Assembly: GCA_965205485.1 (NCBI GenBank)
Contig: OZ242180.1
Coordinates: 992,001-1,056,000, forward strand
Source: Candidatus Latescibacterota bacterium
GTDB lineage: Bacteria > Latescibacterota > UBA2968 > GCA-2709665
Direction: 5' to 3'
Length of the DNA stretch: 64,000 nucleotides
Part shown: piece by piece, positions 1 to 64,000 of the stretch
Numbering within the stretch: the stretch's first letter is position 1
How the letters are laid out: each line of letters begins with the position of its first letter
The notes under the pieces: generated by a model
What the model was told of the DNA's origin: nothing
The model's input: only the letters and a program-made list of their open reading frames with translations
Database searches by the model: none
Translations under genes and position numbers: made by a program

Positions 1-1111
1 CTGCGCGGAGTGTCACAGGGACCGGTTCGAGGAATTCAGGCGTACGGCCCACCATCTCACCTCCCGCTTTCCAGGTCCCGAAACGATTCCGGGCAGCTTC
101 TCTCCAGACCAGGCGATCGTCCGGACCCGGAACCCCAACCTCCGCTTCGAAATCACCTCTGATCGTGACGGATACTATCAGACGGCCATCATTGGAAGAG
201 GCGAGGGCAGCTACCGGCGGACCGAGCGCATCGACATTGTCACCGGCTCCGGGAAAATCGGCCAGACCTATCTCTTCTGGCAGGGCGACCTCCTGTATCA
301 GCTTCCGATCTCGTATTTCACGCAGCAGCAGCGGTGGATCAACAGCCCGGGTTATCCCGACGGCGAGGTGAACTTCTCACGCGGCGTCGTCCCCCGGTGT
401 CTGGAGTGCCACGCCACCTGGTTCGAATCGGAATCCTATACCAGTAACGCATACAACAAGGAGCATTTCGTTCTTGGCGTCTCCTGCGAGCGCTGCCACG
501 GCCCCGGAGCGGAACACGCGGCCTATCAACGCGCAAATCCCGACGCGAAGGACACGCCGCACATCCTGCACCCGGGAGGACTCGATCCGCCGCGGCTGAT
601 CGATCTCTGCGCGCAATGCCACTCCGGCGTCGGCGTGCCGAGCCAGCGGCCTTTCTCCTTCCGGCCCGGGGAGTCCCTCAGTGATTTCCTCAAACTGGAC
701 CCCCACGAAGAACTGAACAGGATAGGGGTCCACAGCACCAACCAGCTGCCGCGGCTGACCAGGTCGAAGTGTTTCCAGCAGAGTTCGGCCATGACCTGTA
801 TCACCTGCCATAACCCGCACGCCCTCGAGCGCGGGAACCTGTCCCTGTTCTCCCGGCGTTGCGCGGCATGCCACGAGACCCACGCCTGCGGCATGTCCGC
901 CGAACTGGGTGACGCGATGCAGTCCAACTGCATCGACTGCCATATGCCCCGCAAACAAGACCTGGAAACCGGGTTCGAAACCGCCGAGGATTTCCAGTTT
1001 CCCACCATGCGGGACCACTTCATCGCCATCTATCCGGAAATCAGCCGGCGCCTGGCGCCGCGTTTTCCGCACCCGGAGAAAACCACTCCACCTCAGCAGG
1101 GGGGACACTGA
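1..1111 (+). CDS. Multiheme c-type cytochrome (c554/c552-like), 5'-truncated by the window edge
   Basis: The frame of ORF 368..1111 reads from base 2 as CAECHRDRFEEF. Seven CxxCH motifs are visible: CAECH, CLECH, CERCH, CAQCH, CITCH, CAACH, CIDCH. Confidence 0.85.
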   Translation, partial: CAECHRDRFEEFRRTAHHLTSRFPGPETIPGSFSPDQAIVRTRNPNLRFEITSDRDGYYQTAIIGRGEGSYRRTERIDIVTGSGKIGQTYLFWQGDLLYQLPISYFTQQQRWINSPGYPDGEVNFSRGVVPRCLECHATWFESESYTSNAYNKEHFVLGVSCERCHGPGAEHAAYQRANPDAKDTPHILHPGGLDPPRLIDLCAQCHSGVGVPSQRPFSFRPGESLSDFLKLDPHEELNRIGVHSTNQLPRLTRSKCFQQSSAMTCITCHNPHALERGNLSLFSRRCAACHETHACGMSAELGDAMQSNCIDCHMPRKQDLETGFETAEDFQFPTMRDHFIAIYPEISRRLAPRFPHPEKTTPPQQGGH

Positions 1112-1112
1112 T

Positions 1113-2933
1113 ATGCGCCAATACAGAACGCTCACCCTGGCCGACCGGGGTCAACCCCGTACCGCCATCGTCGTCCCGGATGGCGCCGGAGATATCCTCC
1201 GCGACGCCGCCTCGGAACTGCAAACCGCGCTGGAAAAGATGACGGGCATGGCGCCCCCGATGGGCACGGACGGCGGCAATCCGGCGCCCCGCGGCAGAAC
1301 GGCAATCCACGTCGGGTCCACCGCGTACGCCCGGTCGCTGAACCTGGATGCAGGAAACGCAGGCGTAGAGGGCTACCGCATCCACACTGCCGGCAGGGAT
1401 CTCTTCATCCTTGGCGGTAGCGACAGCGGCACGGCCTACGGCGTCTGCGGCCTGCTGGAAGACCATCTCGGCGTTCGCTGGTTCATGCCCGGCGAACTCT
1501 TCGAAGACATCCCGATGCAAACCACCCTCAGAATTGCACCGGTAAACGAGACGCAAACTCCTGACTTCCTCTTCCGCGTCTTCAGCGGAATCGCCGGGCT
1601 GGAAGGGCATCGCTGGGAACGCCGCAACCGCGTCTCCAGCCGCAGGCACGAACTGCCCTATGCCGGCTTCCACCACGCACTGTACAAGATTTTCCCCGTT
1701 GCCGAATACGGAAAGACCCATCCTGAGTACTACGCGCTCATCGACGGTGAACGGTTGATACCGGAAAACGACGCCGTAAGCAACGGCCTTTTCGGCCAGC
1801 CCTGCACGAGCAACCCCGAAGTCGTCGACGTTACCATAAAGGCCGCGCGCGCCTACTTCGACGAGTACCCCGAGGCGCACTGTTTCTCGTTGGGGATGAA
1901 TGACAACGGGAACTTCTGCCTTTGCGACAACTGCCGCGCCCTGGACATTCCGGATCTGAAATTCCGGGACCGCCCGATCTACTCCGACCGGTGGTTCACC
2001 TACTTCAACGCCGTCGCACGCGCGCTGCAGGAATCCCATCCCGGGAAATTCGTGGGATGTCTGGCCTACCATAACGTGGAGGAGCCGCCCAGACGCATCG
2101 AACGCCTCGAGCCCAACGCCGCCATTTATCTGACGCAGGATACCGCGCAGCACCTGGACCCTGAATATCGGGACAAGGACCGTGAATTCATCCTCTCCTG
2201 GCTCCAGCAGTGCGACCACGTCTGCAAGTACGACTACTATGGCCTGGGCTGGGTGCTGCCGCGCTACTTTGCAGGCCTGATGGCCGACGACATCAAGTTC
2301 CAGCACAGCGCGGGCGTCAAGGGCTTCTATGCCGAAGCCTATCCCCACTGGCCGGCGGCCGGTCCGCAGATCTGGCTGGCATCCAAACTCTGGTGGGACG
2401 CCGGCCAGGACCCGGAAAAGCTCCTCGATGAGTTCTTTTCTCGGCTGTTCCGCGGTGCCGCGGGGGAGGTCCGCGCTTTTTACGACCGTCTCGAAGCCAT
2501 CTGGCGCCGACCGCGGGAGGGCCGGTGGTTTCAGGGTCTGCGCGGGCTGCGCGACCAGGTACCCTGTTACGATTCTGCCGACGCAGACGCCCTCGAAGCC
2601 GCGCTGGACCGCGCGTACAAGGCCACGCGCGACCCGCTCGTCCGTCTCAGGATCGACTACATCCGCCGCTGGTTTGCCTTTCCCGCGACCCTCATCCGCG
2701 GCTGGCACGGAGCCGATGAACTCCTTGGCCTGCAGCCGGGACCCGCGGCCAGGCAAAGGGCGGGAGATCTGCGGAAACTCAGGCCGCGCCTCAAGAGGAC
2801 ATACCGCCAGGCCGTGCTGGAGGACCGCAACATGCCCAAGTCCGCCTATTTCAACGACGGCAGGTACGAGGCGCGCGTCGCGGACCCGTGGACGGAGAAG
2901 GTCGATGAAGCACTGGCGCATGCGGGAGGCTGA
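1113..2933 (+). CDS. DUF4838 domain protein (glycoside-hydrolase-like, with N-terminal GH20/GH67-type domain)
   Basis: ATG at 1113 lies 1 nt after the cytochrome stop, with an AGGGGGG RBS. Motifs GxxYGVxxLLExxLGVRWFMPG, HPEYYAL..G.R, QPCTSNPEV and ND..FCxCxxC. No signal peptide. Confidence 0.75.
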   Translation: MRQYRTLTLADRGQPRTAIVVPDGAGDILRDAASELQTALEKMTGMAPPMGTDGGNPAPRGRTAIHVGSTAYARSLNLDAGNAGVEGYRIHTAGRDLFILGGSDSGTAYGVCGLLEDHLGVRWFMPGELFEDIPMQTTLRIAPVNETQTPDFLFRVFSGIAGLEGHRWERRNRVSSRRHELPYAGFHHALYKIFPVAEYGKTHPEYYALIDGERLIPENDAVSNGLFGQPCTSNPEVVDVTIKAARAYFDEYPEAHCFSLGMNDNGNFCLCDNCRALDIPDLKFRDRPIYSDRWFTYFNAVARALQESHPGKFVGCLAYHNVEEPPRRIERLEPNAAIYLTQDTAQHLDPEYRDKDREFILSWLQQCDHVCKYDYYGLGWVLPRYFAGLMADDIKFQHSAGVKGFYAEAYPHWPAAGPQIWLASKLWWDAGQDPEKLLDEFFSRLFRGAAGEVRAFYDRLEAIWRRPREGRWFQGLRGLRDQVPCYDSADADALEAALDRAYKATRDPLVRLRIDYIRRWFAFPATLIRGWHGADELLGLQPGPAARQRAGDLRKLRPRLKRTYRQAVLEDRNMPKSAYFNDGRYEARVADPWTEKVDEALAHAGG

Positions 2934-2993
2934 CTACCGAACCACTGGTTATGAAAAAGGATCTCGGAAATAACTCAGAAGCAGGAGAAGCCC

Positions 2994-3827
2994 ATGACCG
3001 TAAAATCCGTTTATATGATGACCGATTTGGAAGGCGTGGCCGGCGTCGATGATTGGGACCCGAGGCACCGGGACGACGCCACAACGGCCAAAGGCGTGTA
3101 CGATCGCGCCGAGATGCAGCGCCTGTTGACGGGTGAAGTCAACGCCGCGGCCGAAGGTCTGTTTGCAGCAGGTGTCGAAGAAGTGATCATCAATGACGCT
3201 CATGGAGCCGGGCGCACGATTCTGTCAGAAGAATTGGTTTCAGGCGTGAATCTGGTACAGGGTGTCAATCGGCCGTGCTGGTTGCCGGGCTTGTCGCCCC
3301 GTTTTGACGCGTTGATACAGGTTGGCATGCATGCGATGACCGGCACGCCCAACGGATGCCTCGCACATTCGATGAGCCGCGATATGGTCTATCGCGTCAA
3401 CGGCGCAGAAGTCGGCGAGATGGAAATGGCGGCGTATCTGTGTGGTCATCTGGGCATTCCCTGGGTCTTTACATCGGGCGACCTACATGCTTGTGCCGAA
3501 TCCGAACGATGGGTCAGCGGCATCGTCACGGCGCCGGTAAAGGAAGGTCTGGGAGAATTGTGTGCCTTGCACCTGGCGCCGACAGATGCCGGCGCCCTGA
3601 TCAAAGCGCGCGTTCAGGAAGCCGTTGCGGTCGCAAAAGACATCGAACCGCTCATCGAAAAGAGTCCTGTGGCGATGGAAGTAACGCATCCCGAACCCAA
3701 TCGACTCTCCGTGCGGGACGGCTGCGAACGGGCCGACGACCGTACGATCAGGTGCAAAGGCGAATCCTTCTGGCAGGCATTTCACAACTACTTTTATGGA
3801 AAGCCCGATTTTCCGGTTCCCGCATAA
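2994..3827 (+). CDS. M55 family metallopeptidase (D-aminopeptidase DppA-like)
   Basis: Metal-ligand motifs DLEG, DAHG and GMHA...HS; SGD; VKEG. GGAG RBS. Confidence 0.9.
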   Translation: MTVKSVYMMTDLEGVAGVDDWDPRHRDDATTAKGVYDRAEMQRLLTGEVNAAAEGLFAAGVEEVIINDAHGAGRTILSEELVSGVNLVQGVNRPCWLPGLSPRFDALIQVGMHAMTGTPNGCLAHSMSRDMVYRVNGAEVGEMEMAAYLCGHLGIPWVFTSGDLHACAESERWVSGIVTAPVKEGLGELCALHLAPTDAGALIKARVQEAVAVAKDIEPLIEKSPVAMEVTHPEPNRLSVRDGCERADDRTIRCKGESFWQAFHNYFYGKPDFPVPA

Positions 3828-3872
3828 TGGACCGGGCGGGTTTCGGTGATCGCCGCGCCGGTCACAAGGCGG

Positions 3873-4736
3873 CTATTCGTAAAGAAGCTCATCCACCTCC
3901 TGCATCAGTTCCAACCAGTCCAGATGGGTCTTTGCCACACTTTCGAGGTGCACGTCGCTCCGTGCCAGGAATCCCGGTACCTCGTCCCGTCCCGTCGGCT
4001 TTGACGGGTCCGAGTAACGAATATCCAGGCTCCAGCGGATGCGGTCCGTCCGGTTGGGAAAGGACCGGTGCGCCGTCTTGTGCTGGAACACCACCACGCC
4101 GCCCTTTCGCACCGGACAGGCGACATGCACGCCATCCGGAACCCACCCTTTCCGGATCCCCTCGTTCGGATAACCCGCCACCTCACCGTGCGGCATCAGA
4201 CCGGCGCGGTGGCTGCCCGGTATCACCTCCAGGCATCCATTTTCCACCGAAACGTCCACCAGCGGAATCCAGAAGTTCACCATGAACGTGGCTTCCGCAT
4301 CAGGATGCAGGAAACCCAGGTCCTGGTGCCACGGGATCTGCGACCGGACCTCGTTGGGCATCTTCGCCTGGCAATTGAACTGAGGATGAGCCAGGATCTC
4401 CGGGCCGATGACGGATTCCACGATGTCCAGAATCGACGGGTGCGTGATCACGGCAAACATCCCCGCCGTCTTGAGGCACTTTCCCGTCACCGCCTTTTCG
4501 ATTTCCGACGCATCGTCCATCGTCTCGCGCAGGCGCGCCAGTCTCCGATCGAAGGGCGCGTTTTCGAACGAATCGGACAGCTTGCCATTGGAGCAGGCTT
4601 CCCGCGCCTTGCGATCGATCCCCTCGGCGATGTCGTCGATCAGCGGCTGCAAGTCTTCCGGCGACAGCACGTCATCCAGCAACAGGTAACCGTCGTTCAG
4701 ATAATCGGAAAGCTGCTCCTCGCTCAGACCGGCCAT
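3873..4736 (-). CDS. Phytanoyl-CoA dioxygenase (PhyH) family Fe(II)/2OG dioxygenase
   Basis: PWHQD (HxD), NGCLEVIPGSH, distal HRS..N...R. Confidence 0.9.
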   Translation of the reverse strand: MAGLSEEQLSDYLNDGYLLLDDVLSPEDLQPLIDDIAEGIDRKAREACSNGKLSDSFENAPFDRRLARLRETMDDASEIEKAVTGKCLKTAGMFAVITHPSILDIVESVIGPEILAHPQFNCQAKMPNEVRSQIPWHQDLGFLHPDAEATFMVNFWIPLVDVSVENGCLEVIPGSHRAGLMPHGEVAGYPNEGIRKGWVPDGVHVACPVRKGGVVVFQHKTAHRSFPNRTDRIRWSLDIRYSDPSKPTGRDEVPGFLARSDVHLESVAKTHLDWLELMQEVDELLYE

Positions 4737-4746
4737 AAATGAAGTC

Positions 4747-7700
4747 TCACGAGATTGTCTCCTGATCGACCGGCCGGAATGCCATCACCGTCCCCGCCGA
4801 GGTGGCGCATACGATTTGGCCGGCCTTGGCGCGAAGATGGGTGATTTCCCCATCGACCCGGTCCCTCGCGATCAGCTCCCCGCCGGCGTCGCAGGTCCGG
4901 ATCTCGCCCGTATCGAATCCTGCCAGGATCTTCACGGATCCATTGTCCCGGAACGTGGTCAGCCAGGTGATTTTATCCTCCAGGTCCCGGCGCCAGATGA
5001 CCTCTCCATCGCCCGCGACGCAGGCCAGCTGTCCCACGTCGCTGCCCGCGATCACCTCGGGTCTGCCGTCGCCATTCACGTCCGCAACGGCGATGTCCTC
5101 CACCTCGCCGCCCATATTCACTCGCCAGGACAGGGCGCCCGGCGCTTTCAATTTTCCGCTGCCTCCCAGGCCGGTCTGACCGAACAGTTCGCCGCTCGTC
5201 GCCGCGTTCACCGCCCGCCAGTCCCCGTACACCACCTCGATCACCCCGTCGTCATCCAGGTCGGCGGCGAGGATCGTCGGCGAGACGCATCCCGTGCTAC
5301 GCCGCCACCGCGCCGTGCCGTCGGGATTCAGGCAATTGATGGTATAATACTCGGTACCCACCAGCACCTCATCCCTTCCGTCCCCGTCCAGGTCCATGGC
5401 CAGACATCCGGTGATACAGTGATAGTGGGTCTCGGTCTGCCATTTCAGCGATCCGTCCGCTTCGAACACCTGCAGCAGCCACCCTTCGGCCCCGGCCAGC
5501 ACCTGCTTCCTGCCGTCGCCGTCCAGTTCGGCCGATGTCACGGTGGTCAGACGCTGCGGGCGCATCCCGCTGCCAGGCGGAAACTCGTGCTCCCAGCGCA
5601 CCTCGCCGCCGGCGCCCAGAACGTAAAGCCGGCAGTCGCGCGTACCGATAACAGCTTCCGGCGCACCGTCCCCGTCAATATCCGCAAGATGCACGGCGCG
5701 GACTTCGCCCTGCACGTGGAACACCCAGTTCCGCGCGCCTTCGCGGTCAATCAGGCAGACTTCTCCGCCGGAGGTGCCGAACAGTGTTCCGGCCGATGCA
5801 TCCGAGTCCACGGCGGTCACGCCCGATCCGGCATCGTACTTCCACAGAGGTTCGATACCGCTTCCGACCACTGGTCCCGGATTTATGGATACAGGACCGG
5901 GCCGGTACGACGGCGCCTCCCGCAGCAATCGGTCAAACGTCCCGGACGCGCGGGGCAGGATCTCCAGGTCGTGCCGGCCGGCCGCCAGCGTAAACCAGAC
6001 CAGTTTGCCCTCGCCTCCCGCCGAAATCCGCTCTCCGTTCAGACGGACCTCCTCCGCGCGGATGCCCACGCGGGTCTCTGTCCGGGTTTCGATAATCCCC
6101 TTCCCCCGAGCGAGGTTCATCTCCACCGAAACGGGCGCCCAACTCCTGAATAGCGGCGCTTCCCACGCCAGTTGTGTTCCCTCCACGAGGGCAAATCCGT
6201 CGCTGTCGATCCGGAACAGCTTTCCGTCCACGTCCAGTCCGCCATGTTCCGGCGCCCCGACGCCGGCCATCACGGCCTCGCCCGACCGCCGGTTGCGGAC
6301 CACGGCGACGGACGGACCCACGCGCTCCACGTCGAACCCCTGCGGCGATCCGTCATTGGAAGGATACAGCAGGTTCACGAAAGCGGTCCGGTCACCGGCG
6401 TCCATGGTGAGCCGTATCTTCTGGTGCCACATCCGGACGGTACCGTCGGCGTGCTCGTAATTCTTCCAGTTGGCCTCCCAGTCCGGCGCAAAGTCGGCCT
6501 CGCGGTCCGTCAGTGACTTTTCGGAGTCGTCCGCGTTAACGATGTGAAGCCGCTCGCCGTCCTGTTCGATGCGCAATCCGCTCTCTGACGCGTCCACCTG
6601 TCCGAGTACCCTCCAGATGGCGTCCAGGAGATAATCTCCGCCGTCCAGCGCGTCCACCGAGTCGATTACCAGGAAATACGCCCCCTTCCTCCAGAAGATA
6701 CTTCGCGCCCAGTCCGTGCCGTTATCCCCCGGGGATACGGTCTGGCTGTACCCCCAGTCTTCGAAATTGCCAATCGCCCTGAGCGCCACCTGCGACGGCT
6801 TGGGATAACACGTCCCGTCCTTCACGATCACCACCGTGTTGTGGTATCTCGCCAACCGGCGGATGTAGTCCAGGTCCGCCAGCCAGATGCGGTCGTTCCA
6901 GCAGAGGCGGATGATCGAGTTCCCGTCCTCCTGGGAATGGGAGAAACCCGTAGGCCCGTCGATCAACAGGTACTCGCTGCGCCTGTCAAAGCTTCGCCGG
7001 AACGCCAGCTTGTCGAACGCCTCCGCAAGGGGGACGTCCGATTCCACCAGGGGGTCTCCGTGGTACTGACCCGTCTTCCGTGCCCGATCCCGCGCGAATT
7101 CGTGCGCCGCCCCGTCCAGCATCGACGCGCGCACCCCCAGCAGTTCCACCGGTTCGACAGGCGCGATGTCCTTGAAGAAAAATCCGTCGTACACCTCCCA
7201 TCCGCCGATCCCCCAGTTCCTCTGGCGCTGGAAGGAATCCCGCCACTGCTGGCCCTGCTCCATCCAGTTGTAAAGCCACCGGTAACGCCCGTCGTTGTAG
7301 AACCATGCGCCGATTGACGCCGCCTGCAGCCCGCTCGGACGGCTGGCCCGGGATGCCCTGTACGCGCCGACGTCGCCGTACGTGCAGTCGTCGCCCCTGC
7401 TGTCGATGGTCAGCACCGCGCTGTCCAGCAGCCGCGCCAGATGACCGTCTTCGAGGTACGATTGATCGTCCGTCATCAGCCCGTACTTGATCAGGTGCCC
7501 GGGCGTAATCCACACGTAGCCCGTCCCCGCGTTGTCGTTCGGCTTGTACGACCTGGCGTGCAGTTCCAGGGTCCGGTGCGCCAAAGGCAGCTTTTCGTCG
7601 AAATCCGTCAGCCCGTAATACTTCTTGAAATACCTCGCTCCAATGAACAGACTCAGCGCCGCGAAGCTCTGGTGGTTCTGGTTCTGGACCACATCGTCGA

Positions 7701-8598
7701 CGGACTTGAACCTGAAATGCGTGAGTTCGGACGTCCACCGGATGATGTTGTAGATCGCGTTCGTCATCTTCAGCCGGTCGTCGTCGTTCAGCGCTTCCCC
7801 CTCCTCCATCACGTCCCACGCAGTCAGCATGCGGTATATCCAGAAGTAGAGATGCGTCCCCTGCGACAGGCACCAGTCGCCCGCCTCGTGGGCGAGATCG
7901 ATGAAGAACAGGAATTCCTCTCTGAAAATTCGACCCCATACCTCGTCGCCCGACAGATAATAGAGCATGGCGTGGTCCACCATGCGGCGCAGCGGCCCCT
8001 GACTTCCCGATAGCGCCACCTGCTCGTTGACCGTATCGATGATCTTCCGCGCTTCGGCGTCCGTGGGCGGGGATTCCGGGTTCTGCCGGGACACCGGCCG
8101 GTTGATCCGACCGATGCGCGGCCCCTCCCGCTCCACGATCGAGAGGAATTCGTCCACCGCCCGCGTCACGCCTTCAGGCGTACTTCCTCCCAGTTGTACC
8201 ACGTTCCGGCCGGTCCCGAAGGGATTGTGGACCGTTCTCACCTCGTACCCGTCCCCGCCGGGGTAATACTCGTCCGTCCACGCGTAGAAATTCATCCCCA
8301 GGCGCCGGATCGCCGCGTTGTTGAAGACGTTTCCCGCCGCGACGATGTGCGCGTTGTTCCAGTCGCTCTCCGCGATGTCCGATCCGGGCCGGACTTCGGC
8401 CCCGGTTCCCAGAGCCTCGGCGATTCTACGGCCGATTTCGACACCGGAATCACCGTCGGGAGGCACCACCAGCACATCTCCGGACAGGTCGGTCTCGAGA
8501 TGGAGATCCTTCAGCGTCGGGATCTCCCTGTTCACGATCTCGATGTCGTACGATTCCTGCCGACGCCTGCGCGCGCTTCGTCCTCCTGTTTCGGCCAT
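4747..8598 (-). CDS. Heparinase II/III-like lyase fused to a C-terminal FG-GAP/PQQ-like beta-propeller (~1283 aa)
   Basis: Start moved to ATG 8598 (GAGGTGA RBS). Motifs QNH, HSQEDGN, YHNTVVI. Multiple DxDGDG repeats in the last ~350 aa. No signal peptide. Confidence 0.7.
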   Translation of the reverse strand: MAETGGRSARRRRQESYDIEIVNREIPTLKDLHLETDLSGDVLVVPPDGDSGVEIGRRIAEALGTGAEVRPGSDIAESDWNNAHIVAAGNVFNNAAIRRLGMNFYAWTDEYYPGGDGYEVRTVHNPFGTGRNVVQLGGSTPEGVTRAVDEFLSIVEREGPRIGRINRPVSRQNPESPPTDAEARKIIDTVNEQVALSGSQGPLRRMVDHAMLYYLSGDEVWGRIFREEFLFFIDLAHEAGDWCLSQGTHLYFWIYRMLTAWDVMEEGEALNDDDRLKMTNAIYNIIRWTSELTHFRFKSVDDVVQNQNHQSFAALSLFIGARYFKKYYGLTDFDEKLPLAHRTLELHARSYKPNDNAGTGYVWITPGHLIKYGLMTDDQSYLEDGHLARLLDSAVLTIDSRGDDCTYGDVGAYRASRASRPSGLQAASIGAWFYNDGRYRWLYNWMEQGQQWRDSFQRQRNWGIGGWEVYDGFFFKDIAPVEPVELLGVRASMLDGAAHEFARDRARKTGQYHGDPLVESDVPLAEAFDKLAFRRSFDRRSEYLLIDGPTGFSHSQEDGNSIIRLCWNDRIWLADLDYIRRLARYHNTVVIVKDGTCYPKPSQVALRAIGNFEDWGYSQTVSPGDNGTDWARSIFWRKGAYFLVIDSVDALDGGDYLLDAIWRVLGQVDASESGLRIEQDGERLHIVNADDSEKSLTDREADFAPDWEANWKNYEHADGTVRMWHQKIRLTMDAGDRTAFVNLLYPSNDGSPQGFDVERVGPSVAVVRNRRSGEAVMAGVGAPEHGGLDVDGKLFRIDSDGFALVEGTQLAWEAPLFRSWAPVSVEMNLARGKGIIETRTETRVGIRAEEVRLNGERISAGGEGKLVWFTLAAGRHDLEILPRASGTFDRLLREAPSYRPGPVSINPGPVVGSGIEPLWKYDAGSGVTAVDSDASAGTLFGTSGGEVCLIDREGARNWVFHVQGEVRAVHLADIDGDGAPEAVIGTRDCRLYVLGAGGEVRWEHEFPPGSGMRPQRLTTVTSAELDGDGRKQVLAGAEGWLLQVFEADGSLKWQTETHYHCITGCLAMDLDGDGRDEVLVGTEYYTINCLNPDGTARWRRSTGCVSPTILAADLDDDGVIEVVYGDWRAVNAATSGELFGQTGLGGSGKLKAPGALSWRVNMGGEVEDIAVADVNGDGRPEVIAGSDVGQLACVAGDGEVIWRRDLEDKITWLTTFRDNGSVKILAGFDTGEIRTCDAGGELIARDRVDGEITHLRAKAGQIVCATSAGTVMAFRPVDQETIS

Positions 8599-8701
8599 TG
8601 TCTTCACCTCTAAAATATCCCCGTGCGTCCTGTCTTGTGGAGGTCCGAACAAAATTGTGAACGTATCTGATTCTTCGTCAGACAGACATCCGGTGAATTT
8701 C

Positions 8702-9079
8702 CTATGCTTGCGCGGGACCGGCAAAGTCTGGCGATCTGACGTTCTCCAGAAGCTTTAAACACAGAGATCGCATGGTCTCAAGTTCGTGTAGGAACTCGCG
8801 TTGCGCTTCCTCCGCCGGTAAGCTGTCGAATAGATCGGGTAATTGTATCCCGTGGCCCATGATCGCGTTGGCCTGTCTGTTTTTCAGATGCTTGCGCACG
8901 TAGAGACAGTTGTCCGCATGGTAGAAGCGTTGAATCGCCTCTGTTCCACCCAGAATCCCGGCGCCTAATGACTGCACCATGCCCAAATTCAGCAGTGCGA
9001 AGTGTTCCAACCGTTGAATCACGCCGATGTCACGACACGTATCTGAAAGGTCAATTCGAAATGGATAGCTCTTTTTCAT
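8702..9079 (-). CDS. Hypothetical helical protein (~125 aa), loosely DUF3969-like
   Basis: Likely start MKKSYPF at 9079. AT-richer than neighbours. Family resemblance is weak. Confidence 0.5.
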   Translation of the reverse strand: MKKSYPFRIDLSDTCRDIGVIQRLEHFALLNLGMVQSLGAGILGGTEAIQRFYHADNCLYVRKHLKNRQANAIMGHGIQLPDLFDSLPAEEAQREFLHELETMRSLCLKLLENVRSPDFAGPAQA

Positions 9080-9135
9080 GGCAATATCGTCGATGATGCC
9101 GTAGCGGTAGCACGATGGCTCCGCTCCATCCAACG

Positions 9136-9423
9136 TTAAACGACATGTTTCCAGACTTCCGAAGCCCTCAAGAGGAAACCTGGAGCTACGTTCCAACGTT
9201 CGCCCGTGTCTGTGATGACGGTGACGGTTTTACGGTTGTATTTCGTCAATACGCCAGTGATCCAGTGATCCCCTTCGGGTTTAAAGGCGACCCTCTCCCC
9301 GATTCCGAACTTCAGCATCTCCCGGTGAATCCGTTGTCCGCGAAGGAACTTGATGCGTGCGACAATCCGGTTGTTTAGATCGGTGAGCTCCTGTTCGGAC
9401 ATCTTCTCCAGGTCTATTCTCAT
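9136..9423 (-). CDS. Conserved small hypothetical protein (N-terminal helix plus SH3/KOW-like barrel)
   Basis: 95 aa. Pattern LxDLNNRIVARIKFL...FGIGERVAF...G.LTKYNRKTVTV..D.G.RWNVAP resembles a widespread hypothetical family. GAGGG RBS. Confidence 0.65.
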   Translation of the reverse strand: MRIDLEKMSEQELTDLNNRIVARIKFLRGQRIHREMLKFGIGERVAFKPEGDHWITGVLTKYNRKTVTVITDTGERWNVAPGFLLRASEVWKHVV

Positions 9424-9570
9424 TCCGTACCCTCTCCAATATCGTCTCCTTACCGTTTAGCGACACGATCGGTGACGGATGGAAACAACCGGACGAAGAT
9501 AGATTTGCAACGCCGATACGCAACGAATCCTCCGAAACGCAAAGGCATCTTTTCCACTTACCGATGGTCG

Positions 9571-11977
9571 TCAGTGAGCCTCGATCATCGTTCCCCCGGC
9601 AACAAGCGTCTGCTTCACTTCTCCCCGCTCGTCGAATGCGACGGCGCCGACCTCGCCGTCGGTCCGGATGCCCGCGCCCGTCAGGACGCTGCCTCCGGAT
9701 GCCTGCAGGAGCACTGCTGCGCGGCCTGTAGCAAGGGGTACGGTGACCGCGTACCCGCCGTCAATCTCCTCGAACTGCGCCTCTCCGGCCGGCGCCGCCC
9801 CCGCCCGATGCGGCCTGAGAAGCGTCACGAACGTCTGGTCCCGGGCAGGCGAGGACGGAATCGCCGTCAGGTGATACTCTATCAGCTTGATGCGAGGCCG
9901 GGGCGGCGGCTTGAAACGGTCGGTCTGGCTCAGCGCCAGGCCGTCCGGCCACAGGAACGACACCCGGCAGGCCGCTGCACCGTTGACCACGCGGATGTCC
10001 CGTTGGCCATGGACCGCCATCTCAACGGGCGCGTGCAGCCGCCACTCGAATTGGGCGGGTTCGGGCGCGCGCAGGGTATCGAAGATGAGGACCGCTTCCG
10101 GTTTAAGGAACAGGATGCGGCGGGTAAACCGTTCCAGTCTGCCCGCGTACGCGCGCGACGCCTCTCCGGAAACGTAGTCGAGATGCTCTGAAGTGTGGAA
10201 ATCAAGGATTTCCCCCTGGGCATCGCTGGCGTTCGGCAGCTGCCCTTCCCCATTGACGGTGACGCAATTTACCGATTTCGTGTGATGCATCCACTGCCTG
10301 TGGTGCTCGCTGCCGTGGATGTCGCGCCGTCCGGTACGGATCAGCAACCGCTCTCCGAACGCGTAGAGCAGGAAGGAATTCTGGGCCTCGTACCCGTGGC
10401 TGTGGGATCCGAGAGGACTGCTCTTGAAGATCACCTCCACGTTGTCCAGAGCGTCCTCCAGATTGGTATTGAGCGCGGCCTGCCCCGTACCCCTGAAACA
10501 TCTGGATGTGGGCAGGTCGACGGGACGCTTCGCTTTGACCTCCGGAAGCGCGCCCCGAACGAAGCCGATATAACCCGGCTCGGAGGGGGATCCGCCGTGC
10601 GCGTCCACGTACCACTGCCAGTACGGATTTCGCGCCTGGGCGGCAAACAGAGCCATTACGCCGCGGTTCTGGCCGGACTCGAGGTGAGCCGTCAGGTCGC
10701 CGAACCCGCCGCCCTTGGTACCTGGCGGCTGCAGATACATCGGATAGTAGCCGACCTGCGAGAAATAGGGCTTGTCGAAGGCGTCGATACCCATTGCCTC
10801 GCGCATAATGTCCGCCCACCAGGTGAACCGCTGGATGTAGCTTCGCCAGTAGCCCATGCCCTGGTGCCAGCCACCGTCGTCGTCACTCCACACGGGATAC
10901 GTGTTGGCGAATACGTTCGCCGCGAACCACACCCAGTCCGCGGCCTCGGGGATCTCATCCAGAAACGCGATGCCCACCTCTCCCAGAAAATGCCACGACC
11001 GGGTATCGTGGCTCCCGTACGGACGCCAGAGGAAGCGAGGATTCAGATGCGCGTTCATCTCCTTCCCCCGGATTCGCATCACGCGGCGACAGGTTTCGCG
11101 CTCGTCCTCCGTCAGCAGATCGTGGAGATAGCTGTAGGTACGGGAGAAATAATACGCGTAGGGCATCCCGGCTTCGTCGTTATACCTGAAGCCCGTCGCC
11201 CCTTTCGGGTCCCATTCGGCGCAGGCCATCAGAATCTTCCTGGCGAGTTGCCCGTACTCCGCGCGACCGCCGAGCAGCCGGGTAAATGCCAGGGTGGCCG
11301 CGCCGTTCAGGGCCGCGATCGTATACTCCCGGTTCGGCCACCAGATCGCCCGCCACTCCTCGCTGAGCCGGACCGTCCCTTCGGGATAGAGGGGCGGCTC
11401 TTCAGTGGGCGGCGGATTCTCGAGCAGCTTCTCGGACGCGGCCACGAGTTTTCCATAATGGACCGAGAGGTCGGACTTCGCACGTCGCCGAAATTCCGGA
11501 ATCTGCTCCGGCCTCACGAATAGGCGCGGATGGCCGGTTGGAATGCGCGCGAGCAGGTCATCGCGAGAGGGCAGCGGCAACGGGTTTGCATCTGCTGCAA
11601 CGGTAAACATGCGCACGCTGCTCCAGTCGGAAGCAGCACCCGACTGATCGTTATAACGGAATCGCCAATACCAGCGGCCGGGCGACAACGTACGAGGCGG
11701 ACAGTGGACGTTGAAAGTGATGCTTGTCGCCTCGTAATCCACATCCGCGAAGGCACTGTCTGCAGCGCACTGAAGTTCGTAGCTCGCGGCGTCTTTCTGC
11801 GGCCGCCATGAAAACCCCGGAGGCGTCACCTGAGAGACGCTGCCGTCCGCCGGGCGAAAGCCCCACTCGCCGGGCCTTGCCGGGCGTCTCGTCGATCTCC
11901 GCGCGTCCGGCTGCTTCCGCCCGCGATACCGCGGAGAGCAGCAGAACCATGCCAACAATCACCAGAATTCCGGTCAT
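9571..11977 (-). pseudogene. DUF4962 + heparinase II/III (PL15-like oligo-uronate lyase) with a frameshift after the signal peptide; real pseudogene or sequencing error
   Basis: AAGGAG RBS and ATG 11977 give the signal peptide MTGILVIVGMVLLLSAVSRA-EAAGRAEIDETP. The lyase body (PARPGEWGFRP, TPPGFSW, HPRLF, WHQGMGYW, SHSHGYEAQNSF) is in another frame. Removing one C of the CCC at 11882-11884 joins them. Confidence 0.75.
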
Positions 11978-12109
11978 CCTGTAACTCCTTTCATACAATC
12001 CTTTAGACGCGATCGCCAGGCGCATTCGCGAATCCATTGCGAAAAATCGGCAAAGCTGTTCGCATTCAGTTAACAGTTCCGGTTACTTTCACGATGCCAT
12101 TCCGGAACA

Positions 12110-12345
12110 CGACCAGAGCAGGGCGCGCTGATCCGTCCAGCACCGTAGATCCGTGTGGCCTCAATGGCTGGCAGGGCAGAATTCCTGGTGCGGCCCGTGA
12201 GGGTATTCGCGCCATGCATATGGCAGGCCCCGCGCCCAGCGGCGACTTTTGGTTCCTTTTGGTCGCTTCAAAAGGAACACGCCGTAGGCAGGGAATCTGG
12301 GGAGATGTGGATTTTGAATTTGGTTGTCGCTCTTGCCTTCCGCTC
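12110..12345. repeat. Non-coding palindromic element (MITE/REPIN-like)
   Basis: Perfect 10-bp stem GTTCCTTTTG-N7-CAAAAGGAAC (12252-12278), preceded by a partial extra arm. GCCAT-N4-ATGGC near 12211. Boundaries approximate. Confidence 0.4.
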
Positions 12346-12348
12346 TTA

Positions 12349-12379
12349 GCTGACAGCTGACAACTGATAGCTGATCGCT
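12349..12379 (+). repeat. Heptamer tandem repeat (GCTGAYR-type), about 4.4 copies
   Basis: GCTGACA GCTGACA ACTGATA GCTGATC GCT. Confidence 0.75.
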
Positions 12380-12396
12380 TCCCTTGATTCGCGCGG

Positions 12397-12615
12397 CTAC
12401 GTAGCCCACTCCATCTGCAGCTTTCGTTTATGGACCGCGCAATCGCGAAGGTAGAGATTGATCAAGGTCTGGTACGGAATGCCCGCTTCCGCCGCCATAT
12501 CCTTGAAATAGGTGACCGTGTCCCGATCGAGCCGCATGGTAACTGGCTGCTTCAGGTGCTTGATGTAGGGATTCTTGCGCCCCTTCATCTCTGAGAAATC
12601 ATAGTGGTCTCTCAT
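12397..12615 (-). CDS. brnA: BrnA-family antitoxin (RHH/CopG-like)
   Basis: MRDHYDFS..KNPY..KQPVTMRLD..YFK..GIPYQTLINLYL. 4-nt ATGA overlap with the toxin. Confidence 0.85.
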   Translation of the reverse strand: MRDHYDFSEMKGRKNPYIKHLKQPVTMRLDRDTVTYFKDMAAEAGIPYQTLINLYLRDCAVHKRKLQMEWAT

Positions 12616-12905
12616 GAGCGTCTCCTCCAGTAGTCAAGTTCTTCGGTCTTATTGGCCTTTCTAGCGGAGATGATGCGTACGATCGTTTCACTCTCTCGAA
12701 GACAATGGCAGACAACAAGCACACGCAGTTTAAAGCTCATACCCAGGAGCAGGAACCGGTCTTCATCTTCTGAATAGTCGGGATCGAAGAATTGAACCGC
12801 GTTTTCATCGTAGAAGGCCGTCCTCGCCTCTTGGAACGAGACCCGATGTTTCCTGTAGTTCGCTCGTCCCTTTCGCACATCCCATTCAAACCGGATTCTC
12901 TCCAT
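12612..12905 (-). CDS. brnT: BrnT-family ribonuclease toxin
   Basis: FEWD..K...N..KH.VSF.EA..F.D, EDRF..LG, RIISARKA. Start at ATG 12905. Confidence 0.9.
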   Translation of the reverse strand: MERIRFEWDVRKGRANYRKHRVSFQEARTAFYDENAVQFFDPDYSEDEDRFLLLGMSFKLRVLVVCHCLRESETIVRIISARKANKTEELDYWRRRS

Positions 12906-12940
12906 ACATACAATGTATGTATTCAGCAACTGTGTGTCAA
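12904..12940 (-). promoter_or_regulatory. Sigma70 promoter plus palindromic operator of brnTA; probably leaderless
   Basis: Minus strand TTGACA (12940-12935), 17 nt, TACATT (12917-12912), 6 nt, ATG. Perfect palindrome ATACATACA-A-TGTATGTAT at 12904-12922. Confidence 0.8.
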
Positions 12941-12978
12941 GTGAATGACGCGGAATCAAACGCGCCAAAGATGCAGAT

Positions 12979-13003
12979 GCAGGGGCGACCCTTGTGGTCG
13001 CCC
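12979..13003 (+). repeat. REP-like palindrome (GTAG-family variant)
   Basis: GCAG-GGGCGACC-CTTGT-GGTCGCCC, perfect 8-bp stem. A near-identical copy is at 17669. Confidence 0.65.
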
Positions 13004-13062
13004 ACGTAATGGCGCTGACACCGATGACAGATTTCGCGTGTCCGTACCGCTAACCGGTTCTG

Positions 13063-13086
13063 GCCGAATGCTGACGGCTGACAGCT
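13063..13086 (+). repeat. Heptamer tandem repeat (GCTGAYR-type), about 3.4 copies
   Basis: GCCGAAT GCTGACG GCTGACA GCT; same unit and orientation as 12349-12379. Confidence 0.55.
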
Positions 13087-13094
13087 TCTTTTCT

Positions 13095-14147
13095 TCAATC
13101 GAAATACTTCGGGTTCGTAACCGTCAAAGAGCAATCCTGCAGCGGCAATGTGACTTTCGCCCCGCCCTCGCGGTGGGATAAATGGAATGCCAGCGCGATC
13201 TCCAGTGCCCTGCGACCGTCCTCGCCAGTGCAGGAAGGCGTCTTTCCGTCTTCGATGCAGGTTACCAGTTCCTCGATCGCCTTTACCACCCCGCTCCGGG
13301 CTTCGATATTCTGGGGAATCTTCCTCCCGATCAGGGCGCGTCCCTCATAGACGTCTTCCGCCACGGTCCAGAATTCGTCAACGTGGTACCCGATCCGGAT
13401 CCTCCCGTTCCTGCCCACCAGGTCGAATTCGAATCCCACCGGACATCCTTCGACCGCGTTTACGAAGGCGTGCATTCCGTTTTGAAACTGGATGTACCCG
13501 CTGCCTCCCGGGTCTTCGTGCGGTTCCCGCCGGCCGTCCAGCCGGCCGAATACCCACGCCGCGTCGTCGCCCGACCAGAACCGCATCAGGTCGAACATGT
13601 GGGTCGCTTCGTGCACCAGTTCGGGACCCATATTGCCCGCGATGCTGATCAAGTCCCCGATCGTACGCTCGTCAACGAGTTCCTTGACGCGAACCATCAG
13701 GGGGTCCCACCTGTTGTGGTAGTGGACTGCCAGAGTGGTACCCGCTTTTCCGCATGCGTCAATCATCCGGTCCGCATCGGTCAGGTTCGTCGCCATTGCT
13801 TTCTCGCACAGGACCGCCTTCACGCCCGCTTCGGCGGCCGCCACTGTCATCTCGGCGTGCAGGTGGGCGTGGGTCGCCACGCTGACGATATCCAGAGCTT
13901 CCGCCGCCAGCATCTCCCGATAATCGGTATAGAGGCTACGTACGCCCCAACGGCCGGAAAATTCCGCCAGTTTCTCCTCGTTTATATCTGCAGCGGCCAC
14001 CACCTGTGTTCTTGCCACCTGGCCGTAGGCGCCCGCCAGAACACCGGGCTGCGGGACGCGACCCGGTTGGCGGCGCTTCTCGTCGTCCATCGTACTGGCC
14101 ATGCGGCCGCAGCCGATGATTCCAACGCGGTAGGTCGTATCCCTCAC
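13095..14147 (-). CDS. Gfo/Idh/MocA family NAD(P)-dependent oxidoreductase
   Basis: VGIIGCG Rossmann motif, CEKAM, HEATHMFD. GTG start overlaps the upstream TGA, with a GGAG RBS. Confidence 0.9.
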   Translation of the reverse strand: MRDTTYRVGIIGCGRMASTMDDEKRRQPGRVPQPGVLAGAYGQVARTQVVAAADINEEKLAEFSGRWGVRSLYTDYREMLAAEALDIVSVATHAHLHAEMTVAAAEAGVKAVLCEKAMATNLTDADRMIDACGKAGTTLAVHYHNRWDPLMVRVKELVDERTIGDLISIAGNMGPELVHEATHMFDLMRFWSGDDAAWVFGRLDGRREPHEDPGGSGYIQFQNGMHAFVNAVEGCPVGFEFDLVGRNGRIRIGYHVDEFWTVAEDVYEGRALIGRKIPQNIEARSGVVKAIEELVTCIEDGKTPSCTGEDGRRALEIALAFHLSHREGGAKVTLPLQDCSLTVTNPKYFD

Positions 14148-15139
14148 GGCTTCTCCAGCTCCGGATTCTGGATGACCCGGCACTCCAGGTCGGTCGCCAT
14201 CGCCGCCGCCGGCGTATGGTGATGATCCATCGGCGGGGTCGTCAAGTAGTGTACGTAAAAGACACCGGGCTCCACGGGGGATGGAAATACCGTCCGGAAG
14301 CGCCCGTTGGCTTCGACTTCGTAGCGCACGGAGCCTTTACCGGACCACGCGCCAACCGCCGCAACGTCCACGGTTGCCGCACTGTCCGTGACCACGGCCC
14401 AACTCGTGCCCTCGCCGTCTGCGCGTTGCCGTGCGCCGAACGCGGAGAGGAGCGGCCCATCCGGCAGGCTGAAGGTGTTTTCAACGACAACTGTCGCAAT
14501 TTGCGACATATCTCCGGATACCACCCGGTGTTCAGCGCGAAACCAGGAAACGCCCGAAAAAAATGTCAGATATGCGACAAATTCGTATCCGCCGCCGTAG
14601 GTCCCGTCCACACGCAGACGTGCCGACCGGGGACCCCGTGTTTCAACATCGATCCGGACCTCCCCCGACGGAAACAGGATCCTGCCGTCCTTGCGGAGGA
14701 GCGCCGGCCCGGGCGCTCCCGGCCCGTGAAACGCCCTGCCGTCGAAAATCACGTTCTCTACGAAGTTGAAACGCCACTTTCGGACGTGGTAAATCACCGG
14801 CCCCTGCTGCACTTCGATGGGGTCTTTGCGATCGCGAACCTTTATGGGGTTCGGCTGGGGCGGGGGAGGCGGCGTCCCCTCTCCGTATTCGAAAGTGAGG
14901 ACTTCCTCACCTCCGGCGCGGAGGCGCGCCGGAAACAAGACCTCCGCGGCTTTCACGCTGCCGTCTTCCCAGGTCTCCAGCGCGTCCACCTGCATGGGTC
15001 GCGGTTCCCCGCCGGCGTCCACGATGCGTGCCGGGCATTCCTCGGTGAATTCACCGGGCTTGAAGTCCACCGCTACCGCGCACGGGAAATTCCTTCTATT
15101 GAACCCGTCCCTTTCGGAAATGCGGATCCGTTTGCGCAT
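14144..15139 (-). CDS. Hypothetical protein resembling the N-terminal beta domains of YetA/exo-rhamnogalacturonan lyase (PcRGLX-like)
   Basis: ATG 15139 with GGAGG. PMQVDALETWEDGSVKAAEVLF and VETRGP.SARLRVDG.Y patterns. No helical catalytic domain. Confidence 0.5.
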   Translation of the reverse strand: MRKRIRISERDGFNRRNFPCAVAVDFKPGEFTEECPARIVDAGGEPRPMQVDALETWEDGSVKAAEVLFPARLRAGGEEVLTFEYGEGTPPPPPQPNPIKVRDRKDPIEVQQGPVIYHVRKWRFNFVENVIFDGRAFHGPGAPGPALLRKDGRILFPSGEVRIDVETRGPRSARLRVDGTYGGGYEFVAYLTFFSGVSWFRAEHRVVSGDMSQIATVVVENTFSLPDGPLLSAFGARQRADGEGTSWAVVTDSAATVDVAAVGAWSGKGSVRYEVEANGRFRTVFPSPVEPGVFYVHYLTTPPMDHHHTPAAAMATDLECRVIQNPELEKP

Positions 15140-15226
15140 TCCGATGCCTCCCAAATTCGACACGATCTTCCGTGTCCAGTCCCGGAAACGTGTCACCATC
15201 CGGCGATCAGCTGCCGTGAAAGAACA

Positions 15227-15997
15227 CTATTGCAGGCCGAGTTCCACCCACTTCGAGGCCATGCGGCGGATACGCGGCCTTTCGCTGTTCAGAAAATCGT
15301 CGGTGAAAGCCCGGCCCGGCTGGCTGTACTGAAACCGCTCCATGAGATTGATCAGGGTGCGGTGGTTCGTTTTCATCAACTCGACGTGCTCAGGCTCCGT
15401 GGCCTCAGGAACGAAATTCACCGCAAGGTGGCGTCGTCCCACCGCGCCGCCGTAGGCCGCGTGCCAGATGTTCATGTTCAGGAACAGAACGTCACCTGGA
15501 TTGGACTCCAGAAAGTAGCACGGCACCTCCGCGCCGGGTACACCCAGTTTCTCAATGGGCCTCAGCGACTCGTGAAGCGGGAGACGGTGCGATCCGGGGA
15601 TCACCCTCAGGCAGCCGGTGCTTTGCGTAAGGGTATCCAGATAGAGCGAGACCTTCATCGGTGGAAAGTTCAGCCGGCTGCCGTCGGGGTGCCATTCCGT
15701 TTCGCCCACGTACAGATTGCCCTCGGAGCAGAGCCAGTGAAACCCCGGCCCCAGCAGGCGTTCCACCGTTGAGTAGATGCGGTCGTCCTCGACCAGTTCC
15801 GTCAGAAGCGGGTTTCGTTCCGCGATTCCGTAGAGCGCTTGCCTCGTCTCGCCCGGAAAGGGTTGACCTTCCCGGTCCTTCTCCAGCATGTTGTCGAAAG
15901 TACGAATGATCGGGGCCATTTCCTCCGGGCCGAACGCCTTGCGTAGCGGAAGAAAGCCGAATGTCCTGAAGAATTCGACCTGTTGATCGCTAATCAT
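15227..15997 (-). CDS. Phytanoyl-CoA dioxygenase (PhyH) family protein
   Basis: FFRTFGFL, WHPD (HxD), GCLRVIPGSH, PGDVLF...WHAA..R. Confidence 0.9.
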   Translation of the reverse strand: MISDQQVEFFRTFGFLPLRKAFGPEEMAPIIRTFDNMLEKDREGQPFPGETRQALYGIAERNPLLTELVEDDRIYSTVERLLGPGFHWLCSEGNLYVGETEWHPDGSRLNFPPMKVSLYLDTLTQSTGCLRVIPGSHRLPLHESLRPIEKLGVPGAEVPCYFLESNPGDVLFLNMNIWHAAYGGAVGRRHLAVNFVPEATEPEHVELMKTNHRTLINLMERFQYSQPGRAFTDDFLNSERPRIRRMASKWVELGLQ

Positions 15998-16073
15998 ACC
16001 CGCCCCTTTCGCTGTGTCGAACGCCTGTTGGATGGGCCTGTTGAAATGCGCCGTTGCCGCTGGAGATACGTCC

Positions 16074-17267
16074 TTATTCCGTCACGATGTTCCAGTTTAC
16101 GAGACCCACATCTCTCGGGCCATACAGTCCGGGTCCGAAAGCATCGTCACGCTGGCGATAGCCCGTCCCGTACGCAGTCAGAATCGAGCCGTCAGGCAGC
16201 ACGATAGAAGACGTCGTGTGGGGGCTGGCGTGCCAGCCACCGGAGCGCAGTTTGCCCTCGGGCGAGGGGGACCCCTTCCTGTTTCCTGTCCATTCGGCAA
16301 GAATGTAGCGGCGGTCTAGGTCCGATGTCCGCCCGTTGTCGCGGCTCACGACCGCCTCGATGCCGAACCGGGGAAAACCCTCGGCGGTGTCGGAATAACC
16401 AAGGCGAACGACGTATGTAGTTACAATGTAGCCACACGGCAGAAGCACCGTACTGGCGTGGTGGCGTCCCCAGTCGTAGAGTTGCCGGACCTCACTCCAC
16501 GAATAACCGTCATCTCGTGAGATGGATATCCCGAAACCTTCGTAGTGATCGAACTGCAGCCCCTTGTAGGCGTCTGGAGGATCGGTCCTGCATGTCGCGA
16601 CGATATCGCCGTTCACCGCCCGAACCGGGCAGACCTCGTTGACGCCTTCGAACTGAGGTACGTGGCGGGCGCCGGACCAGGTGCGGCCACCATCCGTACT
16701 GAACCTGACGTAGGCCTGCGAGTCCATGGTTACAGAATCGCCCCAATAGCCGGTTTCCATCAGACGAGTCACCCTGCCAGTGTCGGGATCTCTGTCCACC
16801 AGAACCGGGTCCCAGGCCATCCACGTCCTGCCGCCCGGCGCCGGCTCCACGGGCACCGTGTCGCCCCACGTCTCACCAAAATCGGCGCTGAACCACCTCG
16901 CCGGCGGATGGCAGGAGTACATCATCAATCTGCCCTCTCCGAGGTAGGTCAGCCCGTGGCCGAGCCCGCAGGCGGGATTACCTTCCGCGTCGGTGTGGAC
17001 GTACCTGGGCGCGCTCCACGTGGCGCCCAGGTCGCCGCTGGACAGCACCATGGCGTAGTGTACCCATGGACTGCCCGGATAATCGCAGCTCGCCAACATC
17101 AGCACGCGGTCTTCTTCCGGCATATGCACGATATGGGGCACGGCAACCACACGGTTCCAGCTCTCGGTCACGATCTGCGAGCGGGCCGGCAACTCGATTC
17201 GTTCCGCACCCGGATTCAATCGGTAGACTATGTGATCCTGCCATTGGCTACGTGGTACGGATGGCAC
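16074..17267 (-). CDS. Sialidase-like BNR/Asp-box repeat protein (GH33-like propeller)
   Basis: Asp-boxes SGDLGATW, SADFGETW, STDGGRTW, SRDDGYSW, SRDNGRTS. Probable GTG start at 17267 with AGGA RBS; the ORF-track extension runs into a repeat. Confidence 0.75.
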   Translation of the reverse strand: MPSVPRSQWQDHIVYRLNPGAERIELPARSQIVTESWNRVVAVPHIVHMPEEDRVLMLASCDYPGSPWVHYAMVLSSGDLGATWSAPRYVHTDAEGNPACGLGHGLTYLGEGRLMMYSCHPPARWFSADFGETWGDTVPVEPAPGGRTWMAWDPVLVDRDPDTGRVTRLMETGYWGDSVTMDSQAYVRFSTDGGRTWSGARHVPQFEGVNEVCPVRAVNGDIVATCRTDPPDAYKGLQFDHYEGFGISISRDDGYSWSEVRQLYDWGRHHASTVLLPCGYIVTTYVVRLGYSDTAEGFPRFGIEAVVSRDNGRTSDLDRRYILAEWTGNRKGSPSPEGKLRSGGWHASPHTTSSIVLPDGSILTAYGTGYRQRDDAFGPGLYGPRDVGLVNWNIVTE

Positions 17268-17324
17268 GTATATATCCTGTATTGAGGAAATTGATCCACC
17301 ACAACCTAACTTCCTTTTTTTCAA

Positions 17325-17425
17325 GCCCTTTTTCTTGCATTGCCCAAGAAAAAGGGCGAAAAAGAAGGGCACCGCTCGGCGCGGGGCCGGTTTTTGCCCA
17401 AGAAAAAGGGCGAAAAAGAAGGGCA
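17325..17425. repeat. 13-bp hairpin overlapping a perfect 32-bp direct repeat
   Basis: Hairpin GCCCTTTTTCTTG-N7-CAAGAAAAAGGGC (17325-17357). TTGCCCAAGAAAAAGGGCGAAAAAGAAGGGCA occurs at 17340-17371 and 17394-17425. Confidence 0.85.
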
Positions 17426-17668
17426 GGTTTTTCCGTGAATCACCTCAGGGGCACAAATGGAAATCCGGTGGCCTACGAGTCCCTCAGGTGTACCAATACA
17501 ACGGTGCTGGTCGGATTAACACGGAAAAACCCCCCACGCCACCACCGGACGGCAAGGTGTTTGACAGGTCAGGATTGCCGCGTGGATTGGCGGTTCGGCC
17601 GCTGGGCGTTAGATCTCGTGACCCCTTGGAGCAAGAGCCTTGCCCTCGTTGTGCCGCCGTTTGCTATT

Positions 17669-17693
17669 GTAGGGGCACCCCTTGTGGTTGCCC
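17669..17693 (+). repeat. GTAG-family REP-like palindrome
   Basis: GTAG-GGGCACCC-CTTGT-GGTTGCCC; matches 12979-13003. Confidence 0.65.
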
Positions 17694-17734
17694 GCCTGTT
17701 GGCATTGATGTTGCCAATCGCAAACGCCTGTCCG

Positions 17735-18727
17735 CTAAACCTCGATCCAGCTTTCCGTATTGGACGATGCGACGACCGCGTCCAGGATCCGGAGCACGCG
17801 AAGACCGTCCGAGACCGGGATGGGAGCACGTGCTCCTGAGTTTGCGGCCTCGGCGAACGCGGCCAGTTCCCGGTAGCACATCTCTTCGAGATTGTCGCCG
17901 GGAATGCGCAGGACCGTGGGATGCGCGTATTCAGGGATCACCCGGCTCTCCACGGTCACGACGTCGCCCTTCCAGTCGCCGCGTACCCGCCCGCGGGTTC
18001 CGTACACGTCGACGAAGTCGTACCCGACGCCGGATGCCTGGGAGACGGAAAACGTCGCAACGGCGCCGCCCTTTAGCCGTACGGTATAGGCAGACGTCTC
18101 GTCCGTCCCTCCTGCGTTCCATCTCACGATTCCCGAAACCGACTCGGCCTCGTCGCCCGTCATCCAGAGTACCTGGTCGGTCAGGTGGGAGCCCAGAAAG
18201 AGGAGCTGACCGCCGCCTTCCGCGTATGGCCCACCGAGCCACCCTCCCAATGGACCGCCGCCCTTGCCGGCCGCCACGAAGCTGACGTCTCCCACCACCC
18301 CGCGATCCAGCAGGGACTTGATAAACATCCGGCTGAGAGAATAGCGCATGCAATAGCCGACCATAGCCACCACGCCACGGCTATCCGCGGCATCCACTAC
18401 CGCGGCGCCCTCCGCTTCATTTAGACCCATGGGCTTCTCGATAAACACGTGCTTCCCGGCGCCGATGGCCGACAGGGCCACGTCCTTGAGGTACCGGTGC
18501 GGGACCGCCACGACAACCGCGTCCACGTCCGTGCTTTCCGTGACTTCCGCCACAGAATCGTGAACCGCTTCGATCCCGAAGGCGTCGGCCACCTGTCGGG
18601 CCCTGACCTCGTCCACGTCCGCACACGAAACCAGCCGGGCGGAATCGATCCGGGAGAAAGCCGGTGCGAGATTGAGGCGGCTCTGTCCACCGCAGCCGAC
18701 CAGCCCGACACGCAGCATTTTCGGCAT
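17735..18727 (-). CDS. Gfo/Idh/MocA family oxidoreductase
   Basis: VGLVGCG, GKHVFIEKPM, GGGQLL..GSH..D. Confidence 0.9.
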   Translation of the reverse strand: MPKMLRVGLVGCGGQSRLNLAPAFSRIDSARLVSCADVDEVRARQVADAFGIEAVHDSVAEVTESTDVDAVVVAVPHRYLKDVALSAIGAGKHVFIEKPMGLNEAEGAAVVDAADSRGVVAMVGYCMRYSLSRMFIKSLLDRGVVGDVSFVAAGKGGGPLGGWLGGPYAEGGGQLLFLGSHLTDQVLWMTGDEAESVSGIVRWNAGGTDETSAYTVRLKGGAVATFSVSQASGVGYDFVDVYGTRGRVRGDWKGDVVTVESRVIPEYAHPTVLRIPGDNLEEMCYRELAAFAEAANSGARAPIPVSDGLRVLRILDAVVASSNTESWIEV

Positions 18728-18799
18728 AGGGATCTCCTGAAAAAGGCGTTATTCGAGGTTTCTGGTTTATTCAGCCGACGCGAAACACCGTAAAGTCCA

Positions 18800-21700
18800 T
18801 CACAGACCCAGCATCGACAGGGTCCCGTCCGAAGATCCGAGCAGAAGGCGGCCGCCCACGTGCGGCGTCAGCGCGTGAATCTTCGACGCTGTACGGTGAA
18901 CGCCTAGAGTCCGTCCTTCTCCGTCCAGTATCCAAATGCTCCCGTCTTCACACCCGGCCACGATGTCCGTCGCGCCGTCCTGATTCACGTCGGAGGCAAA
19001 CAGCCGCCGTACCGGGGCCTCCAGGTTGCGCCGCCATCGCTCGGTCCCGTTTTCGTCAAACAGGTAGAGGTAGTAACAGTCCGAACCGGCCGCCACCTCG
19101 GGCTTCCCGTCGCCGTCGAGATCCACCGCGGCGACCGCGTGCACTTCTTCGCCCACCTCCCGGGTCCAACGGTACGCCAGCTTCTGACCGTCGAGCCTCA
19201 GCGCGTGCACCTTCGACCGGGTCGTTCCACACGCGATCAGATTGTCGCCATTCCCGTACAGGAACACGTCGCACCCCGGTAGCATCGACGGCCACCCGTC
19301 CAGCCCGTTTTGTGCGATCTCATTTCCGTCCGCATCCAGCACATAGCAGGTACCCCCGCAGGAAATCCTGCCGGGTCCGCCGATCACCTCGGGCAGCCCG
19401 TCGCCGTCCACGTCGGCCAGGCAGAACGGGTCGAAGATCCCGTAGATGAAGAAATTCCAGCGCTTGTTGCCGTCAGCGTCGAAACAATGGAGCTGCCGGT
19501 CGGTGACCGCCGCGAGAATATCCGGCCGCCCCGTTCCTCGAAGGTCCGCGGCCTTGACAAGCTCAACGGAGGAATTGCGCGTATACCATGCCCATCCTCC
19601 ACGGAAAATCTCGAACGTGTGGGACCACTGCACGGCGCCTTCGCCATTCAGATAGTAGAGACATCGGTCATTGGCGCCGGCTGCCACCGGACCGCTCTCG
19701 TCGCCGTTCCTCCCCGCCGCGCACACGGACAGCACCGCGTCCCCGGCCTGAAACGTCCAATCGGTTTCTCCTTCTCGGGACAGCGCCGTCACGCGCCCGT
19801 CCTGCGTCCCCGCAACCACGCCATCACCTTTGCGCGCCACGCATCGGACCGCGGTCCCGAAATCACGCGCCCACAGGGGACGGACGGATTGCGCCGGTCC
19901 CTTTCGGATGGCCGCCCCCGCACCGGAGCGCCATTCGGGCAGTCTCCACAGCGCAGTCGGCACACGTTCGACGGACGCCAGGTCCAACTCGACCGTCACC
20001 GGCTCGTCGCTCTCGAAAAGCGTTGCGTCTCCGCGCAACAACGTGCCTTCGAGCAGGGCGAACCATCCCTCCCCGATCGCGTAAACGTCCGCCTTTCCGG
20101 ATATCGGGCCGACCGCAAACGAACCGTCCGCGCCGCCGGTCCCGATGAGCATTCGCCCCTCCGATCCTTCGATCAGGACAGCAGTGTCGCCGACGCGCCG
20201 CATCCGTACGTCCAGCGGTTTCGCATCATTTGTCGCGTAGAACAGATTGATGAACGTGTGCCGGTCGCCCGCGGCCATCTCCCGGCTGACGGACTGGCGC
20301 AGGATATTGACGAAATCATCCGAATACGGATAGTCCTTCCACCAGTGCCCGAAGGCCTCCCAGTCCCGCTCCATCGTCACCCGGTCGCCTCCGGCGCCTT
20401 CCAGGACGAATCGATCCTCCCGCCCGTTGTCCGGGTCCCTCTGCAGGGTCTCCAGCCGATCCCCATGCAGCGTTGGCGTCCCCAGCGACCGCCAGTTGCA
20501 TTCGAGCGCGAACGTCCCTGCCTCCGTGGCTTCGACCTCGTCGATGACCACGAAGAATCGGCCCTTGAGCCAGACCACGTTCCTTGTCCATCGCGCTCCC
20601 CATTGCCCATCCATCGAGGTCCGGCTCATGCCCGTCCGGTCCAGGTCCGCCACGCCGTCAAGTCGGCACAGGGCGGGAACCTCCCAGGGCTCTCCGTTCC
20701 GGACCGCCGTCACCCCGTTGTGATGTTTCAGGGTGGGCCCTTCCGTGTAAGAGGCATCCACCAGAAACACCCGGTCATTCGCCGAAAACTCCACGATCGT
20801 GTTTCCGTCGTCGTGCCCGTGGTTGCCGTATGAGATCCCGTGGATCATCAGGTACTGATCGTCCCGGTCGAACCCCTCGCGAAAACAGACGGTGTCGAAG
20901 GCGTCGTCGCGCGGCAGATTGAGAGGCTTGACTTCCGACGGCCGCGCCTTCGGGTCCGTGGCGAAGTCGTAGAAGCCGTTCGCAACCTCCAGCACTTGCA
21001 CGCCCGCCATTTCCGATGGCGTTTCCGGCTCCAGGCCGTCTCCATAAAATCTCTCAAATCCATGGATGAGCGACACCCGGTCCGAATGTGAGCGAATCAG
21101 GAACTCCGCGCGGCCGTCCCGCAGCACGTGCCCCGCCTTGGCCAGGAAACTCGCCGGCGGCGGCACCTGGCATCCACCGGAATCGCCGAAGGGCGGCATG
21201 GCTCCCCGGTTGTTGCAGTACATCACCGCCTGGTCCAGCGACCGCCGGCAGTTGCCGTTCTCGATGTACGTCTCGTCCCCGCTGGCCATCGTATAGGTCA
21301 GGAGATGGTCCAGCGTCGTCCACTGGTAGGCATTCGCGTCCTCGGTTGGCTTGAACGATGCCGCCTGCCCCTTGAACAGGTCCGCGGATGCCTCCTGCCA
21401 CTCCTTTGCCTCCGACATCCCGTAATGCGTGGCGAAGTACCGGCCCGCGAACCACGACGACAGGCCCACGAGCGTCTGGTGGTTCTGCCGCAACATCCGG
21501 TGGCCCACACCCTCACGAAAGAATCGGTTATATGCGCCTTCGTGCGAATCCATCAGCCACAGCAGATAGCGCGTAATCCGCAGGCGGTCCTCATCCGAAA
21601 AAACCGGACTTTCCTCGATCAACTCCCAGATCACCGCAAGCCACCAGACGTTAAAATGCGCCATCACGCCGTGCTCACCCATCTTCAGGTGCGCATCCAC

Positions 21701-22396
21701 CGCTTCGCGCAACGCCTTCGCGTGGACCTCGTATCCCGACCGGTGATACGCGAAGCCCTGCCGTCCCGCCTCGGTGACCATCCCGTGCCCTGCACCTGCC
21801 TTCGAGGCGTGCGGCTGGCTGACCTGCCGGATGTAGTCCTCCCGCTGCTCGTCGAGCCAGCCGTCCGGCGGACGTGAGAGTGAATCGAAGGCAGGCCCCA
21901 GCTCGACGTCCATCGACCATCCGAAGCTCACACTCATACCCGTGCCGACTCGCTCCAGAAACCGCGACGCGGCGCGGTCCAGACCGGCTTCGTCGCTGGC
22001 TCCCAACAGGACCACGTTCCTTCCGCTTCCAAGCAGGTTGTGAAGCGTCCGCAGCGTATACCCTCCCTCACCTGGATAACTGAGGTCTTCGATCGCCCAC
22101 CACTGGTAATACAGCCAGCGGACGAAGGGGTTGTCCGCCATATTTCCCAGTGCGACCACGTGCGTATCGAGCAGTCCCTTTGAGGCCGCCACATCCTCGG
22201 CACGGACGACCGGCAGACGGGCGCCCGCGGCCGCCTCGATCCCTTCGGCGATTCGCGCTGCCAGCCGCCGGTGCGCAGGATTCTCCCCGATGACGATCTT
22301 CCCTCCGGGTTGGCCGTCGGCCGCCAGTACCGTCTCCAGGTACATGTCCTTCAACTTTCCGATTTTCAGTCCGACCGACCCCTGATCCGAGTCCAT
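18800..22396 (-). CDS. Heparinase II/III-like lyase plus FG-GAP/PQQ-like beta-propeller (~1198 aa)
   Basis: ATG 22396 with AGGAGG. RQNHQ, EDANAYQW, PPFGD, NHGHDDGN, HHNGVT. C-terminal DxDGDG repeats. No signal peptide. Confidence 0.75.
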   Translation of the reverse strand: MDSDQGSVGLKIGKLKDMYLETVLAADGQPGGKIVIGENPAHRRLAARIAEGIEAAAGARLPVVRAEDVAASKGLLDTHVVALGNMADNPFVRWLYYQWWAIEDLSYPGEGGYTLRTLHNLLGSGRNVVLLGASDEAGLDRAASRFLERVGTGMSVSFGWSMDVELGPAFDSLSRPPDGWLDEQREDYIRQVSQPHASKAGAGHGMVTEAGRQGFAYHRSGYEVHAKALREAVDAHLKMGEHGVMAHFNVWWLAVIWELIEESPVFSDEDRLRITRYLLWLMDSHEGAYNRFFREGVGHRMLRQNHQTLVGLSSWFAGRYFATHYGMSEAKEWQEASADLFKGQAASFKPTEDANAYQWTTLDHLLTYTMASGDETYIENGNCRRSLDQAVMYCNNRGAMPPFGDSGGCQVPPPASFLAKAGHVLRDGRAEFLIRSHSDRVSLIHGFERFYGDGLEPETPSEMAGVQVLEVANGFYDFATDPKARPSEVKPLNLPRDDAFDTVCFREGFDRDDQYLMIHGISYGNHGHDDGNTIVEFSANDRVFLVDASYTEGPTLKHHNGVTAVRNGEPWEVPALCRLDGVADLDRTGMSRTSMDGQWGARWTRNVVWLKGRFFVVIDEVEATEAGTFALECNWRSLGTPTLHGDRLETLQRDPDNGREDRFVLEGAGGDRVTMERDWEAFGHWWKDYPYSDDFVNILRQSVSREMAAGDRHTFINLFYATNDAKPLDVRMRRVGDTAVLIEGSEGRMLIGTGGADGSFAVGPISGKADVYAIGEGWFALLEGTLLRGDATLFESDEPVTVELDLASVERVPTALWRLPEWRSGAGAAIRKGPAQSVRPLWARDFGTAVRCVARKGDGVVAGTQDGRVTALSREGETDWTFQAGDAVLSVCAAGRNGDESGPVAAGANDRCLYYLNGEGAVQWSHTFEIFRGGWAWYTRNSSVELVKAADLRGTGRPDILAAVTDRQLHCFDADGNKRWNFFIYGIFDPFCLADVDGDGLPEVIGGPGRISCGGTCYVLDADGNEIAQNGLDGWPSMLPGCDVFLYGNGDNLIACGTTRSKVHALRLDGQKLAYRWTREVGEEVHAVAAVDLDGDGKPEVAAGSDCYYLYLFDENGTERWRRNLEAPVRRLFASDVNQDGATDIVAGCEDGSIWILDGEGRTLGVHRTASKIHALTPHVGGRLLLGSSDGTLSMLGL

Positions 22397-22420
22397 ATTT
22401 CCTCCTGCCCGCGGTCCCAC

Positions 22421-25400
22421 TCACGGGCGGTCATCCACCCGCCACCGGCTGATCTCCCCCTGGTCCGTCGCCAATACAACGGCGCCGTCCGCCGTCAAGA
22501 TGCAGGTCGGCCTCCCGGTCAACCTGCCCGACAGGACAACCTCGCCGCCGCCGTCTAGGATGACAAGGGTCCCGTCTTCGCAACCCGCCGCCACCCTCGC
22601 GCCGCTCTCCGCCCTAACTGCCGCCATCACCGCCGGCGGAGACGGCAGCCGCCTCGCCCAGAGCTTCTCACATCGGTGATCGAGGGCGAGAATCAGCCCG
22701 CCCGACAACGCGGCGAGGAGCTCCTTTCTTCCGTCGCCATCCAGGTCGAAGACGTCGAAGTCCCGCACGTTGTCCGACGGAATGCGCTGCCCCGGGCCCA
22801 GATGTACGTTGTGCAGGGCGCGCCCGTCCTCCGTCCAGACCGTCACCCGGTTCCAGGTCCCGTTGATCTCGCTGACCACTTCCTTCCGGCCGTCTCCGTC
22901 CAGGTCCTCGTAGAAGATGTGCTTCCGGCTCATACAGGCCCATCCGCCGATACTCGTATTTCCGTCCGGCACGTCGTGGAAGGCGCGCTGCTTCGGGTCC
23001 AGTTCGCGATTGTTCACGACGGCCATCGCGTGGGAATCCGTGGGCTGCCGCGCGATCAGCAGATCGATGCTGCCCTCGGGCCCGTCGATCAGGGCGAACC
23101 GGGAACCCGGGCCCCAGAAAACCGGGAGCCGTTTCACCAGGTTCCCGCTTTCGTCCAAAATCTCGAGCGTGCAGGCGCTGCCGACGAATGCCTGGCTTTT
23201 GCCATCCAGAAAAACGCCGGAATGCAGTCCGTGAACGCCGGCATGTCCCGGCGCCGTCTTGAACCAGTAGGGTTTCGCGGCCCTGAACACGGCGGGGTCT
23301 TCCTCGGAGACGAAGACCCATTTCCGGTCGCCGGAATCCGGATCGAACGCGATGACCCTTTCGTCCTCGCACCCGGCCAGAAGGAGGTCGTGCTCCCCCC
23401 ACCAGTGGAGGAGACGGATGGGACCGTCGGTCGGCAGGGTCCGGAGAATTTCTCCTTCCTGCGACAGCACGTGGACATTCCGGCCTTCGGCCGCACAGAT
23501 CAGCGTTTTCCCGCCGGAATCCGCCGTGACCATGTCCACCACGCCGCCACCCACAGGGGAAGCGAAAACCGGCGATATTGACGGGACATCCGGCATAACG
23601 GGCGATGGCGCGGCCGCGGTTTGCCGTCTGGCATCCCGGCCCTGCTCCAGAAGGCCCGAGAGCCGCGCCGTCACCCTTTCAAGCGCGGCCGCGTCGGGCG
23701 CCGCGCCGGTAATTGAATGCCTCCCCGCGGGGATTCGGATCGTCTCAGGGCCCGGTCCATCCCCACCGTACTCCGGTACGCTTCCGTCGACGCGCACGCC
23801 GCGCGGATCGGAAACGGCCAGCCGGATTTCGGTCTCTTCATCCACAACCAGCTCCAGCACGCCATTGTGAAAGTCCCAGTCGACCTGAACCGGCGCGCTT
23901 GCCCGGAGCAGCGAGGCGCCCAGCGCCGCCGTGGTCAGATTGACGCCGTGCAGATGGTCTCCGGCCAGCACAACCAGATCGCCGTTCAGTCCCTCGTAAT
24001 CTCCCGTGGCGGCCACGGCCGGCTCCGGGAGCGCCAATGCCGCGGCGTTTTCGGCCAACCGCACGCACGCCGTCCCGTCTCCTGCCAGCAGCGAAAACCA
24101 GCATCTCCCGCTTCCCTTCTCCACCGTCCCCCGCCACAGCATGCGGGCCTGGCTTTCCGCAACGGCGGTCTCTACCGGATCCGACATACAGATCCGGGCG
24201 ATATCGCGGATGCGCGCGGCGCCGCCATCCGGCAGTGCCGCCCACGCGCCTTTCCCCTGCCAGAGGAACTCCACCTCCAGTTCCTCGCTGTCCGCCCGGA
24301 AATCCAGACGGTCGACAAACAGCGCGTACCGGCCGACGCGCTGCGCCAGTGTCCTGCGCCAGGCGCAGAACGCCGCCCTAGGTACCTCTGCCGCAACAAC
24401 GGCGGTCCCCCCGACCACGTCCCGGTACTTGAGCGCGGAATCCATCGCCACCACCGGCTCCACCATCCCCTCGGAACGCGTCAACACCTGGTTCAGGTAG
24501 CCTTCCAGCAGCGTTTCTCCATCCAGTCGAAGTTCCAGAACGACAAAGGTGTGATACGCGTTTCGGGACGCGCCGTTCATTCCCTTCACCAGGATGAAAT
24601 CTCCGCTTGAATCCGCTGCGCTCCGAAAACTGCCGAACAGATACGATTCCTCCAGCGGCAGTCCGCTGTGACGGTCCCCCCACAGCGGCTCGGGGATGGG
24701 ATGGATTGACCACCGGTTCACAAGATCCGCGGGCAGGCGGGGCTCGATATCGTCTTCCGGCCAGAAAGACTGCCCCAGCCGGAAGATGTCCAGGTCCATC
24801 CCGGTCCGGCGCAGGTATTCGCGGTAACGGCCGTCTCCGGTCAGATAGGCGGCCTTGTTGAGAAACCCGATGGACGCGGAATTCAGGGCCCAGTCGGGTT
24901 CGCGCCCCGAGGCGAGGATCTCCTGCCCGCGAAGCAGGTTGGCCATGACGCCGTTTTCAATGGGTTTACGGTCGCCCGTAAGCAACATATAGCTCAGAAT
25001 AGGGGCCATTCCCGTATTGTACCAAAACAGATTGTCGTGTTCCCCGTCCACCAGGGCGTGGTGATGCAGTGATGCGAAATGCCATCTGGCGGCCTCCATG
25101 GATTGCTCCCAGAGCGTGCTGGGGTAGTGGCTGTTGAAGTAACGGCCGAGACAGTACAGCGAAATCGCGGACCACTGCCCATGCCGCGACCCCACGCTGT
25201 GCGGGGGATCTCCGAATCCACTCGTGCCGCTACGCACGTTTTCAACGACCCGCCGCCTGGCGCCCTGGTCCTGCGCGTGGCCGAACTGTGCGGCGAACGC
25301 GTTGGTCACACGCAGGCGTTCATCGTCCGTAAACACGGGGCTTTCTTCAATCAGATCCCAGTACAGGATCATCATATGCGCGTTGTAGTGGTAGGGTCCG

Positions 25401-26137
25401 CTCAGCGGCTCGTCCTTGTTTTCGATCCGCTCTCCGTCGATTTCCGTGATCTCCGCCATCGCACGGTCGTCCGGGAAGGCCAGCCGGATGGCTTCCCGCG
25501 CGTGAAAGGCGTCTCCGGTCATGTAGTACATCGCCATTCGCTTGCTGATGCTGTTCCACCCGAAATACCCCACCGAACCGTACCCGGCGGACGCCTCCCA
25601 GGTCTCGAATTCCCGGATGTCCCCGGGAACCTGGATTCCCCGCCCCAGCTCGATCTCCATCAGCCAGCCCAGCGAGAGTTCGCCTTCCCCCGCTTTTGCT
25701 TCCGACACCTTCCCCGCCAGCACGCCGGCCGCCGCTTCCACACCCTCCGCATCGCTTCCGCCCACGAAGATCACATTGTGCCCGTTGCCGAACGGATTGT
25801 GAAGCGACCGGACCTCGTACCCGCCCGGCCCCGGATAGCGCAGGTCCAACAGCGTGTAGTACTGGTTATAGAGCGATTCTATCGTTCGGTTGTCGGACCG
25901 GTTGCCCAGCACGATCAGATGTCCGGAGATGGGCACGGCTCCGGCCGCGGACAGGTCATCGTCAACGGGTACGAGCACGCCGGTCTTCGCCTGAATCGCC
26001 GCCTGAACGCGATTTGCGGCCCCGGCGTAGCGTCCGTCTTCCGGAACCACGATCGTTGCGTTCGGCCGGCCGTTACGGACCAGTTCCGTATCGAGATTCA
26101 GGTCCTTCAGTTCCGAGTACACTGGTGGAATACGCAT
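22421..26137 (-). CDS. Heparinase-like/beta-propeller fusion, divergent paralogue (1238 aa)
   Basis: Shares LKDLxLxT, YPGPGGYEVRSLHNPFGNG and WDLIEESPVFTD with the paralogues. DLDGDG repeats at the C-terminus. GGAGG RBS. Confidence 0.7.
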   Translation of the reverse strand: MRIPPVYSELKDLNLDTELVRNGRPNATIVVPEDGRYAGAANRVQAAIQAKTGVLVPVDDDLSAAGAVPISGHLIVLGNRSDNRTIESLYNQYYTLLDLRYPGPGGYEVRSLHNPFGNGHNVIFVGGSDAEGVEAAAGVLAGKVSEAKAGEGELSLGWLMEIELGRGIQVPGDIREFETWEASAGYGSVGYFGWNSISKRMAMYYMTGDAFHAREAIRLAFPDDRAMAEITEIDGERIENKDEPLSGPYHYNAHMMILYWDLIEESPVFTDDERLRVTNAFAAQFGHAQDQGARRRVVENVRSGTSGFGDPPHSVGSRHGQWSAISLYCLGRYFNSHYPSTLWEQSMEAARWHFASLHHHALVDGEHDNLFWYNTGMAPILSYMLLTGDRKPIENGVMANLLRGQEILASGREPDWALNSASIGFLNKAAYLTGDGRYREYLRRTGMDLDIFRLGQSFWPEDDIEPRLPADLVNRWSIHPIPEPLWGDRHSGLPLEESYLFGSFRSAADSSGDFILVKGMNGASRNAYHTFVVLELRLDGETLLEGYLNQVLTRSEGMVEPVVAMDSALKYRDVVGGTAVVAAEVPRAAFCAWRRTLAQRVGRYALFVDRLDFRADSEELEVEFLWQGKGAWAALPDGGAARIRDIARICMSDPVETAVAESQARMLWRGTVEKGSGRCWFSLLAGDGTACVRLAENAAALALPEPAVAATGDYEGLNGDLVVLAGDHLHGVNLTTAALGASLLRASAPVQVDWDFHNGVLELVVDEETEIRLAVSDPRGVRVDGSVPEYGGDGPGPETIRIPAGRHSITGAAPDAAALERVTARLSGLLEQGRDARRQTAAAPSPVMPDVPSISPVFASPVGGGVVDMVTADSGGKTLICAAEGRNVHVLSQEGEILRTLPTDGPIRLLHWWGEHDLLLAGCEDERVIAFDPDSGDRKWVFVSEEDPAVFRAAKPYWFKTAPGHAGVHGLHSGVFLDGKSQAFVGSACTLEILDESGNLVKRLPVFWGPGSRFALIDGPEGSIDLLIARQPTDSHAMAVVNNRELDPKQRAFHDVPDGNTSIGGWACMSRKHIFYEDLDGDGRKEVVSEINGTWNRVTVWTEDGRALHNVHLGPGQRIPSDNVRDFDVFDLDGDGRKELLAALSGGLILALDHRCEKLWARRLPSPPAVMAAVRAESGARVAAGCEDGTLVILDGGGEVVLSGRLTGRPTCILTADGAVVLATDQGEISRWRVDDRP

Positions 26138-26173
26138 CGGATTATTACCTCCGTTACATGTGGAGCTACTGAA

Positions 26174-28141
26174 TCAATACGCGTGAACTCCGTGACCCTG
26201 ACCAGGGAAAAAGATCACGTCCAGAACGTAACCCAGGGGAACGGCCAACGCGTATCCGACAATGGTCCCGATAAAGAACGGCACGGTCCGCCGATAGAGC
26301 AGCATGCCGCCGGTCTTGATCACGACAAACTTGCAGACCCATGCGGCAAAGATGCTGAAGGCCGCGTGCCTCGTCATGCCGGTGTAGCCCACCGCCAGCC
26401 CGGCCGGGTGCACCGGCCACCAGTTGAACCGGTATCGCAGGAACGCCAGCAGGGCCATCCCCGCGGCGCCGGCCGCAAAGAGGATGAACGACGCCGCGTG
26501 AACGGGATCCGGGCTGCGCATGTGGCTGACGTATCCGTTCACGCTCGGCACGGTTCTCCGGAAGAGCGCGATACTGCCGAAATTGTACGCCCCGCCGGAA
26601 TATCCCCAATAGAGCGTCAGGGCCACGGAAGTCGCGATGCTCGTCAGCAGGCCCAGCCCCACGACCCACCCCAGCTGCTTGCGGTGGCGCTCGACCCGTT
26701 CGGCCAGCTTTGCAATCTGCGCGAAGGCCGGCATGAACAATCCCATGTGGTCGTTTGCGAACACATTGGTAAACGCCATGGCCGTGAGCCCTTGCGCCGG
26801 AATGGACGCCGCGCCCGCGGTGCCCAGAATAAGCCCCTGGGCGCTCTGCGGCAGGTTGACGTAGAGCAGACCGGTCTGCGCCACGATCCGCGCGAGACCC
26901 AGGTAACTGAGGAACAGCAGCACGGTCAACGCCGTGGACAGGAGCAGTCCCATACCGGCCATCTGCAACCAGCAGATGACAAAAGCCACTCCCAGAACCA
27001 GCCCCCACACCGCCCATCGGTACCGCATGAGTTCTCCCGAGTCCTCCGCGCCGTCCGCTCGACCCAGCGCACGGCGAACCACCCGCCTGAGGTGCCCCCG
27101 GGCCGTCCACAGCGCCAGGCCCACGTAACACATCATCGCCCCGCCGCCCTGCCACGACACGTCTCCGCCGGAGAATCCCGCAACCCCCAGTCCAATCCGG
27201 GCGAACGCCGCGATCTCCATAATGTAGAACAGATGAAACAGCCAGATGCTCAGCAGAAGGTCCAGCCCCGTCATGTACGCGAACCCGATGGTATAGAAAT
27301 TGAGGCTCACGTGGACCATCGAGTACTGTGTAAAGTACACCCACAACTGCTGGTGAAACAGACGGATCATCGGGAATCCGTGCACGAAGGCGGGCACCAG
27401 ATTCCAGACCTTGATCGCCAGCGCGACCGACAATCCCGCAATGAACAGCCGGTTCCGCAACAGCCCGGCCCATTCGCCTCTGCCGGCGGCCCCCTCCGCC
27501 ATGTCCGCGGCCACCGAGGGAATGGGATAGGCCAGCCGTTCGTGCCCGGACCACTGCCGGTGAAGCACTGCAACCGTACAGAACGAAACCAGCGCCATAC
27601 CGCCCAGCAGCGCCGTCCACCAGAAGAGGGGAACAGCCCATTCGCCCCAGGGAATCCCCTCCCCGGGGGGAAGACCCTCGAAGAGCCATCTCATGGCTCC
27701 CTGCGCGTTGGACGGCACCATCCATCCGGGCACGTGGGGCAGGAGGTACTCTCCCCACTGGTTCTCCGGCGTGGCGAGATAATGCGGGATGGCCAGCATG
27801 CCGATCCAGGTCGTGGACAGACCGAACGTCGGCACCATACCCCCCGCCAGGCCCGCGCACAGCGCCACCAGGAGTTCAGGGCCGGACATCGCCAATCTGG
27901 GAGCGAACCGCCGGAGGACCGGAGTCGCCAGGACGAGGATCAGGAACGGAACGAACACGCCCATGGGGAAATGGGTCCGGTTCAGCCATGATCCCCGGAT
28001 GATATAGAGCGAGTGCAGGCTCCAGAAATTGTGCAGGGCGGCAATTCCCAGGCCCAGGCTCAGGGCGCGCGCCGAAACCCCGCGTATCGCCAATTTCGCG
28101 CCGGCTATCCCGGCTTCGCGTTGCCCGGCAGGACTCGCCAT
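26174..28141 (-). CDS. DUF6785/DUF6784-family polytopic membrane protein (putative transporter)
   Basis: Hydrophobic helices throughout. Motifs YLATPENQW, QW..HERL.YP, RIVAQTG, WWPVHPAG, PFFIG.I.G. Confidence 0.75.
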   Translation of the reverse strand: MASPAGQREAGIAGAKLAIRGVSARALSLGLGIAALHNFWSLHSLYIIRGSWLNRTHFPMGVFVPFLILVLATPVLRRFAPRLAMSGPELLVALCAGLAGGMVPTFGLSTTWIGMLAIPHYLATPENQWGEYLLPHVPGWMVPSNAQGAMRWLFEGLPPGEGIPWGEWAVPLFWWTALLGGMALVSFCTVAVLHRQWSGHERLAYPIPSVAADMAEGAAGRGEWAGLLRNRLFIAGLSVALAIKVWNLVPAFVHGFPMIRLFHQQLWVYFTQYSMVHVSLNFYTIGFAYMTGLDLLLSIWLFHLFYIMEIAAFARIGLGVAGFSGGDVSWQGGGAMMCYVGLALWTARGHLRRVVRRALGRADGAEDSGELMRYRWAVWGLVLGVAFVICWLQMAGMGLLLSTALTVLLFLSYLGLARIVAQTGLLYVNLPQSAQGLILGTAGAASIPAQGLTAMAFTNVFANDHMGLFMPAFAQIAKLAERVERHRKQLGWVVGLGLLTSIATSVALTLYWGYSGGAYNFGSIALFRRTVPSVNGYVSHMRSPDPVHAASFILFAAGAAGMALLAFLRYRFNWWPVHPAGLAVGYTGMTRHAAFSIFAAWVCKFVVIKTGGMLLYRRTVPFFIGTIVGYALAVPLGYVLDVIFFPGQGHGVHAY

Positions 28142-28166
28142 ACAACATATTCCTCAGTTGGCCCGT

Positions 28167-31100
28167 TCAGGACGCGACCTCCTGGACGGGCGACGTCTCC
28201 AGTTCCGCCTCGCCCTGCCGCGCATAGTCCGTCTTCGTTTCCGGAGGCATTGTCTTCCACACCAGAAAGAGCTTGCGAAGGTCGTTCAGAAAGCCCCTGT
28301 TCACGCGTTGCCACGAGTTCACGTCTCCGCTCAGGCGACGGATACGGACCTCTATGCGGTATATATCGTGTTCTCCCGTGGGAATCGCATTCATCTGGAC
28401 GTCCTGGCTGATGCCCAGATCGTACGGCGCCAGCCACATCCGCAGCGCGATCCTGTACCCCGTGCCGGCCGGAAGCGGATCGGACCCGAAACGTACGTCC
28501 CGCGAAACGAACCGGCCCAGGGAACCCTCGCCGAATGACTCGAAACTCCGAAAGAGATAGGTGTACATCCCCAGGGCTTCCGATCCCGCCAGGGTAAACG
28601 GAAAGTCGAAAGTCCAGTCGTCCCCATCCGGATTCGGAAACTGCCACCGCCGCGTCACGTCCGGTACGGACATCTGTTCGGCCTTCCTGGCCGGATAGAG
28701 GGTGGACAGGAACACCGCCAGCATCACAAGCAGCGTGGAAGAAACCGCCGAAAGGGAAGAGTAGTTCAACGACAGCCCGCCCAGCGCTCCCTGCTCGTAC
28801 AGGACCAGCGCCAGCGCCTGGCCGATCAAATAGCCGAACGCCGCTCCCAGCGTGGCGAACACGGCCGCTTCAGCAAGAAAGAGCGCGGATATGTGGCTTG
28901 GCGCCAGGCCCACCGCCGAGTAGACACCGATTTCGCGGAATCTTTCATATACGGCGCCCATCATCGTGTTCAGGACGATGAGCGAGGCGATCAGCAGCGG
29001 GATGAAGAGATTCGCGATACCGGAAAGGGAGGTGGTGCCGATGGAGCTGTATACGGTCACCTCGTCGTCGATCCCGACGAACATCGTCAGAGCAACCCGC
29101 GACATGAAGTCTTCGATCTGCCGGCGGACGTCCTGGCTGGGATTGCCCTGTGCGTCTTTGAAATCGGTGATCGCGATCGACCGGAGGGTACCCCCTATTT
29201 CGATGACGAACTCGTACGGGAGCAGCGCCGTATTGCTCGTGTCCAGGTGAATGAACGCCTCGATCGGCTCAGCTCCCATCAACCTCGGGTCCTGGCTCAG
29301 GTTGCGCCAGTCGCTCGTTCCCGCGGTCTCCATCGTCGTGTCGATGGGCGTCGGGCGTTCGTCATCCATATCCGCGAGCCTGTCCACGGCCCGGGAGTCC
29401 AGAATCCCGACGACGGCCAGCTCCACCCCCAACATACGCACCCGCGCCCGGCCGGCTTCCACGTCCGCGCCGGCGATCCCAACGAGGTCCGCCAGTTCGC
29501 CCGGCAGGATGACCGCGTGCCGTTCCCCCTCCCGGAACCAGCGGCCGGCCGTCAGCAGTCCGTCCATCCCCAGCACGTGCGGTTCCACCGGCGTCACGCC
29601 CAGCAACCCGTTCGCGAAACTCCGCCGTCCGCTTTCGGGTTCCTCAAAGTCGATATACGCTCGCTCGCCTCTCTTTTCTGAAATGTAAAACGCCCGGGGC
29701 GCAACCCGGGCGAAACCGCCGAAATGACTCTGGATGTACGTGAGCGCGGAGGGCTGCATTCCCCTCCAGTTCCGGTCTCTCACCAGCGCTCCCTGGTAGG
29801 GCGGACGGTTGTCCCTGGGCAACTTGTAGAAGCGCAGGTACGTCTGGACCGACGTAAACGAGAGCACCGTGAAGGTCAGCAAGGTCAGCGTGACCGCCGT
29901 GAGCCCGCTTCGGAGCGGGCGTTTTCGCAAATTCGATACGCCCAGCGTAAACGCCACGATCATCGCGGAGATCCGTCCCACGTCCTCCTCGTACACACCC
30001 GTTGCGGACTGCTTCATTCGTCGTACCTGTTCCGCGAACCTGGACACCACGATCACCATTGCCACCCCGCCCAGACACAGGATCACAAACGCGAGAAAGA
30101 TGATGTAAGGAGAACCGGACAGTTGAAACGCAGGATGCACCCACCGCAGGGCCAGGAACATGACAATGAGAATCGCGGCGAATCCGACAATACGCCTCTG
30201 GACGTCTGGAAACCCGAAAAACAGCCGCTCGCAAAAGAACGAGAACGGCAACAGCAGGACGAAATAGAAGATGACGCCGCGGACCGTGTCGTTGGCCGTC
30301 TCCTTCACCTCGGGGTAGCCGCGCGCCTCGAGCCCCCAGCCCTCTCTGGCCGATGCAATGAACCGGTCGTACCGCAGGTTCTTCAGGTGGCCTTCGGCTT
30401 CGAGCAGAGACGCGCGCGCGCGGTCGTGAAGCCCGGAAAGCCTCTGGTTTTCCACGCCGTACCGAGCCAGTTGCTTCATCCGGACGTCATCTACGATCCA
30501 CATATCCCGTGCCGCGCGGTAGGAAGGCAGGGTAATCGCATTCCCGTCCGGTTCGTACCCGGCTCCCATGGACCGGATTACCGTCTCCGCGTTCACCTGC
30601 CGCGGCGCAACGGGATCGGACAACAGGTCTTCCGGAGCGTTGATGAGCAAATACTTGATTCCGAATAGCCCGCTGCTCATCAGGATCTTGATCCGCTCGC
30701 CGGGAGGAGCGAACGCCACGGACGCCTGGGTGACCTTTCCCTCCTTCCGTCCCTGGTTGGCCACGTAACGAAAGCCATATTCTATCGGTTCACTGTTGTC
30801 CCTTCCCAGCACCTTCATATGGTCGAGCACGGACAGATAGCTGGAATCCACAATCTCGAACAGGCTCAGCGACCGGCACCTGAACAGCACGCCCATCATC
30901 TCGTTGTCCCACCACCCGTATCCCTGAACCAGGGGATACTTCCCGTTTCTTCCATCCGACCCGGCGCCGTCTATTCCCATATCCGGCGCCGAGACGATCC
31001 GTCCCTCGGCATCGAGTTCGTATGCCAGAACGTGATTCGAAAAACGGTTTCTGACAATGTCGAATTCAAACCGGCCGGTCTTTGCGACCACCTTCCTGGA

Positions 31101-32879
31101 ACCGTACAACGCCCCTCTGGAGGCCGGGCCTTCGTAAATCGGGCCTCTCGTGGTCTGCGTGACCATCAGCGTCCGTACGCCTGCAAGGCTGTTGGGGCCC
31201 GGTTGCTTGTACGTCACCAGTGCCCCCGGGACCGGCACCCTGGGAATCGCGAAGTCCACGTCCCGGTCGAACCAGAGAATCCGCCCGGACAGGCGGTGGC
31301 CGCGGTCCATCAGCCGAAGCTGGGTCTCGCGGAAAAAGCCCGGGTCGTTACCCGCCCGGATCATCATTGCAGCCACCGACCTCACCTGGTCGGTCAGGCG
31401 GTCGAAGGCCATGGCCTCGGGAACATCGAGCGGCGTGTCAGTCCGGACGCGACCGTCGTACAGGGTCACCAGGGTCATCGCCTCCTGCCCGACGAATACG
31501 GCAGCCTCGCTCTCCAGGGCCAGCGGGACCGGCATATATGACGTCCAAGGCCGCTTGGCCGGGGCCACCACGTCCACGTAGCGCTCTTCATCCGGAAAGA
31601 GCGCCCGGGTGTACTCGCGGAACCGGTGCGAATACGGCGTCAGCAGATTCTTCAGGTATTCGTCAGTCCCCTTGCGGGCGTTGTAGAAGGTCCCCATCGC
31701 GAATCCGCCCACCTGTCTGCTGCGGCTGGACAGGTCCAGCCCCACGAACAGCCTGTAGTCGATCCGATCGCCATCGGGGATCCGGTCCCGGAAGTAATCG
31801 CTTCGGCGGGAATGTCTGAAGAGGAAATCGTTGATTCCCGTCAGCCCCTCGAAGTGCGCCGACGTCGCCAGAAAGAGGAAGGAGTGCCTGGAACCGTGCC
31901 GCTGCAGCGAACGGATCACCTCGAGCAGGGCGGCGGCTCCCGATGCGCTCTCGGCGCCGGGGGCGAGCGCGGGCACCACGGACATGGCGTCATAGTAGGC
32001 GCCAACCACAATCAGCCTGTCCTTCCACCTGGCGCCCGTTCCTCCCGGAATGCGCTCGTCCGATCCGGGCAGATATCCGAAGACATTGGCCGACTTCACC
32101 GTCTGCCACTCCATGCGGGCGGTGAGATGCACGTTGACATCTCCGCGTTCGACGTCCTTCAGAAGGCGATGCGCATCCTCCCGGCTCACCCAGAACCGGG
32201 GCACGTTCACGGGCACCTCCAGAAACTTGTCCTCCGCCTCCCCGCGGGTCACGTTTCCGTCGTCGAAGAACAGAATGGCCTTCGCGCCGAGGGTCATCGC
32301 GTTCAGGTAATTCTGTCCACAGCCGAAGTCCATCAGCACGACGCTTCCGTCCACGACCGACCCGTTGAAATCCGAGAAATCCCCGCGCCGTCCGTAGATC
32401 AAATGCCCCTCGACGCCTCCGGCCGGGAGCGACGGCGTCCGGACGTCATTCGGCCAGAGGCCATAGATGGGTATCTCCTCGCCCGTGGCAGTCACCTTCA
32501 GAACGCCGCCCCGGTCCACCGGCACGGTCACGTCGAAAGCCTCCGTGGTGACCCGCTCCAGACCCAGCGCCTCGAACTGCGATCTGATGTATTCCCGCGC
32601 CTGCCGTTCGCCGTCGTATCCCACCACGCGCGACGGCATCCGGGTCAGGGCCGCCACGTGGGTACGGACGTCGTCTTCCGCAATCTCATCCACAATTCGC
32701 CGTACCGCCCGGTCCGCGGCCGAAAGGTCTCCCCGGACCTGTTCGGGCGGCGGCAACTGCCTGATTTCGAACGTATCCCTGATCACGTCGGACACATTCT
32801 CGGGGTCGAATACCACCACGAGTGCGAGGACGCCAAGCGTCAACAGAACGAGCAGTGCCCTTTTTATTCCGTTGATCAT
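28167..32879 (-). CDS. 1570-aa fusion: TM anchor, PA-containing degenerate M28-like domain, TM bundle, MacB-like periplasmic domain, FtsX permease, C-terminal domain
   Basis: SRVVGYDG, PA insert (GHLIYGRRG..VVLMDFG), AYYD..APGAESASG, NLRKRPLRSGLT, ERFREIGVYSAVGL..I..LFLAEA, STLYPARKA. Confidence 0.8.
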   Translation of the reverse strand: MINGIKRALLVLLTLGVLALVVVFDPENVSDVIRDTFEIRQLPPPEQVRGDLSAADRAVRRIVDEIAEDDVRTHVAALTRMPSRVVGYDGERQAREYIRSQFEALGLERVTTEAFDVTVPVDRGGVLKVTATGEEIPIYGLWPNDVRTPSLPAGGVEGHLIYGRRGDFSDFNGSVVDGSVVLMDFGCGQNYLNAMTLGAKAILFFDDGNVTRGEAEDKFLEVPVNVPRFWVSREDAHRLLKDVERGDVNVHLTARMEWQTVKSANVFGYLPGSDERIPGGTGARWKDRLIVVGAYYDAMSVVPALAPGAESASGAAALLEVIRSLQRHGSRHSFLFLATSAHFEGLTGINDFLFRHSRRSDYFRDRIPDGDRIDYRLFVGLDLSSRSRQVGGFAMGTFYNARKGTDEYLKNLLTPYSHRFREYTRALFPDEERYVDVVAPAKRPWTSYMPVPLALESEAAVFVGQEAMTLVTLYDGRVRTDTPLDVPEAMAFDRLTDQVRSVAAMMIRAGNDPGFFRETQLRLMDRGHRLSGRILWFDRDVDFAIPRVPVPGALVTYKQPGPNSLAGVRTLMVTQTTRGPIYEGPASRGALYGSRKVVAKTGRFEFDIVRNRFSNHVLAYELDAEGRIVSAPDMGIDGAGSDGRNGKYPLVQGYGWWDNEMMGVLFRCRSLSLFEIVDSSYLSVLDHMKVLGRDNSEPIEYGFRYVANQGRKEGKVTQASVAFAPPGERIKILMSSGLFGIKYLLINAPEDLLSDPVAPRQVNAETVIRSMGAGYEPDGNAITLPSYRAARDMWIVDDVRMKQLARYGVENQRLSGLHDRARASLLEAEGHLKNLRYDRFIASAREGWGLEARGYPEVKETANDTVRGVIFYFVLLLPFSFFCERLFFGFPDVQRRIVGFAAILIVMFLALRWVHPAFQLSGSPYIIFLAFVILCLGGVAMVIVVSRFAEQVRRMKQSATGVYEEDVGRISAMIVAFTLGVSNLRKRPLRSGLTAVTLTLLTFTVLSFTSVQTYLRFYKLPRDNRPPYQGALVRDRNWRGMQPSALTYIQSHFGGFARVAPRAFYISEKRGERAYIDFEEPESGRRSFANGLLGVTPVEPHVLGMDGLLTAGRWFREGERHAVILPGELADLVGIAGADVEAGRARVRMLGVELAVVGILDSRAVDRLADMDDERPTPIDTTMETAGTSDWRNLSQDPRLMGAEPIEAFIHLDTSNTALLPYEFVIEIGGTLRSIAITDFKDAQGNPSQDVRRQIEDFMSRVALTMFVGIDDEVTVYSSIGTTSLSGIANLFIPLLIASLIVLNTMMGAVYERFREIGVYSAVGLAPSHISALFLAEAAVFATLGAAFGYLIGQALALVLYEQGALGGLSLNYSSLSAVSSTLLVMLAVFLSTLYPARKAEQMSVPDVTRRWQFPNPDGDDWTFDFPFTLAGSEALGMYTYLFRSFESFGEGSLGRFVSRDVRFGSDPLPAGTGYRIALRMWLAPYDLGISQDVQMNAIPTGEHDIYRIEVRIRRLSGDVNSWQRVNRGFLNDLRKLFLVWKTMPPETKTDYARQGEAELETSPVQEVAS

Positions 32880-32898
32880 CGTTCACCCTTACACAGGA

Positions 32899-34863
32899 CT
32901 ATTCGATCCACGGGTGGATGCTGTGTCCGGCTCCGGGGAACATGAACATATCCACGAGGAACGCCCCCGTTATGCCCAGAACGTGCCCCACGAGCAGGCC
33001 CAGGAAGAACGGCTGCGCCTGCCGAAACAGCGAATTCCCGCCAACCCGCAGGATAACCGTCTTGCACGACCAGGCCAGAAACAGCGTCAGCGCAAAATTC
33101 CGTACCAGGTCCGTGCCCATGATGGCGAACCCCACCGGGTGGATCGGCCACCACGGAAACCGGTAGCGGAGGAACGTGAGGACGACCATAACAGCGGCGC
33201 CGATACCAAAGAACATGATCCGGTTCCAGTCGACATCGAACGGCTCCTTGATCTTGCTCACCGTATCCGGAAAGTTGTGAACCCCCCCGCAGATGAAGCC
33301 GTGTCCGAAATTCTCGGCGCCGCGCGTGTAGCCGAGATATAGCGTCCCGATGATCACAACCAGGGTCGTCGCCAGGAAAGACAGGCCCACGGCCCAGAAC
33401 AGGCGCCTTCCGCGGTCCCGGACCTGTTCTCCCACCTTGGCCACGTGGGACATCTGCGAGGTCGAATTCGCGTGGATCGGATACGAAAACAGGAGCGTGG
33501 TGAGGCTGGACGGCGACACGGCTTTGGCACCCAGCAGATAGACCGAAAAGCTCTGCGCCGTCATAGGACCCTGCACGTACAGGAGGCCCGATTCGGCAAT
33601 AATCCGCGCAACGCCGATGTAGAGGATAAACAACATCGCCACCAGCGGAATGGCCATCTGCAGGTCCATGCCCGCCCGGTTCAGCCAAACGACCGTGAAC
33701 ACGAATCCCACAAGAATGCCGACGACCGCCGTGCGGTACGACAACATCTCACGCGAATCGTCCACGGAATGGTCCGACCGCCAGGCCTTCATCACCACGT
33801 CTTTCAGGTGGCGCCTGGCCATCCACAGACCGAACAACACGAAGACGCAAAACGCGCCAAGGCCCTGCCAGCTCGATGCGGCGTCATAGGAACCGTACCG
33901 GTCGCCGCGCCCGCCGATACTGTAGCCCAGCCTGTTGAAGATGCCGAATTCCAGCACGAACACCGCGAAGAAGAACCACACGCTGAACAGAACGTCCAGA
34001 TTCGCGAAATAGGAAAACGCGAACGTAAACGGATCGATATAGCTGAACATCGGCGGCATATCCCGGCCGAAGAAGGCGTACACCCGCCCCCGGACCGGCA
34101 TCTCGGGGAAGGCGGGGGAGATCCAGGGCAGCGCGTTCCAGAAAATAAAGACGAACGCGAACCCCGCCCCGAACCAGAACAGCTTTCCGCGGGCGAATCT
34201 CGGCCACAAACCGCCGGTTTCGGAACCGGAGGCCATTTCCACGATCGGTTCCAGGACCGGGTACCGCAGCCGCTCGTGTTCCACCCATTGTTTCCGGAGG
34301 ATCACCGAAAGCGAAGCCGCGGCGAAAGCCAGCACGCAGAACAGAAGCACCCACCAGAACATGGGAACGACCCACGCCCCCCATGGAATCGCGCCCTGCC
34401 CGCCGGGCAGGCCGTTGAACAGAAGCGTAACGGCGCCGTCCACGTCAAGGGGCGCGACCCACGAAGGCAGGTGCGGGTGAAGAAGGGCGCCCCACTGGTT
34501 TTCCGGAGTGGCCAGGTAGTACGGAATGGTTATAAAGGCATACAGTGCCGCGATGGGGGCGCCGCCCATCAGCCCCATCGCGAATATCGTCAGGATCTCC
34601 GCGAGGCTCAGCCCGGCGGACCGGACGACCCGCCTCAGGAAGGGATTCAGGACGAACAAGACGAGAAGAATCGCGATAAACAGGGCAGGCGAAAGAAATC
34701 CGGCCGTCACGCCGGACGACCGGATCACCCGGCTGGAAAAAATACCCCAGCCCTGTATGAACAGAGCGACGCCGAGCCCGATGGCAACCGCCCGCACAGT
34801 TACGCCGCGTCGTTCCAGGCCTGACGCCGCTTCAGGAATCGAATCCGGTTGCGCTTGCTGCAT
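32899..34863 (-). CDS. DUF6785/DUF6784-family polytopic membrane protein, second paralogue
   Basis: YLATPENQW, KQWVEHERLRYP, RIIAESG, WWPIHPVG, PFFLGLLVG. ATG 34863 with GGAG 6 nt upstream; alternative TTG at 34887. Confidence 0.75.
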   Translation of the reverse strand: MQQAQPDSIPEAASGLERRGVTVRAVAIGLGVALFIQGWGIFSSRVIRSSGVTAGFLSPALFIAILLVLFVLNPFLRRVVRSAGLSLAEILTIFAMGLMGGAPIAALYAFITIPYYLATPENQWGALLHPHLPSWVAPLDVDGAVTLLFNGLPGGQGAIPWGAWVVPMFWWVLLFCVLAFAAASLSVILRKQWVEHERLRYPVLEPIVEMASGSETGGLWPRFARGKLFWFGAGFAFVFIFWNALPWISPAFPEMPVRGRVYAFFGRDMPPMFSYIDPFTFAFSYFANLDVLFSVWFFFAVFVLEFGIFNRLGYSIGGRGDRYGSYDAASSWQGLGAFCVFVLFGLWMARRHLKDVVMKAWRSDHSVDDSREMLSYRTAVVGILVGFVFTVVWLNRAGMDLQMAIPLVAMLFILYIGVARIIAESGLLYVQGPMTAQSFSVYLLGAKAVSPSSLTTLLFSYPIHANSTSQMSHVAKVGEQVRDRGRRLFWAVGLSFLATTLVVIIGTLYLGYTRGAENFGHGFICGGVHNFPDTVSKIKEPFDVDWNRIMFFGIGAAVMVVLTFLRYRFPWWPIHPVGFAIMGTDLVRNFALTLFLAWSCKTVILRVGGNSLFRQAQPFFLGLLVGHVLGITGAFLVDMFMFPGAGHSIHPWIE

Positions 34864-34973
34864 ATCCTGCTCCAGGTCTAAGGACAACGAAATTGGATTG
34901 GCTGGTCACACGTCCCGGCTGCCGCACGGCCTGCCGTCCCACCTGCTACAGAAGACGTGCAACCACGACGCGC

Positions 34974-35001
34974 ATAATATGGAAATATCTTGATTTTTCA
35001 A
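34974..35001 (-). promoter_or_regulatory. Putative sigma70 promoter for the DUF6785-FtsX-lyase operon
   Basis: Minus strand TTGAAA-16 nt-TATTAT in an AT-rich gap. A CTTGA-N4-TCAAG inverted repeat overlaps the -35. Confidence 0.4.
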
Positions 35002-35083
35002 GGAAAAAGACCTCTACATTCGAACTCTGGGCCGTGTCATCGAGCCCCGAGGCGGCATTCTCCCATCCGGTATTGAACGGTCT

Positions 35084-38000
35084 TCAGCCTCGTCGCGTCA
35101 GGCATTCGCTCCCGGAATTCGGAATCGAAATCCGATCGCCGGGTTTGAAGTCCAGGACTTCGAACCGGCTGCCCGGCCGCAGCCCTGCAACCGATTCCAG
35201 CCGCATCTTCTTGAATGCAAGCAGTTCGACGATCCGCGATGCGAAGCCGCCGTCCTCCGTCCGCAGCAGCTTTCCGCTGTATTCGCCCTTGTCCCCGCTG
35301 TTGTTGAAACCCCAGGCAAAGGCGAGCGGCACGTCGCAGACCAGAACGTCCGGTGCCTCGACCGAGACAACCGTCCCCCGCGCCAGCCGGGGATCGCCCT
35401 GCTGCAGGAGGAGGCGAGCTTTATTCCCTTCCTTTGCGGCGGCAACCCGATATGCGGATCTGTGAGAATACGGTGTTTCCGCTTCGCCAGATTCCACCCG
35501 GCACAGGCGTCCCTCCAGCGGCATCCCGTCCGGGAGACACCGGTCGATCGTCACGGATTCTCCGTCGGCATCCAGTCCCACGATCCGGGCGTCGAAACCT
35601 TTCCGCGAGAGCCGCGTTTCGGTGTCGCCATACCGCAGTCCCGTTCCTTCCACAAGGTGAAGCATCACCTTTCCATTCCGTTCGCGAACGACGCCGAACC
35701 GACCTTCGAGCGCGATCGGTACCCCATCGCCATCCCGGATTTCCATTCTGCCGCGCCTCGAAAACAGATGCGTGTCCCTCCGGCCGTCCGCCAGTTCGAC
35801 CCGCACGGCGGCGTTACCTGTTTCTTCCTCGCGCGCAAGCACCCTAACGCCCGTCACGTTGCTCGAACCGGAAAACGCTTCAAATACACTGACGAAAAGG
35901 CTCTTCAGATCTTCGCCTTCCCTCCGGACGATCAGTCGATGGATCTGCTGGTCACCTCGCAGATCGGGACCTTTCGCCGCCACCAGCGTCGCCGACGGAT
36001 CTGCGGGAAACCAGACGCCGAACCGGGTGTCCCGCGCGTCTCCGAACCGCCAATGAGCGTACGCGTCCCGATCCAGCGGGGCGGTTTTGACGTCGTGGAT
36101 GAACGCGTACCCGTTCCCCGGAGGCGGCAGCCATCCGTAGGGCAACGGGCTTCCGTCCGGTGCGGCCACGCCCTGAATGCGATCGTTCGGGCCGATCCGT
36201 TCCCCCCAGCTTTTGCCAGGCGCGTTCGCCTCTTCGGAACCGTCCGCGGTCCCCAGCGCCGCCAGTGTCCAGACCCCGGGGCGCGCCTCCGGCGACACGC
36301 CCTCCAGCGAATAAGACCCGGAGTCCTCTTCGAAAAACCTGGGCCCGTTCATCGCGTAGTCGTGAATCCGGCCTCCGGCCACAATAAAGAGGTCAAGCGT
36401 GTAGGACGTGTCCTTGTCGATATCGCAGAAGATCAGCGCGCGGCGGTACTCGGTTGCGCCCTGGTGGATCCGTGACAATGGCGCGGAATATTCCGCGACC
36501 TTGACATCGCCCAGGTCCTCGAAGGCGACCAGGTCCGCGCTCGGCACGAATTCGTAGCCCTGAGACGTGGGAATGTCCTCGTCCACGGTCACCATCGCGT
36601 GGGAGATCGCCCGCATGCCCCATCCCTTGTGCACGTGTGAGCCGGCCAGTGCGTATCCCACGTCTTCGATGACTGTCCTGCCCTTATCGTACAGAAAAAC
36701 CGCCAGTTGGTCGTCCTGCGAAAGCAGATTCGCGCCCCCGCGCACAATCAGCGCGCGGGACCGGTCGCCTGTCCCGCTTCGCAGGACCACCACGCCCTTG
36801 TGTCCTGCGAAGGAAGAGGCGGATTGTGGCTCGGCCCGATCTTCTCCGGCTGGTCCGGGTTCCGAATTGAACAGCGCCCACGTGCCATTGCGGACGTTTT
36901 CCGCAGCGCCATCCGACAGATCCAGCATCAGTTCCCTCGCCCTCAACCTTGTTTGCGCGTCGTCGCTCCTGACGTAGAGTCGCTCCAGCAGAGACCAGTG
37001 CGTGGGCATCACCTGCCGTTCCGAAGCCGGTCGATAACCGGGGAGCGCGTTCGTATTTCCATAGGAGGGGATGCGCCCGCACGCCCGGGTCAGCTCCGGG
37101 TAATCCAGGCACAGCCGGACGAGGCGAGGGTGATCGAAGGCGTTTTTCATCCCCACCAGCGCATCGGCCTCAGGGAAATCTTCACCTGAGGGGTACTTGA
37201 CGGGAGCGTAGTGGTACAGCAATTCCGCTACGTCCTGCATCAGCGTACCGGAGAAATACGCGTACATTTCGGAGTTTTCGTAGTACCCCCCGTCCCTGCC
37301 GACCACATTATCCATAAAGGCGCGGGACGCGCCGCCCGCCCAGGTGATGAAATCGGGTCTGTCCGTGGCCAGTCCAATCGATAGCAGCGCCCGGAATCCG
37401 TCCAGTTCGTGATTCTGAAAATGCGTCAGATTTCCCCCGCGCAGATTGTACCCGCCGCCTTCGGTCATCACGTAATCTTCCAGCATGCCCTCGGCGATAT
37501 TCTCGCGGATGCTGACGTTGTCATTCCCCCGCGTGGGCGAAACCTCGTCCATTTCCGGAAGACCGGAGATCAGATCGTACGCCTGCATGTCCACGAAACG
37601 CTGCCGGTTGACGTGACAGGTCTCCGCGTGCATGCGACCCATCTCCCGCTCCTGACCCTCCGGAATGTCCAGCGGACCGATCGTTGTGGGCGCCAGCGTG
37701 GCCAGCGCATCGTAGATCAACAGCGCCTTTTCGCCGAACCGGGTCTCGCCGGTGACCGCATATGCAAGGGCCAGATTCAGAAGCGCGTTGTCCGTGGGGC
37801 CGCCCGACCCGTAGGAATAAGTGCTGAGCATACTGACAATAAAGCTGTTCCACACGGGCACCGGCGCGAACCATTTCCCCTCGTAATAGAAACCGTGCCC
37901 TTCGTCTCGAAACGGAGATCCCTTGCGGTTCTCGGGATACGCTCGCCCGCACGCCTCGCAATAAGCCTTTTCGGGCTGCGACACGTCGCACCGCCAGGCC

Positions 38001-38245
38001 GCCTTGCAGCAGGGACTCCCGTTGCGCCCGCTGCAGAAAATCGCCCCCCGGTCCGGAACCAGCGCGTGAATCTCCTCATCGGATACCCGCACCCACTTCT
38101 CCGCCACCGCGCTGATCCGCGCCCACTCTCTCTCGGCCCACGCCTGGGTACGGATGTTTTCCCTCGCACGGCGAATCGCATCCACGGTGTACCAGATGGA
38201 CCGTCCCGGCCGAGGGACGGGCGCCTTCGGATCGATAGACAACAT
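35084..38245 (-). CDS. Heparinase II/III family protein with an N-terminal Cys cluster (putative Zn ribbon)
   Basis: ATG 38245 with GGAGGTGA. C-x7-CC...C...CEAC cluster; QNH, DGGYYENSEMY, SHAMVTVD. No signal peptide. Confidence 0.7.
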   Translation of the reverse strand: MLSIDPKAPVPRPGRSIWYTVDAIRRARENIRTQAWAEREWARISAVAEKWVRVSDEEIHALVPDRGAIFCSGRNGSPCCKAAWRCDVSQPEKAYCEACGRAYPENRKGSPFRDEGHGFYYEGKWFAPVPVWNSFIVSMLSTYSYGSGGPTDNALLNLALAYAVTGETRFGEKALLIYDALATLAPTTIGPLDIPEGQEREMGRMHAETCHVNRQRFVDMQAYDLISGLPEMDEVSPTRGNDNVSIRENIAEGMLEDYVMTEGGGYNLRGGNLTHFQNHELDGFRALLSIGLATDRPDFITWAGGASRAFMDNVVGRDGGYYENSEMYAYFSGTLMQDVAELLYHYAPVKYPSGEDFPEADALVGMKNAFDHPRLVRLCLDYPELTRACGRIPSYGNTNALPGYRPASERQVMPTHWSLLERLYVRSDDAQTRLRARELMLDLSDGAAENVRNGTWALFNSEPGPAGEDRAEPQSASSFAGHKGVVVLRSGTGDRSRALIVRGGANLLSQDDQLAVFLYDKGRTVIEDVGYALAGSHVHKGWGMRAISHAMVTVDEDIPTSQGYEFVPSADLVAFEDLGDVKVAEYSAPLSRIHQGATEYRRALIFCDIDKDTSYTLDLFIVAGGRIHDYAMNGPRFFEEDSGSYSLEGVSPEARPGVWTLAALGTADGSEEANAPGKSWGERIGPNDRIQGVAAPDGSPLPYGWLPPPGNGYAFIHDVKTAPLDRDAYAHWRFGDARDTRFGVWFPADPSATLVAAKGPDLRGDQQIHRLIVRREGEDLKSLFVSVFEAFSGSSNVTGVRVLAREEETGNAAVRVELADGRRDTHLFSRRGRMEIRDGDGVPIALEGRFGVVRERNGKVMLHLVEGTGLRYGDTETRLSRKGFDARIVGLDADGESVTIDRCLPDGMPLEGRLCRVESGEAETPYSHRSAYRVAAAKEGNKARLLLQQGDPRLARGTVVSVEAPDVLVCDVPLAFAWGFNNSGDKGEYSGKLLRTEDGGFASRIVELLAFKKMRLESVAGLRPGSRFEVLDFKPGDRISIPNSGSECLTRRG

Positions 38246-38289
38246 AGGCGTCACCTCCGAGCGTATTTCCCCAATGTCTCGAGGATTAC

Positions 38290-39336
38290 TTACGCGTCCT
38301 GAATGGGTATTGCCCTGCCGGTTTCGGCCGCTTCTCTTGCCGCAAGCGCGATTCTCATGGCCAGTCTGCCGTCATCGCCCGTTGTCAGCGGCGTTCTTCC
38401 CTCTCGCACGCACCCGATGAAATGCTCGACTTCGGCAAGCAGCGTCCCCTGGATTCCGCGTTCCCCCATCGGCCAGGTCACGGAATCGGCCACCTGGTAA
38501 CCGGAATCCGTAAACACCTTCAGCGGCTGGGACATGAAGTCCACGTGAAGCACCCCGCGGTCTCCCAGAATCTCGATATTCCGGTCGACGCCATGGGGAT
38601 AGGTCCCTGGGTATGCGAAGGTCTCGTAGAGCGTCGCGATGGACCCGTTGGGGAACCTGAACGTCATCACCGCGCAATCCGTGAAGTCCTGGTCTTTCAG
38701 GATGAGCTGCCCCATCTCGGCGTAAACGCGCTCTGGAGGTCCGCCCATCAGCCAGCAGACCAGGTCGATATTGTGCGGCCCGGCATAGTTCAGGACGCCG
38801 CCGGTCTCTACGTCATTCACCCACTTCCGGCCTCTCAGCACGGAGAGCGGATGACATCTCCTGGCCAGCATCATCCTGGGCGTGCCGATCTCTCCGGCAT
38901 CGATCCGTCTTTTGGCTTCCATACACGGGTGGCTGTACCGCTCGGTGAACCCGACCATCAATATCACGCTGTTCTCCCGTGCTTCCCGGATCATCAGGTC
39001 GGCCTCTTCCGGAGACCGGCACATCGGCTTCTCGCACAGCACGTGTTTTTTCGTCCGGGCGGCCAGGACGGTATGCTCGCAGTGGAATTCATCCGGCGTG
39101 GCCACGATTACCGCCTGGATATCCGGGTCCCGTAACATCGCGGCATAGTCGGCGGTCCACGCTGAAACCCCGCAGGATTCCGCGGCCGACCGGGCCGAGT
39201 CCTCGTTACGCGTGCAGAACATCCGCACTTCGGCGCCCGCGCACGACCGGATGGCCAGGGCGAAGTTCCGCCCCGCCTTTCCCCCGCCGATGATTCCGAT
39301 GCCTACGTCGTCATCCGGGATTTCAACCACCTCCAT
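38290..39336 (-). CDS. Gfo/Idh/MocA family oxidoreductase
   Basis: IGIIGGG, KHVLCEKPM, GGVLNYAGPHNID. Confidence 0.9.
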   Translation of the reverse strand: MEVVEIPDDDVGIGIIGGGKAGRNFALAIRSCAGAEVRMFCTRNEDSARSAAESCGVSAWTADYAAMLRDPDIQAVIVATPDEFHCEHTVLAARTKKHVLCEKPMCRSPEEADLMIREARENSVILMVGFTERYSHPCMEAKRRIDAGEIGTPRMMLARRCHPLSVLRGRKWVNDVETGGVLNYAGPHNIDLVCWLMGGPPERVYAEMGQLILKDQDFTDCAVMTFRFPNGSIATLYETFAYPGTYPHGVDRNIEILGDRGVLHVDFMSQPLKVFTDSGYQVADSVTWPMGERGIQGTLLAEVEHFIGCVREGRTPLTTGDDGRLAMRIALAAREAAETGRAIPIQDA

Positions 39337-39340
39337 CTCA

Positions 39341-41308
39341 CTACTGCGTCGGCGCGACGACCTTTACGAGCGTGCTCTCCAGGCCCCGCAGGACCAGATC
39401 CACTTCCTTCCGGACCGAGGTGGACGGCCGCGGGCCTCGACCCGGGCCGGGCGGGACCCCCGGACCTCCAGGCGGTGCAAAGGGCATATCGAACGTCAGC
39501 AAGGCTTCTATCACGACGTTGTCATCCTCGCTATTGACGTCGTTAAAGACTTCCTCGAGTGTCTGCTCGACAGGGAAACGGCCGAATCCGGGTCCGCCAC
39601 CCGCCCCCAGTTCCGCGGCCGAACCCAGGGCGAGACTGTAGACACCCGGCGGAAACGATTCGGGAACGCCGAGCCTCAGATCGATGTCCCGATCAATCCG
39701 GCGCCCCACCCGCAACAGTGCGGTAACGTCCAGCGTGTCCCCGGGGCTGGCGACCGTGTCCGCGTTCACTTCGACGATCCTGGCATAACGGGGCTCTGCG
39801 ATCAACTCAACGTCAACGCTGGCTTCCGTCACCTTTAAAGCGTAATCGTCTCTCTCCGTCAGCAGGGCCAGTGAGAAGGTCAGGTGGGAGGTCGCATTTC
39901 TGATCAGGGAAAGGAGCCGGCCTTCCGGCGAAGCGTACAGACGGGTTCGCGCGAGCGTGGAATCGGTAACGTCGAAGGCAATTTCCGCCGTAACGCGGAT
40001 GCTGTGGTCCGGATCGTTCTCAACCCTGCCCAGAAGCGGTCTGAATAACGCGCCGGCGACCAGATCGACAGACATGTCCGGGCTCACGCCAACCGTGGGC
40101 ATCCTATGCAGGAGTTCCTCTTCTGCGCCCGAAGGAAACGTATACACGCTTCTGATCGGAACCAGTTCCGGCCCTTCGCCCAGTATTCCCCTCACCGCGG
40201 GAATGCGGTCTTCGGTGAGCGTGCCGCGTACCGTCGGGTTCAGCGTCGCGAATTTGTACGGTGCAGACAGATTGGAGATTTCTCCCAGCACCACCGCCTC
40301 GATGATAGGCAGCGAAACCGGGCCGGCGTCATCCATGGAATGTCCGAATCCATAGACCCGGTCGCCATCGACGAAGGAGATGGTCCCGATGGCGCCGAGT
40401 GTCAGTTCGCCAAGCAGTACACCAACCGCCAGCGGCCGGCCCGGCGCGAAGCTGGTCTGGCGCTGCGTGGTCAGACCGGCGGCAACCGCGTTGTCCAGAA
40501 TCGATGGACGCCCTTCCGGGGTCAGCAGGCCACGATTGAGACCTGTACTAACGAGCGGAACGTCCAGAGGCACGATGCTGTTCTCACCCCACGTGGCCGC
40601 GCGTTTGGCCAGTGGAACCGTTCCCCGTTCGCCGATAACCCATTCCATGGGCGTGGCGAAAAAATAGTAAGGCGGGTTGTCCTGGGCTGTAAAACCGAAC
40701 GCGATCGCGCCCCAGGCGCCCTCGGGTGAAAAAATAGGGGAACCGCTCATGCCCTTGGCAATGCCCCCCAGGGCCACCAGTACGGAATCTGAGGCTTCCA
40801 CCATGTAGACCGGCATGGGCGGCAGGAAATCGTCGACCACCTGGATGAACGTCATCTCCAGGTCGACGAGCCGACCCTTGTCGAATTCGGTCCGCATGAA
40901 GACACGCGTGCCTGCGGGCGTGGATCGGACCGATTCGATCGGCACGATCGTCGAAAGGTCCCAGGGCAGGAGCATCCCGTAAGAAAAGTCCTTCCCGAAA
41001 TTTTCTGAAAAGGAAACAAAGTCGGAAAACCCGATTTCCCCGTCTCCATTCAGGTCGAACCGGGCCTCATATTCGTCATCGCCTTCGCTTTGTCCGAATT
41101 TTGCCGCGAACTGCGAAAAATCGTTAAAATCGACCGTCCCGTCGCCGTCGAAGTCCGGCAGGAATGTCGAGTCCCCCTCGTAGGAATTGACGGTGTGCCC
41201 TTGCAACGTCGTCTGATCGGCATGCGCGTCCGAACCTGCGGCGATGAACGAAACGAATACCAGCGACGTTACAATGCAAGCAAAGGAGACGTTTTCTCTT
41301 GATGTCAT
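39341..41308 (-). CDS. Secreted SpoIVB-like (S55) peptidase with an N-terminal dockerin/EF-hand module
   Basis: Signal peptide ending AHA. DFDGDGTVDFNDF...FDLNGDGEIGFSDF; GIAKGMSGSP; AIGT....GDRVYGFGH. Confidence 0.75.
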   Translation of the reverse strand: MTSRENVSFACIVTSLVFVSFIAAGSDAHADQTTLQGHTVNSYEGDSTFLPDFDGDGTVDFNDFSQFAAKFGQSEGDDEYEARFDLNGDGEIGFSDFVSFSENFGKDFSYGMLLPWDLSTIVPIESVRSTPAGTRVFMRTEFDKGRLVDLEMTFIQVVDDFLPPMPVYMVEASDSVLVALGGIAKGMSGSPIFSPEGAWGAIAFGFTAQDNPPYYFFATPMEWVIGERGTVPLAKRAATWGENSIVPLDVPLVSTGLNRGLLTPEGRPSILDNAVAAGLTTQRQTSFAPGRPLAVGVLLGELTLGAIGTISFVDGDRVYGFGHSMDDAGPVSLPIIEAVVLGEISNLSAPYKFATLNPTVRGTLTEDRIPAVRGILGEGPELVPIRSVYTFPSGAEEELLHRMPTVGVSPDMSVDLVAGALFRPLLGRVENDPDHSIRVTAEIAFDVTDSTLARTRLYASPEGRLLSLIRNATSHLTFSLALLTERDDYALKVTEASVDVELIAEPRYARIVEVNADTVASPGDTLDVTALLRVGRRIDRDIDLRLGVPESFPPGVYSLALGSAAELGAGGGPGFGRFPVEQTLEEVFNDVNSEDDNVVIEALLTFDMPFAPPGGPGVPPGPGRGPRPSTSVRKEVDLVLRGLESTLVKVVAPTQ

Positions 41309-41487
41309 AAAGCGGTCCTTACCCCGGCAGGTTAGTGTGAATGCGGATAAACGGCGTCGTGTCGTAAGCCTGATGTCGAAACGCCATCCCGATTGCGGCT
41401 CAGAGTGCCTGTCTTGAATTGCTGCAGGAAATGGTGTCAGTGGGTCATTGTACCTCCTTTGCTTCTCTTCGCGTCAGATTACAATGC

Positions 41488-42732
41488 TCAGGGCTTCCGC
41501 AGCAGGACGATCCGATTCGTGTTCGTTCCCTTTTTCAGGTTATCCACGCCCCAGCAGTTCGACGTCTTTGTGAAGACCTGGTCGTTTACAAGTACCATGA
41601 GCGGTTCTAGCCCCGCTTCCGCCGCGGCCGGGACTACAAGCGTTTCGAGGAGAATTTTCCCGCCGCGGACTTCCCCTACCTCGAAAGCGACATAGCCCCC
41701 GGGTTTGAGAACTCTCTTTAATTCAACAAACACGCTCTTCATGGCCGCCTGCCATTCCAGCGGCTTCTTAAAGTGCCATATGTCGACGGTCCGCGGGTCG
41801 ATGCCGTTGAACCAGCACCGCAGCCAGTTGTCCGCTTGGTAATCCACCACGTCCAGAAACGGCGGCGACGTCACGACGAGGCTGACCGAATCGCTATCGA
41901 TTCCCGGCGTGTTGTCGGACGATCCGGTGTTGAGCAATGCGTTTTTCGACGCCCCGTGAAGTCGTTCGAATTCAAAAACTTCAAGTTTGCTCAGGAGCGA
42001 TCCGGACTTCTTCAGAATCGACACCCGAACGTCCCGATGAGGAGGCGTCTGACTTCGACTGCTATTGATACCCCGCTGCCGCTCTACGGTGACCGCCTGG
42101 TTCGGAGGCAGCGTATAGACGGAAAAGAATCCGGGGGAATGTCCCGTCAGCCGGTTGGTCGCCACCATCCGGATCCACCGGTCGACCGCATCCAGACCGC
42201 CGTCTTCCTGTTTCCCGATCAGGAAGTTCCGAAGGTTGGTAATCTGACGCAGCGTGTTCGGATGATAGAACGTAAGCAGGTCGTCCCGCGTCTCGCAGTC
42301 GCCTTCGAGAGGCAGTTCCCTCAGTCGTCCCGAAACGGCCGCAAGGGGCGGGGGATCCAGCCGCGGCGCCACGAGTATCTCGCTCAGCGGATTGACGTCC
42401 GTCCCAATCGGGGTACGCCCCAGCAAAACCGCCTCGATAGCGGTCGTCCCGCGGCCCAGAAACGGATCGTAGACGGCGTCGCCCGGGCTGGTCAGCCGCT
42501 CAATGAAAAAACGTGGCAACTGGGGCTTGAAGCAGGCGCGGTACGAAATTTCGTGGAGCGAGTGCGCCGCTCTTTGTCGCGATGTCCAGAACTCATTCAC
42601 ATAGACCGGAATATTGAAATCCGGAACCGGGAATTCCAGGATTGCCGTTTCCTTGTGAAAATCGTCGAAACACACGATATCGCCGAGGAATTCCTCATAC
42701 GACAGGGGTCGCATTGACGTATCGATGCGCAT
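41488..42732 (-). CDS. Orphan amino-DNA methyltransferase (SPPF motif, probably m4C)
   Basis: Motif I DPFLGRGTT precedes motif IV VTSPPF; RVLKPGG follows. ATG 42732 lies 1 nt after the upstream stop. Confidence 0.8.
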   Translation of the reverse strand: MRIDTSMRPLSYEEFLGDIVCFDDFHKETAILEFPVPDFNIPVYVNEFWTSRQRAAHSLHEISYRACFKPQLPRFFIERLTSPGDAVYDPFLGRGTTAIEAVLLGRTPIGTDVNPLSEILVAPRLDPPPLAAVSGRLRELPLEGDCETRDDLLTFYHPNTLRQITNLRNFLIGKQEDGGLDAVDRWIRMVATNRLTGHSPGFFSVYTLPPNQAVTVERQRGINSSRSQTPPHRDVRVSILKKSGSLLSKLEVFEFERLHGASKNALLNTGSSDNTPGIDSDSVSLVVTSPPFLDVVDYQADNWLRCWFNGIDPRTVDIWHFKKPLEWQAAMKSVFVELKRVLKPGGYVAFEVGEVRGGKILLETLVVPAAAEAGLEPLMVLVNDQVFTKTSNCWGVDNLKKGTNTNRIVLLRKP

Positions 42733-42733
42733 A

Positions 42734-43768
42734 CTACTCCCCTTCGGATACCAGCCGGCGGCGGCGGCGGGCCAGCTCCCGCATGTCCGTGACCGTATCG
42801 GACTCATCCACGATCTCCCGGCCCAGGATCTCTTCCAGCACGTCTTCCAGCGTCAGGACTCCGGCCAGTCCGCCGTATTCGTCGATGACCGCAAAGAGAT
42901 GTTGCCGCATTTCGAGGAACATCTGCAGAACGCGGTCCAGCGCCACTGTCTCCGCAACGAAGTGAACCGGATGCATCAATTCAGATATGGGTCTCTGCCC
43001 GTGACCCTCCGCCAGCGCGTTCAGCACGTCGCGGCGCATCACGACGCCAATGACGTCCTCGAAGCCCTCCTCATAGACGGGAACCCTGCTGTGCTGCCAG
43101 GTACCGGCTTCCTTCTGCGCCTGCTCCACGGTCAGACCCGCGCTCAGCGCGAATACGACCGTCCGCGGCGTCATCACGTCTTTCGCCGTCTTGCGTTTGA
43201 GCGAGAGAATATTCTGCATCACGCGGGCCTCGTGCGGCTCGATCGCGCCTGCTTCTCTCCCCATCCGCGCCATTGAGGAGATTTCTTCTTCGGAAACCTC
43301 GTCGGACGTCCGACCCTTCGAGAACGCCCTGGTCACAAGCCGGCATGTCTCGACAAACGGGTACATTGCCAGGACAAGAAATCGAAGCGGTATCGCGATC
43401 AGACTCGCCAGGGACCGGCTGTAGACCACGCCGACGGTCTTGGGAATAACCTCCGACAGGAGCAGGACCGAAAGTGTGATGAATATCGTAAAATAGTGTT
43501 CCCACTGCGCGCCGTAGACCTTTATGAACGCCGCGCCTGCCAGGAACGCGCCGCCGGTATTGGCAATCGTATTCAGGGAGAGGATGGCCGAGATGGGACG
43601 GTCGACGTTGCGCATCCGCAGGTCCTTCAGGATACGGCCAGAGACTGTTCCTTTCTGCGAAAGGCTTTCGACGTAGCTTACCGGAACGGCGTAGAGAACG
43701 GCTTCAGCGAGAGAGCACGTCGCGGAAACGAATATAACGGCGCATACGAATATTATGAGCTCGACCAC
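42734..43768 (-). CDS. CNNM (DUF21) + CBS domain protein (CorC/HlyC family)
   Basis: SLAEA, LNTIANT, SEVIPK, VMTPR, HSRVPVY, VIDEYGG..G.LTLEDVLEEILG.EI.DESD. GGAGGT RBS. Confidence 0.92.
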   Translation of the reverse strand: MVELIIFVCAVIFVSATCSLAEAVLYAVPVSYVESLSQKGTVSGRILKDLRMRNVDRPISAILSLNTIANTGGAFLAGAAFIKVYGAQWEHYFTIFITLSVLLLSEVIPKTVGVVYSRSLASLIAIPLRFLVLAMYPFVETCRLVTRAFSKGRTSDEVSEEEISSMARMGREAGAIEPHEARVMQNILSLKRKTAKDVMTPRTVVFALSAGLTVEQAQKEAGTWQHSRVPVYEEGFEDVIGVVMRRDVLNALAEGHGQRPISELMHPVHFVAETVALDRVLQMFLEMRQHLFAVIDEYGGLAGVLTLEDVLEEILGREIVDESDTVTDMRELARRRRRLVSEGE

Positions 43769-43877
43769 GTTGGTTTACCTCCAGTACACGAAAGAGATTC
43801 GCGAATGAATTTAAGATGACCGGCTGGCGTATTTCGGGCACCGGGTCCCAGGAATCGCGGGGCCGCCGGATCCAAAA

Positions 43878-46616
43878 TCAATTCCCGGTAATTCGCCCGC
43901 CAAATTGCGCCGCAAGGATCAGGAAATCCCCGAACCCGACTTCGCCGTCGCCGTTCAGGTCGAACCTGACGTCCCAGCCCGTCGTTCCCGCGCGGGACCC
44001 GAACGCATGTGCAAGCGCCAGGAAGTCGCTGAAACCCACCATACCGTTCCCGTCAAAGTCGGCGCTCAATACAACGGGCGTCTCGTCGAACGCCGGCAGC
44101 CAGACGCCGTTCGACAGGACGAATTCACCCTCACCGTCCGGGAAGTCGCGCAACCGGCCGGACCCGTCGCGGTACCGGAGCATGTCCAGCACCCTGGCCC
44201 TGCGTCCCCCGGCTCCATCACGGGTGATCACCATGGCGCGCCCGTCGGTCTCGAGCCCATCCACGGCCACCACCTCCGCCGTTCGATTGAGTCCCACCCG
44301 GGTACTATCCGAAAACGTAACGAGCAGGACGCGAGGTGTGATTTCCAGCGCCGGGCGCGTCCCCGAGGGGTCGAGGCCCAGTACGGCCACAATCGGCGTG
44401 GCACTTACCGGCCCGGTGGTCAGCTGCAGCCGGCCGATCCTAGGGTGATAGTCGGGACGCGCGATATTGTTCCACGTTGGCTCATAGCGGTCGATATGCG
44501 ATGCCATGCCGTTTGGAGTCAGAATATCGATCTGCAGCGAGGCGGCCCCGTAAGCGACTGCAAACCGCCCCTCGCCCGCCGACACCACGTCTGCCTCTTC
44601 GTCGAAATGAAGCAGCCAGGTGAAACGCCGGGGCCGGTCGGCCTCGAGATGATCTGCGACAATTACGCGATTGCCGTCCAGCAACAACATCTGGCGTGTG
44701 AAGCGCTTTAGACCCAGTTCGGGAGGGTACGCGGATGCGGCCTCCCCACGCACATACGGAAACTCGGTGGAGGCGTACCCGATGTATGACCACCCGGGAT
44801 ACCAGCGCGGCCACCGCTCTCCGTCGCCGTACTGGCCCTGCCCGTCCACCAGGACCGTGTTGTGGTTCGCCGTCAGCTTTTTCAACGTATAGCCTGGATC
44901 GATCAACAGCTCCTTGCCGCTGCCGTACAGCACAAAGCTGTTCTGCGCGGGGTGGTTGTGCCCTACGCCGCCGATCCAGGGATACGCCTCGATCAGACGA
45001 GCCAGGGTATGCCCCCCCAGGGGGCGCGACCCAATTGCGAACATCGTAGCGTCCGTGTGCCACGATGTCCGAGCAAAATACGCTTCCACGTCTGGGTAAT
45101 ATGCCAGCTTCGGCATCAGTTCGTCCAGCGTTCCCGCTGTCGAACCGATATCTCCGGCCAGCGCCCTCAGGGTCCACCAGTGAGTACTCCGCTTCCCTTC
45201 GTGAATCAACTCGGCGATTCTGAACAGCCGCGGGTCCCGGTTGCGCGCGGCCAGCCAGAGCAGCGTCTCCAGCGCGGGTACAACCCCGGGACGAAACGTA
45301 TCTTCGATTGCAGCGCCCGAACGCAGATCGGGATACACGTAATGAATCGGGAAATAGCCGGTCTTCCTCAGCCACGTGTCCGCATACGCGATGGTCTGCC
45401 CGGTGGTGTGTTCATACAGGTCGATCCATCGAAAAAGCGACCCCATTGAGAAGTTCCAGTACGCAGGCCCCTCGTGGAACCCCCCGTCCTGTGCGAAGGT
45501 CTTCAGCGTCCCCTGGAGGCGGTCCCAGCTCCAGGCCATCCACACCTCGGCTTCGGGTACCTCGCCGTAAAGCGCGGCGCCGGCCGCGCCGATGGCGTAA
45601 TTGTCGAACCAGTAGTGGTTCTGCTGCACCGTGCGCGCCCAGTACATACGCTCCATAAAGGACGCCTCGAACATGAGCCGCGCCTGATACGCCAGCTTCT
45701 CCCTGATGATCCGCCGTTCCTCCTCCGTGAACCAGTTGTAGAGCCAGTCGTAGGCGACGGCGGTCCCGTGGAGCATATAAGCCGCGTCCAGGTCCAGATC
45801 CGGTGTGCTGTGCGACCATCCGTCAGGGAGCCACTTATCGTATGTACAGATCGTGAGAACGTGACGCCGGATGGCCTCGAAGCGTTCGGCAGCATCGGGG
45901 GAATTGGCGAGAAGGCAGGAGATTGCCTCATTTTCCATGCGCCACGACCACCCCGCGCGCTTCGGCGGACCCGAGGCCGGGGGCGGCGTTCCTCGCAAAA
46001 CCCCCCGCGGTCGATAGAGCCGTTGGCCGGCGTCACTCCGCTGTGCCGCGCGTAAACGCTCGATGTCCCACCGCGTCACAAACAGGCGGGGACGCTCCCG
46101 GGTCAGGTCGGGGCGGATAACCGACCCGGCATCGAAATGAACCGTGAGACGCGTCAGCTTCAGGCGGGCAACGCTCACGCCGGGCCGTTCCCGCAGCACA
46201 AGGCGAATGGACGTTTCACCCGACACGTCCAGTCGAAAACCCCGATGCACCTCCGCGTACCCGCCCTTGGGCAGCACGATCGCTTGCGGCTGCCGCTCTC
46301 CGTTCACCTCCAGCCAGAAGGAATCGGTTGACGTCGTCGGGGCCAGGCAGAGAACGCTCAGCCGGTAGATCCCCGGCGTCAGGTCCCGATCCAGCGTCAG
46401 CGCGAAATCCGTCCCCAGGGTGCGAACCACTGTCCCCGGCTCGCGACGGACCAGATCGAACCTCCCGGAAGCGACCTGGTTGAGCGCTTCACCCGCCGCC
46501 GAAAAGAGCACGTCTTCCCTAATTAGATCGCTCCTGGAAGGATCGTCAGGAACGGCAGTGGCAGGGGTTTCCATCCAAAAGGCCAGGAACAGGACCAAAG
46601 AGAAATATCGCCGCAT
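43878..46616 (-). CDS. Secreted DUF4962/heparinase II/III lyase with an N-terminal CBM-like domain and a C-terminal dockerin/EF-hand module
   Basis: Signal peptide MRRYFSLVLFLAFW..ATA. RPRLF, QNHYW, DGGFHEGPAYW, GHNHPAQNSF, NHNTVLVDG. C-terminal ADFDGNGMVGFSDF...FDLNGDGEVGFGDF. Confidence 0.8.
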   Translation of the reverse strand: MRRYFSLVLFLAFWMETPATAVPDDPSRSDLIREDVLFSAAGEALNQVASGRFDLVRREPGTVVRTLGTDFALTLDRDLTPGIYRLSVLCLAPTTSTDSFWLEVNGERQPQAIVLPKGGYAEVHRGFRLDVSGETSIRLVLRERPGVSVARLKLTRLTVHFDAGSVIRPDLTRERPRLFVTRWDIERLRAAQRSDAGQRLYRPRGVLRGTPPPASGPPKRAGWSWRMENEAISCLLANSPDAAERFEAIRRHVLTICTYDKWLPDGWSHSTPDLDLDAAYMLHGTAVAYDWLYNWFTEEERRIIREKLAYQARLMFEASFMERMYWARTVQQNHYWFDNYAIGAAGAALYGEVPEAEVWMAWSWDRLQGTLKTFAQDGGFHEGPAYWNFSMGSLFRWIDLYEHTTGQTIAYADTWLRKTGYFPIHYVYPDLRSGAAIEDTFRPGVVPALETLLWLAARNRDPRLFRIAELIHEGKRSTHWWTLRALAGDIGSTAGTLDELMPKLAYYPDVEAYFARTSWHTDATMFAIGSRPLGGHTLARLIEAYPWIGGVGHNHPAQNSFVLYGSGKELLIDPGYTLKKLTANHNTVLVDGQGQYGDGERWPRWYPGWSYIGYASTEFPYVRGEAASAYPPELGLKRFTRQMLLLDGNRVIVADHLEADRPRRFTWLLHFDEEADVVSAGEGRFAVAYGAASLQIDILTPNGMASHIDRYEPTWNNIARPDYHPRIGRLQLTTGPVSATPIVAVLGLDPSGTRPALEITPRVLLVTFSDSTRVGLNRTAEVVAVDGLETDGRAMVITRDGAGGRRARVLDMLRYRDGSGRLRDFPDGEGEFVLSNGVWLPAFDETPVVLSADFDGNGMVGFSDFLALAHAFGSRAGTTGWDVRFDLNGDGEVGFGDFLILAAQFGGRITGN

Positions 46617-46721
46617 GTTTCCGGCTCCCTCGACTCCCCGAAAGAATCCGCAGCCGGACGTAGCCACTCTCCGGTCGGCCATCGTTGTCACATCGTGGAA
46701 AACGCGACGATCGAGCCGTCC

Positions 46722-49700
46722 TCACACGCCCAGCAGCGACAGCGTCCCGTCCGAACATCCGATCAGCAGACGGCTTTCTCCATGCGCCGTCAGGGTGTGT
46801 ATCTCAGACTCTGCACGGTGAAGGCCGAGGGGCCGTCCGTCCCCGTCCAGCACCCACACGGATCCGTCCTCACACCCCGCGGCGATCTTCGCGTCACCGT
46901 CCAGTCCGGCCACCATCACCTGTTGTACGGGCGCACCAAGGTTACGCCGCCATCGTTCCTTTCCGTTTTCGTCCAACAGGTATATATAGAAACAGTCCGA
47001 CCCGACCAGGACCTCCGGTCTGCTGTCTCCGTCCACGTCCGCGGCGCAGACCGAGTTGACTTCCTCTCCCACCCGCTGCTTCCAGATCGTCTCCAGTCGA
47101 TTGCCGTCCAGTTTCAACCCGAAAACATGCGACCGGTTCGTCCCGCACGCGATGAGGTGCTCGTCCCCCCGTACCCAGACGTCACACGCGGGCATCATCG
47201 ACGCCCACCCGTCCAGCCCGTTGCTCGCGACCTCCGCGCCGTCGGCATCCAGCACATAACAGGTCCCCCCGCATGTAATGCGGCCCGGACCGCCGATCAC
47301 CTCCAGCCTTCCGTCCCCGTTAATATCCGCTACGCGAAGCGGCGCGAATATCCCGTAGATCATAAAACTCCACCGCTCGTTTCCGCTCGCGTCGAAACAG
47401 TGGAGCTGCCGGTCCGAGACCGCCGCCAGAATGTCCATCCCACCGTCACCGCGCAGGTCCGCCGCCGTCACGAACTCCACCGCGGAGTTTCGCGCGTACC
47501 GGTCCCACGTCCCCCTGAATATCTCAAACGCGCGAGACCACCGTACCTCTCCGCCTTCCTCCAGCAGATAGAGACGCCGGTCGTCGGCGCCCGCGATTAC
47601 ACAGCGGCGGCCATCAAGGTCCGCCGGGCACACCGAGAGTACGGGACCCTGTGCCTGGAAGGACCATGCCCGCTTTCCGTAATCGTCCAGCGCCAGGACC
47701 CGTCCGTCTTCCGTCCCCAGGACCACCCCGTCCGCGTTCGCGGCGGCACAGCGTACGCCGGAACCGGCGTCGTACGTCCAGACCCTGTGCAGCCCGGGTG
47801 CGGACGCCGCCGGTGCGGGCGCTCGAAAATCCGCCTCGTACGCGTGCAGGTCTGCAGTCCCGCCCATCGAAAATACATCTGCTCCGGGCCTATGCGCTTT
47901 TACCGTCTGCCGCCCGGCCGCAACGTGTAGACGCTCTCCGTTCAGCGTGATCTCGCCGGGCCGAGGCGCGACAACCACGCCTTCGCCCGCGTCCGGATCG
48001 AACTCTACTGAAACCGGGTGTTCGCTCTCAAAATTCACGCGTTCCGAACACAGCGACGTGCCGTTGCACAGCGCAAACCACCCGTCGCCGGCCGCATAGA
48101 TTTCGGCGCGGCCGGATAACGGCCCGACTTCGAACGCGCCCGTCCCGCCTCCGGTCCCCACCAGCATGCGGCCTTGCGACCCCTCGACCGCCACCGCCGA
48201 TTCCCCGACGCGGCGCATCCGGTCGTCCACGGGCTTGTGTGGGTTGGAGGCATAGAACAGGTTGATAAACGTGTGCCGGTCTCCCGCCGCCATCTCCCGG
48301 TTGGCCGACTCGCGCAGAATATTCACATAGTCATCCGCATAGGGATATGCGTCCCACCAGTGGCCGAAGTTCTCCCAGTCCCGCTCCAGCGACATCCGGC
48401 CCCCGCCCACGCTCTGCAGAACAAACCGGTCTTCGCGCCCGGTCTCGGAGTCCTGCTGCACCACCTCGAGCGTTCCGTCCTTCAATGCCGGCGTCCCCAA
48501 TGTGCGCCAGTGACACTGCAGCGCGAACGCGCCCGGCTTCGTCGCTTCGACCTCGTCCACCACCACGAAAAACCGGCCCCTGCGCCACACGACGTTCCGG
48601 ATCCACAGGGCGCCCCAATCGCCAGCGACTGACGTCCGGCTCATTCCCAGACGGCCCAGGTCCGCCACGCCATCCAGCCGGCAAAGCGCCGGAACGTCCC
48701 ACGCCTCCCCATCCCGTACCGCCGTCACGCCGTTGTGGTGCTTCAGCGTCGGACCCTCCGTATACGACGCGTCCACCAGGAAAATCCGGTCGTTGGCGGA
48801 AAATTCCGGTATGGTATTCCCGTCTTCGTGGCTGTGATTGCCGTAATAGATCCCGTGAAGCATCAGGTACTGGTCGTCCCGGCCGAAACCCTCCCGGAAA
48901 CAGACCGTATCGAACGCCTCTTCTTTCGGCAGGTTCAACGGCTTCACTTCGCGTGGCCTCGCCCTGGGGTCTTCGGCGAGATCGTAGAAACCGCCGGCGA
49001 CCTCGAGAACCTGCACCCCGGCCATCCCTTCCGGGACCTCGGGAGGCAGCCCGTCGCAGAAGTACTTCTCGAAACTCATCACGAGCAACGGATCTCTCAC
49101 CGCCTCGTACCGCTCGCCCGGCGGCTGGGGCCGAAAATAGTCCGAGGGCCGGTCAAACCGTTTGCCCAACAGAAACACCGCACGCCCGTCCTGCAGCACG
49201 TGCCCCGCCTTGGCCAGGAAATTCGTTGGGTATCCGTCCATCGGCGCGCCCGTATCTCCGAACGCGGGCAGGGCTCCCCGGTTGTTGCAATACAGCACCG
49301 CCTGGTCCAGAGACCCTTTGCAGTTTCCGTTCTCGATATAGGTCGTGTCCCCACTCGCCAGCGTATAGGTCAATGTGTGGTCCAGCGTCATCCACTGGTA
49401 GGCATTGGCATCCTCGACCGGTTTGAACGACTCCGCCTGACCCTTGAACACGTCGGCAGACGCGGCCATCCACTCCTTGCCCTCTTCAAGTCCGTAGTGG
49501 GTTGAAAAATACCTTCCTCCGAACCACGCCGCCAGCGCCACCAGCGTCTGGTGGTTCTGCCGGACCATCCGGTGCCCGACGCCTTCGCGGAAGAACCGGG
49601 TATACGCACCCTCCTCCGAATCCATGATCCACAGAAGGTATTGCGTGATCTTCAGCCGGTCCTCATCGGAAAACACCGGGCTCTCCTCGATCAGGTCCCA

Positions 49701-50465
49701 TACCGCTGCCAGCCACCAGACGTGGAAGTGCGCCATCACCCCGTACTCGCCCATCCTCAGGTGGGCCTTCGCGATTTCCAGAACGGCGGATGCGTACGCC
49801 TCGTGCCCGGTCCGGTGATACATCAGGCCGTACGCGCCCGCCTCCGAAATCAGCTGGAAACCGGCGCCCGCCTCGGAAGCGTGCGGCGCCGTCGCACGCG
49901 CGTTAAAGTCCTCCCGCCGTTCCTGCAGCCATCCCTCCGGCGGACGGGAAAATGCGTCGAACTCGGGACCCAGCCGGATTTCCATCGTCCACCCCACGCT
50001 GAACGTCTTTTCATCCGCTACAAGCCCCACAAACCGCGAAGTCACCCGTTCCAGCCCCGCGTCATCGCTGGCCCCCAGCAGCACCACGTTGTTCCCGTTC
50101 CCAAGAGGGTTGTGCAGCGTCCGCAGCGCGTACCCGCCCCTTCCGGGATAGCAGCGGTCTTCCACCGCCCACCACTGGTAATAAAGCCACCGGATGAAGG
50201 CGTTGTCGGCCATATTCCCCAGCGCCACCACGTGACCCTCCAGCAGCGCCCCGGCCGCCGCGTCTGCTGCCCGGACCACCTCCAACCGCGCCCCGGCTGC
50301 CGCCTCGACCCGCTCGACGATTCTGGCTGCCTGCCGTGCGTGCGTCCCGTCCCCGCCGATGACGACCCTCGCGTCTGGTTTGCCGTTGACAACCAGCGCC
50401 GTCTCCGGGCACATGTCCTTCAACACATCCACCTTCAGGCCCGTCGGTCCGTTATTCACGCTCAT
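46722..50465 (-). CDS. Heparinase II/III-like lyase plus FG-GAP/PQQ-like propeller (1247 aa), close paralogue of 18800..22396
   Basis: RQNHQ, EDANAYQW, NHSHEDGN; identical run FLVDASYTEGPTLKHHNGVTAVR. ATGA overlap with the upstream gene; alternative GTG at 50459. Confidence 0.78.
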   Translation of the reverse strand: MSVNNGPTGLKVDVLKDMCPETALVVNGKPDARVVIGGDGTHARQAARIVERVEAAAGARLEVVRAADAAAGALLEGHVVALGNMADNAFIRWLYYQWWAVEDRCYPGRGGYALRTLHNPLGNGNNVVLLGASDDAGLERVTSRFVGLVADEKTFSVGWTMEIRLGPEFDAFSRPPEGWLQERREDFNARATAPHASEAGAGFQLISEAGAYGLMYHRTGHEAYASAVLEIAKAHLRMGEYGVMAHFHVWWLAAVWDLIEESPVFSDEDRLKITQYLLWIMDSEEGAYTRFFREGVGHRMVRQNHQTLVALAAWFGGRYFSTHYGLEEGKEWMAASADVFKGQAESFKPVEDANAYQWMTLDHTLTYTLASGDTTYIENGNCKGSLDQAVLYCNNRGALPAFGDTGAPMDGYPTNFLAKAGHVLQDGRAVFLLGKRFDRPSDYFRPQPPGERYEAVRDPLLVMSFEKYFCDGLPPEVPEGMAGVQVLEVAGGFYDLAEDPRARPREVKPLNLPKEEAFDTVCFREGFGRDDQYLMLHGIYYGNHSHEDGNTIPEFSANDRIFLVDASYTEGPTLKHHNGVTAVRDGEAWDVPALCRLDGVADLGRLGMSRTSVAGDWGALWIRNVVWRRGRFFVVVDEVEATKPGAFALQCHWRTLGTPALKDGTLEVVQQDSETGREDRFVLQSVGGGRMSLERDWENFGHWWDAYPYADDYVNILRESANREMAAGDRHTFINLFYASNPHKPVDDRMRRVGESAVAVEGSQGRMLVGTGGGTGAFEVGPLSGRAEIYAAGDGWFALCNGTSLCSERVNFESEHPVSVEFDPDAGEGVVVAPRPGEITLNGERLHVAAGRQTVKAHRPGADVFSMGGTADLHAYEADFRAPAPAASAPGLHRVWTYDAGSGVRCAAANADGVVLGTEDGRVLALDDYGKRAWSFQAQGPVLSVCPADLDGRRCVIAGADDRRLYLLEEGGEVRWSRAFEIFRGTWDRYARNSAVEFVTAADLRGDGGMDILAAVSDRQLHCFDASGNERWSFMIYGIFAPLRVADINGDGRLEVIGGPGRITCGGTCYVLDADGAEVASNGLDGWASMMPACDVWVRGDEHLIACGTNRSHVFGLKLDGNRLETIWKQRVGEEVNSVCAADVDGDSRPEVLVGSDCFYIYLLDENGKERWRRNLGAPVQQVMVAGLDGDAKIAAGCEDGSVWVLDGDGRPLGLHRAESEIHTLTAHGESRLLIGCSDGTLSLLGV

Positions 50466-52804
50466 CTCCTCGTTGCGACGCCCTCATCCCCAAGTTCATA
50501 CTCATGGCCCTGAACGACCACCAATGCAAGCCCTCCAGAGCTGCGGCTGCCGTATGCCACGCCGTCCCGACTGCCGACAAGCACCAGGTCGTCCCCGATC
50601 CGGGCCACTTCCGTATTGCCCGACCGCTCGGTCTGTACTCCGGGCCGATCCAGCGATGCGTGTCCCGGACACAGCACGACCCCCAGGTTGCGCCTGTCGA
50701 CCAGGCCGGAGGTGGTAAACCGCAGGTGGTATTGCTGGCCCCACTGCGATTCGTCCCTGCCGGTCCGCATCGGCGGTGGGTCCCATCCCTCGCTCAGGGA
50801 GAAGAACGCGTTGTTGTGGTACATGAAATGCCCTTCGAGGGAACTCCCTTCACGTTCCAGCAGGAAGGTCCTGCTCTCTTCGTCAACCGAAAAACGGTTC
50901 CAGGAGTGGATATTCCACTGCAGCGCCGAATCGATGCCCGGAGCCGCGACAAATTCGTCGATCATCGCGAAACAGCTCTGCGCCTTCAGGAAGAAAACGT
51001 GCCGCCGGCACCGTTCCGCGCGGTCGCTGTAGCTGGCGTCCGCGTTGCCTGCGAAGTAGACGATCCGCTCGTCCTCGTACGCATTTTCGATTTTCCCGAG
51101 GGAATCGTGCGACCGCATGATCTGGGAGGCATCCGAAAGCGTGACGCAGTTGTGCGACTTGGTGTGCCACACCCAGTGCGTGTGATGATCCGAACCGTAC
51201 CCGATGTAGTAGCCGCTGGGCATCGCCATCACCTTGCCGCCTGCGTGCAGAATGAAATCGTTGTTGTTCGCGTGGGAATGGCTGATGGCGCCCAGCGGAG
51301 AAGAACGAAAGATCAGCGCAACGTCCCGTGCGGCATCGTTCAGGTCCGTCCGGACCGCGGCCCATCCTGCGGCAGGGAACACGCGAAATATCGATTCCGT
51401 CGCGCCGGTCTCCGGACGCGCTTTTTCGGGTTGCGCCAGGAAGAGTTGCGACATCACGCCCGAGCTTCGCCGCTCCTCCGGCGTCTGCATCTGCTCTGCC
51501 TCTGCGCGGAAGGCTTCCACGTATTCCGCGAACTCGTCGGTATCCGTCTCGCGCCCGATCAGATCCACCAGGTCCGCGTTGGACCTCCAGGAGCCTGCCC
51601 ACCGCTCGGTATGGTCGCCGAATCCCATCCACTCCGCGTAGGGCGGCAGACAGTATTGGCGCCAACGGGCGTGGTTCTTCCAGAAGGGTCTCCGGTACAG
51701 GTCCACGCCGACACCCCGCTTCATCGCCGAGGCGAACATGGTCATGATCGTGACATATGCCAGACCATAAGAGGGTCCTTCCGCCCATGCCCCGTCGTCG
51801 CCAGACCAGATCGGCCAGATGCCGCACAGCACCGGCCTGAGCCACTCCAGCCACGACTGCGCTTCGGGAATGTGATCGTGAAACACAAGCGCGATGTGCG
51901 CCAGGAACACGATCTCGCGGCCGGCATGCGAGTCGAACCGCGTCACCCCGTACGACCCCCTGTTGTGCATATAGTCGAACGTAATCCGCCCCCGCTGCCG
52001 GAACTGCGCCACGACGGCATCGCGTTCCTCGTCCGTAAAACGGTCCCACACCCAGTCGCACGCGTTCGAGCCGTTCCAGATGACGGACATGTGGGCCTCG
52101 TCGTTGTGTGCGAGGTGACTCGATCCCTCAGGGTCCCAGCGCGATATGGACGCCATCCGTTGGCAGGCGGCGCGGGCGAACCGGTCCTCCCTGCCCACCA
52201 GATACGCCAGCGCCAGGGTCTCCGCGCCCTTGACGAATCGCCGGGACTCCCACATGATCGGCGCCCACGTCTCATGATATTCCTGATAGTTTTCGCTACG
52301 GTCAGGGAGAAAGGGCGGCTCTTCGATCTCGTGCGGTTCGGCCAACACGGCCTCGGCGCTGCTTCGCAAACCCTCCCACGCCTGTGATGCATCGCCGACG
52401 GAGGCGGCCCGAAGCGCCGGCACCTCCTCCGGCGACACATAGATCCGCGGGTGTTCAGAAGGAAACCGCTTCAGCCACTCGCTTGCCGGGGGCACCTCCA
52501 CAACTGTGGCCTCAGGCCGGATCTCAAACGAAAAATCCTCCGACGTCGCACCATGGTCCGCAGACCACCGCCAGAAATACTCCCCGGGCTCAAACGCCCG
52601 TTCAGGCAGGTACACCGGTTCCTGCAGGTCGCCTCTGTCCAGGCAGATGTTCTCAAAACCCGGGTCACGCGCCACCAGCAAGCGATAGCGCGAGGCGGAA
52701 TCCATCGGAAGCCAGGCGAAGACAGGGGGGTTGGTCTGCGGACGGACCCCGTCCCTGGGCTGTCTCGGATCCTTGTGCGGATGCGGATGTCTGTGTTCCT
52801 TCAT
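50462..52804 (-). CDS. DUF4962 + heparinase II/III, PL15-like exo-type oligo-uronate lyase, no signal peptide
   Basis: TNPPVFAW, HPRIY, NDEA, DSHAGR, WAEGPSY, GFGD, SHSHANNNDF, TKSHNCVT. Confidence 0.8.
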   Translation of the reverse strand: MKEHRHPHPHKDPRQPRDGVRPQTNPPVFAWLPMDSASRYRLLVARDPGFENICLDRGDLQEPVYLPERAFEPGEYFWRWSADHGATSEDFSFEIRPEATVVEVPPASEWLKRFPSEHPRIYVSPEEVPALRAASVGDASQAWEGLRSSAEAVLAEPHEIEEPPFLPDRSENYQEYHETWAPIMWESRRFVKGAETLALAYLVGREDRFARAACQRMASISRWDPEGSSHLAHNDEAHMSVIWNGSNACDWVWDRFTDEERDAVVAQFRQRGRITFDYMHNRGSYGVTRFDSHAGREIVFLAHIALVFHDHIPEAQSWLEWLRPVLCGIWPIWSGDDGAWAEGPSYGLAYVTIMTMFASAMKRGVGVDLYRRPFWKNHARWRQYCLPPYAEWMGFGDHTERWAGSWRSNADLVDLIGRETDTDEFAEYVEAFRAEAEQMQTPEERRSSGVMSQLFLAQPEKARPETGATESIFRVFPAAGWAAVRTDLNDAARDVALIFRSSPLGAISHSHANNNDFILHAGGKVMAMPSGYYIGYGSDHHTHWVWHTKSHNCVTLSDASQIMRSHDSLGKIENAYEDERIVYFAGNADASYSDRAERCRRHVFFLKAQSCFAMIDEFVAAPGIDSALQWNIHSWNRFSVDEESRTFLLEREGSSLEGHFMYHNNAFFSLSEGWDPPPMRTGRDESQWGQQYHLRFTTSGLVDRRNLGVVLCPGHASLDRPGVQTERSGNTEVARIGDDLVLVGSRDGVAYGSRSSGGLALVVVQGHEYELGDEGVATRR

Positions 52805-52865
52805 GGCATGACCTCACGATTGTGTCAGTGATGCTGTTTAGAGAACCATGTATTATGTGCCCGCC

Positions 52866-53846
52866 TCAGGCCCGTGCAAGCGACGCAACCCGCTCCGGGT
52901 TGCCGCTTTCGATGCTCCGACCCGCCTGGATCATCATCAGCGTGGCCATCAGCCCGTCCACGTGGTCCGCGGCCATGGGCGCGCCGGTCCTCAGCGCCTC
53001 GACAAACAGCCGGTTCTCCTCGACGAATCCACCCTCTTCGCCGCGGTAGACCGCCGGCTCCTTCCCGGTCTCCGTATACGTCAGCGTGCAGAACCGGTCC
53101 GTAAGCAGCGCGGATCGGTTTTCCGAAAAAATCTCCATGAAGAGCTTGCTTGTCATCGCCGGCTGATTGGCGTCTCCCTGGATCCAGCAGCCTGCCGCGC
53201 CGTTTTCAAACCTGAACGTGGCGGTCAGATTGTCCAGTCTGCCGTTTGGCTGATAGTAGTTCCCGCCCGCCGCGTAGACTTCCTGCGGATCCGAACCTGC
53301 CACGTACCTGAGGAGATCGCACGAGTGGCATCCCTGGCTATACACGTTGCCTCCCCCCAGGACGGGATCGTTGGCCCAGGTATCCCCCCATCGGTTGTCC
53401 ATCATCTGCATCACCACCATCAACGGATCGGGGATCAGTTCGCGGGCTTTCTGTACCATCGGATAGTACCGCATTTTGAAGGCCGTAAAGAGCTGAATCC
53501 CCTCCCGCTCGACCGCGTCCCCGATCCTCCGGCAGTCTTCAACGGTCAGCGCGAGGGGTTTTTCCACGAGAATATGCTTCCCCGCTTCGGCCGCCCGGAT
53601 ACAGTAATCCGCATGGGTGTCGTGGTGTGTGCAGATGTAGACCGTGTCCAGCGAGTGATCCGCGAGGACGCGGCCGGCGTCGTCGGTGGCATAATCGCCT
53701 CCGTAGCGAGTACACAAGTCGCGCGCCTTCTGCTCAACCACGTCGCAGAACGCCGCCATGCGTATGCCGTCCAGCCCCGCCACTGCTTCGCTATGCACGC
53801 CGCCGATCGCTCCGCATCCGATCAGTCCCGCGCGAAGTCCAGACAT
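52866..53846 (-). CDS. Gfo/Idh/MocA family oxidoreductase
   Basis: ATG 53846 with GGAGGA. AGLIGCG, GKHILVEKPL, GGG....GCH..D. Confidence 0.9.
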   Translation of the reverse strand: MSGLRAGLIGCGAIGGVHSEAVAGLDGIRMAAFCDVVEQKARDLCTRYGGDYATDDAGRVLADHSLDTVYICTHHDTHADYCIRAAEAGKHILVEKPLALTVEDCRRIGDAVEREGIQLFTAFKMRYYPMVQKARELIPDPLMVVMQMMDNRWGDTWANDPVLGGGNVYSQGCHSCDLLRYVAGSDPQEVYAAGGNYYQPNGRLDNLTATFRFENGAAGCWIQGDANQPAMTSKLFMEIFSENRSALLTDRFCTLTYTETGKEPAVYRGEEGGFVEENRLFVEALRTGAPMAADHVDGLMATLMMIQAGRSIESGNPERVASLARA

Positions 53847-53891
53847 TTTCGTTCTCCTCCCGCCAGAATCGATTCCAAATGGCCCACAGAT

Positions 53892-53925
53892 GCAAGCAGG
53901 GCGCAGCGTACTGCGCCCTGCTTGC
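53892..53925. repeat. Perfect 15-bp hairpin (REP-like or mRNA stem-loop)
   Basis: GCAAGCAGGGCGCAG-CGTA-CTGCGCCCTGCTTGC. Intergenic, with no clear U-tract. Confidence 0.7.
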
Positions 53926-53962
53926 GTCCACGCCGCGATGGGCGTTGGCAGCGGCGTGCAAG

Positions 53963-56434
53963 TCAAATCCCGTAGCGGAACTGAATCTCGCGGGTGTCGC
54001 TTTTGCCGCTGACCCGGTCCTTGATCTTCACCTCCAGAACCTGTACGCCCGGTTTCGATTTCTCCAGGTCGATTTCAAAGTACTGTTGTTCTGTAGTCGC
54101 CGTTCCGGAGTGTTCGTACGATACCGACACCTGTGTCTTCCTACGCTTGAAAAGGGAAGTGATGGCGCCCACCACGCCTTCCGACCGCCCCACGACCGTA
54201 CGGACCAGGTATTCCACCTCGTAGTCGGTCTGTCCGAACCGGTTCTTCTTCAGGTTGTAGATCTCGTAATACGCATATACCTTCTGCGCCTCTCTGTAAT
54301 TCCTGGTGGGCATCGGCACGACCCGGATATCGCCCTTTCTGAATTTTCCCGCCGAATTCGCGTCGGAGATTTCCGAAGCCAGAAGGATGTCGCTGATCTT
54401 GAGCTTTTCAACACCGTAATCGGGCACTTCGACCGCCTGCTTGTAGAGTCCGGTATGTCCGGAAGCCAGATCCTTGATCTGGACCTGGAGTTCGTATTTG
54501 CCCGGCGGCACCGGGGTCTTGAGCATTTCCGGAAGAAACGCCCCTCTGACCCTGTCGAAGTCCGCCCGTCCCTCGTAGTGGAACTCCCGGGTATCGCGAT
54601 AGATCGTCGTGTGCGCGGCGTCGGCCAGGGCCATGGCGCACTGCACGCTGACCTGCGCCGAATCCGCCTGCTCGGCAATCCGGACCTGTTCGGGTGGAAT
54701 GCCATAGTAGACTTCAACGTTGGTCTGGCCGTCGGATCCCTGGAAGTTGGCCAGGTCATAATAGAAATTGAGCGCCGGTCCCTGGATTCCCGGCCGGTAG
54801 TAGTCGGGGGTCTCGTGCGCGGCGTTCTGGTAGATGATCTCGGGTGCGTATTTGACCAGGCGGGTAATGTTGACAAGCTGGTTATTCAGAGCGGTCACCG
54901 GGGGAATCGGGGCAAAATTGAACTGCCCGCTCTTGTTTTCGTCGGTAAACACGATCTCGATTCCCCCCTGGATCTGCGTGTAGATCCAGGTCTCCCAGGG
55001 AACGGTGGCCATATCGGTGTGGATCGTTACGGGTATATAGTCCCCGAATTTATTCCGAGCGATCTGATTTCCGAATTCTTCGAACCTGGCGCCGTCCTGG
55101 TCGTCATAGTCGCTTCGCGTGAGCGGCGTTGGCAGTGGGGTTCCGTCCAGGTCGCGTTCCTGGAACTCCTCTTCATCCGCGGCATCGGTGTTGGAAGTAA
55201 ATCCGTCTTCCAGAAAACTGGCGTCGCGCTGATCGGCCGAACCGAATCCGTGGAGTGCGTCCTGGGTACGCTGGGTAATGGGATGACGAAACGCCCGGAT
55301 CGGGAACACCGGTCCTGTAAACGTCATAAAGGAAGCCTCTGCCCCATAGAGACTGGCGGCCATTCGCATGCGGACCGCCTCCACGTCCGGTGTGAGAGTC
55401 AGGTCGCGTTGATAGGACCGCGACCGGTAGTCCGGCTTTCCATAGCGGATATAGACTTCCCCCCGCTTGTCCCAGGGCGAAACCTTATCAGCAAAGAAGG
55501 TACGCGCATACCAGACCCGCCGGTAGTGCTCGACCATACGTTCGTTGACGCGGGTCATCATATCGGGGTCGCGCCGCAGCCAGAACCGCTCCTGGTATGC
55601 CTTCCGCTGAGTCGTGTCCGGCAACGCCTGATATTCCCGAAGTTCCTCTACGGAAGCCACGTACGCAATATCCGTGTACAATTCGCGCTCGCCCGGCCCG
55701 ACAGTGTCCAGGAAGCGTTCGAAATTGTCCAGCGCCTTGTTGTATTCTTCCTCGTAGAAATGGCCCTGCGCTGCGATGGGAAGCAACCGGGTCTCCCCGT
55801 CAAGCGCCGCCATATGTGGAGCAATGTGTTTGGAGATCCTTTCGTAGGTTTCGGCCTGTATACATGCCAGGCCGAAATAGTAAAGGCCGTCCGGATCGTC
55901 CGGCTCCATCCCAAGATAGGTGTCGAAATAGCCAAGGGCCTTCTCGTGGTCCTCCTTGAAACGCTCGTGCGCCTCTCCCAGCGCACGATAGGCATCAGCC
56001 TGTTCGGGATCCAGTTCGATGGCCTTCTTTGCCGCGCCAACCGCCCGGCGGAAGTTGTGAAAGGCGCTTATCCCCTTTGCCGGCATCTCAGCGTACACAA
56101 GTGCCAGGCCGGCGTGCGCCGCTGCATAATCTTCATCCAGTTTCAGCGCCGCCTCGAAGGACTTCGTTGCCGCCTTGAAGTCTTCAGCCTTCAACTGTAC
56201 GCGGCCCAGACGGGTCAGTATATGCGCGTCGTCCGGAAACGCTTCGGCAAGCCGGGAAAATGTGTCCAGGGCCGCGTCGAGTTGGCGGCCGTCCAGCTGC
56301 CGTTCGCCGACGGCTTGAATGGAATCCCGTATCGAAGCCGTCCCCGCTGTCGACGATACGCTCAGTCCCAGCATCATAACGACGATACAGTATCGCTGAA
56401 GGTGGACCGGCTGAAATCGACGTCCGATGTCCAT
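53963..56434 (-). CDS. TPR + GWxTD-domain protein with C-terminal Ig-like domains
   Basis: Signal-like N-terminus and TPRs. FW.RRDPD.MT.VNERMVEHYRRVWYA..F...WDKRGEVYIRYGKPD; WETWIY; LKISDILLA. Confidence 0.8.
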   Translation of the reverse strand: MDIGRRFQPVHLQRYCIVVMMLGLSVSSTAGTASIRDSIQAVGERQLDGRQLDAALDTFSRLAEAFPDDAHILTRLGRVQLKAEDFKAATKSFEAALKLDEDYAAAHAGLALVYAEMPAKGISAFHNFRRAVGAAKKAIELDPEQADAYRALGEAHERFKEDHEKALGYFDTYLGMEPDDPDGLYYFGLACIQAETYERISKHIAPHMAALDGETRLLPIAAQGHFYEEEYNKALDNFERFLDTVGPGERELYTDIAYVASVEELREYQALPDTTQRKAYQERFWLRRDPDMMTRVNERMVEHYRRVWYARTFFADKVSPWDKRGEVYIRYGKPDYRSRSYQRDLTLTPDVEAVRMRMAASLYGAEASFMTFTGPVFPIRAFRHPITQRTQDALHGFGSADQRDASFLEDGFTSNTDAADEEEFQERDLDGTPLPTPLTRSDYDDQDGARFEEFGNQIARNKFGDYIPVTIHTDMATVPWETWIYTQIQGGIEIVFTDENKSGQFNFAPIPPVTALNNQLVNITRLVKYAPEIIYQNAAHETPDYYRPGIQGPALNFYYDLANFQGSDGQTNVEVYYGIPPEQVRIAEQADSAQVSVQCAMALADAAHTTIYRDTREFHYEGRADFDRVRGAFLPEMLKTPVPPGKYELQVQIKDLASGHTGLYKQAVEVPDYGVEKLKISDILLASEISDANSAGKFRKGDIRVVPMPTRNYREAQKVYAYYEIYNLKKNRFGQTDYEVEYLVRTVVGRSEGVVGAITSLFKRRKTQVSVSYEHSGTATTEQQYFEIDLEKSKPGVQVLEVKIKDRVSGKSDTREIQFRYGI

Positions 56435-56450
56435 GGTGTGCCCCCTTGTC

Positions 56451-58181
56451 TCAATCCGCCGCCGGATTGTTTCTCAGCGGCGTTCCGGCAACAACTCCCC
56501 GTCCCTCCCGAACGGTCACGGTCTGCCCGGCAGCAACGTTGCTGATCCGTTCAATCCGGCCCGATGGCCAGGCCACCTCAACCGAATCGACCGTCCCGGC
56601 CCCTGCCAGACCGAATGTCAATGCCTGCTCACTCTGCGAACAATAGCTTGATCCCGACCTCACGTAGCGCGTTTGCACCACGTCCGCCGACCGCACGCGC
56701 ACGGTCGCGCCAATTCCGTCCCGGTTGGACCAGCGCGGCTCTCCGTCCGGCTGGCGGACGTCCTCGCCGGCGGTCGCAATGCCTCCAATCAGTTTCACCC
56801 TCAGACAGCGGTTCCGGTTCCCGCCTTCGTTGCGATAGAGCGCGGGACGACCGTTGTTGGCGGCGACCAGCACGTCCAGGTCGCCGTCGCCGTCATAGTC
56901 CGCGTACGCCGCGCCGCGCCCGACCAGGCGACCGACGAGACCGCTTGCCGCACCCATCTCCTCGAAGCTGCCATCGCCCCGGTTTTTGTAGAGTAACGGG
57001 CGCTGAGCGTAGCTGAGGTGGGATTTGACCCGGCGGATCCGGCTGTCCACGTGTCCGTTTGCCGCGAACAGGTCCAGGTGCCCGTCCAGATCGAAATCGA
57101 AAAAGAAAACTCCGAAGGTGACGAACGGCGCACTCGGGTGCCCCACGCCGGAAGGCAGGGTCCGGTCCGTGAAGTATGCCCCGTCCCGGTTCTCAAACAG
57201 GGAAATCATCTCGTAGGCGAAGTTCCCGATGGCCACGTCCTCCCTGCCGGCGTTGCGGACGTCTCCGGCGCCGACTCCCATCCCCGACTTCGCCTCGCCG
57301 GCGGCGCTGTACGCCACGCCCGCCAAAAGGCCATCCTCGGTAAACGTGCCGTCCCCGTTGTTGCGGAACAGGTAATCCGGCATGGTATCGTTGGACATCA
57401 GGATGTCGGGCCATCCGTCGCCATTGTAATCGAGGGAGACGGCGGACATGCCCTTGCCCGGCTTTCCGCCGATGCCCGACGCTTCCGTAACGTCCGAAAA
57501 CCGGTCTCCGTCATTCCTGTACAGCCGTGAGTAAACCGGATCGTACAGCTGTGGCGCATACGAACGCGCCCCCGAACGCGCTGACAGCCAGTTATCCCGT
57601 TCCGCCGACCATCGCAGGTAGTTGCCCACAAACAGGTCCAGGTCTCCGTCCCGGTCGTAATCCAGCCAGACCGCGCACACGCTCCACGTGGAGTCACCCA
57701 CCCCCGCCTGCGTCGTCACGTCCTCAAACCGTCCGTCGCCCCGATTTCGAAAGAGCCGGTTCGCGCCCAGGCCAGCCACGTACAGGTCGCTGTCCCCGTC
57801 GTTATCGTAGTCTCCGGCCGCGCAGCCCATCCCGAATATGGGCTGATCGAGTCCCGCCTGCTCGGTCACGTCGGAGAAACGACTGTTTCCGTCGTTCCGG
57901 TAGAGCGCCATCGTGGATAGCGGCTCGGGCCCGCGCTCGTGCATCGTAGCGCAACTGATCAGGAGAATATCCGAATCCCCGTCGCCGTCAAAGTCCCAGA
58001 ACGCGCATCCGGACCCCATCGATTCCGGCATCAGCTCGCTGCCGGAGCCCCCGTTGTCGTGCCTGAACCGGATCCCTGCGGAACGGGTTACATCCTTGAA
58101 GATCACTCCCTGCGCAAGGCCGTTTCCCTCCATGCACATTGAGAACGCGAGAACCGCGAATATGGTCCTTGTGCGTTTCAC
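56451..58181 (-). CDS. CRTAC1-family protein (FG-GAP repeats + ASPIC/UnbV)
   Basis: FxDVT..AG and DYDNDGD.DL repeats; SNRDGIGATV; SYCSQSE..LTFGL; V.WPSG. GTG 58181 overlaps the upstream TGA. Confidence 0.88.
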   Translation of the reverse strand: MKRTRTIFAVLAFSMCMEGNGLAQGVIFKDVTRSAGIRFRHDNGGSGSELMPESMGSGCAFWDFDGDGDSDILLISCATMHERGPEPLSTMALYRNDGNSRFSDVTEQAGLDQPIFGMGCAAGDYDNDGDSDLYVAGLGANRLFRNRGDGRFEDVTTQAGVGDSTWSVCAVWLDYDRDGDLDLFVGNYLRWSAERDNWLSARSGARSYAPQLYDPVYSRLYRNDGDRFSDVTEASGIGGKPGKGMSAVSLDYNGDGWPDILMSNDTMPDYLFRNNGDGTFTEDGLLAGVAYSAAGEAKSGMGVGAGDVRNAGREDVAIGNFAYEMISLFENRDGAYFTDRTLPSGVGHPSAPFVTFGVFFFDFDLDGHLDLFAANGHVDSRIRRVKSHLSYAQRPLLYKNRGDGSFEEMGAASGLVGRLVGRGAAYADYDGDGDLDVLVAANNGRPALYRNEGGNRNRCLRVKLIGGIATAGEDVRQPDGEPRWSNRDGIGATVRVRSADVVQTRYVRSGSSYCSQSEQALTFGLAGAGTVDSVEVAWPSGRIERISNVAAGQTVTVREGRGVVAGTPLRNNPAAD

Positions 58182-59308
58182 TCTTTTCGAGACGCTTCCA
58201 GCCGGGCAAGCCTGGTCCTGGCGTCCGCGACCCACGCCTTCTGTGCGGAATCCCGCCGGGCCAGCCTCAGATAAGCCCGCCAGTGATAGATGGCGCGCTC
58301 AACGCCGCCCGTCCGTTCGTGAATGATGCCCAGATTGTAATGTCCGTCGGCAAAATCCGGCGCGAGGCCGACGGCGCGCGTATAGGACTCAATCGCCGCC
58401 GTGTGGTCGCCGAGATTGAAATACGCGTTGGCCAGGCCCGCGTAACGCATCGCGTGCTGGTGTCCGGCCACCGACCGCGTGTACGCACCCTGATTCGCAT
58501 CCACCATCGACACGACCGAATCCGGCGGCGCGCTCTCCGGTTTCAGCCGGATGGCCTCCCTGTACGAGGCCACCGCCTCCCCGTACCGTCCCTGCCGGGA
58601 ATATACATTGCCCAGATTGTAGTGCGCCTCGGCGAGAACCGGCATCAGCCGGATGGCCTCCACCTGCCGGGAAACGGCCCCGTCCAGGTCTCCGCTGAGC
58701 ATATGGACAAGGCCCAGATTCGCCTGCGCCTCGGCGTAGTCCGGCATCAGCGCAACAGCCCGTCGATACGCAATACCCGCATCCTCCACTCTACCGCGGT
58801 CCAGAAACTGGGTGCCCCTCGCAACCTGCTGCGCGGCGGCCTGGCAACGGGAGACCGACCCCAGGAAGAGCGCCTTCATCGGATCGCCGGAAAAGGGCAG
58901 CCCCGCAAGGGCGGCCCGGCGATAGGCTGCCAGCGCGTCCCCGTACCTTCGCTGGCGCGCTTCCATCAGGCCCAGCAGGTAGTGCGCCGCGGCGAAATCC
59001 GGAGCGGCGGCCAGGGCCTCGCGCAGGCGCGCAACCGTGAAACCGATCTCCGACCGGGTGAGGCTCCAGCCCGGCTCACTCCCGGTCCGGTTCCCGGCCA
59101 CGAGTCTGGCGGCTTCCGCGAAATGTGGATATGCGCCGTTCGTACATCCCGCCCCGAATCCCGTCGCCGCCCGAGAGGCCAGACCGGTTGCTTCGTGCAA
59201 ACGGTCGGCCACGCTATCCGCCAGCGCGAGCCCTGCTTCGCTCGCCACCAGAGGTTGCGCCGACGAAACGCAGACCACCAGCATTCCCTGCCGAAGCGCG
59301 CGACGCAC
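58178..59308 (-). CDS. Tetratricopeptide repeat protein
   Basis: Repeated AHYNLG/AQANLG...A...Y..AI.L.P units. Start uncertain (59347, 59308 or 59284). Confidence 0.8.
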   Translation of the reverse strand: MRRALRQGMLVVCVSSAQPLVASEAGLALADSVADRLHEATGLASRAATGFGAGCTNGAYPHFAEAARLVAGNRTGSEPGWSLTRSEIGFTVARLREALAAAPDFAAAHYLLGLMEARQRRYGDALAAYRRAALAGLPFSGDPMKALFLGSVSRCQAAAQQVARGTQFLDRGRVEDAGIAYRRAVALMPDYAEAQANLGLVHMLSGDLDGAVSRQVEAIRLMPVLAEAHYNLGNVYSRQGRYGEAVASYREAIRLKPESAPPDSVVSMVDANQGAYTRSVAGHQHAMRYAGLANAYFNLGDHTAAIESYTRAVGLAPDFADGHYNLGIIHERTGGVERAIYHWRAYLRLARRDSAQKAWVADARTRLARLEASRKE

Positions 59309-59324
59309 CGTGCCGGCGCGCAGG

Positions 59325-60182
59325 CTATTGACGTACGTCCCGAGCACAGCGAAATCCGATGAAATTGCCCTTCTGGTCGGGATAGAATCTGAACCGGGCG
59401 GATGTTTTAAGGTAATGGGGAAGATGGTGCCAGGAACTGCCTCTCACAACGCGAAACGTCCCGTCCGCGGGACCAGCTGGATCCTCCCCTGGACTTCGAC
59501 CATAGTAGGTGTCGTCGTACCAGTCGTTGCACCACTCCCACGCGTTGCCCGCCATGTCCAGCAACCCGTAAGGGCTCGCGCCCCTGGGCCTGGAACCCAC
59601 CGGCAGGGTATGACAGAACTCCCCCGGCACGGGGCCGGCGGAAGGATTCGCCCAGTTGGTGCGGCCGCACGTGCCGCCCAGATCCATGATTGCGTAGTCC
59701 GCGCCGGGCGCCTGTTCACCCCACGGGTAGGTCCGTCCGTCTGTTCCGCGCGCCGCCTTTTCCCACTGCGCTTCCGTGGGCAGGCGTCCGCCCCGCCACC
59801 TGCAGTAAGCGTCCGCCTCCGTCCACGTCACGCCCACGACAGGCTGGCGGTCATTCGAAAATAACGGATTTCCGGTCTCAGCCGGCAATGACGCCCCGGT
59901 CGCGCGCGCGTACGCACTGAACTGAGCATTCGTCACTTCGTATTTGTCTATATAAAACGCGCTGAGATAGACGACATGCGCAGGGCCTTCGGGGTCGAAA
60001 CCCTGATTCGTACCCATCAGGAAGTCGCCCGCATTTACGACCAGCATCGTGTCCACGGTACCCGCCGGCGTACGGTCCAGGAAGACCCCTTCAGGCAGTT
60101 CGTCCAGGAGGGACTCTCCGCTGCACCCGGCGCACACCAGGAGACCGTACCGGGCAACTCGCCACCACTTGCGCCGGCACAT
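59325..60182 (-). CDS. FGE-sulfatase-fold (SUMF1-like) lipoprotein, non-catalytic type
   Basis: Lipobox-like LVCAGC. FLMG, YEVTNAQF, PVVGVTW.EA, RLPTEAQWEKAARG, DMAGNAWEW, GFRCAR. Lacks the CxxxxC pair after RGxS. Confidence 0.82.
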   Translation of the reverse strand: MCRRKWWRVARYGLLVCAGCSGESLLDELPEGVFLDRTPAGTVDTMLVVNAGDFLMGTNQGFDPEGPAHVVYLSAFYIDKYEVTNAQFSAYARATGASLPAETGNPLFSNDRQPVVGVTWTEADAYCRWRGGRLPTEAQWEKAARGTDGRTYPWGEQAPGADYAIMDLGGTCGRTNWANPSAGPVPGEFCHTLPVGSRPRGASPYGLLDMAGNAWEWCNDWYDDTYYGRSPGEDPAGPADGTFRVVRGSSWHHLPHYLKTSARFRFYPDQKGNFIGFRCARDVRQ

Positions 60183-60184
60183 GG

Positions 60185-61072
60185 TCAGTTTACGTCCCTC
60201 GCGCAGCGGACGCCCCATCCGTCCGTGGCTCCCGTGGGATCGGACCAGCTGCGATAGGTGATGCTGAGCTTGTTCGGATCCTGTCCCGCCGCGGTCCGCC
60301 AGGAACCGCCCCGAAGTATTCGAAATCTGCCCTGCTCCGGTCCCGTGGGTCCGATGGTTGCGCTCACCTTGTAATATTCGGCGTCGTAGTAGTCCGCGCA
60401 CCACTCCCACACGTTTCCGACCAGGTCCATCGCTCCGTAGAAACTGACGCCCTCGGGGTAGTTTCCCACCGGCGCCAGGGTATTGTCGTACCCGTCGTCG
60501 CCGTCCCTGTAATTCGCCCGTGAACCGTTCAAACCCTTGTTCCAGGGGTAGGGCTCCCTCGCCTCGTCACCGCGCGCGGTCTTCTCCCATTCCGCTTCGG
60601 TAGGCAACCTGGCCGCGCGCCAGGCGCAGTAGGCGGCCGCATCGAACCAGTTGATCCCCACGACCGGAAAATTCGGACTGGTTTCCGCCCGGTCCGGCCA
60701 GTCACCAATGCCGTTCGTGGACCCATGGCTGGCCGGCGTATGCCGTTCGCGGTTGCCGCCGTCCGGAGCGGCCCAGAATTGGAAATACCGGGCATTGGTC
60801 ACTTCATACCGGTCTATATAGAACGCGCTCAGATACACCTCCCGCGCGGGTTGCTGGTCCGCCGGTCCGCGTTCCATACCCATGGTGAAGTGACCCGCCG
60901 GGACCCGGACCATTTCCACGCCGTCGAAGAGCCGCACCAGACCCACCGGAAGGGGTCGATCCTTGTTCGGATCGAACTCCTCCACGGCACCCGTGGGCGG
61001 TTCGTCCGCGCCGCCGCAAGCCAGGACGCCGCAGCAGATCAGACAAGCACGGAAAAACCCGATGGCACGCAT
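60185..61072 (-). CDS. FGE-sulfatase-fold lipoprotein, second tandem copy
   Basis: ATG 61072 with GAGGT; lipobox VLAC. RLPTEAEWEKTARG, GNVWEW, RGGSW. No catalytic Cys pair. Confidence 0.82.
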   Translation of the reverse strand: MRAIGFFRACLICCGVLACGGADEPPTGAVEEFDPNKDRPLPVGLVRLFDGVEMVRVPAGHFTMGMERGPADQQPAREVYLSAFYIDRYEVTNARYFQFWAAPDGGNRERHTPASHGSTNGIGDWPDRAETSPNFPVVGINWFDAAAYCAWRAARLPTEAEWEKTARGDEAREPYPWNKGLNGSRANYRDGDDGYDNTLAPVGNYPEGVSFYGAMDLVGNVWEWCADYYDAEYYKVSATIGPTGPEQGRFRILRGGSWRTAAGQDPNKLSITYRSWSDPTGATDGWGVRCARDVN

Positions 61073-61152
61073 AGACCACCTCGCACCAGGGACCCCTCCC
61101 CGACCGCGTTCTGCTGATCTTGGATTTGTTCCCTTATCAATCCGTGTACCGA

Positions 61153-61215
61153 TAACAAAACGGCGGCCAATGCCCCTTCCCGCCGACCCGGCCGGAGACA
61201 CATTGCGCCGCCGTT
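61153..61215 (-). terminator. Possible intrinsic terminator downstream of the porV-like gene
   Basis: Imperfect long stem AACGGCGGC-CAATG / CATTG-C-GCCGCCGTT, followed on the minus strand by TTTTGTT. Confidence 0.35.
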
Positions 61216-61273
61216 AGCGCTGTTTCTGTTTACATTAGAGCGGCCCCGCTACGGACCGCCACGTCATCTGATA

Positions 61274-62254
61274 CTAAAATGCGCCGCCGATACTGAACCG
61301 AATCGGTGCGTCCAGCAACTCGCCGACGTTGGTATAGCCGACGTCCACCAGCACCGTCCGGTCGCCCCAGTCGCCCTTGAATCCCGCGCCGAAGCTGTAA
61401 GTCTCCAGGTCGTGGTTGAACTTGTAACCGGCGCGCAGGGCCACCGCCCCCGACAACCACAATTCGCAACCCATCTGCCACCGCTGCTCGTAGTCCACCT
61501 GGTAGGAACTCTCGAAAGAGACCGTCAGGTAATTCGGCTCGTCCATCTGACCGAAGAGCTCCATGGCCACGCCGATATCGAAATTCATCGGCATCAGGAA
61601 TTTCTGGTCTTCCGCCAGCACCTTGGTGTCCGGCCCGAAATTCCGCATGGCCAGGGCAATTCGGGAACTCCGGAAACCCGTGTAGAAGTGGGTGCCGGCG
61701 TCCAGAACGAGGGAGGTCATGTTGTCCACGTGCAGGGTCTCGGAGATATACACCACCCGGACGCCCAGGCCCAGCTTGTCGGTTGCATGAAACGCATAGG
61801 CCAGGCCGACGGAAGTTCCGCCGCCCTTGATCATTTCCCCCGTGCCCTCGGGGTTGAATATGGTGCGTACCGGCATATCGCCCACGTCGTAATTCAACAC
61901 GCTGGCGCCCAGAACCCCCCAGCCCGTCCGATAGGCGAACGCGCCGCTGTAGAACCCCGTGTCGACCAGCCACCGGGTGTGGGAAAGCTGGTACCCGAAA
62001 CGCTCCAGGTGAACCAGACCGGCCGGGTTGAAATAGATCGCGTTGATGTCGTTCGAAACGGCCGTAAACGCATCTCCCATGGCCGCCGCGCGCGGGGACT
62101 GGGTCACCTTCATCCACGGAAACGACGCCAGTCCCAGTTTCCGGAAATCCTCGGACTTGAGGATTTCGGGCACGTCCCGCGCTTCCACTGGCGAGTTCCC
62201 GAATGCGCCGGCCACGAGAACGATCATCAGTGTCATGCAAAGTATCCGCTTCAT
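61274..62254 (-). CDS. PorV/PorQ family outer-membrane beta-barrel
   Basis: Signal peptide; SPRAAAMGDAFTAV.ND.NAIYFNPAGL; amphipathic beta-strands; ALRAGY; terminal Phe. AAGGAG RBS. Confidence 0.85.
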   Translation of the reverse strand: MKRILCMTLMIVLVAGAFGNSPVEARDVPEILKSEDFRKLGLASFPWMKVTQSPRAAAMGDAFTAVSNDINAIYFNPAGLVHLERFGYQLSHTRWLVDTGFYSGAFAYRTGWGVLGASVLNYDVGDMPVRTIFNPEGTGEMIKGGGTSVGLAYAFHATDKLGLGVRVVYISETLHVDNMTSLVLDAGTHFYTGFRSSRIALAMRNFGPDTKVLAEDQKFLMPMNFDIGVAMELFGQMDEPNYLTVSFESSYQVDYEQRWQMGCELWLSGAVALRAGYKFNHDLETYSFGAGFKGDWGDRTVLVDVGYTNVGELLDAPIRFSIGGAF

Positions 62255-62291
62255 AAGCTTATCGCTCCTTCCCGGGATTGCCTCACGCCGG

Positions 62292-64000
62292 CTATCGGAT
62301 GACCATGAACTTTCCTATCCGTTTTTTCCCCATACTCTCGGATACGAGAGATTCCACCACGAAGAAGTAGACGCCCGCGGAGATCGACCCCGTGCCCAGC
62401 GACATCGCCAACTGGTCCCACTGGGCTTCGCCCAGCCAGACGTTCGGATCGTCGGGCGCATCCGTGCGGTCGTCGTGCAGGATCTTTCCGACCATGTCGC
62501 CCGCGCTGTTGAACACGTAGATCCAGGCCTTGCTCGGCACATTCACGAACCGGATCTGCGGTTTGCCCGGGTACTGCAGATTCGCGTCGCCAACCCGGAA
62601 GGGATTGGGTACCACGAAGACCTCTCTGCCCAATGCCTCGGTCTCGCCAACCGCGGGCTGCTTCGGACTGAAGAACGGCGGCTTGCGCTGCGACCTGGCC
62701 CACTGGCCGCCTTCCAGGCCGGCCTTCACCTGCGCCTGCACAAGGGCGGGCAGGGTGGCCATGGTGCCCACGCGGCCCATCCAGTCCTCGTGGCCGTTGG
62801 CAAACGGCCTTACCGAATACCAGTAGTTGAAGCCGGCTACCGACTCGACGTCCGTAAACGTATGCGTCCCTGCAGCGACTTCGCCGATCCTTGTCCAGGG
62901 CCCGTCCGGGTTCCACTCGGAGCGGTAGATGCGGTAACCCGCCACGTCCTGCGCCTCCGCGCCGATATAGTCCGGGTTCATCGCGCCATCGGCCGAGTTC
63001 CAGGTGAGCAGGTTCTGCGCGTCCGGGCTGTTCGTCACCGCCACGTACACGTCCGGCGGCGAATCGGGGACGTCGTATTCATTATCATAAGCCCACTTCG
63101 CGCGCTTGAAGAACTCGACCATCCATTCCTCGCCCTTCTTCAGGCCGTCGAAGTCGTACAGATGCGAACGGGTCCAGGTGTAGAGGTCGCTCTCTCCGGC
63201 GCCCGATCCGCCCACCCAGGCCACCACCAGCTTGGCCTTGTCGCCGGGGCCAAGCGAATACGGCCCGAAGGTCTGGGCGCTGTAAAACACGCCGATCTCG
63301 CCGGGATTCGCCTGAAAGCCGGCATCCGCGATCATATTGAACATGGTCTCCCGGTCGTGCGCGCCGGGCCGCGGGTCTTCGGACACCGTGGTACTTTCGA
63401 TCCGCCAGAAGCGCACGGCGTGGGGCTGGTCGCCCTGGGGCTGGATATACTTGCCCGCGTCCCTGGTATTGAATCCCCAGTCCCCGCCGTCCTCATACGC
63501 CAGAGGACCGAAGCCCATATACTGATAGGAGGTGAATTCGCCATCCTTGCGGCCCGTATCGCAGGAGGGCGAAATAATCAGCTTGTTGACGGGATCACCG
63601 GTATCGTCCCACGGGAACTCCGGACTGTCGCCGTCCCAGTCAACGATCATCTTCAGACCTTTGGCCGGGCCAGAGTAACCGGCATTTTCGGTATAGACGA
63701 TCCAGTCGTCGAGACCGCCCACGTTGTACCAGTGCCAACTGTCCGACCGGTTGTAGTGGGAAAGCCCCGAATCAGAGATCATCCAGGCGCCGATGATGGG
63801 AACGAAAACGTCGTCCAGCCTTACCGCAGGCAGGTCCCTCTCGCCGTCTCCGTCGCTGTCGCCCGTGTTTTCGAATTCGATCTCGGTAATAATGAAGTCA
63901 TCCCACGCCGGATAGCTCCAGGCCATCGTGCGCCGCGTAAAGGTAACGCCGGCAAGCGTGGTCCACTTTGTCACGATGATCTCTTCCGGCCACTCGTCGG
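62292..64000 (-). CDS. Secreted protein with an FN3-like domain and a T9SS type A-like C-terminal sorting domain; N-terminus beyond the window
   Basis: Frame open to the window end. AGYRIYRS..FTD..YWYSV; CTD VFVVPNPF..IRFVNVP..IYVFNSAGD...SAGVYFF...GKFMVIR. Confidence 0.78.
   Translation of the reverse strand, partial: DEWPEEIIVTKWTTLAGVTFTRRTMAWSYPAWDDFIITEIEFENTGDSDGDGERDLPAVRLDDVFVPIIGAWMISDSGLSHYNRSDSWHWYNVGGLDDWIVYTENAGYSGPAKGLKMIVDWDGDSPEFPWDDTGDPVNKLIISPSCDTGRKDGEFTSYQYMGFGPLAYEDGGDWGFNTRDAGKYIQPQGDQPHAVRFWRIESTTVSEDPRPGAHDRETMFNMIADAGFQANPGEIGVFYSAQTFGPYSLGPGDKAKLVVAWVGGSGAGESDLYTWTRSHLYDFDGLKKGEEWMVEFFKRAKWAYDNEYDVPDSPPDVYVAVTNSPDAQNLLTWNSADGAMNPDYIGAEAQDVAGYRIYRSEWNPDGPWTRIGEVAAGTHTFTDVESVAGFNYWYSVRPFANGHEDWMGRVGTMATLPALVQAQVKAGLEGGQWARSQRKPPFFSPKQPAVGETEALGREVFVVPNPFRVGDANLQYPGKPQIRFVNVPSKAWIYVFNSAGDMVGKILHDDRTDAPDDPNVWLGEAQWDQLAMSLGTGSISAGVYFFVVESLVSESMGKKRIGKFMVIR

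Follow-up and report, generated by a model that had tools for sequence, protein, structure and literature searches.

What kind of membrane system is encoded by three adjacent minus-strand open reading frames in this 64,000 bp stretch of a Candidatus Latescibacterota contig (the window), and does it work, as an earlier note on the same DNA proposed, without an ATPase? From the putative promoter downstream, the relevant features are:

34974..35001, minus strand: sigma70-like promoter candidate, TTGAAA-16-TATTAT (1 found against 0.2 expected)
32899..34863, minus strand: gene A, 654 aa from ATG; DUF6785 and DUF6784; predicted OPT/Yellow-Stripe-fold carrier by homology to C
28167..32879, minus strand: gene B, 1570 aa; type VII ABC transmembrane subunit, its large head on the outer side
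26174..28141, minus strand: gene C, 655 aa; DUF6785 and DUF6784; modelled OPT/Yellow-Stripe elevator fold
22421..26137, minus strand: gene D, protein resembling heparinase II/III, signal-less and ending in a C-terminal beta-propeller, probably co-transcribed with the trio
18800..22420, minus strand: gene E, paralogue of D
17735..18727, minus strand: Gfo/Idh/MocA sugar-type dehydrogenase, by domain match

Domain matches confirm that two paralogous DUF6785 proteins flank an M28-like/FtsX protein: A and C match DUF6785 and DUF6784 (E 4e-100 and 2e-102), are 36% identical to one another and share YLATPENQW, QW..HERL.YP and WWPxHPxG, and B matches PA, Peptidase_M28 and FtsX. By a rough gene model the trio are the only proteins in the window with at least 7 hydrophobic segments. 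The intergenic gaps are 19, 25 and 36 nt, and the longest frame of gene A starts at a TTG at 34887. The upstream promoter and the downstream dehydrogenase that had been suggested both held up, the former as a single candidate whose -10 hexamer is kept in 12/14 orthologous upstream regions and the latter as the Gfo/Idh/MocA protein. Gene D follows the trio in 15/16 orthologous loci. D and E (1.2 kaa each), described previously as signal-less and lyase-like, show no signal-like N-terminus in a hydropathy check; their likeness to lyases comes solely from profile comparison with the heparinase II/III-like proteins of the window (97.5%), heparinase III appearing at only E 0.15 in the comparison with solved structures. 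The source genome carries 47 heparinase-like genes. In the domain annotation of the window the trio has no neighbouring gene for an adaptor or an outer-membrane duct, and gene C gave no plasmid match.

The predicted model of C (pLDDT 93.7) matches HvYS1 (PDB 7wsr/7wst) of the OPT/Yellow-Stripe family (TC 2.A.67) by Foldseek and VIA (TM 0.65, E 1e-6; VIA Z 24.1, rmsd 4.0, 547 residues aligned). The whole-chain fold is shared, with the core and scaffold of the Yellow-Stripe elevator recognisable in the model of C and, by homology, in A. Among the listed matches YS1 stood apart, the next reaching Z 5.2, and no GT-C, ion-coupled or other carrier fold was prominent; on the strength of this model DUF6785 has an OPT/Yellow-Stripe elevator fold; that its members carry solutes is very likely. 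YS1 emerged from the fold search alone, searches against solved structures with the C sequence and with DUF6785 and OPL (a second OPT-like family) profiles giving nothing significant. A and C differ from HvYS1 in sequence (11-12% identity) and in having, between helices two and three, an additional lobe on the outer side that is conserved. Neither has a match to PF03169 (Pfam OPT), which falls on 11% of members in one Atlas DUF6785 cluster, and the NPG and KIPPR motifs described in the consulted part of PMC3061005 are absent from the 150-row DUF6785 consensus. The segments corresponding to the proton sites of YS1, mapped by secondary structure only and not by coordinates, contain no invariant Asp or Glu; where the ninth helix breaks, position D464 is acidic (Asp or Glu) in 77/150 rows and has no equivalent in gene A. 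Segments corresponding to the YS1 substrate region are variable, and cytoplasmic-type motifs are conserved. The family is large (3,021 of the 50%-identity cluster representatives match at E 1e-30 or better), and a literature search covering few subscription journals returned no paper on DUF6785, DUF6784, PF20581 or PF20580.

Gene B can be divided as follows:

31320..32717, minus strand, residues ~55-520: M28 peptidase fold into which a PA domain is inserted, with remodelled metal and catalytic sites
30285..31298, minus strand, residues ~528-865: two beta domains, then a three-helix bundle towards the membrane (AlphaFold model, middling Z only)
30042..30287, minus strand, residues ~865-946: three extra transmembrane helices, highly conserved and absent from MacB
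28659..29987, minus strand, residues ~965-1407: complete MacB/FtsX module of amphipathic helix, TM1, periplasmic domain, TM2, coupling helix and TM3-4
28245..28625, minus strand, residues ~1419-1545: cytoplasmic helix-grip-like C-terminal domain (weak, common arrangement)

The MacB/FtsX module matches MacB by Foldseek (E 5.5e-11) and YtrF, MacB, FtsX and LolC by VIA (Z 12-15), and shows the MacB topology with its periplasmic domain between TM1 and TM2. Between TM2 and TM3 lies the major coupling helix, which reads E-R-x-x-E-I, with E1311, R1312, E1315 and I1316 invariant in 112/112 homologues; B is a type VII (MacB-like) ABC subunit whose coupling helix is intact. The C-terminal domain resembles Bet v1/Aha1/START-like folds (VIA Z 8.3-9.0), and an Atlas search with it gave no usable match. 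By profile, the head matches a PA-containing aminopeptidase (E 3.5e-15), transferrin receptor (E 1.5e-4) and nicalin (E 4e-5). The di-zinc ligands and catalytic Glu are presumably H97, D117, E151, E152, D179 and H256 in Vibrio aminopeptidase numbering. Across the 112 homologues of B the H97 site is Y (51), H (31) or F (29), the D117 site E (110), the E151 site H (112), the E152 site F (108), the D179 site D (112) and the presumed H256 site, which lies beyond the printed alignment and was located by motif, D (112). Homology to the M28 fold is retained and the ligand and catalytic set is not; on these remodelled positions an active peptidase was rejected, and the head is, judging from sequence, probably inactive. 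Transferrin receptor and nicalin, inactive M28/PA proteins with receptor roles, likewise have a PA-containing M28 fold that has lost its metal ligands, but the head of B sits in a bacterial ABC subunit and has invariant pocket residues of its own (D296, H341, D381, D480).

The statement that the window lacks a Walker A ATPase is correct, a six-frame scan for G..G.GK[ST] and LSGG[QME] being empty. That the machine itself lacks one is not supported, because B keeps its coupling helix and the genome encodes elsewhere a dedicated small-FtsX/ATPase pair that is found together with B across the phylum. The small FtsX is single-copy (G000:C1:2728321-2729151) and pairs with an ATPase at 2729206-2729934; a second dedicated ATPase lies at 4873714-4874502. 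Together with PqqD and OPL genes, all parts of a core operon known from other lineages (order B-OPL-X293-PqqD-smallFtsX-ATPase) are present in the source genome, scattered and unlinked to the trio.

Deeper lineages keep small FtsX, ATPase, PqqD and OPL with B in one operon, found in full in 5/20 chosen genome loci (L045, L048, L049, L050, L052) and 5/80 metagenome loci. Operon linkage and co-occurrence make this ATPase and the small FtsX the candidate partners of B; in 75 of the 80 metagenome loci, many of them short, B stands without the pair. DUF6785 or OPL lies within the B flanks in 24/25 loci with long flanks. Among 151 genomes of the phylum, B occurs in 138, DUF6785 in 137 and small FtsX in 131, with exactly one small-FtsX match in each positive genome (B copy numbers are lower bounds, at least 7 in G148; DUF6785 counts outside the source genome, up to 88, are first-look candidates). 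The same 44/52 high-quality genomes carry all three, and all three are absent from family f10 (0/13 genomes); DUF6785 without B was not found in any of the 151. The ATPase subfamily and OPL occur in 32/32 B-positive genomes examined and 0/8 f10 genomes, the ATPase being 73-98% identical and adjoining small FtsX in 31/32. Because the survey covers one phylum with essentially one loss (f10), this co-occurrence does not amount to many independent events. ATPase matches of 150-160 bits in L075, L078 and L083 were treated as generic and left uncounted. All 8 long DUF6785 proteins found, plus P0189, are B-DUF6785 fusions, joining the C-terminal part of B to DUF6785 through linkers of ~8-20 residues; they occur in one lineage, are intact in two genera and may all go back to one event. 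When C (15-655) was modelled as a complex with B 668-1015, a segment comprising the second beta domain, the three-helix bundle, the extra helices and MacB TM1, the score was 0.00 in two runs; this counts neither for nor against contact, and the part of B joined in the fusions lay outside that job.

The trio is neither the whole system nor a fixed unit, since its B is one of four paralogues in the genome (3 among the matches listed in the genome survey) and B most often neighbours OPL. Instead of lyases, the other three paralogues adjoin genes for OPL, TPR and spermidine synthesis as well as unrelated ones, and the B of the trio groups as sister to the B-OPL clade rather than a decayed outlier (FastTree; this and a quick DUF6785 tree were midpoint-rooted). 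Gene C is split in locus L026. An obligate A-C heterodimer was rejected on L029, where C is internally deleted, and on L033, which has two A-type genes in a cassette present without D and E. The genome holds 23 confirmed DUF6785 genes (25 first-look candidates) to one small FtsX, 19 of the 23 lying >10 kb from any B gene, among them a B-less tandem pair whose second gene is the sister of C (950937). At 16 other DUF6785 clusters, enzyme families pre-chosen from the window make up 15/104 neighbours against 6.5 expected (~2.3-fold, p 0.01), a modest catabolic enrichment; 7/16 clusters have no chosen family within three genes. Against these 23 DUF6785 genes stand 4 SSF, 15 MFS_1 and 5 SBP_bac_1 matches in the genome.

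We give about even chances to a reading in which the trio is a duplicated and specialised cassette of a system for ATP-dependent uptake, a small number of motors being common to many carriers. B would join the single small FtsX and the dedicated ATPases in a type VII ABC motor of heterodimeric build, and it very likely uses the ATPase in trans. The MacB motor has no transport path of its own; that of B would also lack one, its dead M28/PA head acting as an outer receptor or docking platform, with A and C, as OPT-fold elevator carriers, providing path and specificity. ATP-driven motion of B may load, gate or drive these carriers, whose physical complex with B is reasonably likely, and import is the probable direction. 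The earlier proposal of an importer of anionic oligosaccharides or glycopeptides with an M28-like receptor is supported in its head, here a pseudo-peptidase, in its probable direction and in a link of DUF6785 to catabolic genes, albeit a modest one. The cassette might import acidic oligosaccharide fragments to be cut in the cytoplasm by the signal-less, lyase-like D and E, a cargo to which we give slightly less than even weight; PqqD in the core operon and the peptidase-like head point to peptides, not glycans.

Compared with known type VII systems (MacB, LolCDE, FtsEX, YtrEF, HrtBA, YbbAP-TesA, BceAB), B shares the four-helix module, TM1-TM2 periplasmic domain and TM2-TM3 coupling helix, together with a candidate ATPase of LolD/MacB type and a likely heterodimer of two differing transmembrane subunits. 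It differs in its 860-residue pseudo-peptidase head, three extra helices and cytoplasmic C-terminal domain, in a 229-aa small FtsX as putative partner, which has almost no periplasmic domain and is single where B has several paralogues, and in constant linkage to OPT-fold carriers and PqqD. An ordinary MacB-type exporter with its ATPase encoded elsewhere had been named as the outcome that would count against the earlier proposal; a candidate ATPase is there, but the system does not resemble such an exporter. Unlike OPT/YSL proteins, DUF6785 is fused or linked to an ABC subunit and lacks invariant counterparts of the YS1 proton-site aspartates. The sharing of few motors would recall Group II ECF transporters, whose scattered specificity subunits use one ATP module (PMC7755397 and PMC4820897, in the parts consulted). 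The likeness, at 23 DUF6785 to 1 small FtsX, is one of logic only: there is no homology, the carriers being 14-helix OPT-fold proteins rather than S-components and the motor type VII rather than EcfT.

A rather unlikely alternative makes A and C autonomous ion-coupled carriers, most DUF6785 proteins working without a motor and B, small FtsX and ATPase forming a real but loosely attached helper that captures, unfolds or presents periplasmic cargo or regulates the carriers. HvYS1, which has the same fold and is the one relative with a solved structure, works by itself as a proton symporter (PMC9691689, in the portion consulted), and the DUF6785 genes far from any B, the tandem pair and the frequent acidic residue at D464 agree with this; the absence of DUF6785 without B in 151 genomes, the natural short-linker fusions, the proton-site segments and the missing D464 equivalent in A speak against it. 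Less probable still, and improbable on the whole, is a self-contained, ATP-independent trio powered by an ion gradient, with a vestigial FtsX part: the window has no ABC ATPase and most B loci are unlinked from one, but the coupling helix is intact in the B of the trio and invariant in its family, every B-positive genome examined has a dedicated ATPase, and this B is no decayed outlier.

Export or envelope biogenesis, which we consider unlikely, would have the cytoplasmic PqqD/RRE protein pass peptides or proteins to OPT-fold subunits that move them out, the motor and nicalin-like pseudo-peptidase extracting or maturing them. The type VII roles given in the consulted part of PMC5985334 are export, lipoprotein extraction and cell division, and the core operon includes PqqD, TPR and a very conserved ATPase. 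The weak B-nicalin matches that fit this reading are, however, no better than those to active aminopeptidases or transferrin receptor, and 23 divergent carriers amid catabolic enzymes suit varied nutrients better than a single biogenesis job. OPT-family members are, moreover, described as uptake porters in the consulted part of PMC3061005.

The shared-motor uptake reading extends, as a possible but doubtful generalisation, to a new class of primary importer in which a type VII motor drives OPT-fold elevator carriers by mechanotransmission, a single small-FtsX/ATPase module is common to several giant subunits, each bearing a receptor, and to tens of interchangeable DUF6785 carriers, and the whole is the main organic-solute uptake route in most of the phylum. 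We know of no characterised type VII ABC system that is an importer. The consulted part of PMC5985334 is consistent with this, and neither an ABC system energising a secondary-carrier fold nor an importing type VII system was found in the literature searched. The earlier view of an undescribed multi-subunit membrane system is supported, searches on FtsX, M28, oligopeptide transporter, PqqD and RRE (mostly outside subscription journals) having returned no account of it; the consulted part of a Latescibacteria genome paper (PMC4454575) names standard transporters alone. An unstudied family, DUF6785, thereby gains a fold and a testable job, and an exact parts list is available for reconstitution. 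Should the carriers be driven by the motor, an ABC system would be energising a secondary-carrier fold and a type VII system would be importing; if true, this would also point to how these uncultured bacteria take up their food, the source genome being rich in heparinase-like genes but having few standard sugar transporters.

The trio lies on the minus strand where the earlier note had placed it, in the order A, B, C, with two further genes (D, E) downstream:

32899-34863, minus strand: A, 654 aa, DUF6785+DUF6784
28167-32879, minus strand: B, 1570 aa, with PA, M28 and FtsX domain matches
26174-28141, minus strand: C, 655 aa, DUF6785+DUF6784, 36% identical to A
22421-26137, minus strand: D, heparinase II/III-like with C-terminal beta-propeller
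18800-22420, minus strand: E, heparinase II/III-like
35084-38254: 1056-aa gene just upstream of the trio
39341-41308: dockerin/EF-hand-like repeat protein; weak SpoIVB (S55) peptidase match

The gaps A-B, B-C and C-D are 19, 25 and 36 nt, in agreement with that note, and the promoter it proposed corresponds to a promoter-like site 110 nt upstream of A, with a -10 hexamer conserved in 12 of 14 orthologous regions. The nearest related loci are in Latescibacterota or Gemmatimonadota MAGs, and of 16 orthologous loci, 15 have D and E downstream of the trio; L033 is the exception, with different neighbours. D and E had been called signal-less and lyase-like: neither has a signal-like N-terminus, and lyase-like stands for a resemblance to heparinase II/III seen only in profile comparison. 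At C1:2835972 (contig C1 of the whole genome), a close paralogue of D does have a signal-like N-terminus. The 1056-aa gene, whose position is conserved among the orthologous loci inspected, has no match in Pfam or NCBIfam and no significant PDB match; a local iterated search recruited it into the heparinase-like set.

Domain order in B was drawn from hydropathy, alignment and a predicted model of residues 520-1570 (pLDDT 82). From the N-terminus it runs through an anchor, an M28 domain with the PA domain inserted, two beta domains and a bundle of three helices. Next come three additional membrane helices, an entire MacB module and, on the cytoplasmic side, a helix-grip-like domain. The MacB module matches MacB, LolC/E, YtrF and FtsX in structure comparison, the coupling helix is invariant (112/112 homologues), and B passes the structural tests for the type VII (MacB-like) ABC class. 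Since MacB is described as channel-less, turning ATP binding into movement in the periplasm (PMC5985334), B would need an ATPase plus a second subunit, and any solute path must be outside B. As an M28 enzyme the head fails on its catalytic residues: His occupies the catalytic Glu position in 112/112 homologues, the ligand position after it is Phe in 108/112, and the first His is retained in only 31/112. Several pocket residues are nonetheless invariant, which suggests a putative binding site rather than decay.

Fold comparison of C (predicted model pLDDT 93.7) gave one clear match, barley YS1, an OPT-family carrier (TM 0.65; Z 24.1 vs 5.2 for the next), described as a proton-driven elevator built of a core and a scaffold domain (PMC9691689). 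Although the OPT fold is common to A and C, both fail the family's sequence tests. Among 150 DUF6785 sequences, the QW..ERL.YP, WWP.HP.G and C-terminal motifs are conserved (entropy 1.1-1.8 bits), whereas segments placed in the YS1 substrate region by secondary structure only are variable (2.5-3.1 bits vs a mean of 2.43). One C orthologue (L029:14809-15204) has lost residues 70-578 in frame; its genome also carries a further cassette, L033, containing two A-type genes.

The claim that no ATPase is present was borne out by motif scan for the window and fails for the genome, which encodes two ATPases of one subfamily. One stands in the row ATPase-DUF6785-B-OPL around one of four B paralogues, OPL being an unannotated family for which hhalign shows homology to DUF6785 (96.3%, 462 columns); the other adjoins a 229-aa FtsX protein whose outer domain is nearly absent (small FtsX). 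A PqqD protein and an unknown 293-aa partner lie at 4241263-4242767. In deeper lineages the genes for B, OPL, the 293-aa partner, PqqD, small FtsX and ATPase form a single operon, in 5 of 20 hand-picked genome loci and in 5 of 80 from metagenomes (two near-identical). A FastTree phylogeny places the window's B as sister to the B-OPL clade, and it thus reads as a duplicate that retained DUF6785 neighbours instead of OPL. Across 151 genomes of the phylum, B occurs in 138, DUF6785 in 137 and small FtsX in 131, the last always as one match; all three are absent from family f10 (0/13). In a chosen set of 40, the ATPase subfamily and OPL are both present in all 32 B-positive genomes, and neither is in any of the 8 from f10. 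The whole co-occurrence pattern comes from one phylum and one loss. The ATPase adjoins small FtsX in 31 of the 32, contig ends separating them in the other, and B is accompanied by DUF6785 or OPL at 24 of 25 long-flank loci. Three OPL proteins have large insertions near the C-terminus (L045:4841-7717, L046:12534-15155, L016:14899-17316), one with a two-component-regulator propeller match.

Catabolic genes are modestly enriched near DUF6785. Domain scans of 67 neighbouring proteins include PhyH, Gfo/Idh/MocA, xylose-isomerase-like, UxuA, enolase-family, amidohydrolase and heparinase II/III-like members, along with TPR, transferase and unrelated genes. Families fixed in advance from the window account for 15 of 104 neighbours of the other 16 DUF6785 clusters vs 6.5 expected (p 0.01; rough gene model, 3,510 genes), and are absent from 7 of the 16. 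Local iterated searches of the genome gave 47 heparinase II/III-like, 100 Gfo/Idh/MocA and 69 PhyH genes; about 19 large proteins combine heparinase-like and beta-propeller parts, with window members at 4747-8724, 18800-26137 and 46722-50465. Lacking signal-like N-termini, D and E could be reached by a glycan fragment only after import, and oligosaccharide uptake has been guessed from gene context for one bacterial OPT subcluster (PMC3061005). PqqD and the peptidase-like head of the core operon suggest that the older cargo was peptides.

Individual DUF6785 loci on C1 vary. A tandem pair without the giant gene (950937-955012, L004), its second gene sister to C, immediately precedes a sugar ABC importer (SBP_bac_1, permeases). 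The DUF6785 gene at 4283092-4285260 (L014) is immediately 5' of an ABC ATPase gene; the other strand there encodes an NMT1-type binding protein and a permease. At 3780397-3789528 (L013), TPR-DUF6785-B precedes a fused S-adenosylmethionine decarboxylase/spermidine synthase gene. Downstream of the gene at 854168-856168 (L002) come Fur, a TonB-dependent receptor and a PepSY-TM gene, a possible metal-chelate context, as with YS1.

We consider an ATP-dependent importer the likeliest reading, held with middling confidence. B would form the motor together with the lone small FtsX and the ATPases, the head of B would capture or present cargo, and OPT-fold subunits would carry it. Eight long DUF6785 proteins were retrieved; in all of them, and also in P0189, B and DUF6785 are fused in frame through a short linker. 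The fusions are 55-99% identical among themselves and intact in two genera. Ion-coupled carriers working autonomously, with the motor a loosely attached helper, are a less probable but serious alternative. In its favour, 19 of the genome's 23 DUF6785 genes lie over 10 kb away from the nearest B; against it, alignment segments corresponding to the YS1 proton sites, again mapped by secondary structure only, hold no invariant acidic residue. An export or biogenesis machine seems unlikely, and a trio independent of ATP, as the window viewed by itself might suggest, more unlikely still given the ATPases linked to B.

Under the importer reading, a few motors may be common to many carriers, on the model of group II ECF transporters, in which many carriers per few motors are described (PMC7755397, PMC4820897); beside its 23 DUF6785 genes, other transporter matches in the genome number 4 SSF, 15 MFS_1, 5 SBP_bac_1 and 21 BPD_transp_1. 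The individual parts belong to known kinds, and their combination was not found in the literature searched. To this the present analysis adds the copy-number asymmetry, the B-DUF6785 fusions, the conservation pattern and the neighbour enrichment test.

Follow-up and report, generated by a model that had tools for sequence, protein, structure and literature searches.

What does a peptidase-like site that departs from the active M28 pattern do in a large bacterial membrane protein? This question is raised by one locus of the window, the whole 64,000-nucleotide stretch that was analysed, in which the first-pass annotation had read two motifs as a nicastrin- or nicalin-like pseudo-peptidase site in a permease. 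Both motifs are real and lie inside one open reading frame (28167-32879), within residues 290-346 of the protein that we call the large subunit (Table 1). A regular expression for the motif pattern gave four matches in the six-frame translation of the genome, equal to the number of paralogues, so the pattern is not due to chance. Pfam recognised PA (residues 166-239), M28 (284-418), and FtsX (1292-1401) domains, and hydropathy parity predicts that the head of the large subunit faces outward, as an extracytoplasmic domain. Promoter and terminator scans were uninformative.

Table 1. Features of the large-subunit locus (positions in the window)
Feature	Positions	Strand	Remarks
Large subunit, 1570 aa	28167..32879	(-)	N-terminal signal anchor, PA-M28-fold head, unannotated middle region, three extra TM helices, MacB/FtsX-type membrane module, C-terminal tail
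PA-M28-fold head, aa 51-526	31300..32729	(-)	AF2 model and fold search
Motif 1, aa 290-320, IVVGAYYDAMSVVPALAPGAESASGAAALLE	31920..32012	(-)	Tyr295 at His97, invariant Asp297, nicalin-length loop, Glu310/Ser311 around Asp117
Motif 2, aa 336-346, FLATSAHFEGL	31842..31874	(-)	His342 at catalytic Glu151 position, Phe343 at Glu152 ligand position
GLDLSS, aa 380-385	31725..31742	(-)	Asp382 at Asp179 ligand position, kept
Second half of rebuilt pocket: Glu458, Arg477, DTPxD (Asp481 at His256, Asp485)	31425..31514	(-)	
FtsX-like C-terminal TM domain, aa 1292-1401	28677..29006	(-)	Pfam E 1e-14
Upstream DUF6785+DUF6784 polytopic protein, 662 aa	32899..34887	(-)	36% identical to downstream copy
Downstream DUF6785+DUF6784 polytopic protein, 655 aa	26174..28141	(-)	OPT/Yellow-Stripe fold

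The AF2 model of the head reached a pLDDT of 97 and adopted the M28 fold, PA insertion included. In a fold search (VIA) it matched BSAP (6hc6) at Z 30.7 and the Aeromonas/Vibrio aminopeptidase AAP (1amp) at Z 30.3 (rmsd 2.6); the transferrin receptor (TfR) scored Z 25-26 and GPAA1 (7w72_A) Z 19.6. Active M28 enzymes ranked first among the best ~50 matches of each of three fold searches, neither nicastrin nor nicalin was among those matches, and an ESM Atlas search with the head returned ordinary M28 clusters.

The zinc ligands of AAP are His97, Asp117, Glu152, Asp179, and His256 (Table 1 of PMC7522609). Alignments placed Tyr295 at His97, His342-Phe343 at Glu151-Glu152, Asp382 at Asp179, and Asp481 at His256, in agreement with the His-to-Tyr change and the loss of the EE pair that had been called from the motifs. 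The proposed Asp-to-Ser change turned out to be register dependent: because the GA loop of the head is one residue shorter than that of AAP (deletion at 116-118), either Ser311 or Glu310 may occupy the Asp117 position, and the change holds with phmmer, which aligns Ser311 there, but not with hhalign, which aligns Glu310. Judged from the alignments, the canonical dizinc site is gone from the head (His97, Glu152, and His256 are replaced by Tyr, Phe, and Asp, respectively), and to this extent the annotation was right; a dead site is too strong a description, because invariant polar residues make up a rebuilt pocket. Among the representatives, Asp297 was conserved in 149/151, an acidic residue at position 310 in 129/150, Asp382 in 135/141, Arg477 in 130/136, and Asp485 in 128/135, and His342 replaced the catalytic Glu151 of active dizinc M28 peptidases in 144/148. 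This near invariance of Asp297, Glu310, His342, Asp382, Arg477, and Asp485 indicates a pocket that is rebuilt and not decayed, and the conservation was too high for the reading as a decayed pseudo-enzyme, which was dropped. Position 481 was mostly Asp and position 343 mostly Phe, His, or Tyr in 150 representatives, and among archaeal-type rows the Glu of position 152 and the His of position 256 were each present in 1/121.

The membrane part of the family proved to be a four-helix MacB-type transmembrane domain with a periplasmic core domain: the family profile matched MacB (5lil) at 3.9e-20, and Pfam detected FtsX in 31 and MacB_PCD in 20 of 32 members. No ATPase gene adjoins the large-subunit copy of the window. 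A cognate ATPase of the LolD/MacB/FtsE type was found elsewhere in the source genome and in the operon of five single-match genomes (62% identical to each other), and the idea of an ATPase-less system was accordingly dropped. In these five genomes, chosen since both matches lie on one contig and representing only three families, the gene order is TPR, large subunit, OPT-like, ~293-aa, PqqD-like, small FtsX, ATPase. The source genome carries a small FtsX and ATPase pair, a PqqD-like pair, and a second ATPase adjoining paralogue D, away from the window locus.

The suggestion that the head is partnered with polytopic proteins was borne out by genomic context: both neighbours of the large subunit are DUF6785 proteins, a DUF6785 or OPT-like gene was present in 28 of the 29 loci examined, and in one relative (P0160) the large subunit is fused to DUF6785 and DUF6784. 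The DUF6785 and OPT-like families are homologous (hhalign, 93%). A YS1 fold over the full length was found for the downstream DUF6785 copy only, which after folding matched barley YS1 (7wsr) at Z 23.9 (rmsd 3.9 over 548 residues), with the next match at Z 5.4. By sequence, neither the DUF6785 nor the OPT-like profile matched any PDB entry, and ESM Atlas gave only sub-0.9 peptide-transporter leads for DUF6785. A complex prediction for residues 1275-1570 with the downstream protein scored 0.02 against a mark of 0.32 and has no bearing either way. PMC3061005 describes OPT members as transporters of peptides and iron-siderophores whose genes often sit next to those of peptidases. No paper on DUF6785 and no description of the system were found in a full-text search of main texts outside subscription journals.

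The large-subunit family is present in 138 of 151 genomes of the uncultured phylum, with up to 12 matches each, and the PqqD-like gene, present in 130/151, tracks it. Lyase-like and oxidoreductase genes, which are catabolic, lie beside the carriers. Viral contigs yielded no family member, and plasmids only four weak ordinary M28 matches.

We favour, tentatively and at somewhat less than an even chance, the reading of the region as the pocket of a ligand-capture head that derives from the PA-M28 fold and is not proteolytic. This head would belong to the large subunit of a so far undescribed type VII ABC machine that cooperates with OPT-fold carriers in uptake. The large subunit would pair with a LolD/MacB-type ATPase dimer and with the small FtsX of 228 aa, whose genes lie elsewhere in the source genome. 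The Asp/Glu/His/Arg pocket, with at most one metal, would hold the polar end of an oligomeric solute, most likely a peptide and possibly an oligosaccharide. ATP-driven motion of the MacB module could then release the solute or hand it to the OPT-fold carrier, which would move it across the membrane. By analogy, the head may work like nicastrin or the transferrin receptor, as a peptidase-derived receptor, closest kinship with either not being implied.

The capture-head reading is favoured by the M28 fold, the lost dizinc ligands and their near-invariant replacements, the MacB-type module, the OPT-fold neighbour, the fusion, and the conserved operon. Against it, the known type VII ABC systems are exporters or mechanotransducers, not importers, and OPT carriers are not known to need an ATPase. 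DUF6785 genes also far outnumber large subunits in the source genome (23 versus 4), so many DUF6785 proteins must do without a partner of their own.

The invariant acidic/His constellation is as compatible with an enzyme as with a receptor, and the head might instead be a rewired active enzyme, namely, a single-metal hydrolase, cyclase, or peptide ligase that uses His342 as general base and acts on cargo crossing the envelope. We consider this unlikely; glutaminyl cyclase and GPAA1 are precedents within the M28 fold. The position of His342 at Glu151 would suit such an enzyme, since PDB entry 2anp is titled as a functional E151H mutant of AAP, as would Glu310 at Asp117 in the hhalign register and the single-zinc M28 enzymes reported in PMC7522609. 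However, the single-zinc QC described in that source uses exactly sites 2, 3, and 5, two of which are missing here, the Glu152 and His256 ligands are lost, and site 1 is Tyr or Phe in the large subunit studied here and in most bacterial members (133/151). Archaeal-type rows retain His295, an acidic residue at 311, and Asp382 in 55/121, and additionally His342 in 42/121, but the full triad is absent from 66/121, which suits a dispensable metal. It is rather doubtful, too, that the system serves export or maturation, with a cytoplasmic PqqD-like protein delivering ribosomally synthesised peptides or protein leaders for outward transport by the ABC module together with the OPT-fold protein, and the head receiving or proofreading them. 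The operon does combine a LolD/MacB-like ATPase with a PqqD-family gene present in single copy, type VII ABC systems typically act outward, and TPR and PPIase genes lie near some large-subunit copies. On the other hand, the loci read showed no conserved precursor peptide or modifying enzyme, the strong expansion of carriers next to catabolic genes suits uptake, and the characterised OPT/YSL proteins covered in PMC3061005 are importers.

It is improbable, in our view, that the nicalin/nicastrin ectodomain came down from archaea with this family as its prokaryotic sister or source. The nicalin motif given in the first-pass annotation is correct (AHYDAFGVAPWLS[HL]GADSNGSG in 7tm3_7 and 6w6l_5), and nicalin has in common with the family a loop D-x5-P-x-L-x2-GA with a V/A-P-x-L pattern and an HxD-Asp-to-GA length of 11 residues, which was seen in 0/100 canonical M28 cores; archaeal-type members read HYDSF-x3-P-x-L-x-PGA. 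Kinship would also be in line with the PA-like insert of nicalin, which aligns with the family, with the occurrence of the family in archaea, 13 of 15 taxon-labelled rows being from Bathyarchaeia or Thermoproteota, and with the loss of the Glu152/His256 side first in both lineages. Constraining the trees, which contained nicalins but no nicastrin sequences, to unite nicalin and the family gave scores 7.6 and 2.4 lnL higher than the free search did (p-AU 0.73 and 0.63); however, nicalin grouped with canonical HxDHIG enzymes was likewise unrejected (p 0.44), and none of three free trees placed nicalin inside the family. Phylogeny, which had been proposed as a check, allowed either grouping. A first nicalin-HMM comparison that favoured the family covered 48 canonical M28s, all of a single phylum, and included one nicalin row that was badly cut; its replacement removed most of the gap. 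Masking this one loop of 10 residues lowered the family medians from 31-38 to 18-23 bits, versus 21-30 bits for the canonical sets, indicating that the likeness to nicalin is limited to this one short loop and that the extra similarity is gone without it. Nicalin matched the canonical M28 profile at E 8.9e-21 versus E 2e-16 for the family profile (2e-10 to 1e-12 with other family profiles) and lacks the one-residue GA-loop deletion, and nicastrin matched family profiles at only E 0.002-0.04. At E<=0.1, Pfam Nicastrin (PF05450) was found in 34/62 canonical M28s, 7/44 and 8/32 family members, and 7/7 nicalins, with no match in the 1570-aa large subunit. A nicalin profile search among long proteins, weak evidence by the tool's own rating, retrieved only four fused nicalins and no family member. 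Exact APGAESA, which we take nicastrin to carry at the motif 1 position, occurred in 44/121 close relatives versus 1/115 archaeal-type relatives, and Glu333 of nicastrin presumably sits where the family has His. With active M28 folds closest, nicalin nearer to the canonical profile, and PF05450 preferring canonical M28s, the head was in most tests no closer to nicastrin or nicalin than ordinary M28 enzymes are, and the specific link that had been proposed is not supported. The broadest scheme, to which we give very little credence, sees in the system an eight-gene envelope machine, ancient and common to TACK archaea and several bacterial phyla, in which an ATP-driven type VII mechanotransducer, a PqqD-like peptide chaperone, and OPT-fold carriers form a single complex. 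Its M28-fold head would represent the earliest step of de-catalysis, with one metal site retained in archaea and none in bacteria, and would be a prokaryotic sister to the ectodomain of nicalin and nicastrin; if true, this would point to a transport receptor as the origin of the lumenal subunits of the BOS complex and gamma-secretase.

Within the uncultured phylum the system is close to universal and has expanded strongly, and it extends to the archaeal groups named above. It would link primary (ABC) and secondary (OPT) transporter types that are not known to cooperate, and DUF6785 gains a fold assignment (OPT/Yellow-Stripe). Members of the family also form a natural series that runs from the archaeal type, with a possible one-metal site, to the bacterial type, with a metal-free pocket; this makes directly testable the route from peptidase to receptor that nicastrin, nicalin, and the transferrin receptor have likewise taken.

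Among known systems, OPT/YSL transporters such as barley YS1 have their fold in common with the downstream DUF6785 protein, but identity is 11-13%, there is no Pfam OPT match, and the tie of DUF6785 proteins to an ABC module is one that we have not found described for OPT members. Nicalin (BOS complex) and nicastrin (gamma-secretase) resemble the head as M28-fold extracytoplasmic domains without a canonical dizinc site in a multipass membrane assembly (bioRxiv 10.1101/2023.11.28.569054 and PMC2647162); they are single-pass proteins with APH-1/TMEM147-type partners, whereas the large subunit has a polytopic MacB-type module and OPT-fold partners. Transferrin receptor 1 and GPAA1, like the head, combine PA-M28 or M28 folds and altered metal sites with a role as receptor or in a membrane complex, but they are eukaryotic and have no ABC module. 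The PA-domain M28 aminopeptidases (B. subtilis BSAP/YwaD 6hc6, Aneurinibacillus AM-1 2ek8, and P. aeruginosa PaAP), together with AAP, are the best matches of the head in sequence (E 4e-22) and structure (Z ~30) and have the fold and PA insertion in common with it; in the head, His97, Glu151, Glu152, and His256 are replaced, one residue is deleted at 116-118, and a 1000-residue membrane module is attached. Unlike the type VII ABC transporters (MacB, LolCDE/LolF, YtrF, FtsEX), the large subunit carries an 850-residue N-terminal extension with the M28-fold head and three extra helices, and the system includes a short second FtsX subunit without a large periplasmic domain as well as OPT-fold and PqqD-like partners, and falls below all NCBIfam cut-offs; what it has in common with them is the MacB-type TM module with its periplasmic core domain and, in the operon of single-copy genomes, a LolD/MacB-like ATPase.

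The large subunit (1570 aa) joins a head of the PA-M28 fold (residues 51 to 526) to a MacB/FtsX-type membrane module. Hydropathy gave an N-terminal anchor, three helices at 865 to 950, one at 993 to 1011, and three at 1286 to 1397, and this layout, by parity with MacB topology, would place the head outside the cytoplasm. Close relatives are labeled as Latescibacterota or Gemmatimonadota MAGs, and the source genome encodes four paralogues, the other three being 40 to 56% identical to the window copy. Family members P0125, P0127, P0132, and P0124 carry bacterial Ig-like (Big_5) domains as a long N-terminal extension (up to 3053 aa).

Features of the large subunit, its surroundings, and related genes of the source genome
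Feature	Location	Strand	Remark
Large-subunit ORF, 1570 aa	28167-32879	minus	
Motifs quoted in the first-pass annotation	aa 290-320 and aa 336-346		of the 1570-aa protein
PA domain	aa 166-239		Pfam
Peptidase_M28	aa 284-418		Pfam
FtsX	aa 1292-1401		Pfam
Four large proteins around the module	18800-26137, 35084-38254, 43878-46691	minus	lyase-like or beta-propeller features
Small FtsX + ATPase	C1:2728321-2729931		source genome
PqqD-like + 293-aa genes	near C1:4241300-4242760		source genome

The zinc ligands of the Aeromonas/Vibrio aminopeptidase (AAP) are listed in Table 1 of PMC7522609 as His97, Asp117, Glu152, Asp179, and His256. The aligned residues of the head are Tyr295, Glu310 or Ser311, Phe343, Asp382, and Asp481, and His342 takes the place of the catalytic Glu151. 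Given these replacements, the canonical dizinc site is, by alignment, absent, as the first-pass annotation had proposed; its His-to-Tyr change and its loss of the EE pair were recovered as well, while its Asp-to-Ser change holds in one register only, the other placing Glu310 there, since a one-residue deletion makes this stretch ambiguous. Despite the loss, the aligned pocket is strongly conserved. D297, H342, D382, R477, D481, T482, P483, and D485 are invariant in 124 close rows, and in a wider set of 151 rows, which combines the query with the 150 top-ranked among 1944 representatives clustered at 50%, we counted D297 in 149/151, an acidic residue at 310 in 129/150, H342 in 144/148, D382 in 135/141, E458 in 109/137, R477 in 130/136, D481 in 108/135, and D485 in 128/135. 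Judging from their M28 positions, these residues would cluster in space.

With the divergent member P0262 as the query, 865 long proteins were retrieved. The top 120 share the large-subunit architecture, and 13 of the 15 taxon-labeled rows among them belong to Bathyarchaeia, Thermoproteota, or Nitrososphaerota. At position 295, 68 of these archaeal-type rows (n = 121) have His, and at position 311, 113 have Glu or Asp. His295, acidic 311, and Asp382 occur jointly in 55/121 rows (with His342 in 42/121), and thus part of this branch may have kept one metal site; Glu343 and His481 occur in 1/121 each. The family formed a single clade (SH-aLRT 99 to 100) enclosing one clade of the sampled bacterial-type members (100), in trees read as unrooted.

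The window gene is flanked on both sides by DUF6785+DUF6784 genes (Pfam), and the downstream DUF6785 protein has the fold of the OPT-family transporter YS1 of barley (Foldseek E 2e-7; Z 23.9 versus 5.4 for the next match). An OPT-like neighbor type lacking a Pfam match is homologous to DUF6785; one or both types were present at 28 of 29 loci chosen across the phylum, the single miss being a short contig, and in P0160 the large subunit is fused to DUF6785+DUF6784. We detected the family in 138 of the 151 genomes but in none of the 13 from family f10. Five single-match genomes (G003, G005, G011, G016, and G035, four of them picked for a PqqD match on the same contig) gave the order TPR, large subunit, OPT-like, ~293-aa protein, PqqD-like, 228-aa FtsX, and LolD/MacB-like ATPase; in three of them, DUF6785 lies upstream. 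Essentially single copy, the PqqD-like gene occurs in 130/151 genomes, namely, 129 of the 138 family-positive ones plus one weak match in f10, these counts coming from related genomes and not being independent. The ~293- to 323-aa operon protein (L128:3864-4832) has no Pfam or NCBIfam match and adjoins the PqqD-like gene in each of the 7 other loci examined. Some OPT-like partners contain a large inserted soluble domain (L128:4842-7718, with a regulator-propeller repeat, and L026:11900-14317, with an unassigned insert). In two genomes, genes for ExbB/ExbD-like proteins and PPIC-type PPIases sit immediately upstream of the OPT-like and large-subunit genes (L133:1043-5173 and L140:2602-6732).

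In the source genome, small FtsX, ATPase, and PqqD-like genes lie elsewhere, and the window copy therefore appears to be one of several interchangeable large-subunit/carrier sets, which probably share a common motor. Another ATPase gene adjoins paralogue D, whose operon (L026:14408-17329) runs into bacterial microcompartment shell genes. The genome has 23 DUF6785-family genes, several in tandem pairs, against 4 genes for the large subunit and 2 for OPT-like proteins. Around the window copy, the four large proteins show Heparinase II/III-like, DUF4962, and carrageenase-type propeller features, a hint of glycan catabolism as its context. A secreted-looking protein (39341-41308, minus) has a dockerin/EF-hand-like repeat, resembled by one at the end of the 43878-46691 protein, and matches SpoIVB peptidase S55 weakly; the 41488-42807 ORF (minus) has motifs that we take to resemble a DNA methyltransferase.

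We tentatively favor, at somewhat less than even chances, a reading in which an oligomeric solute would be captured by the head and passed to an OPT-fold importer through movement of the MacB-type module powered by ATP. PMC3061005 describes OPT members as carriers of peptides or iron chelates that often adjoin peptidases; because of the lyase-like genes, oligosaccharides are a possible alternative cargo of the window copy. The readings partly overlap. That the head is instead a rewired one-metal enzyme, in line with titles describing E151H AAP as functional, seems unlikely, and an export or maturation machine, suggested by PqqD, is a poorer prospect still. Our search of openly available full-text papers found no description of a large-subunit/OPT/ABC system.

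A specific kinship of the head to nicalin or nicastrin we consider improbable. In its favor, family profiles matched nicalin (E 2e-10 and 1e-12) and nicastrin (0.04 and 0.002), the nicalin motif proved to be as the annotation had given it, and a profile of 7 eukaryotic nicalins from metagenomes and 4 fused nicalins (10 of 17 metagenomic pattern matches being other genes or short pieces) could be aligned to the family across 298 columns, the PA region among them. The Asp-to-GA loop is equally long in the family and nicalin, a length seen in 0/100 canonical cores. Trees of hand-thinned rows, comprising sequences other than nicastrin, scored slightly above a free quick search when nicalin was constrained to the family (p-AU 0.73 with 56 rows and 0.63 with 50), but a grouping of nicalin with canonical HxDHIG-type enzymes was likewise unrejected (AU, p 0.44). 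One eukaryotic nicalin (L058:136-1629), with GADDNASG intact and the equivalents of His97, Asp117, and Asp179 kept, is possibly a one-metal nicalin.

Against this kinship, the best matches to the head by sequence and by fold were active PA-M28s (Z about 30); TfR (Z 25 to 26) and GPAA1 (Z 19.6) scored lower, and neither nicastrin nor nicalin was among the roughly 50 top fold matches listed per search. Nicalin scored 149 (E 9e-21) with a 62-sequence canonical profile versus 143 (E 2e-16) with the family, and the family scored 195 with canonical M28s, above both. Pfam Nicastrin matched 34/62 canonical cores versus 7/44 and 8/32 family members. The nicalin HMM gave canonical HxDHIG-type enzymes up to 44 bits, a range overlapping the family, and, with the loop masked, family medians of 18 to 23 bits versus 21 to 30 for canonical sets. 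Exact APGAESA occurs in 44/121 close, 15/148 representative, and 1/115 archaeal-type proteins, and APGAxD in 33/100 canonical cores, so this nicastrin-looking match would largely be a subgroup trait on a motif common among M28s.

A receptor role via Glu333 has been proposed for nicastrin (PMC2647162), and the BOS complex is described as a nicalin-containing assembly (PMC7505659, PMC11186639, and a bioRxiv preprint). For the suggested bacterial homologue or analogue, the profile and Pfam results make a specific sister relation improbable, and the trees accommodate both it and the rival grouping; overall, the head is a distant homologue of nicalin and nicastrin through the M28 clan and plausibly their functional analogue.
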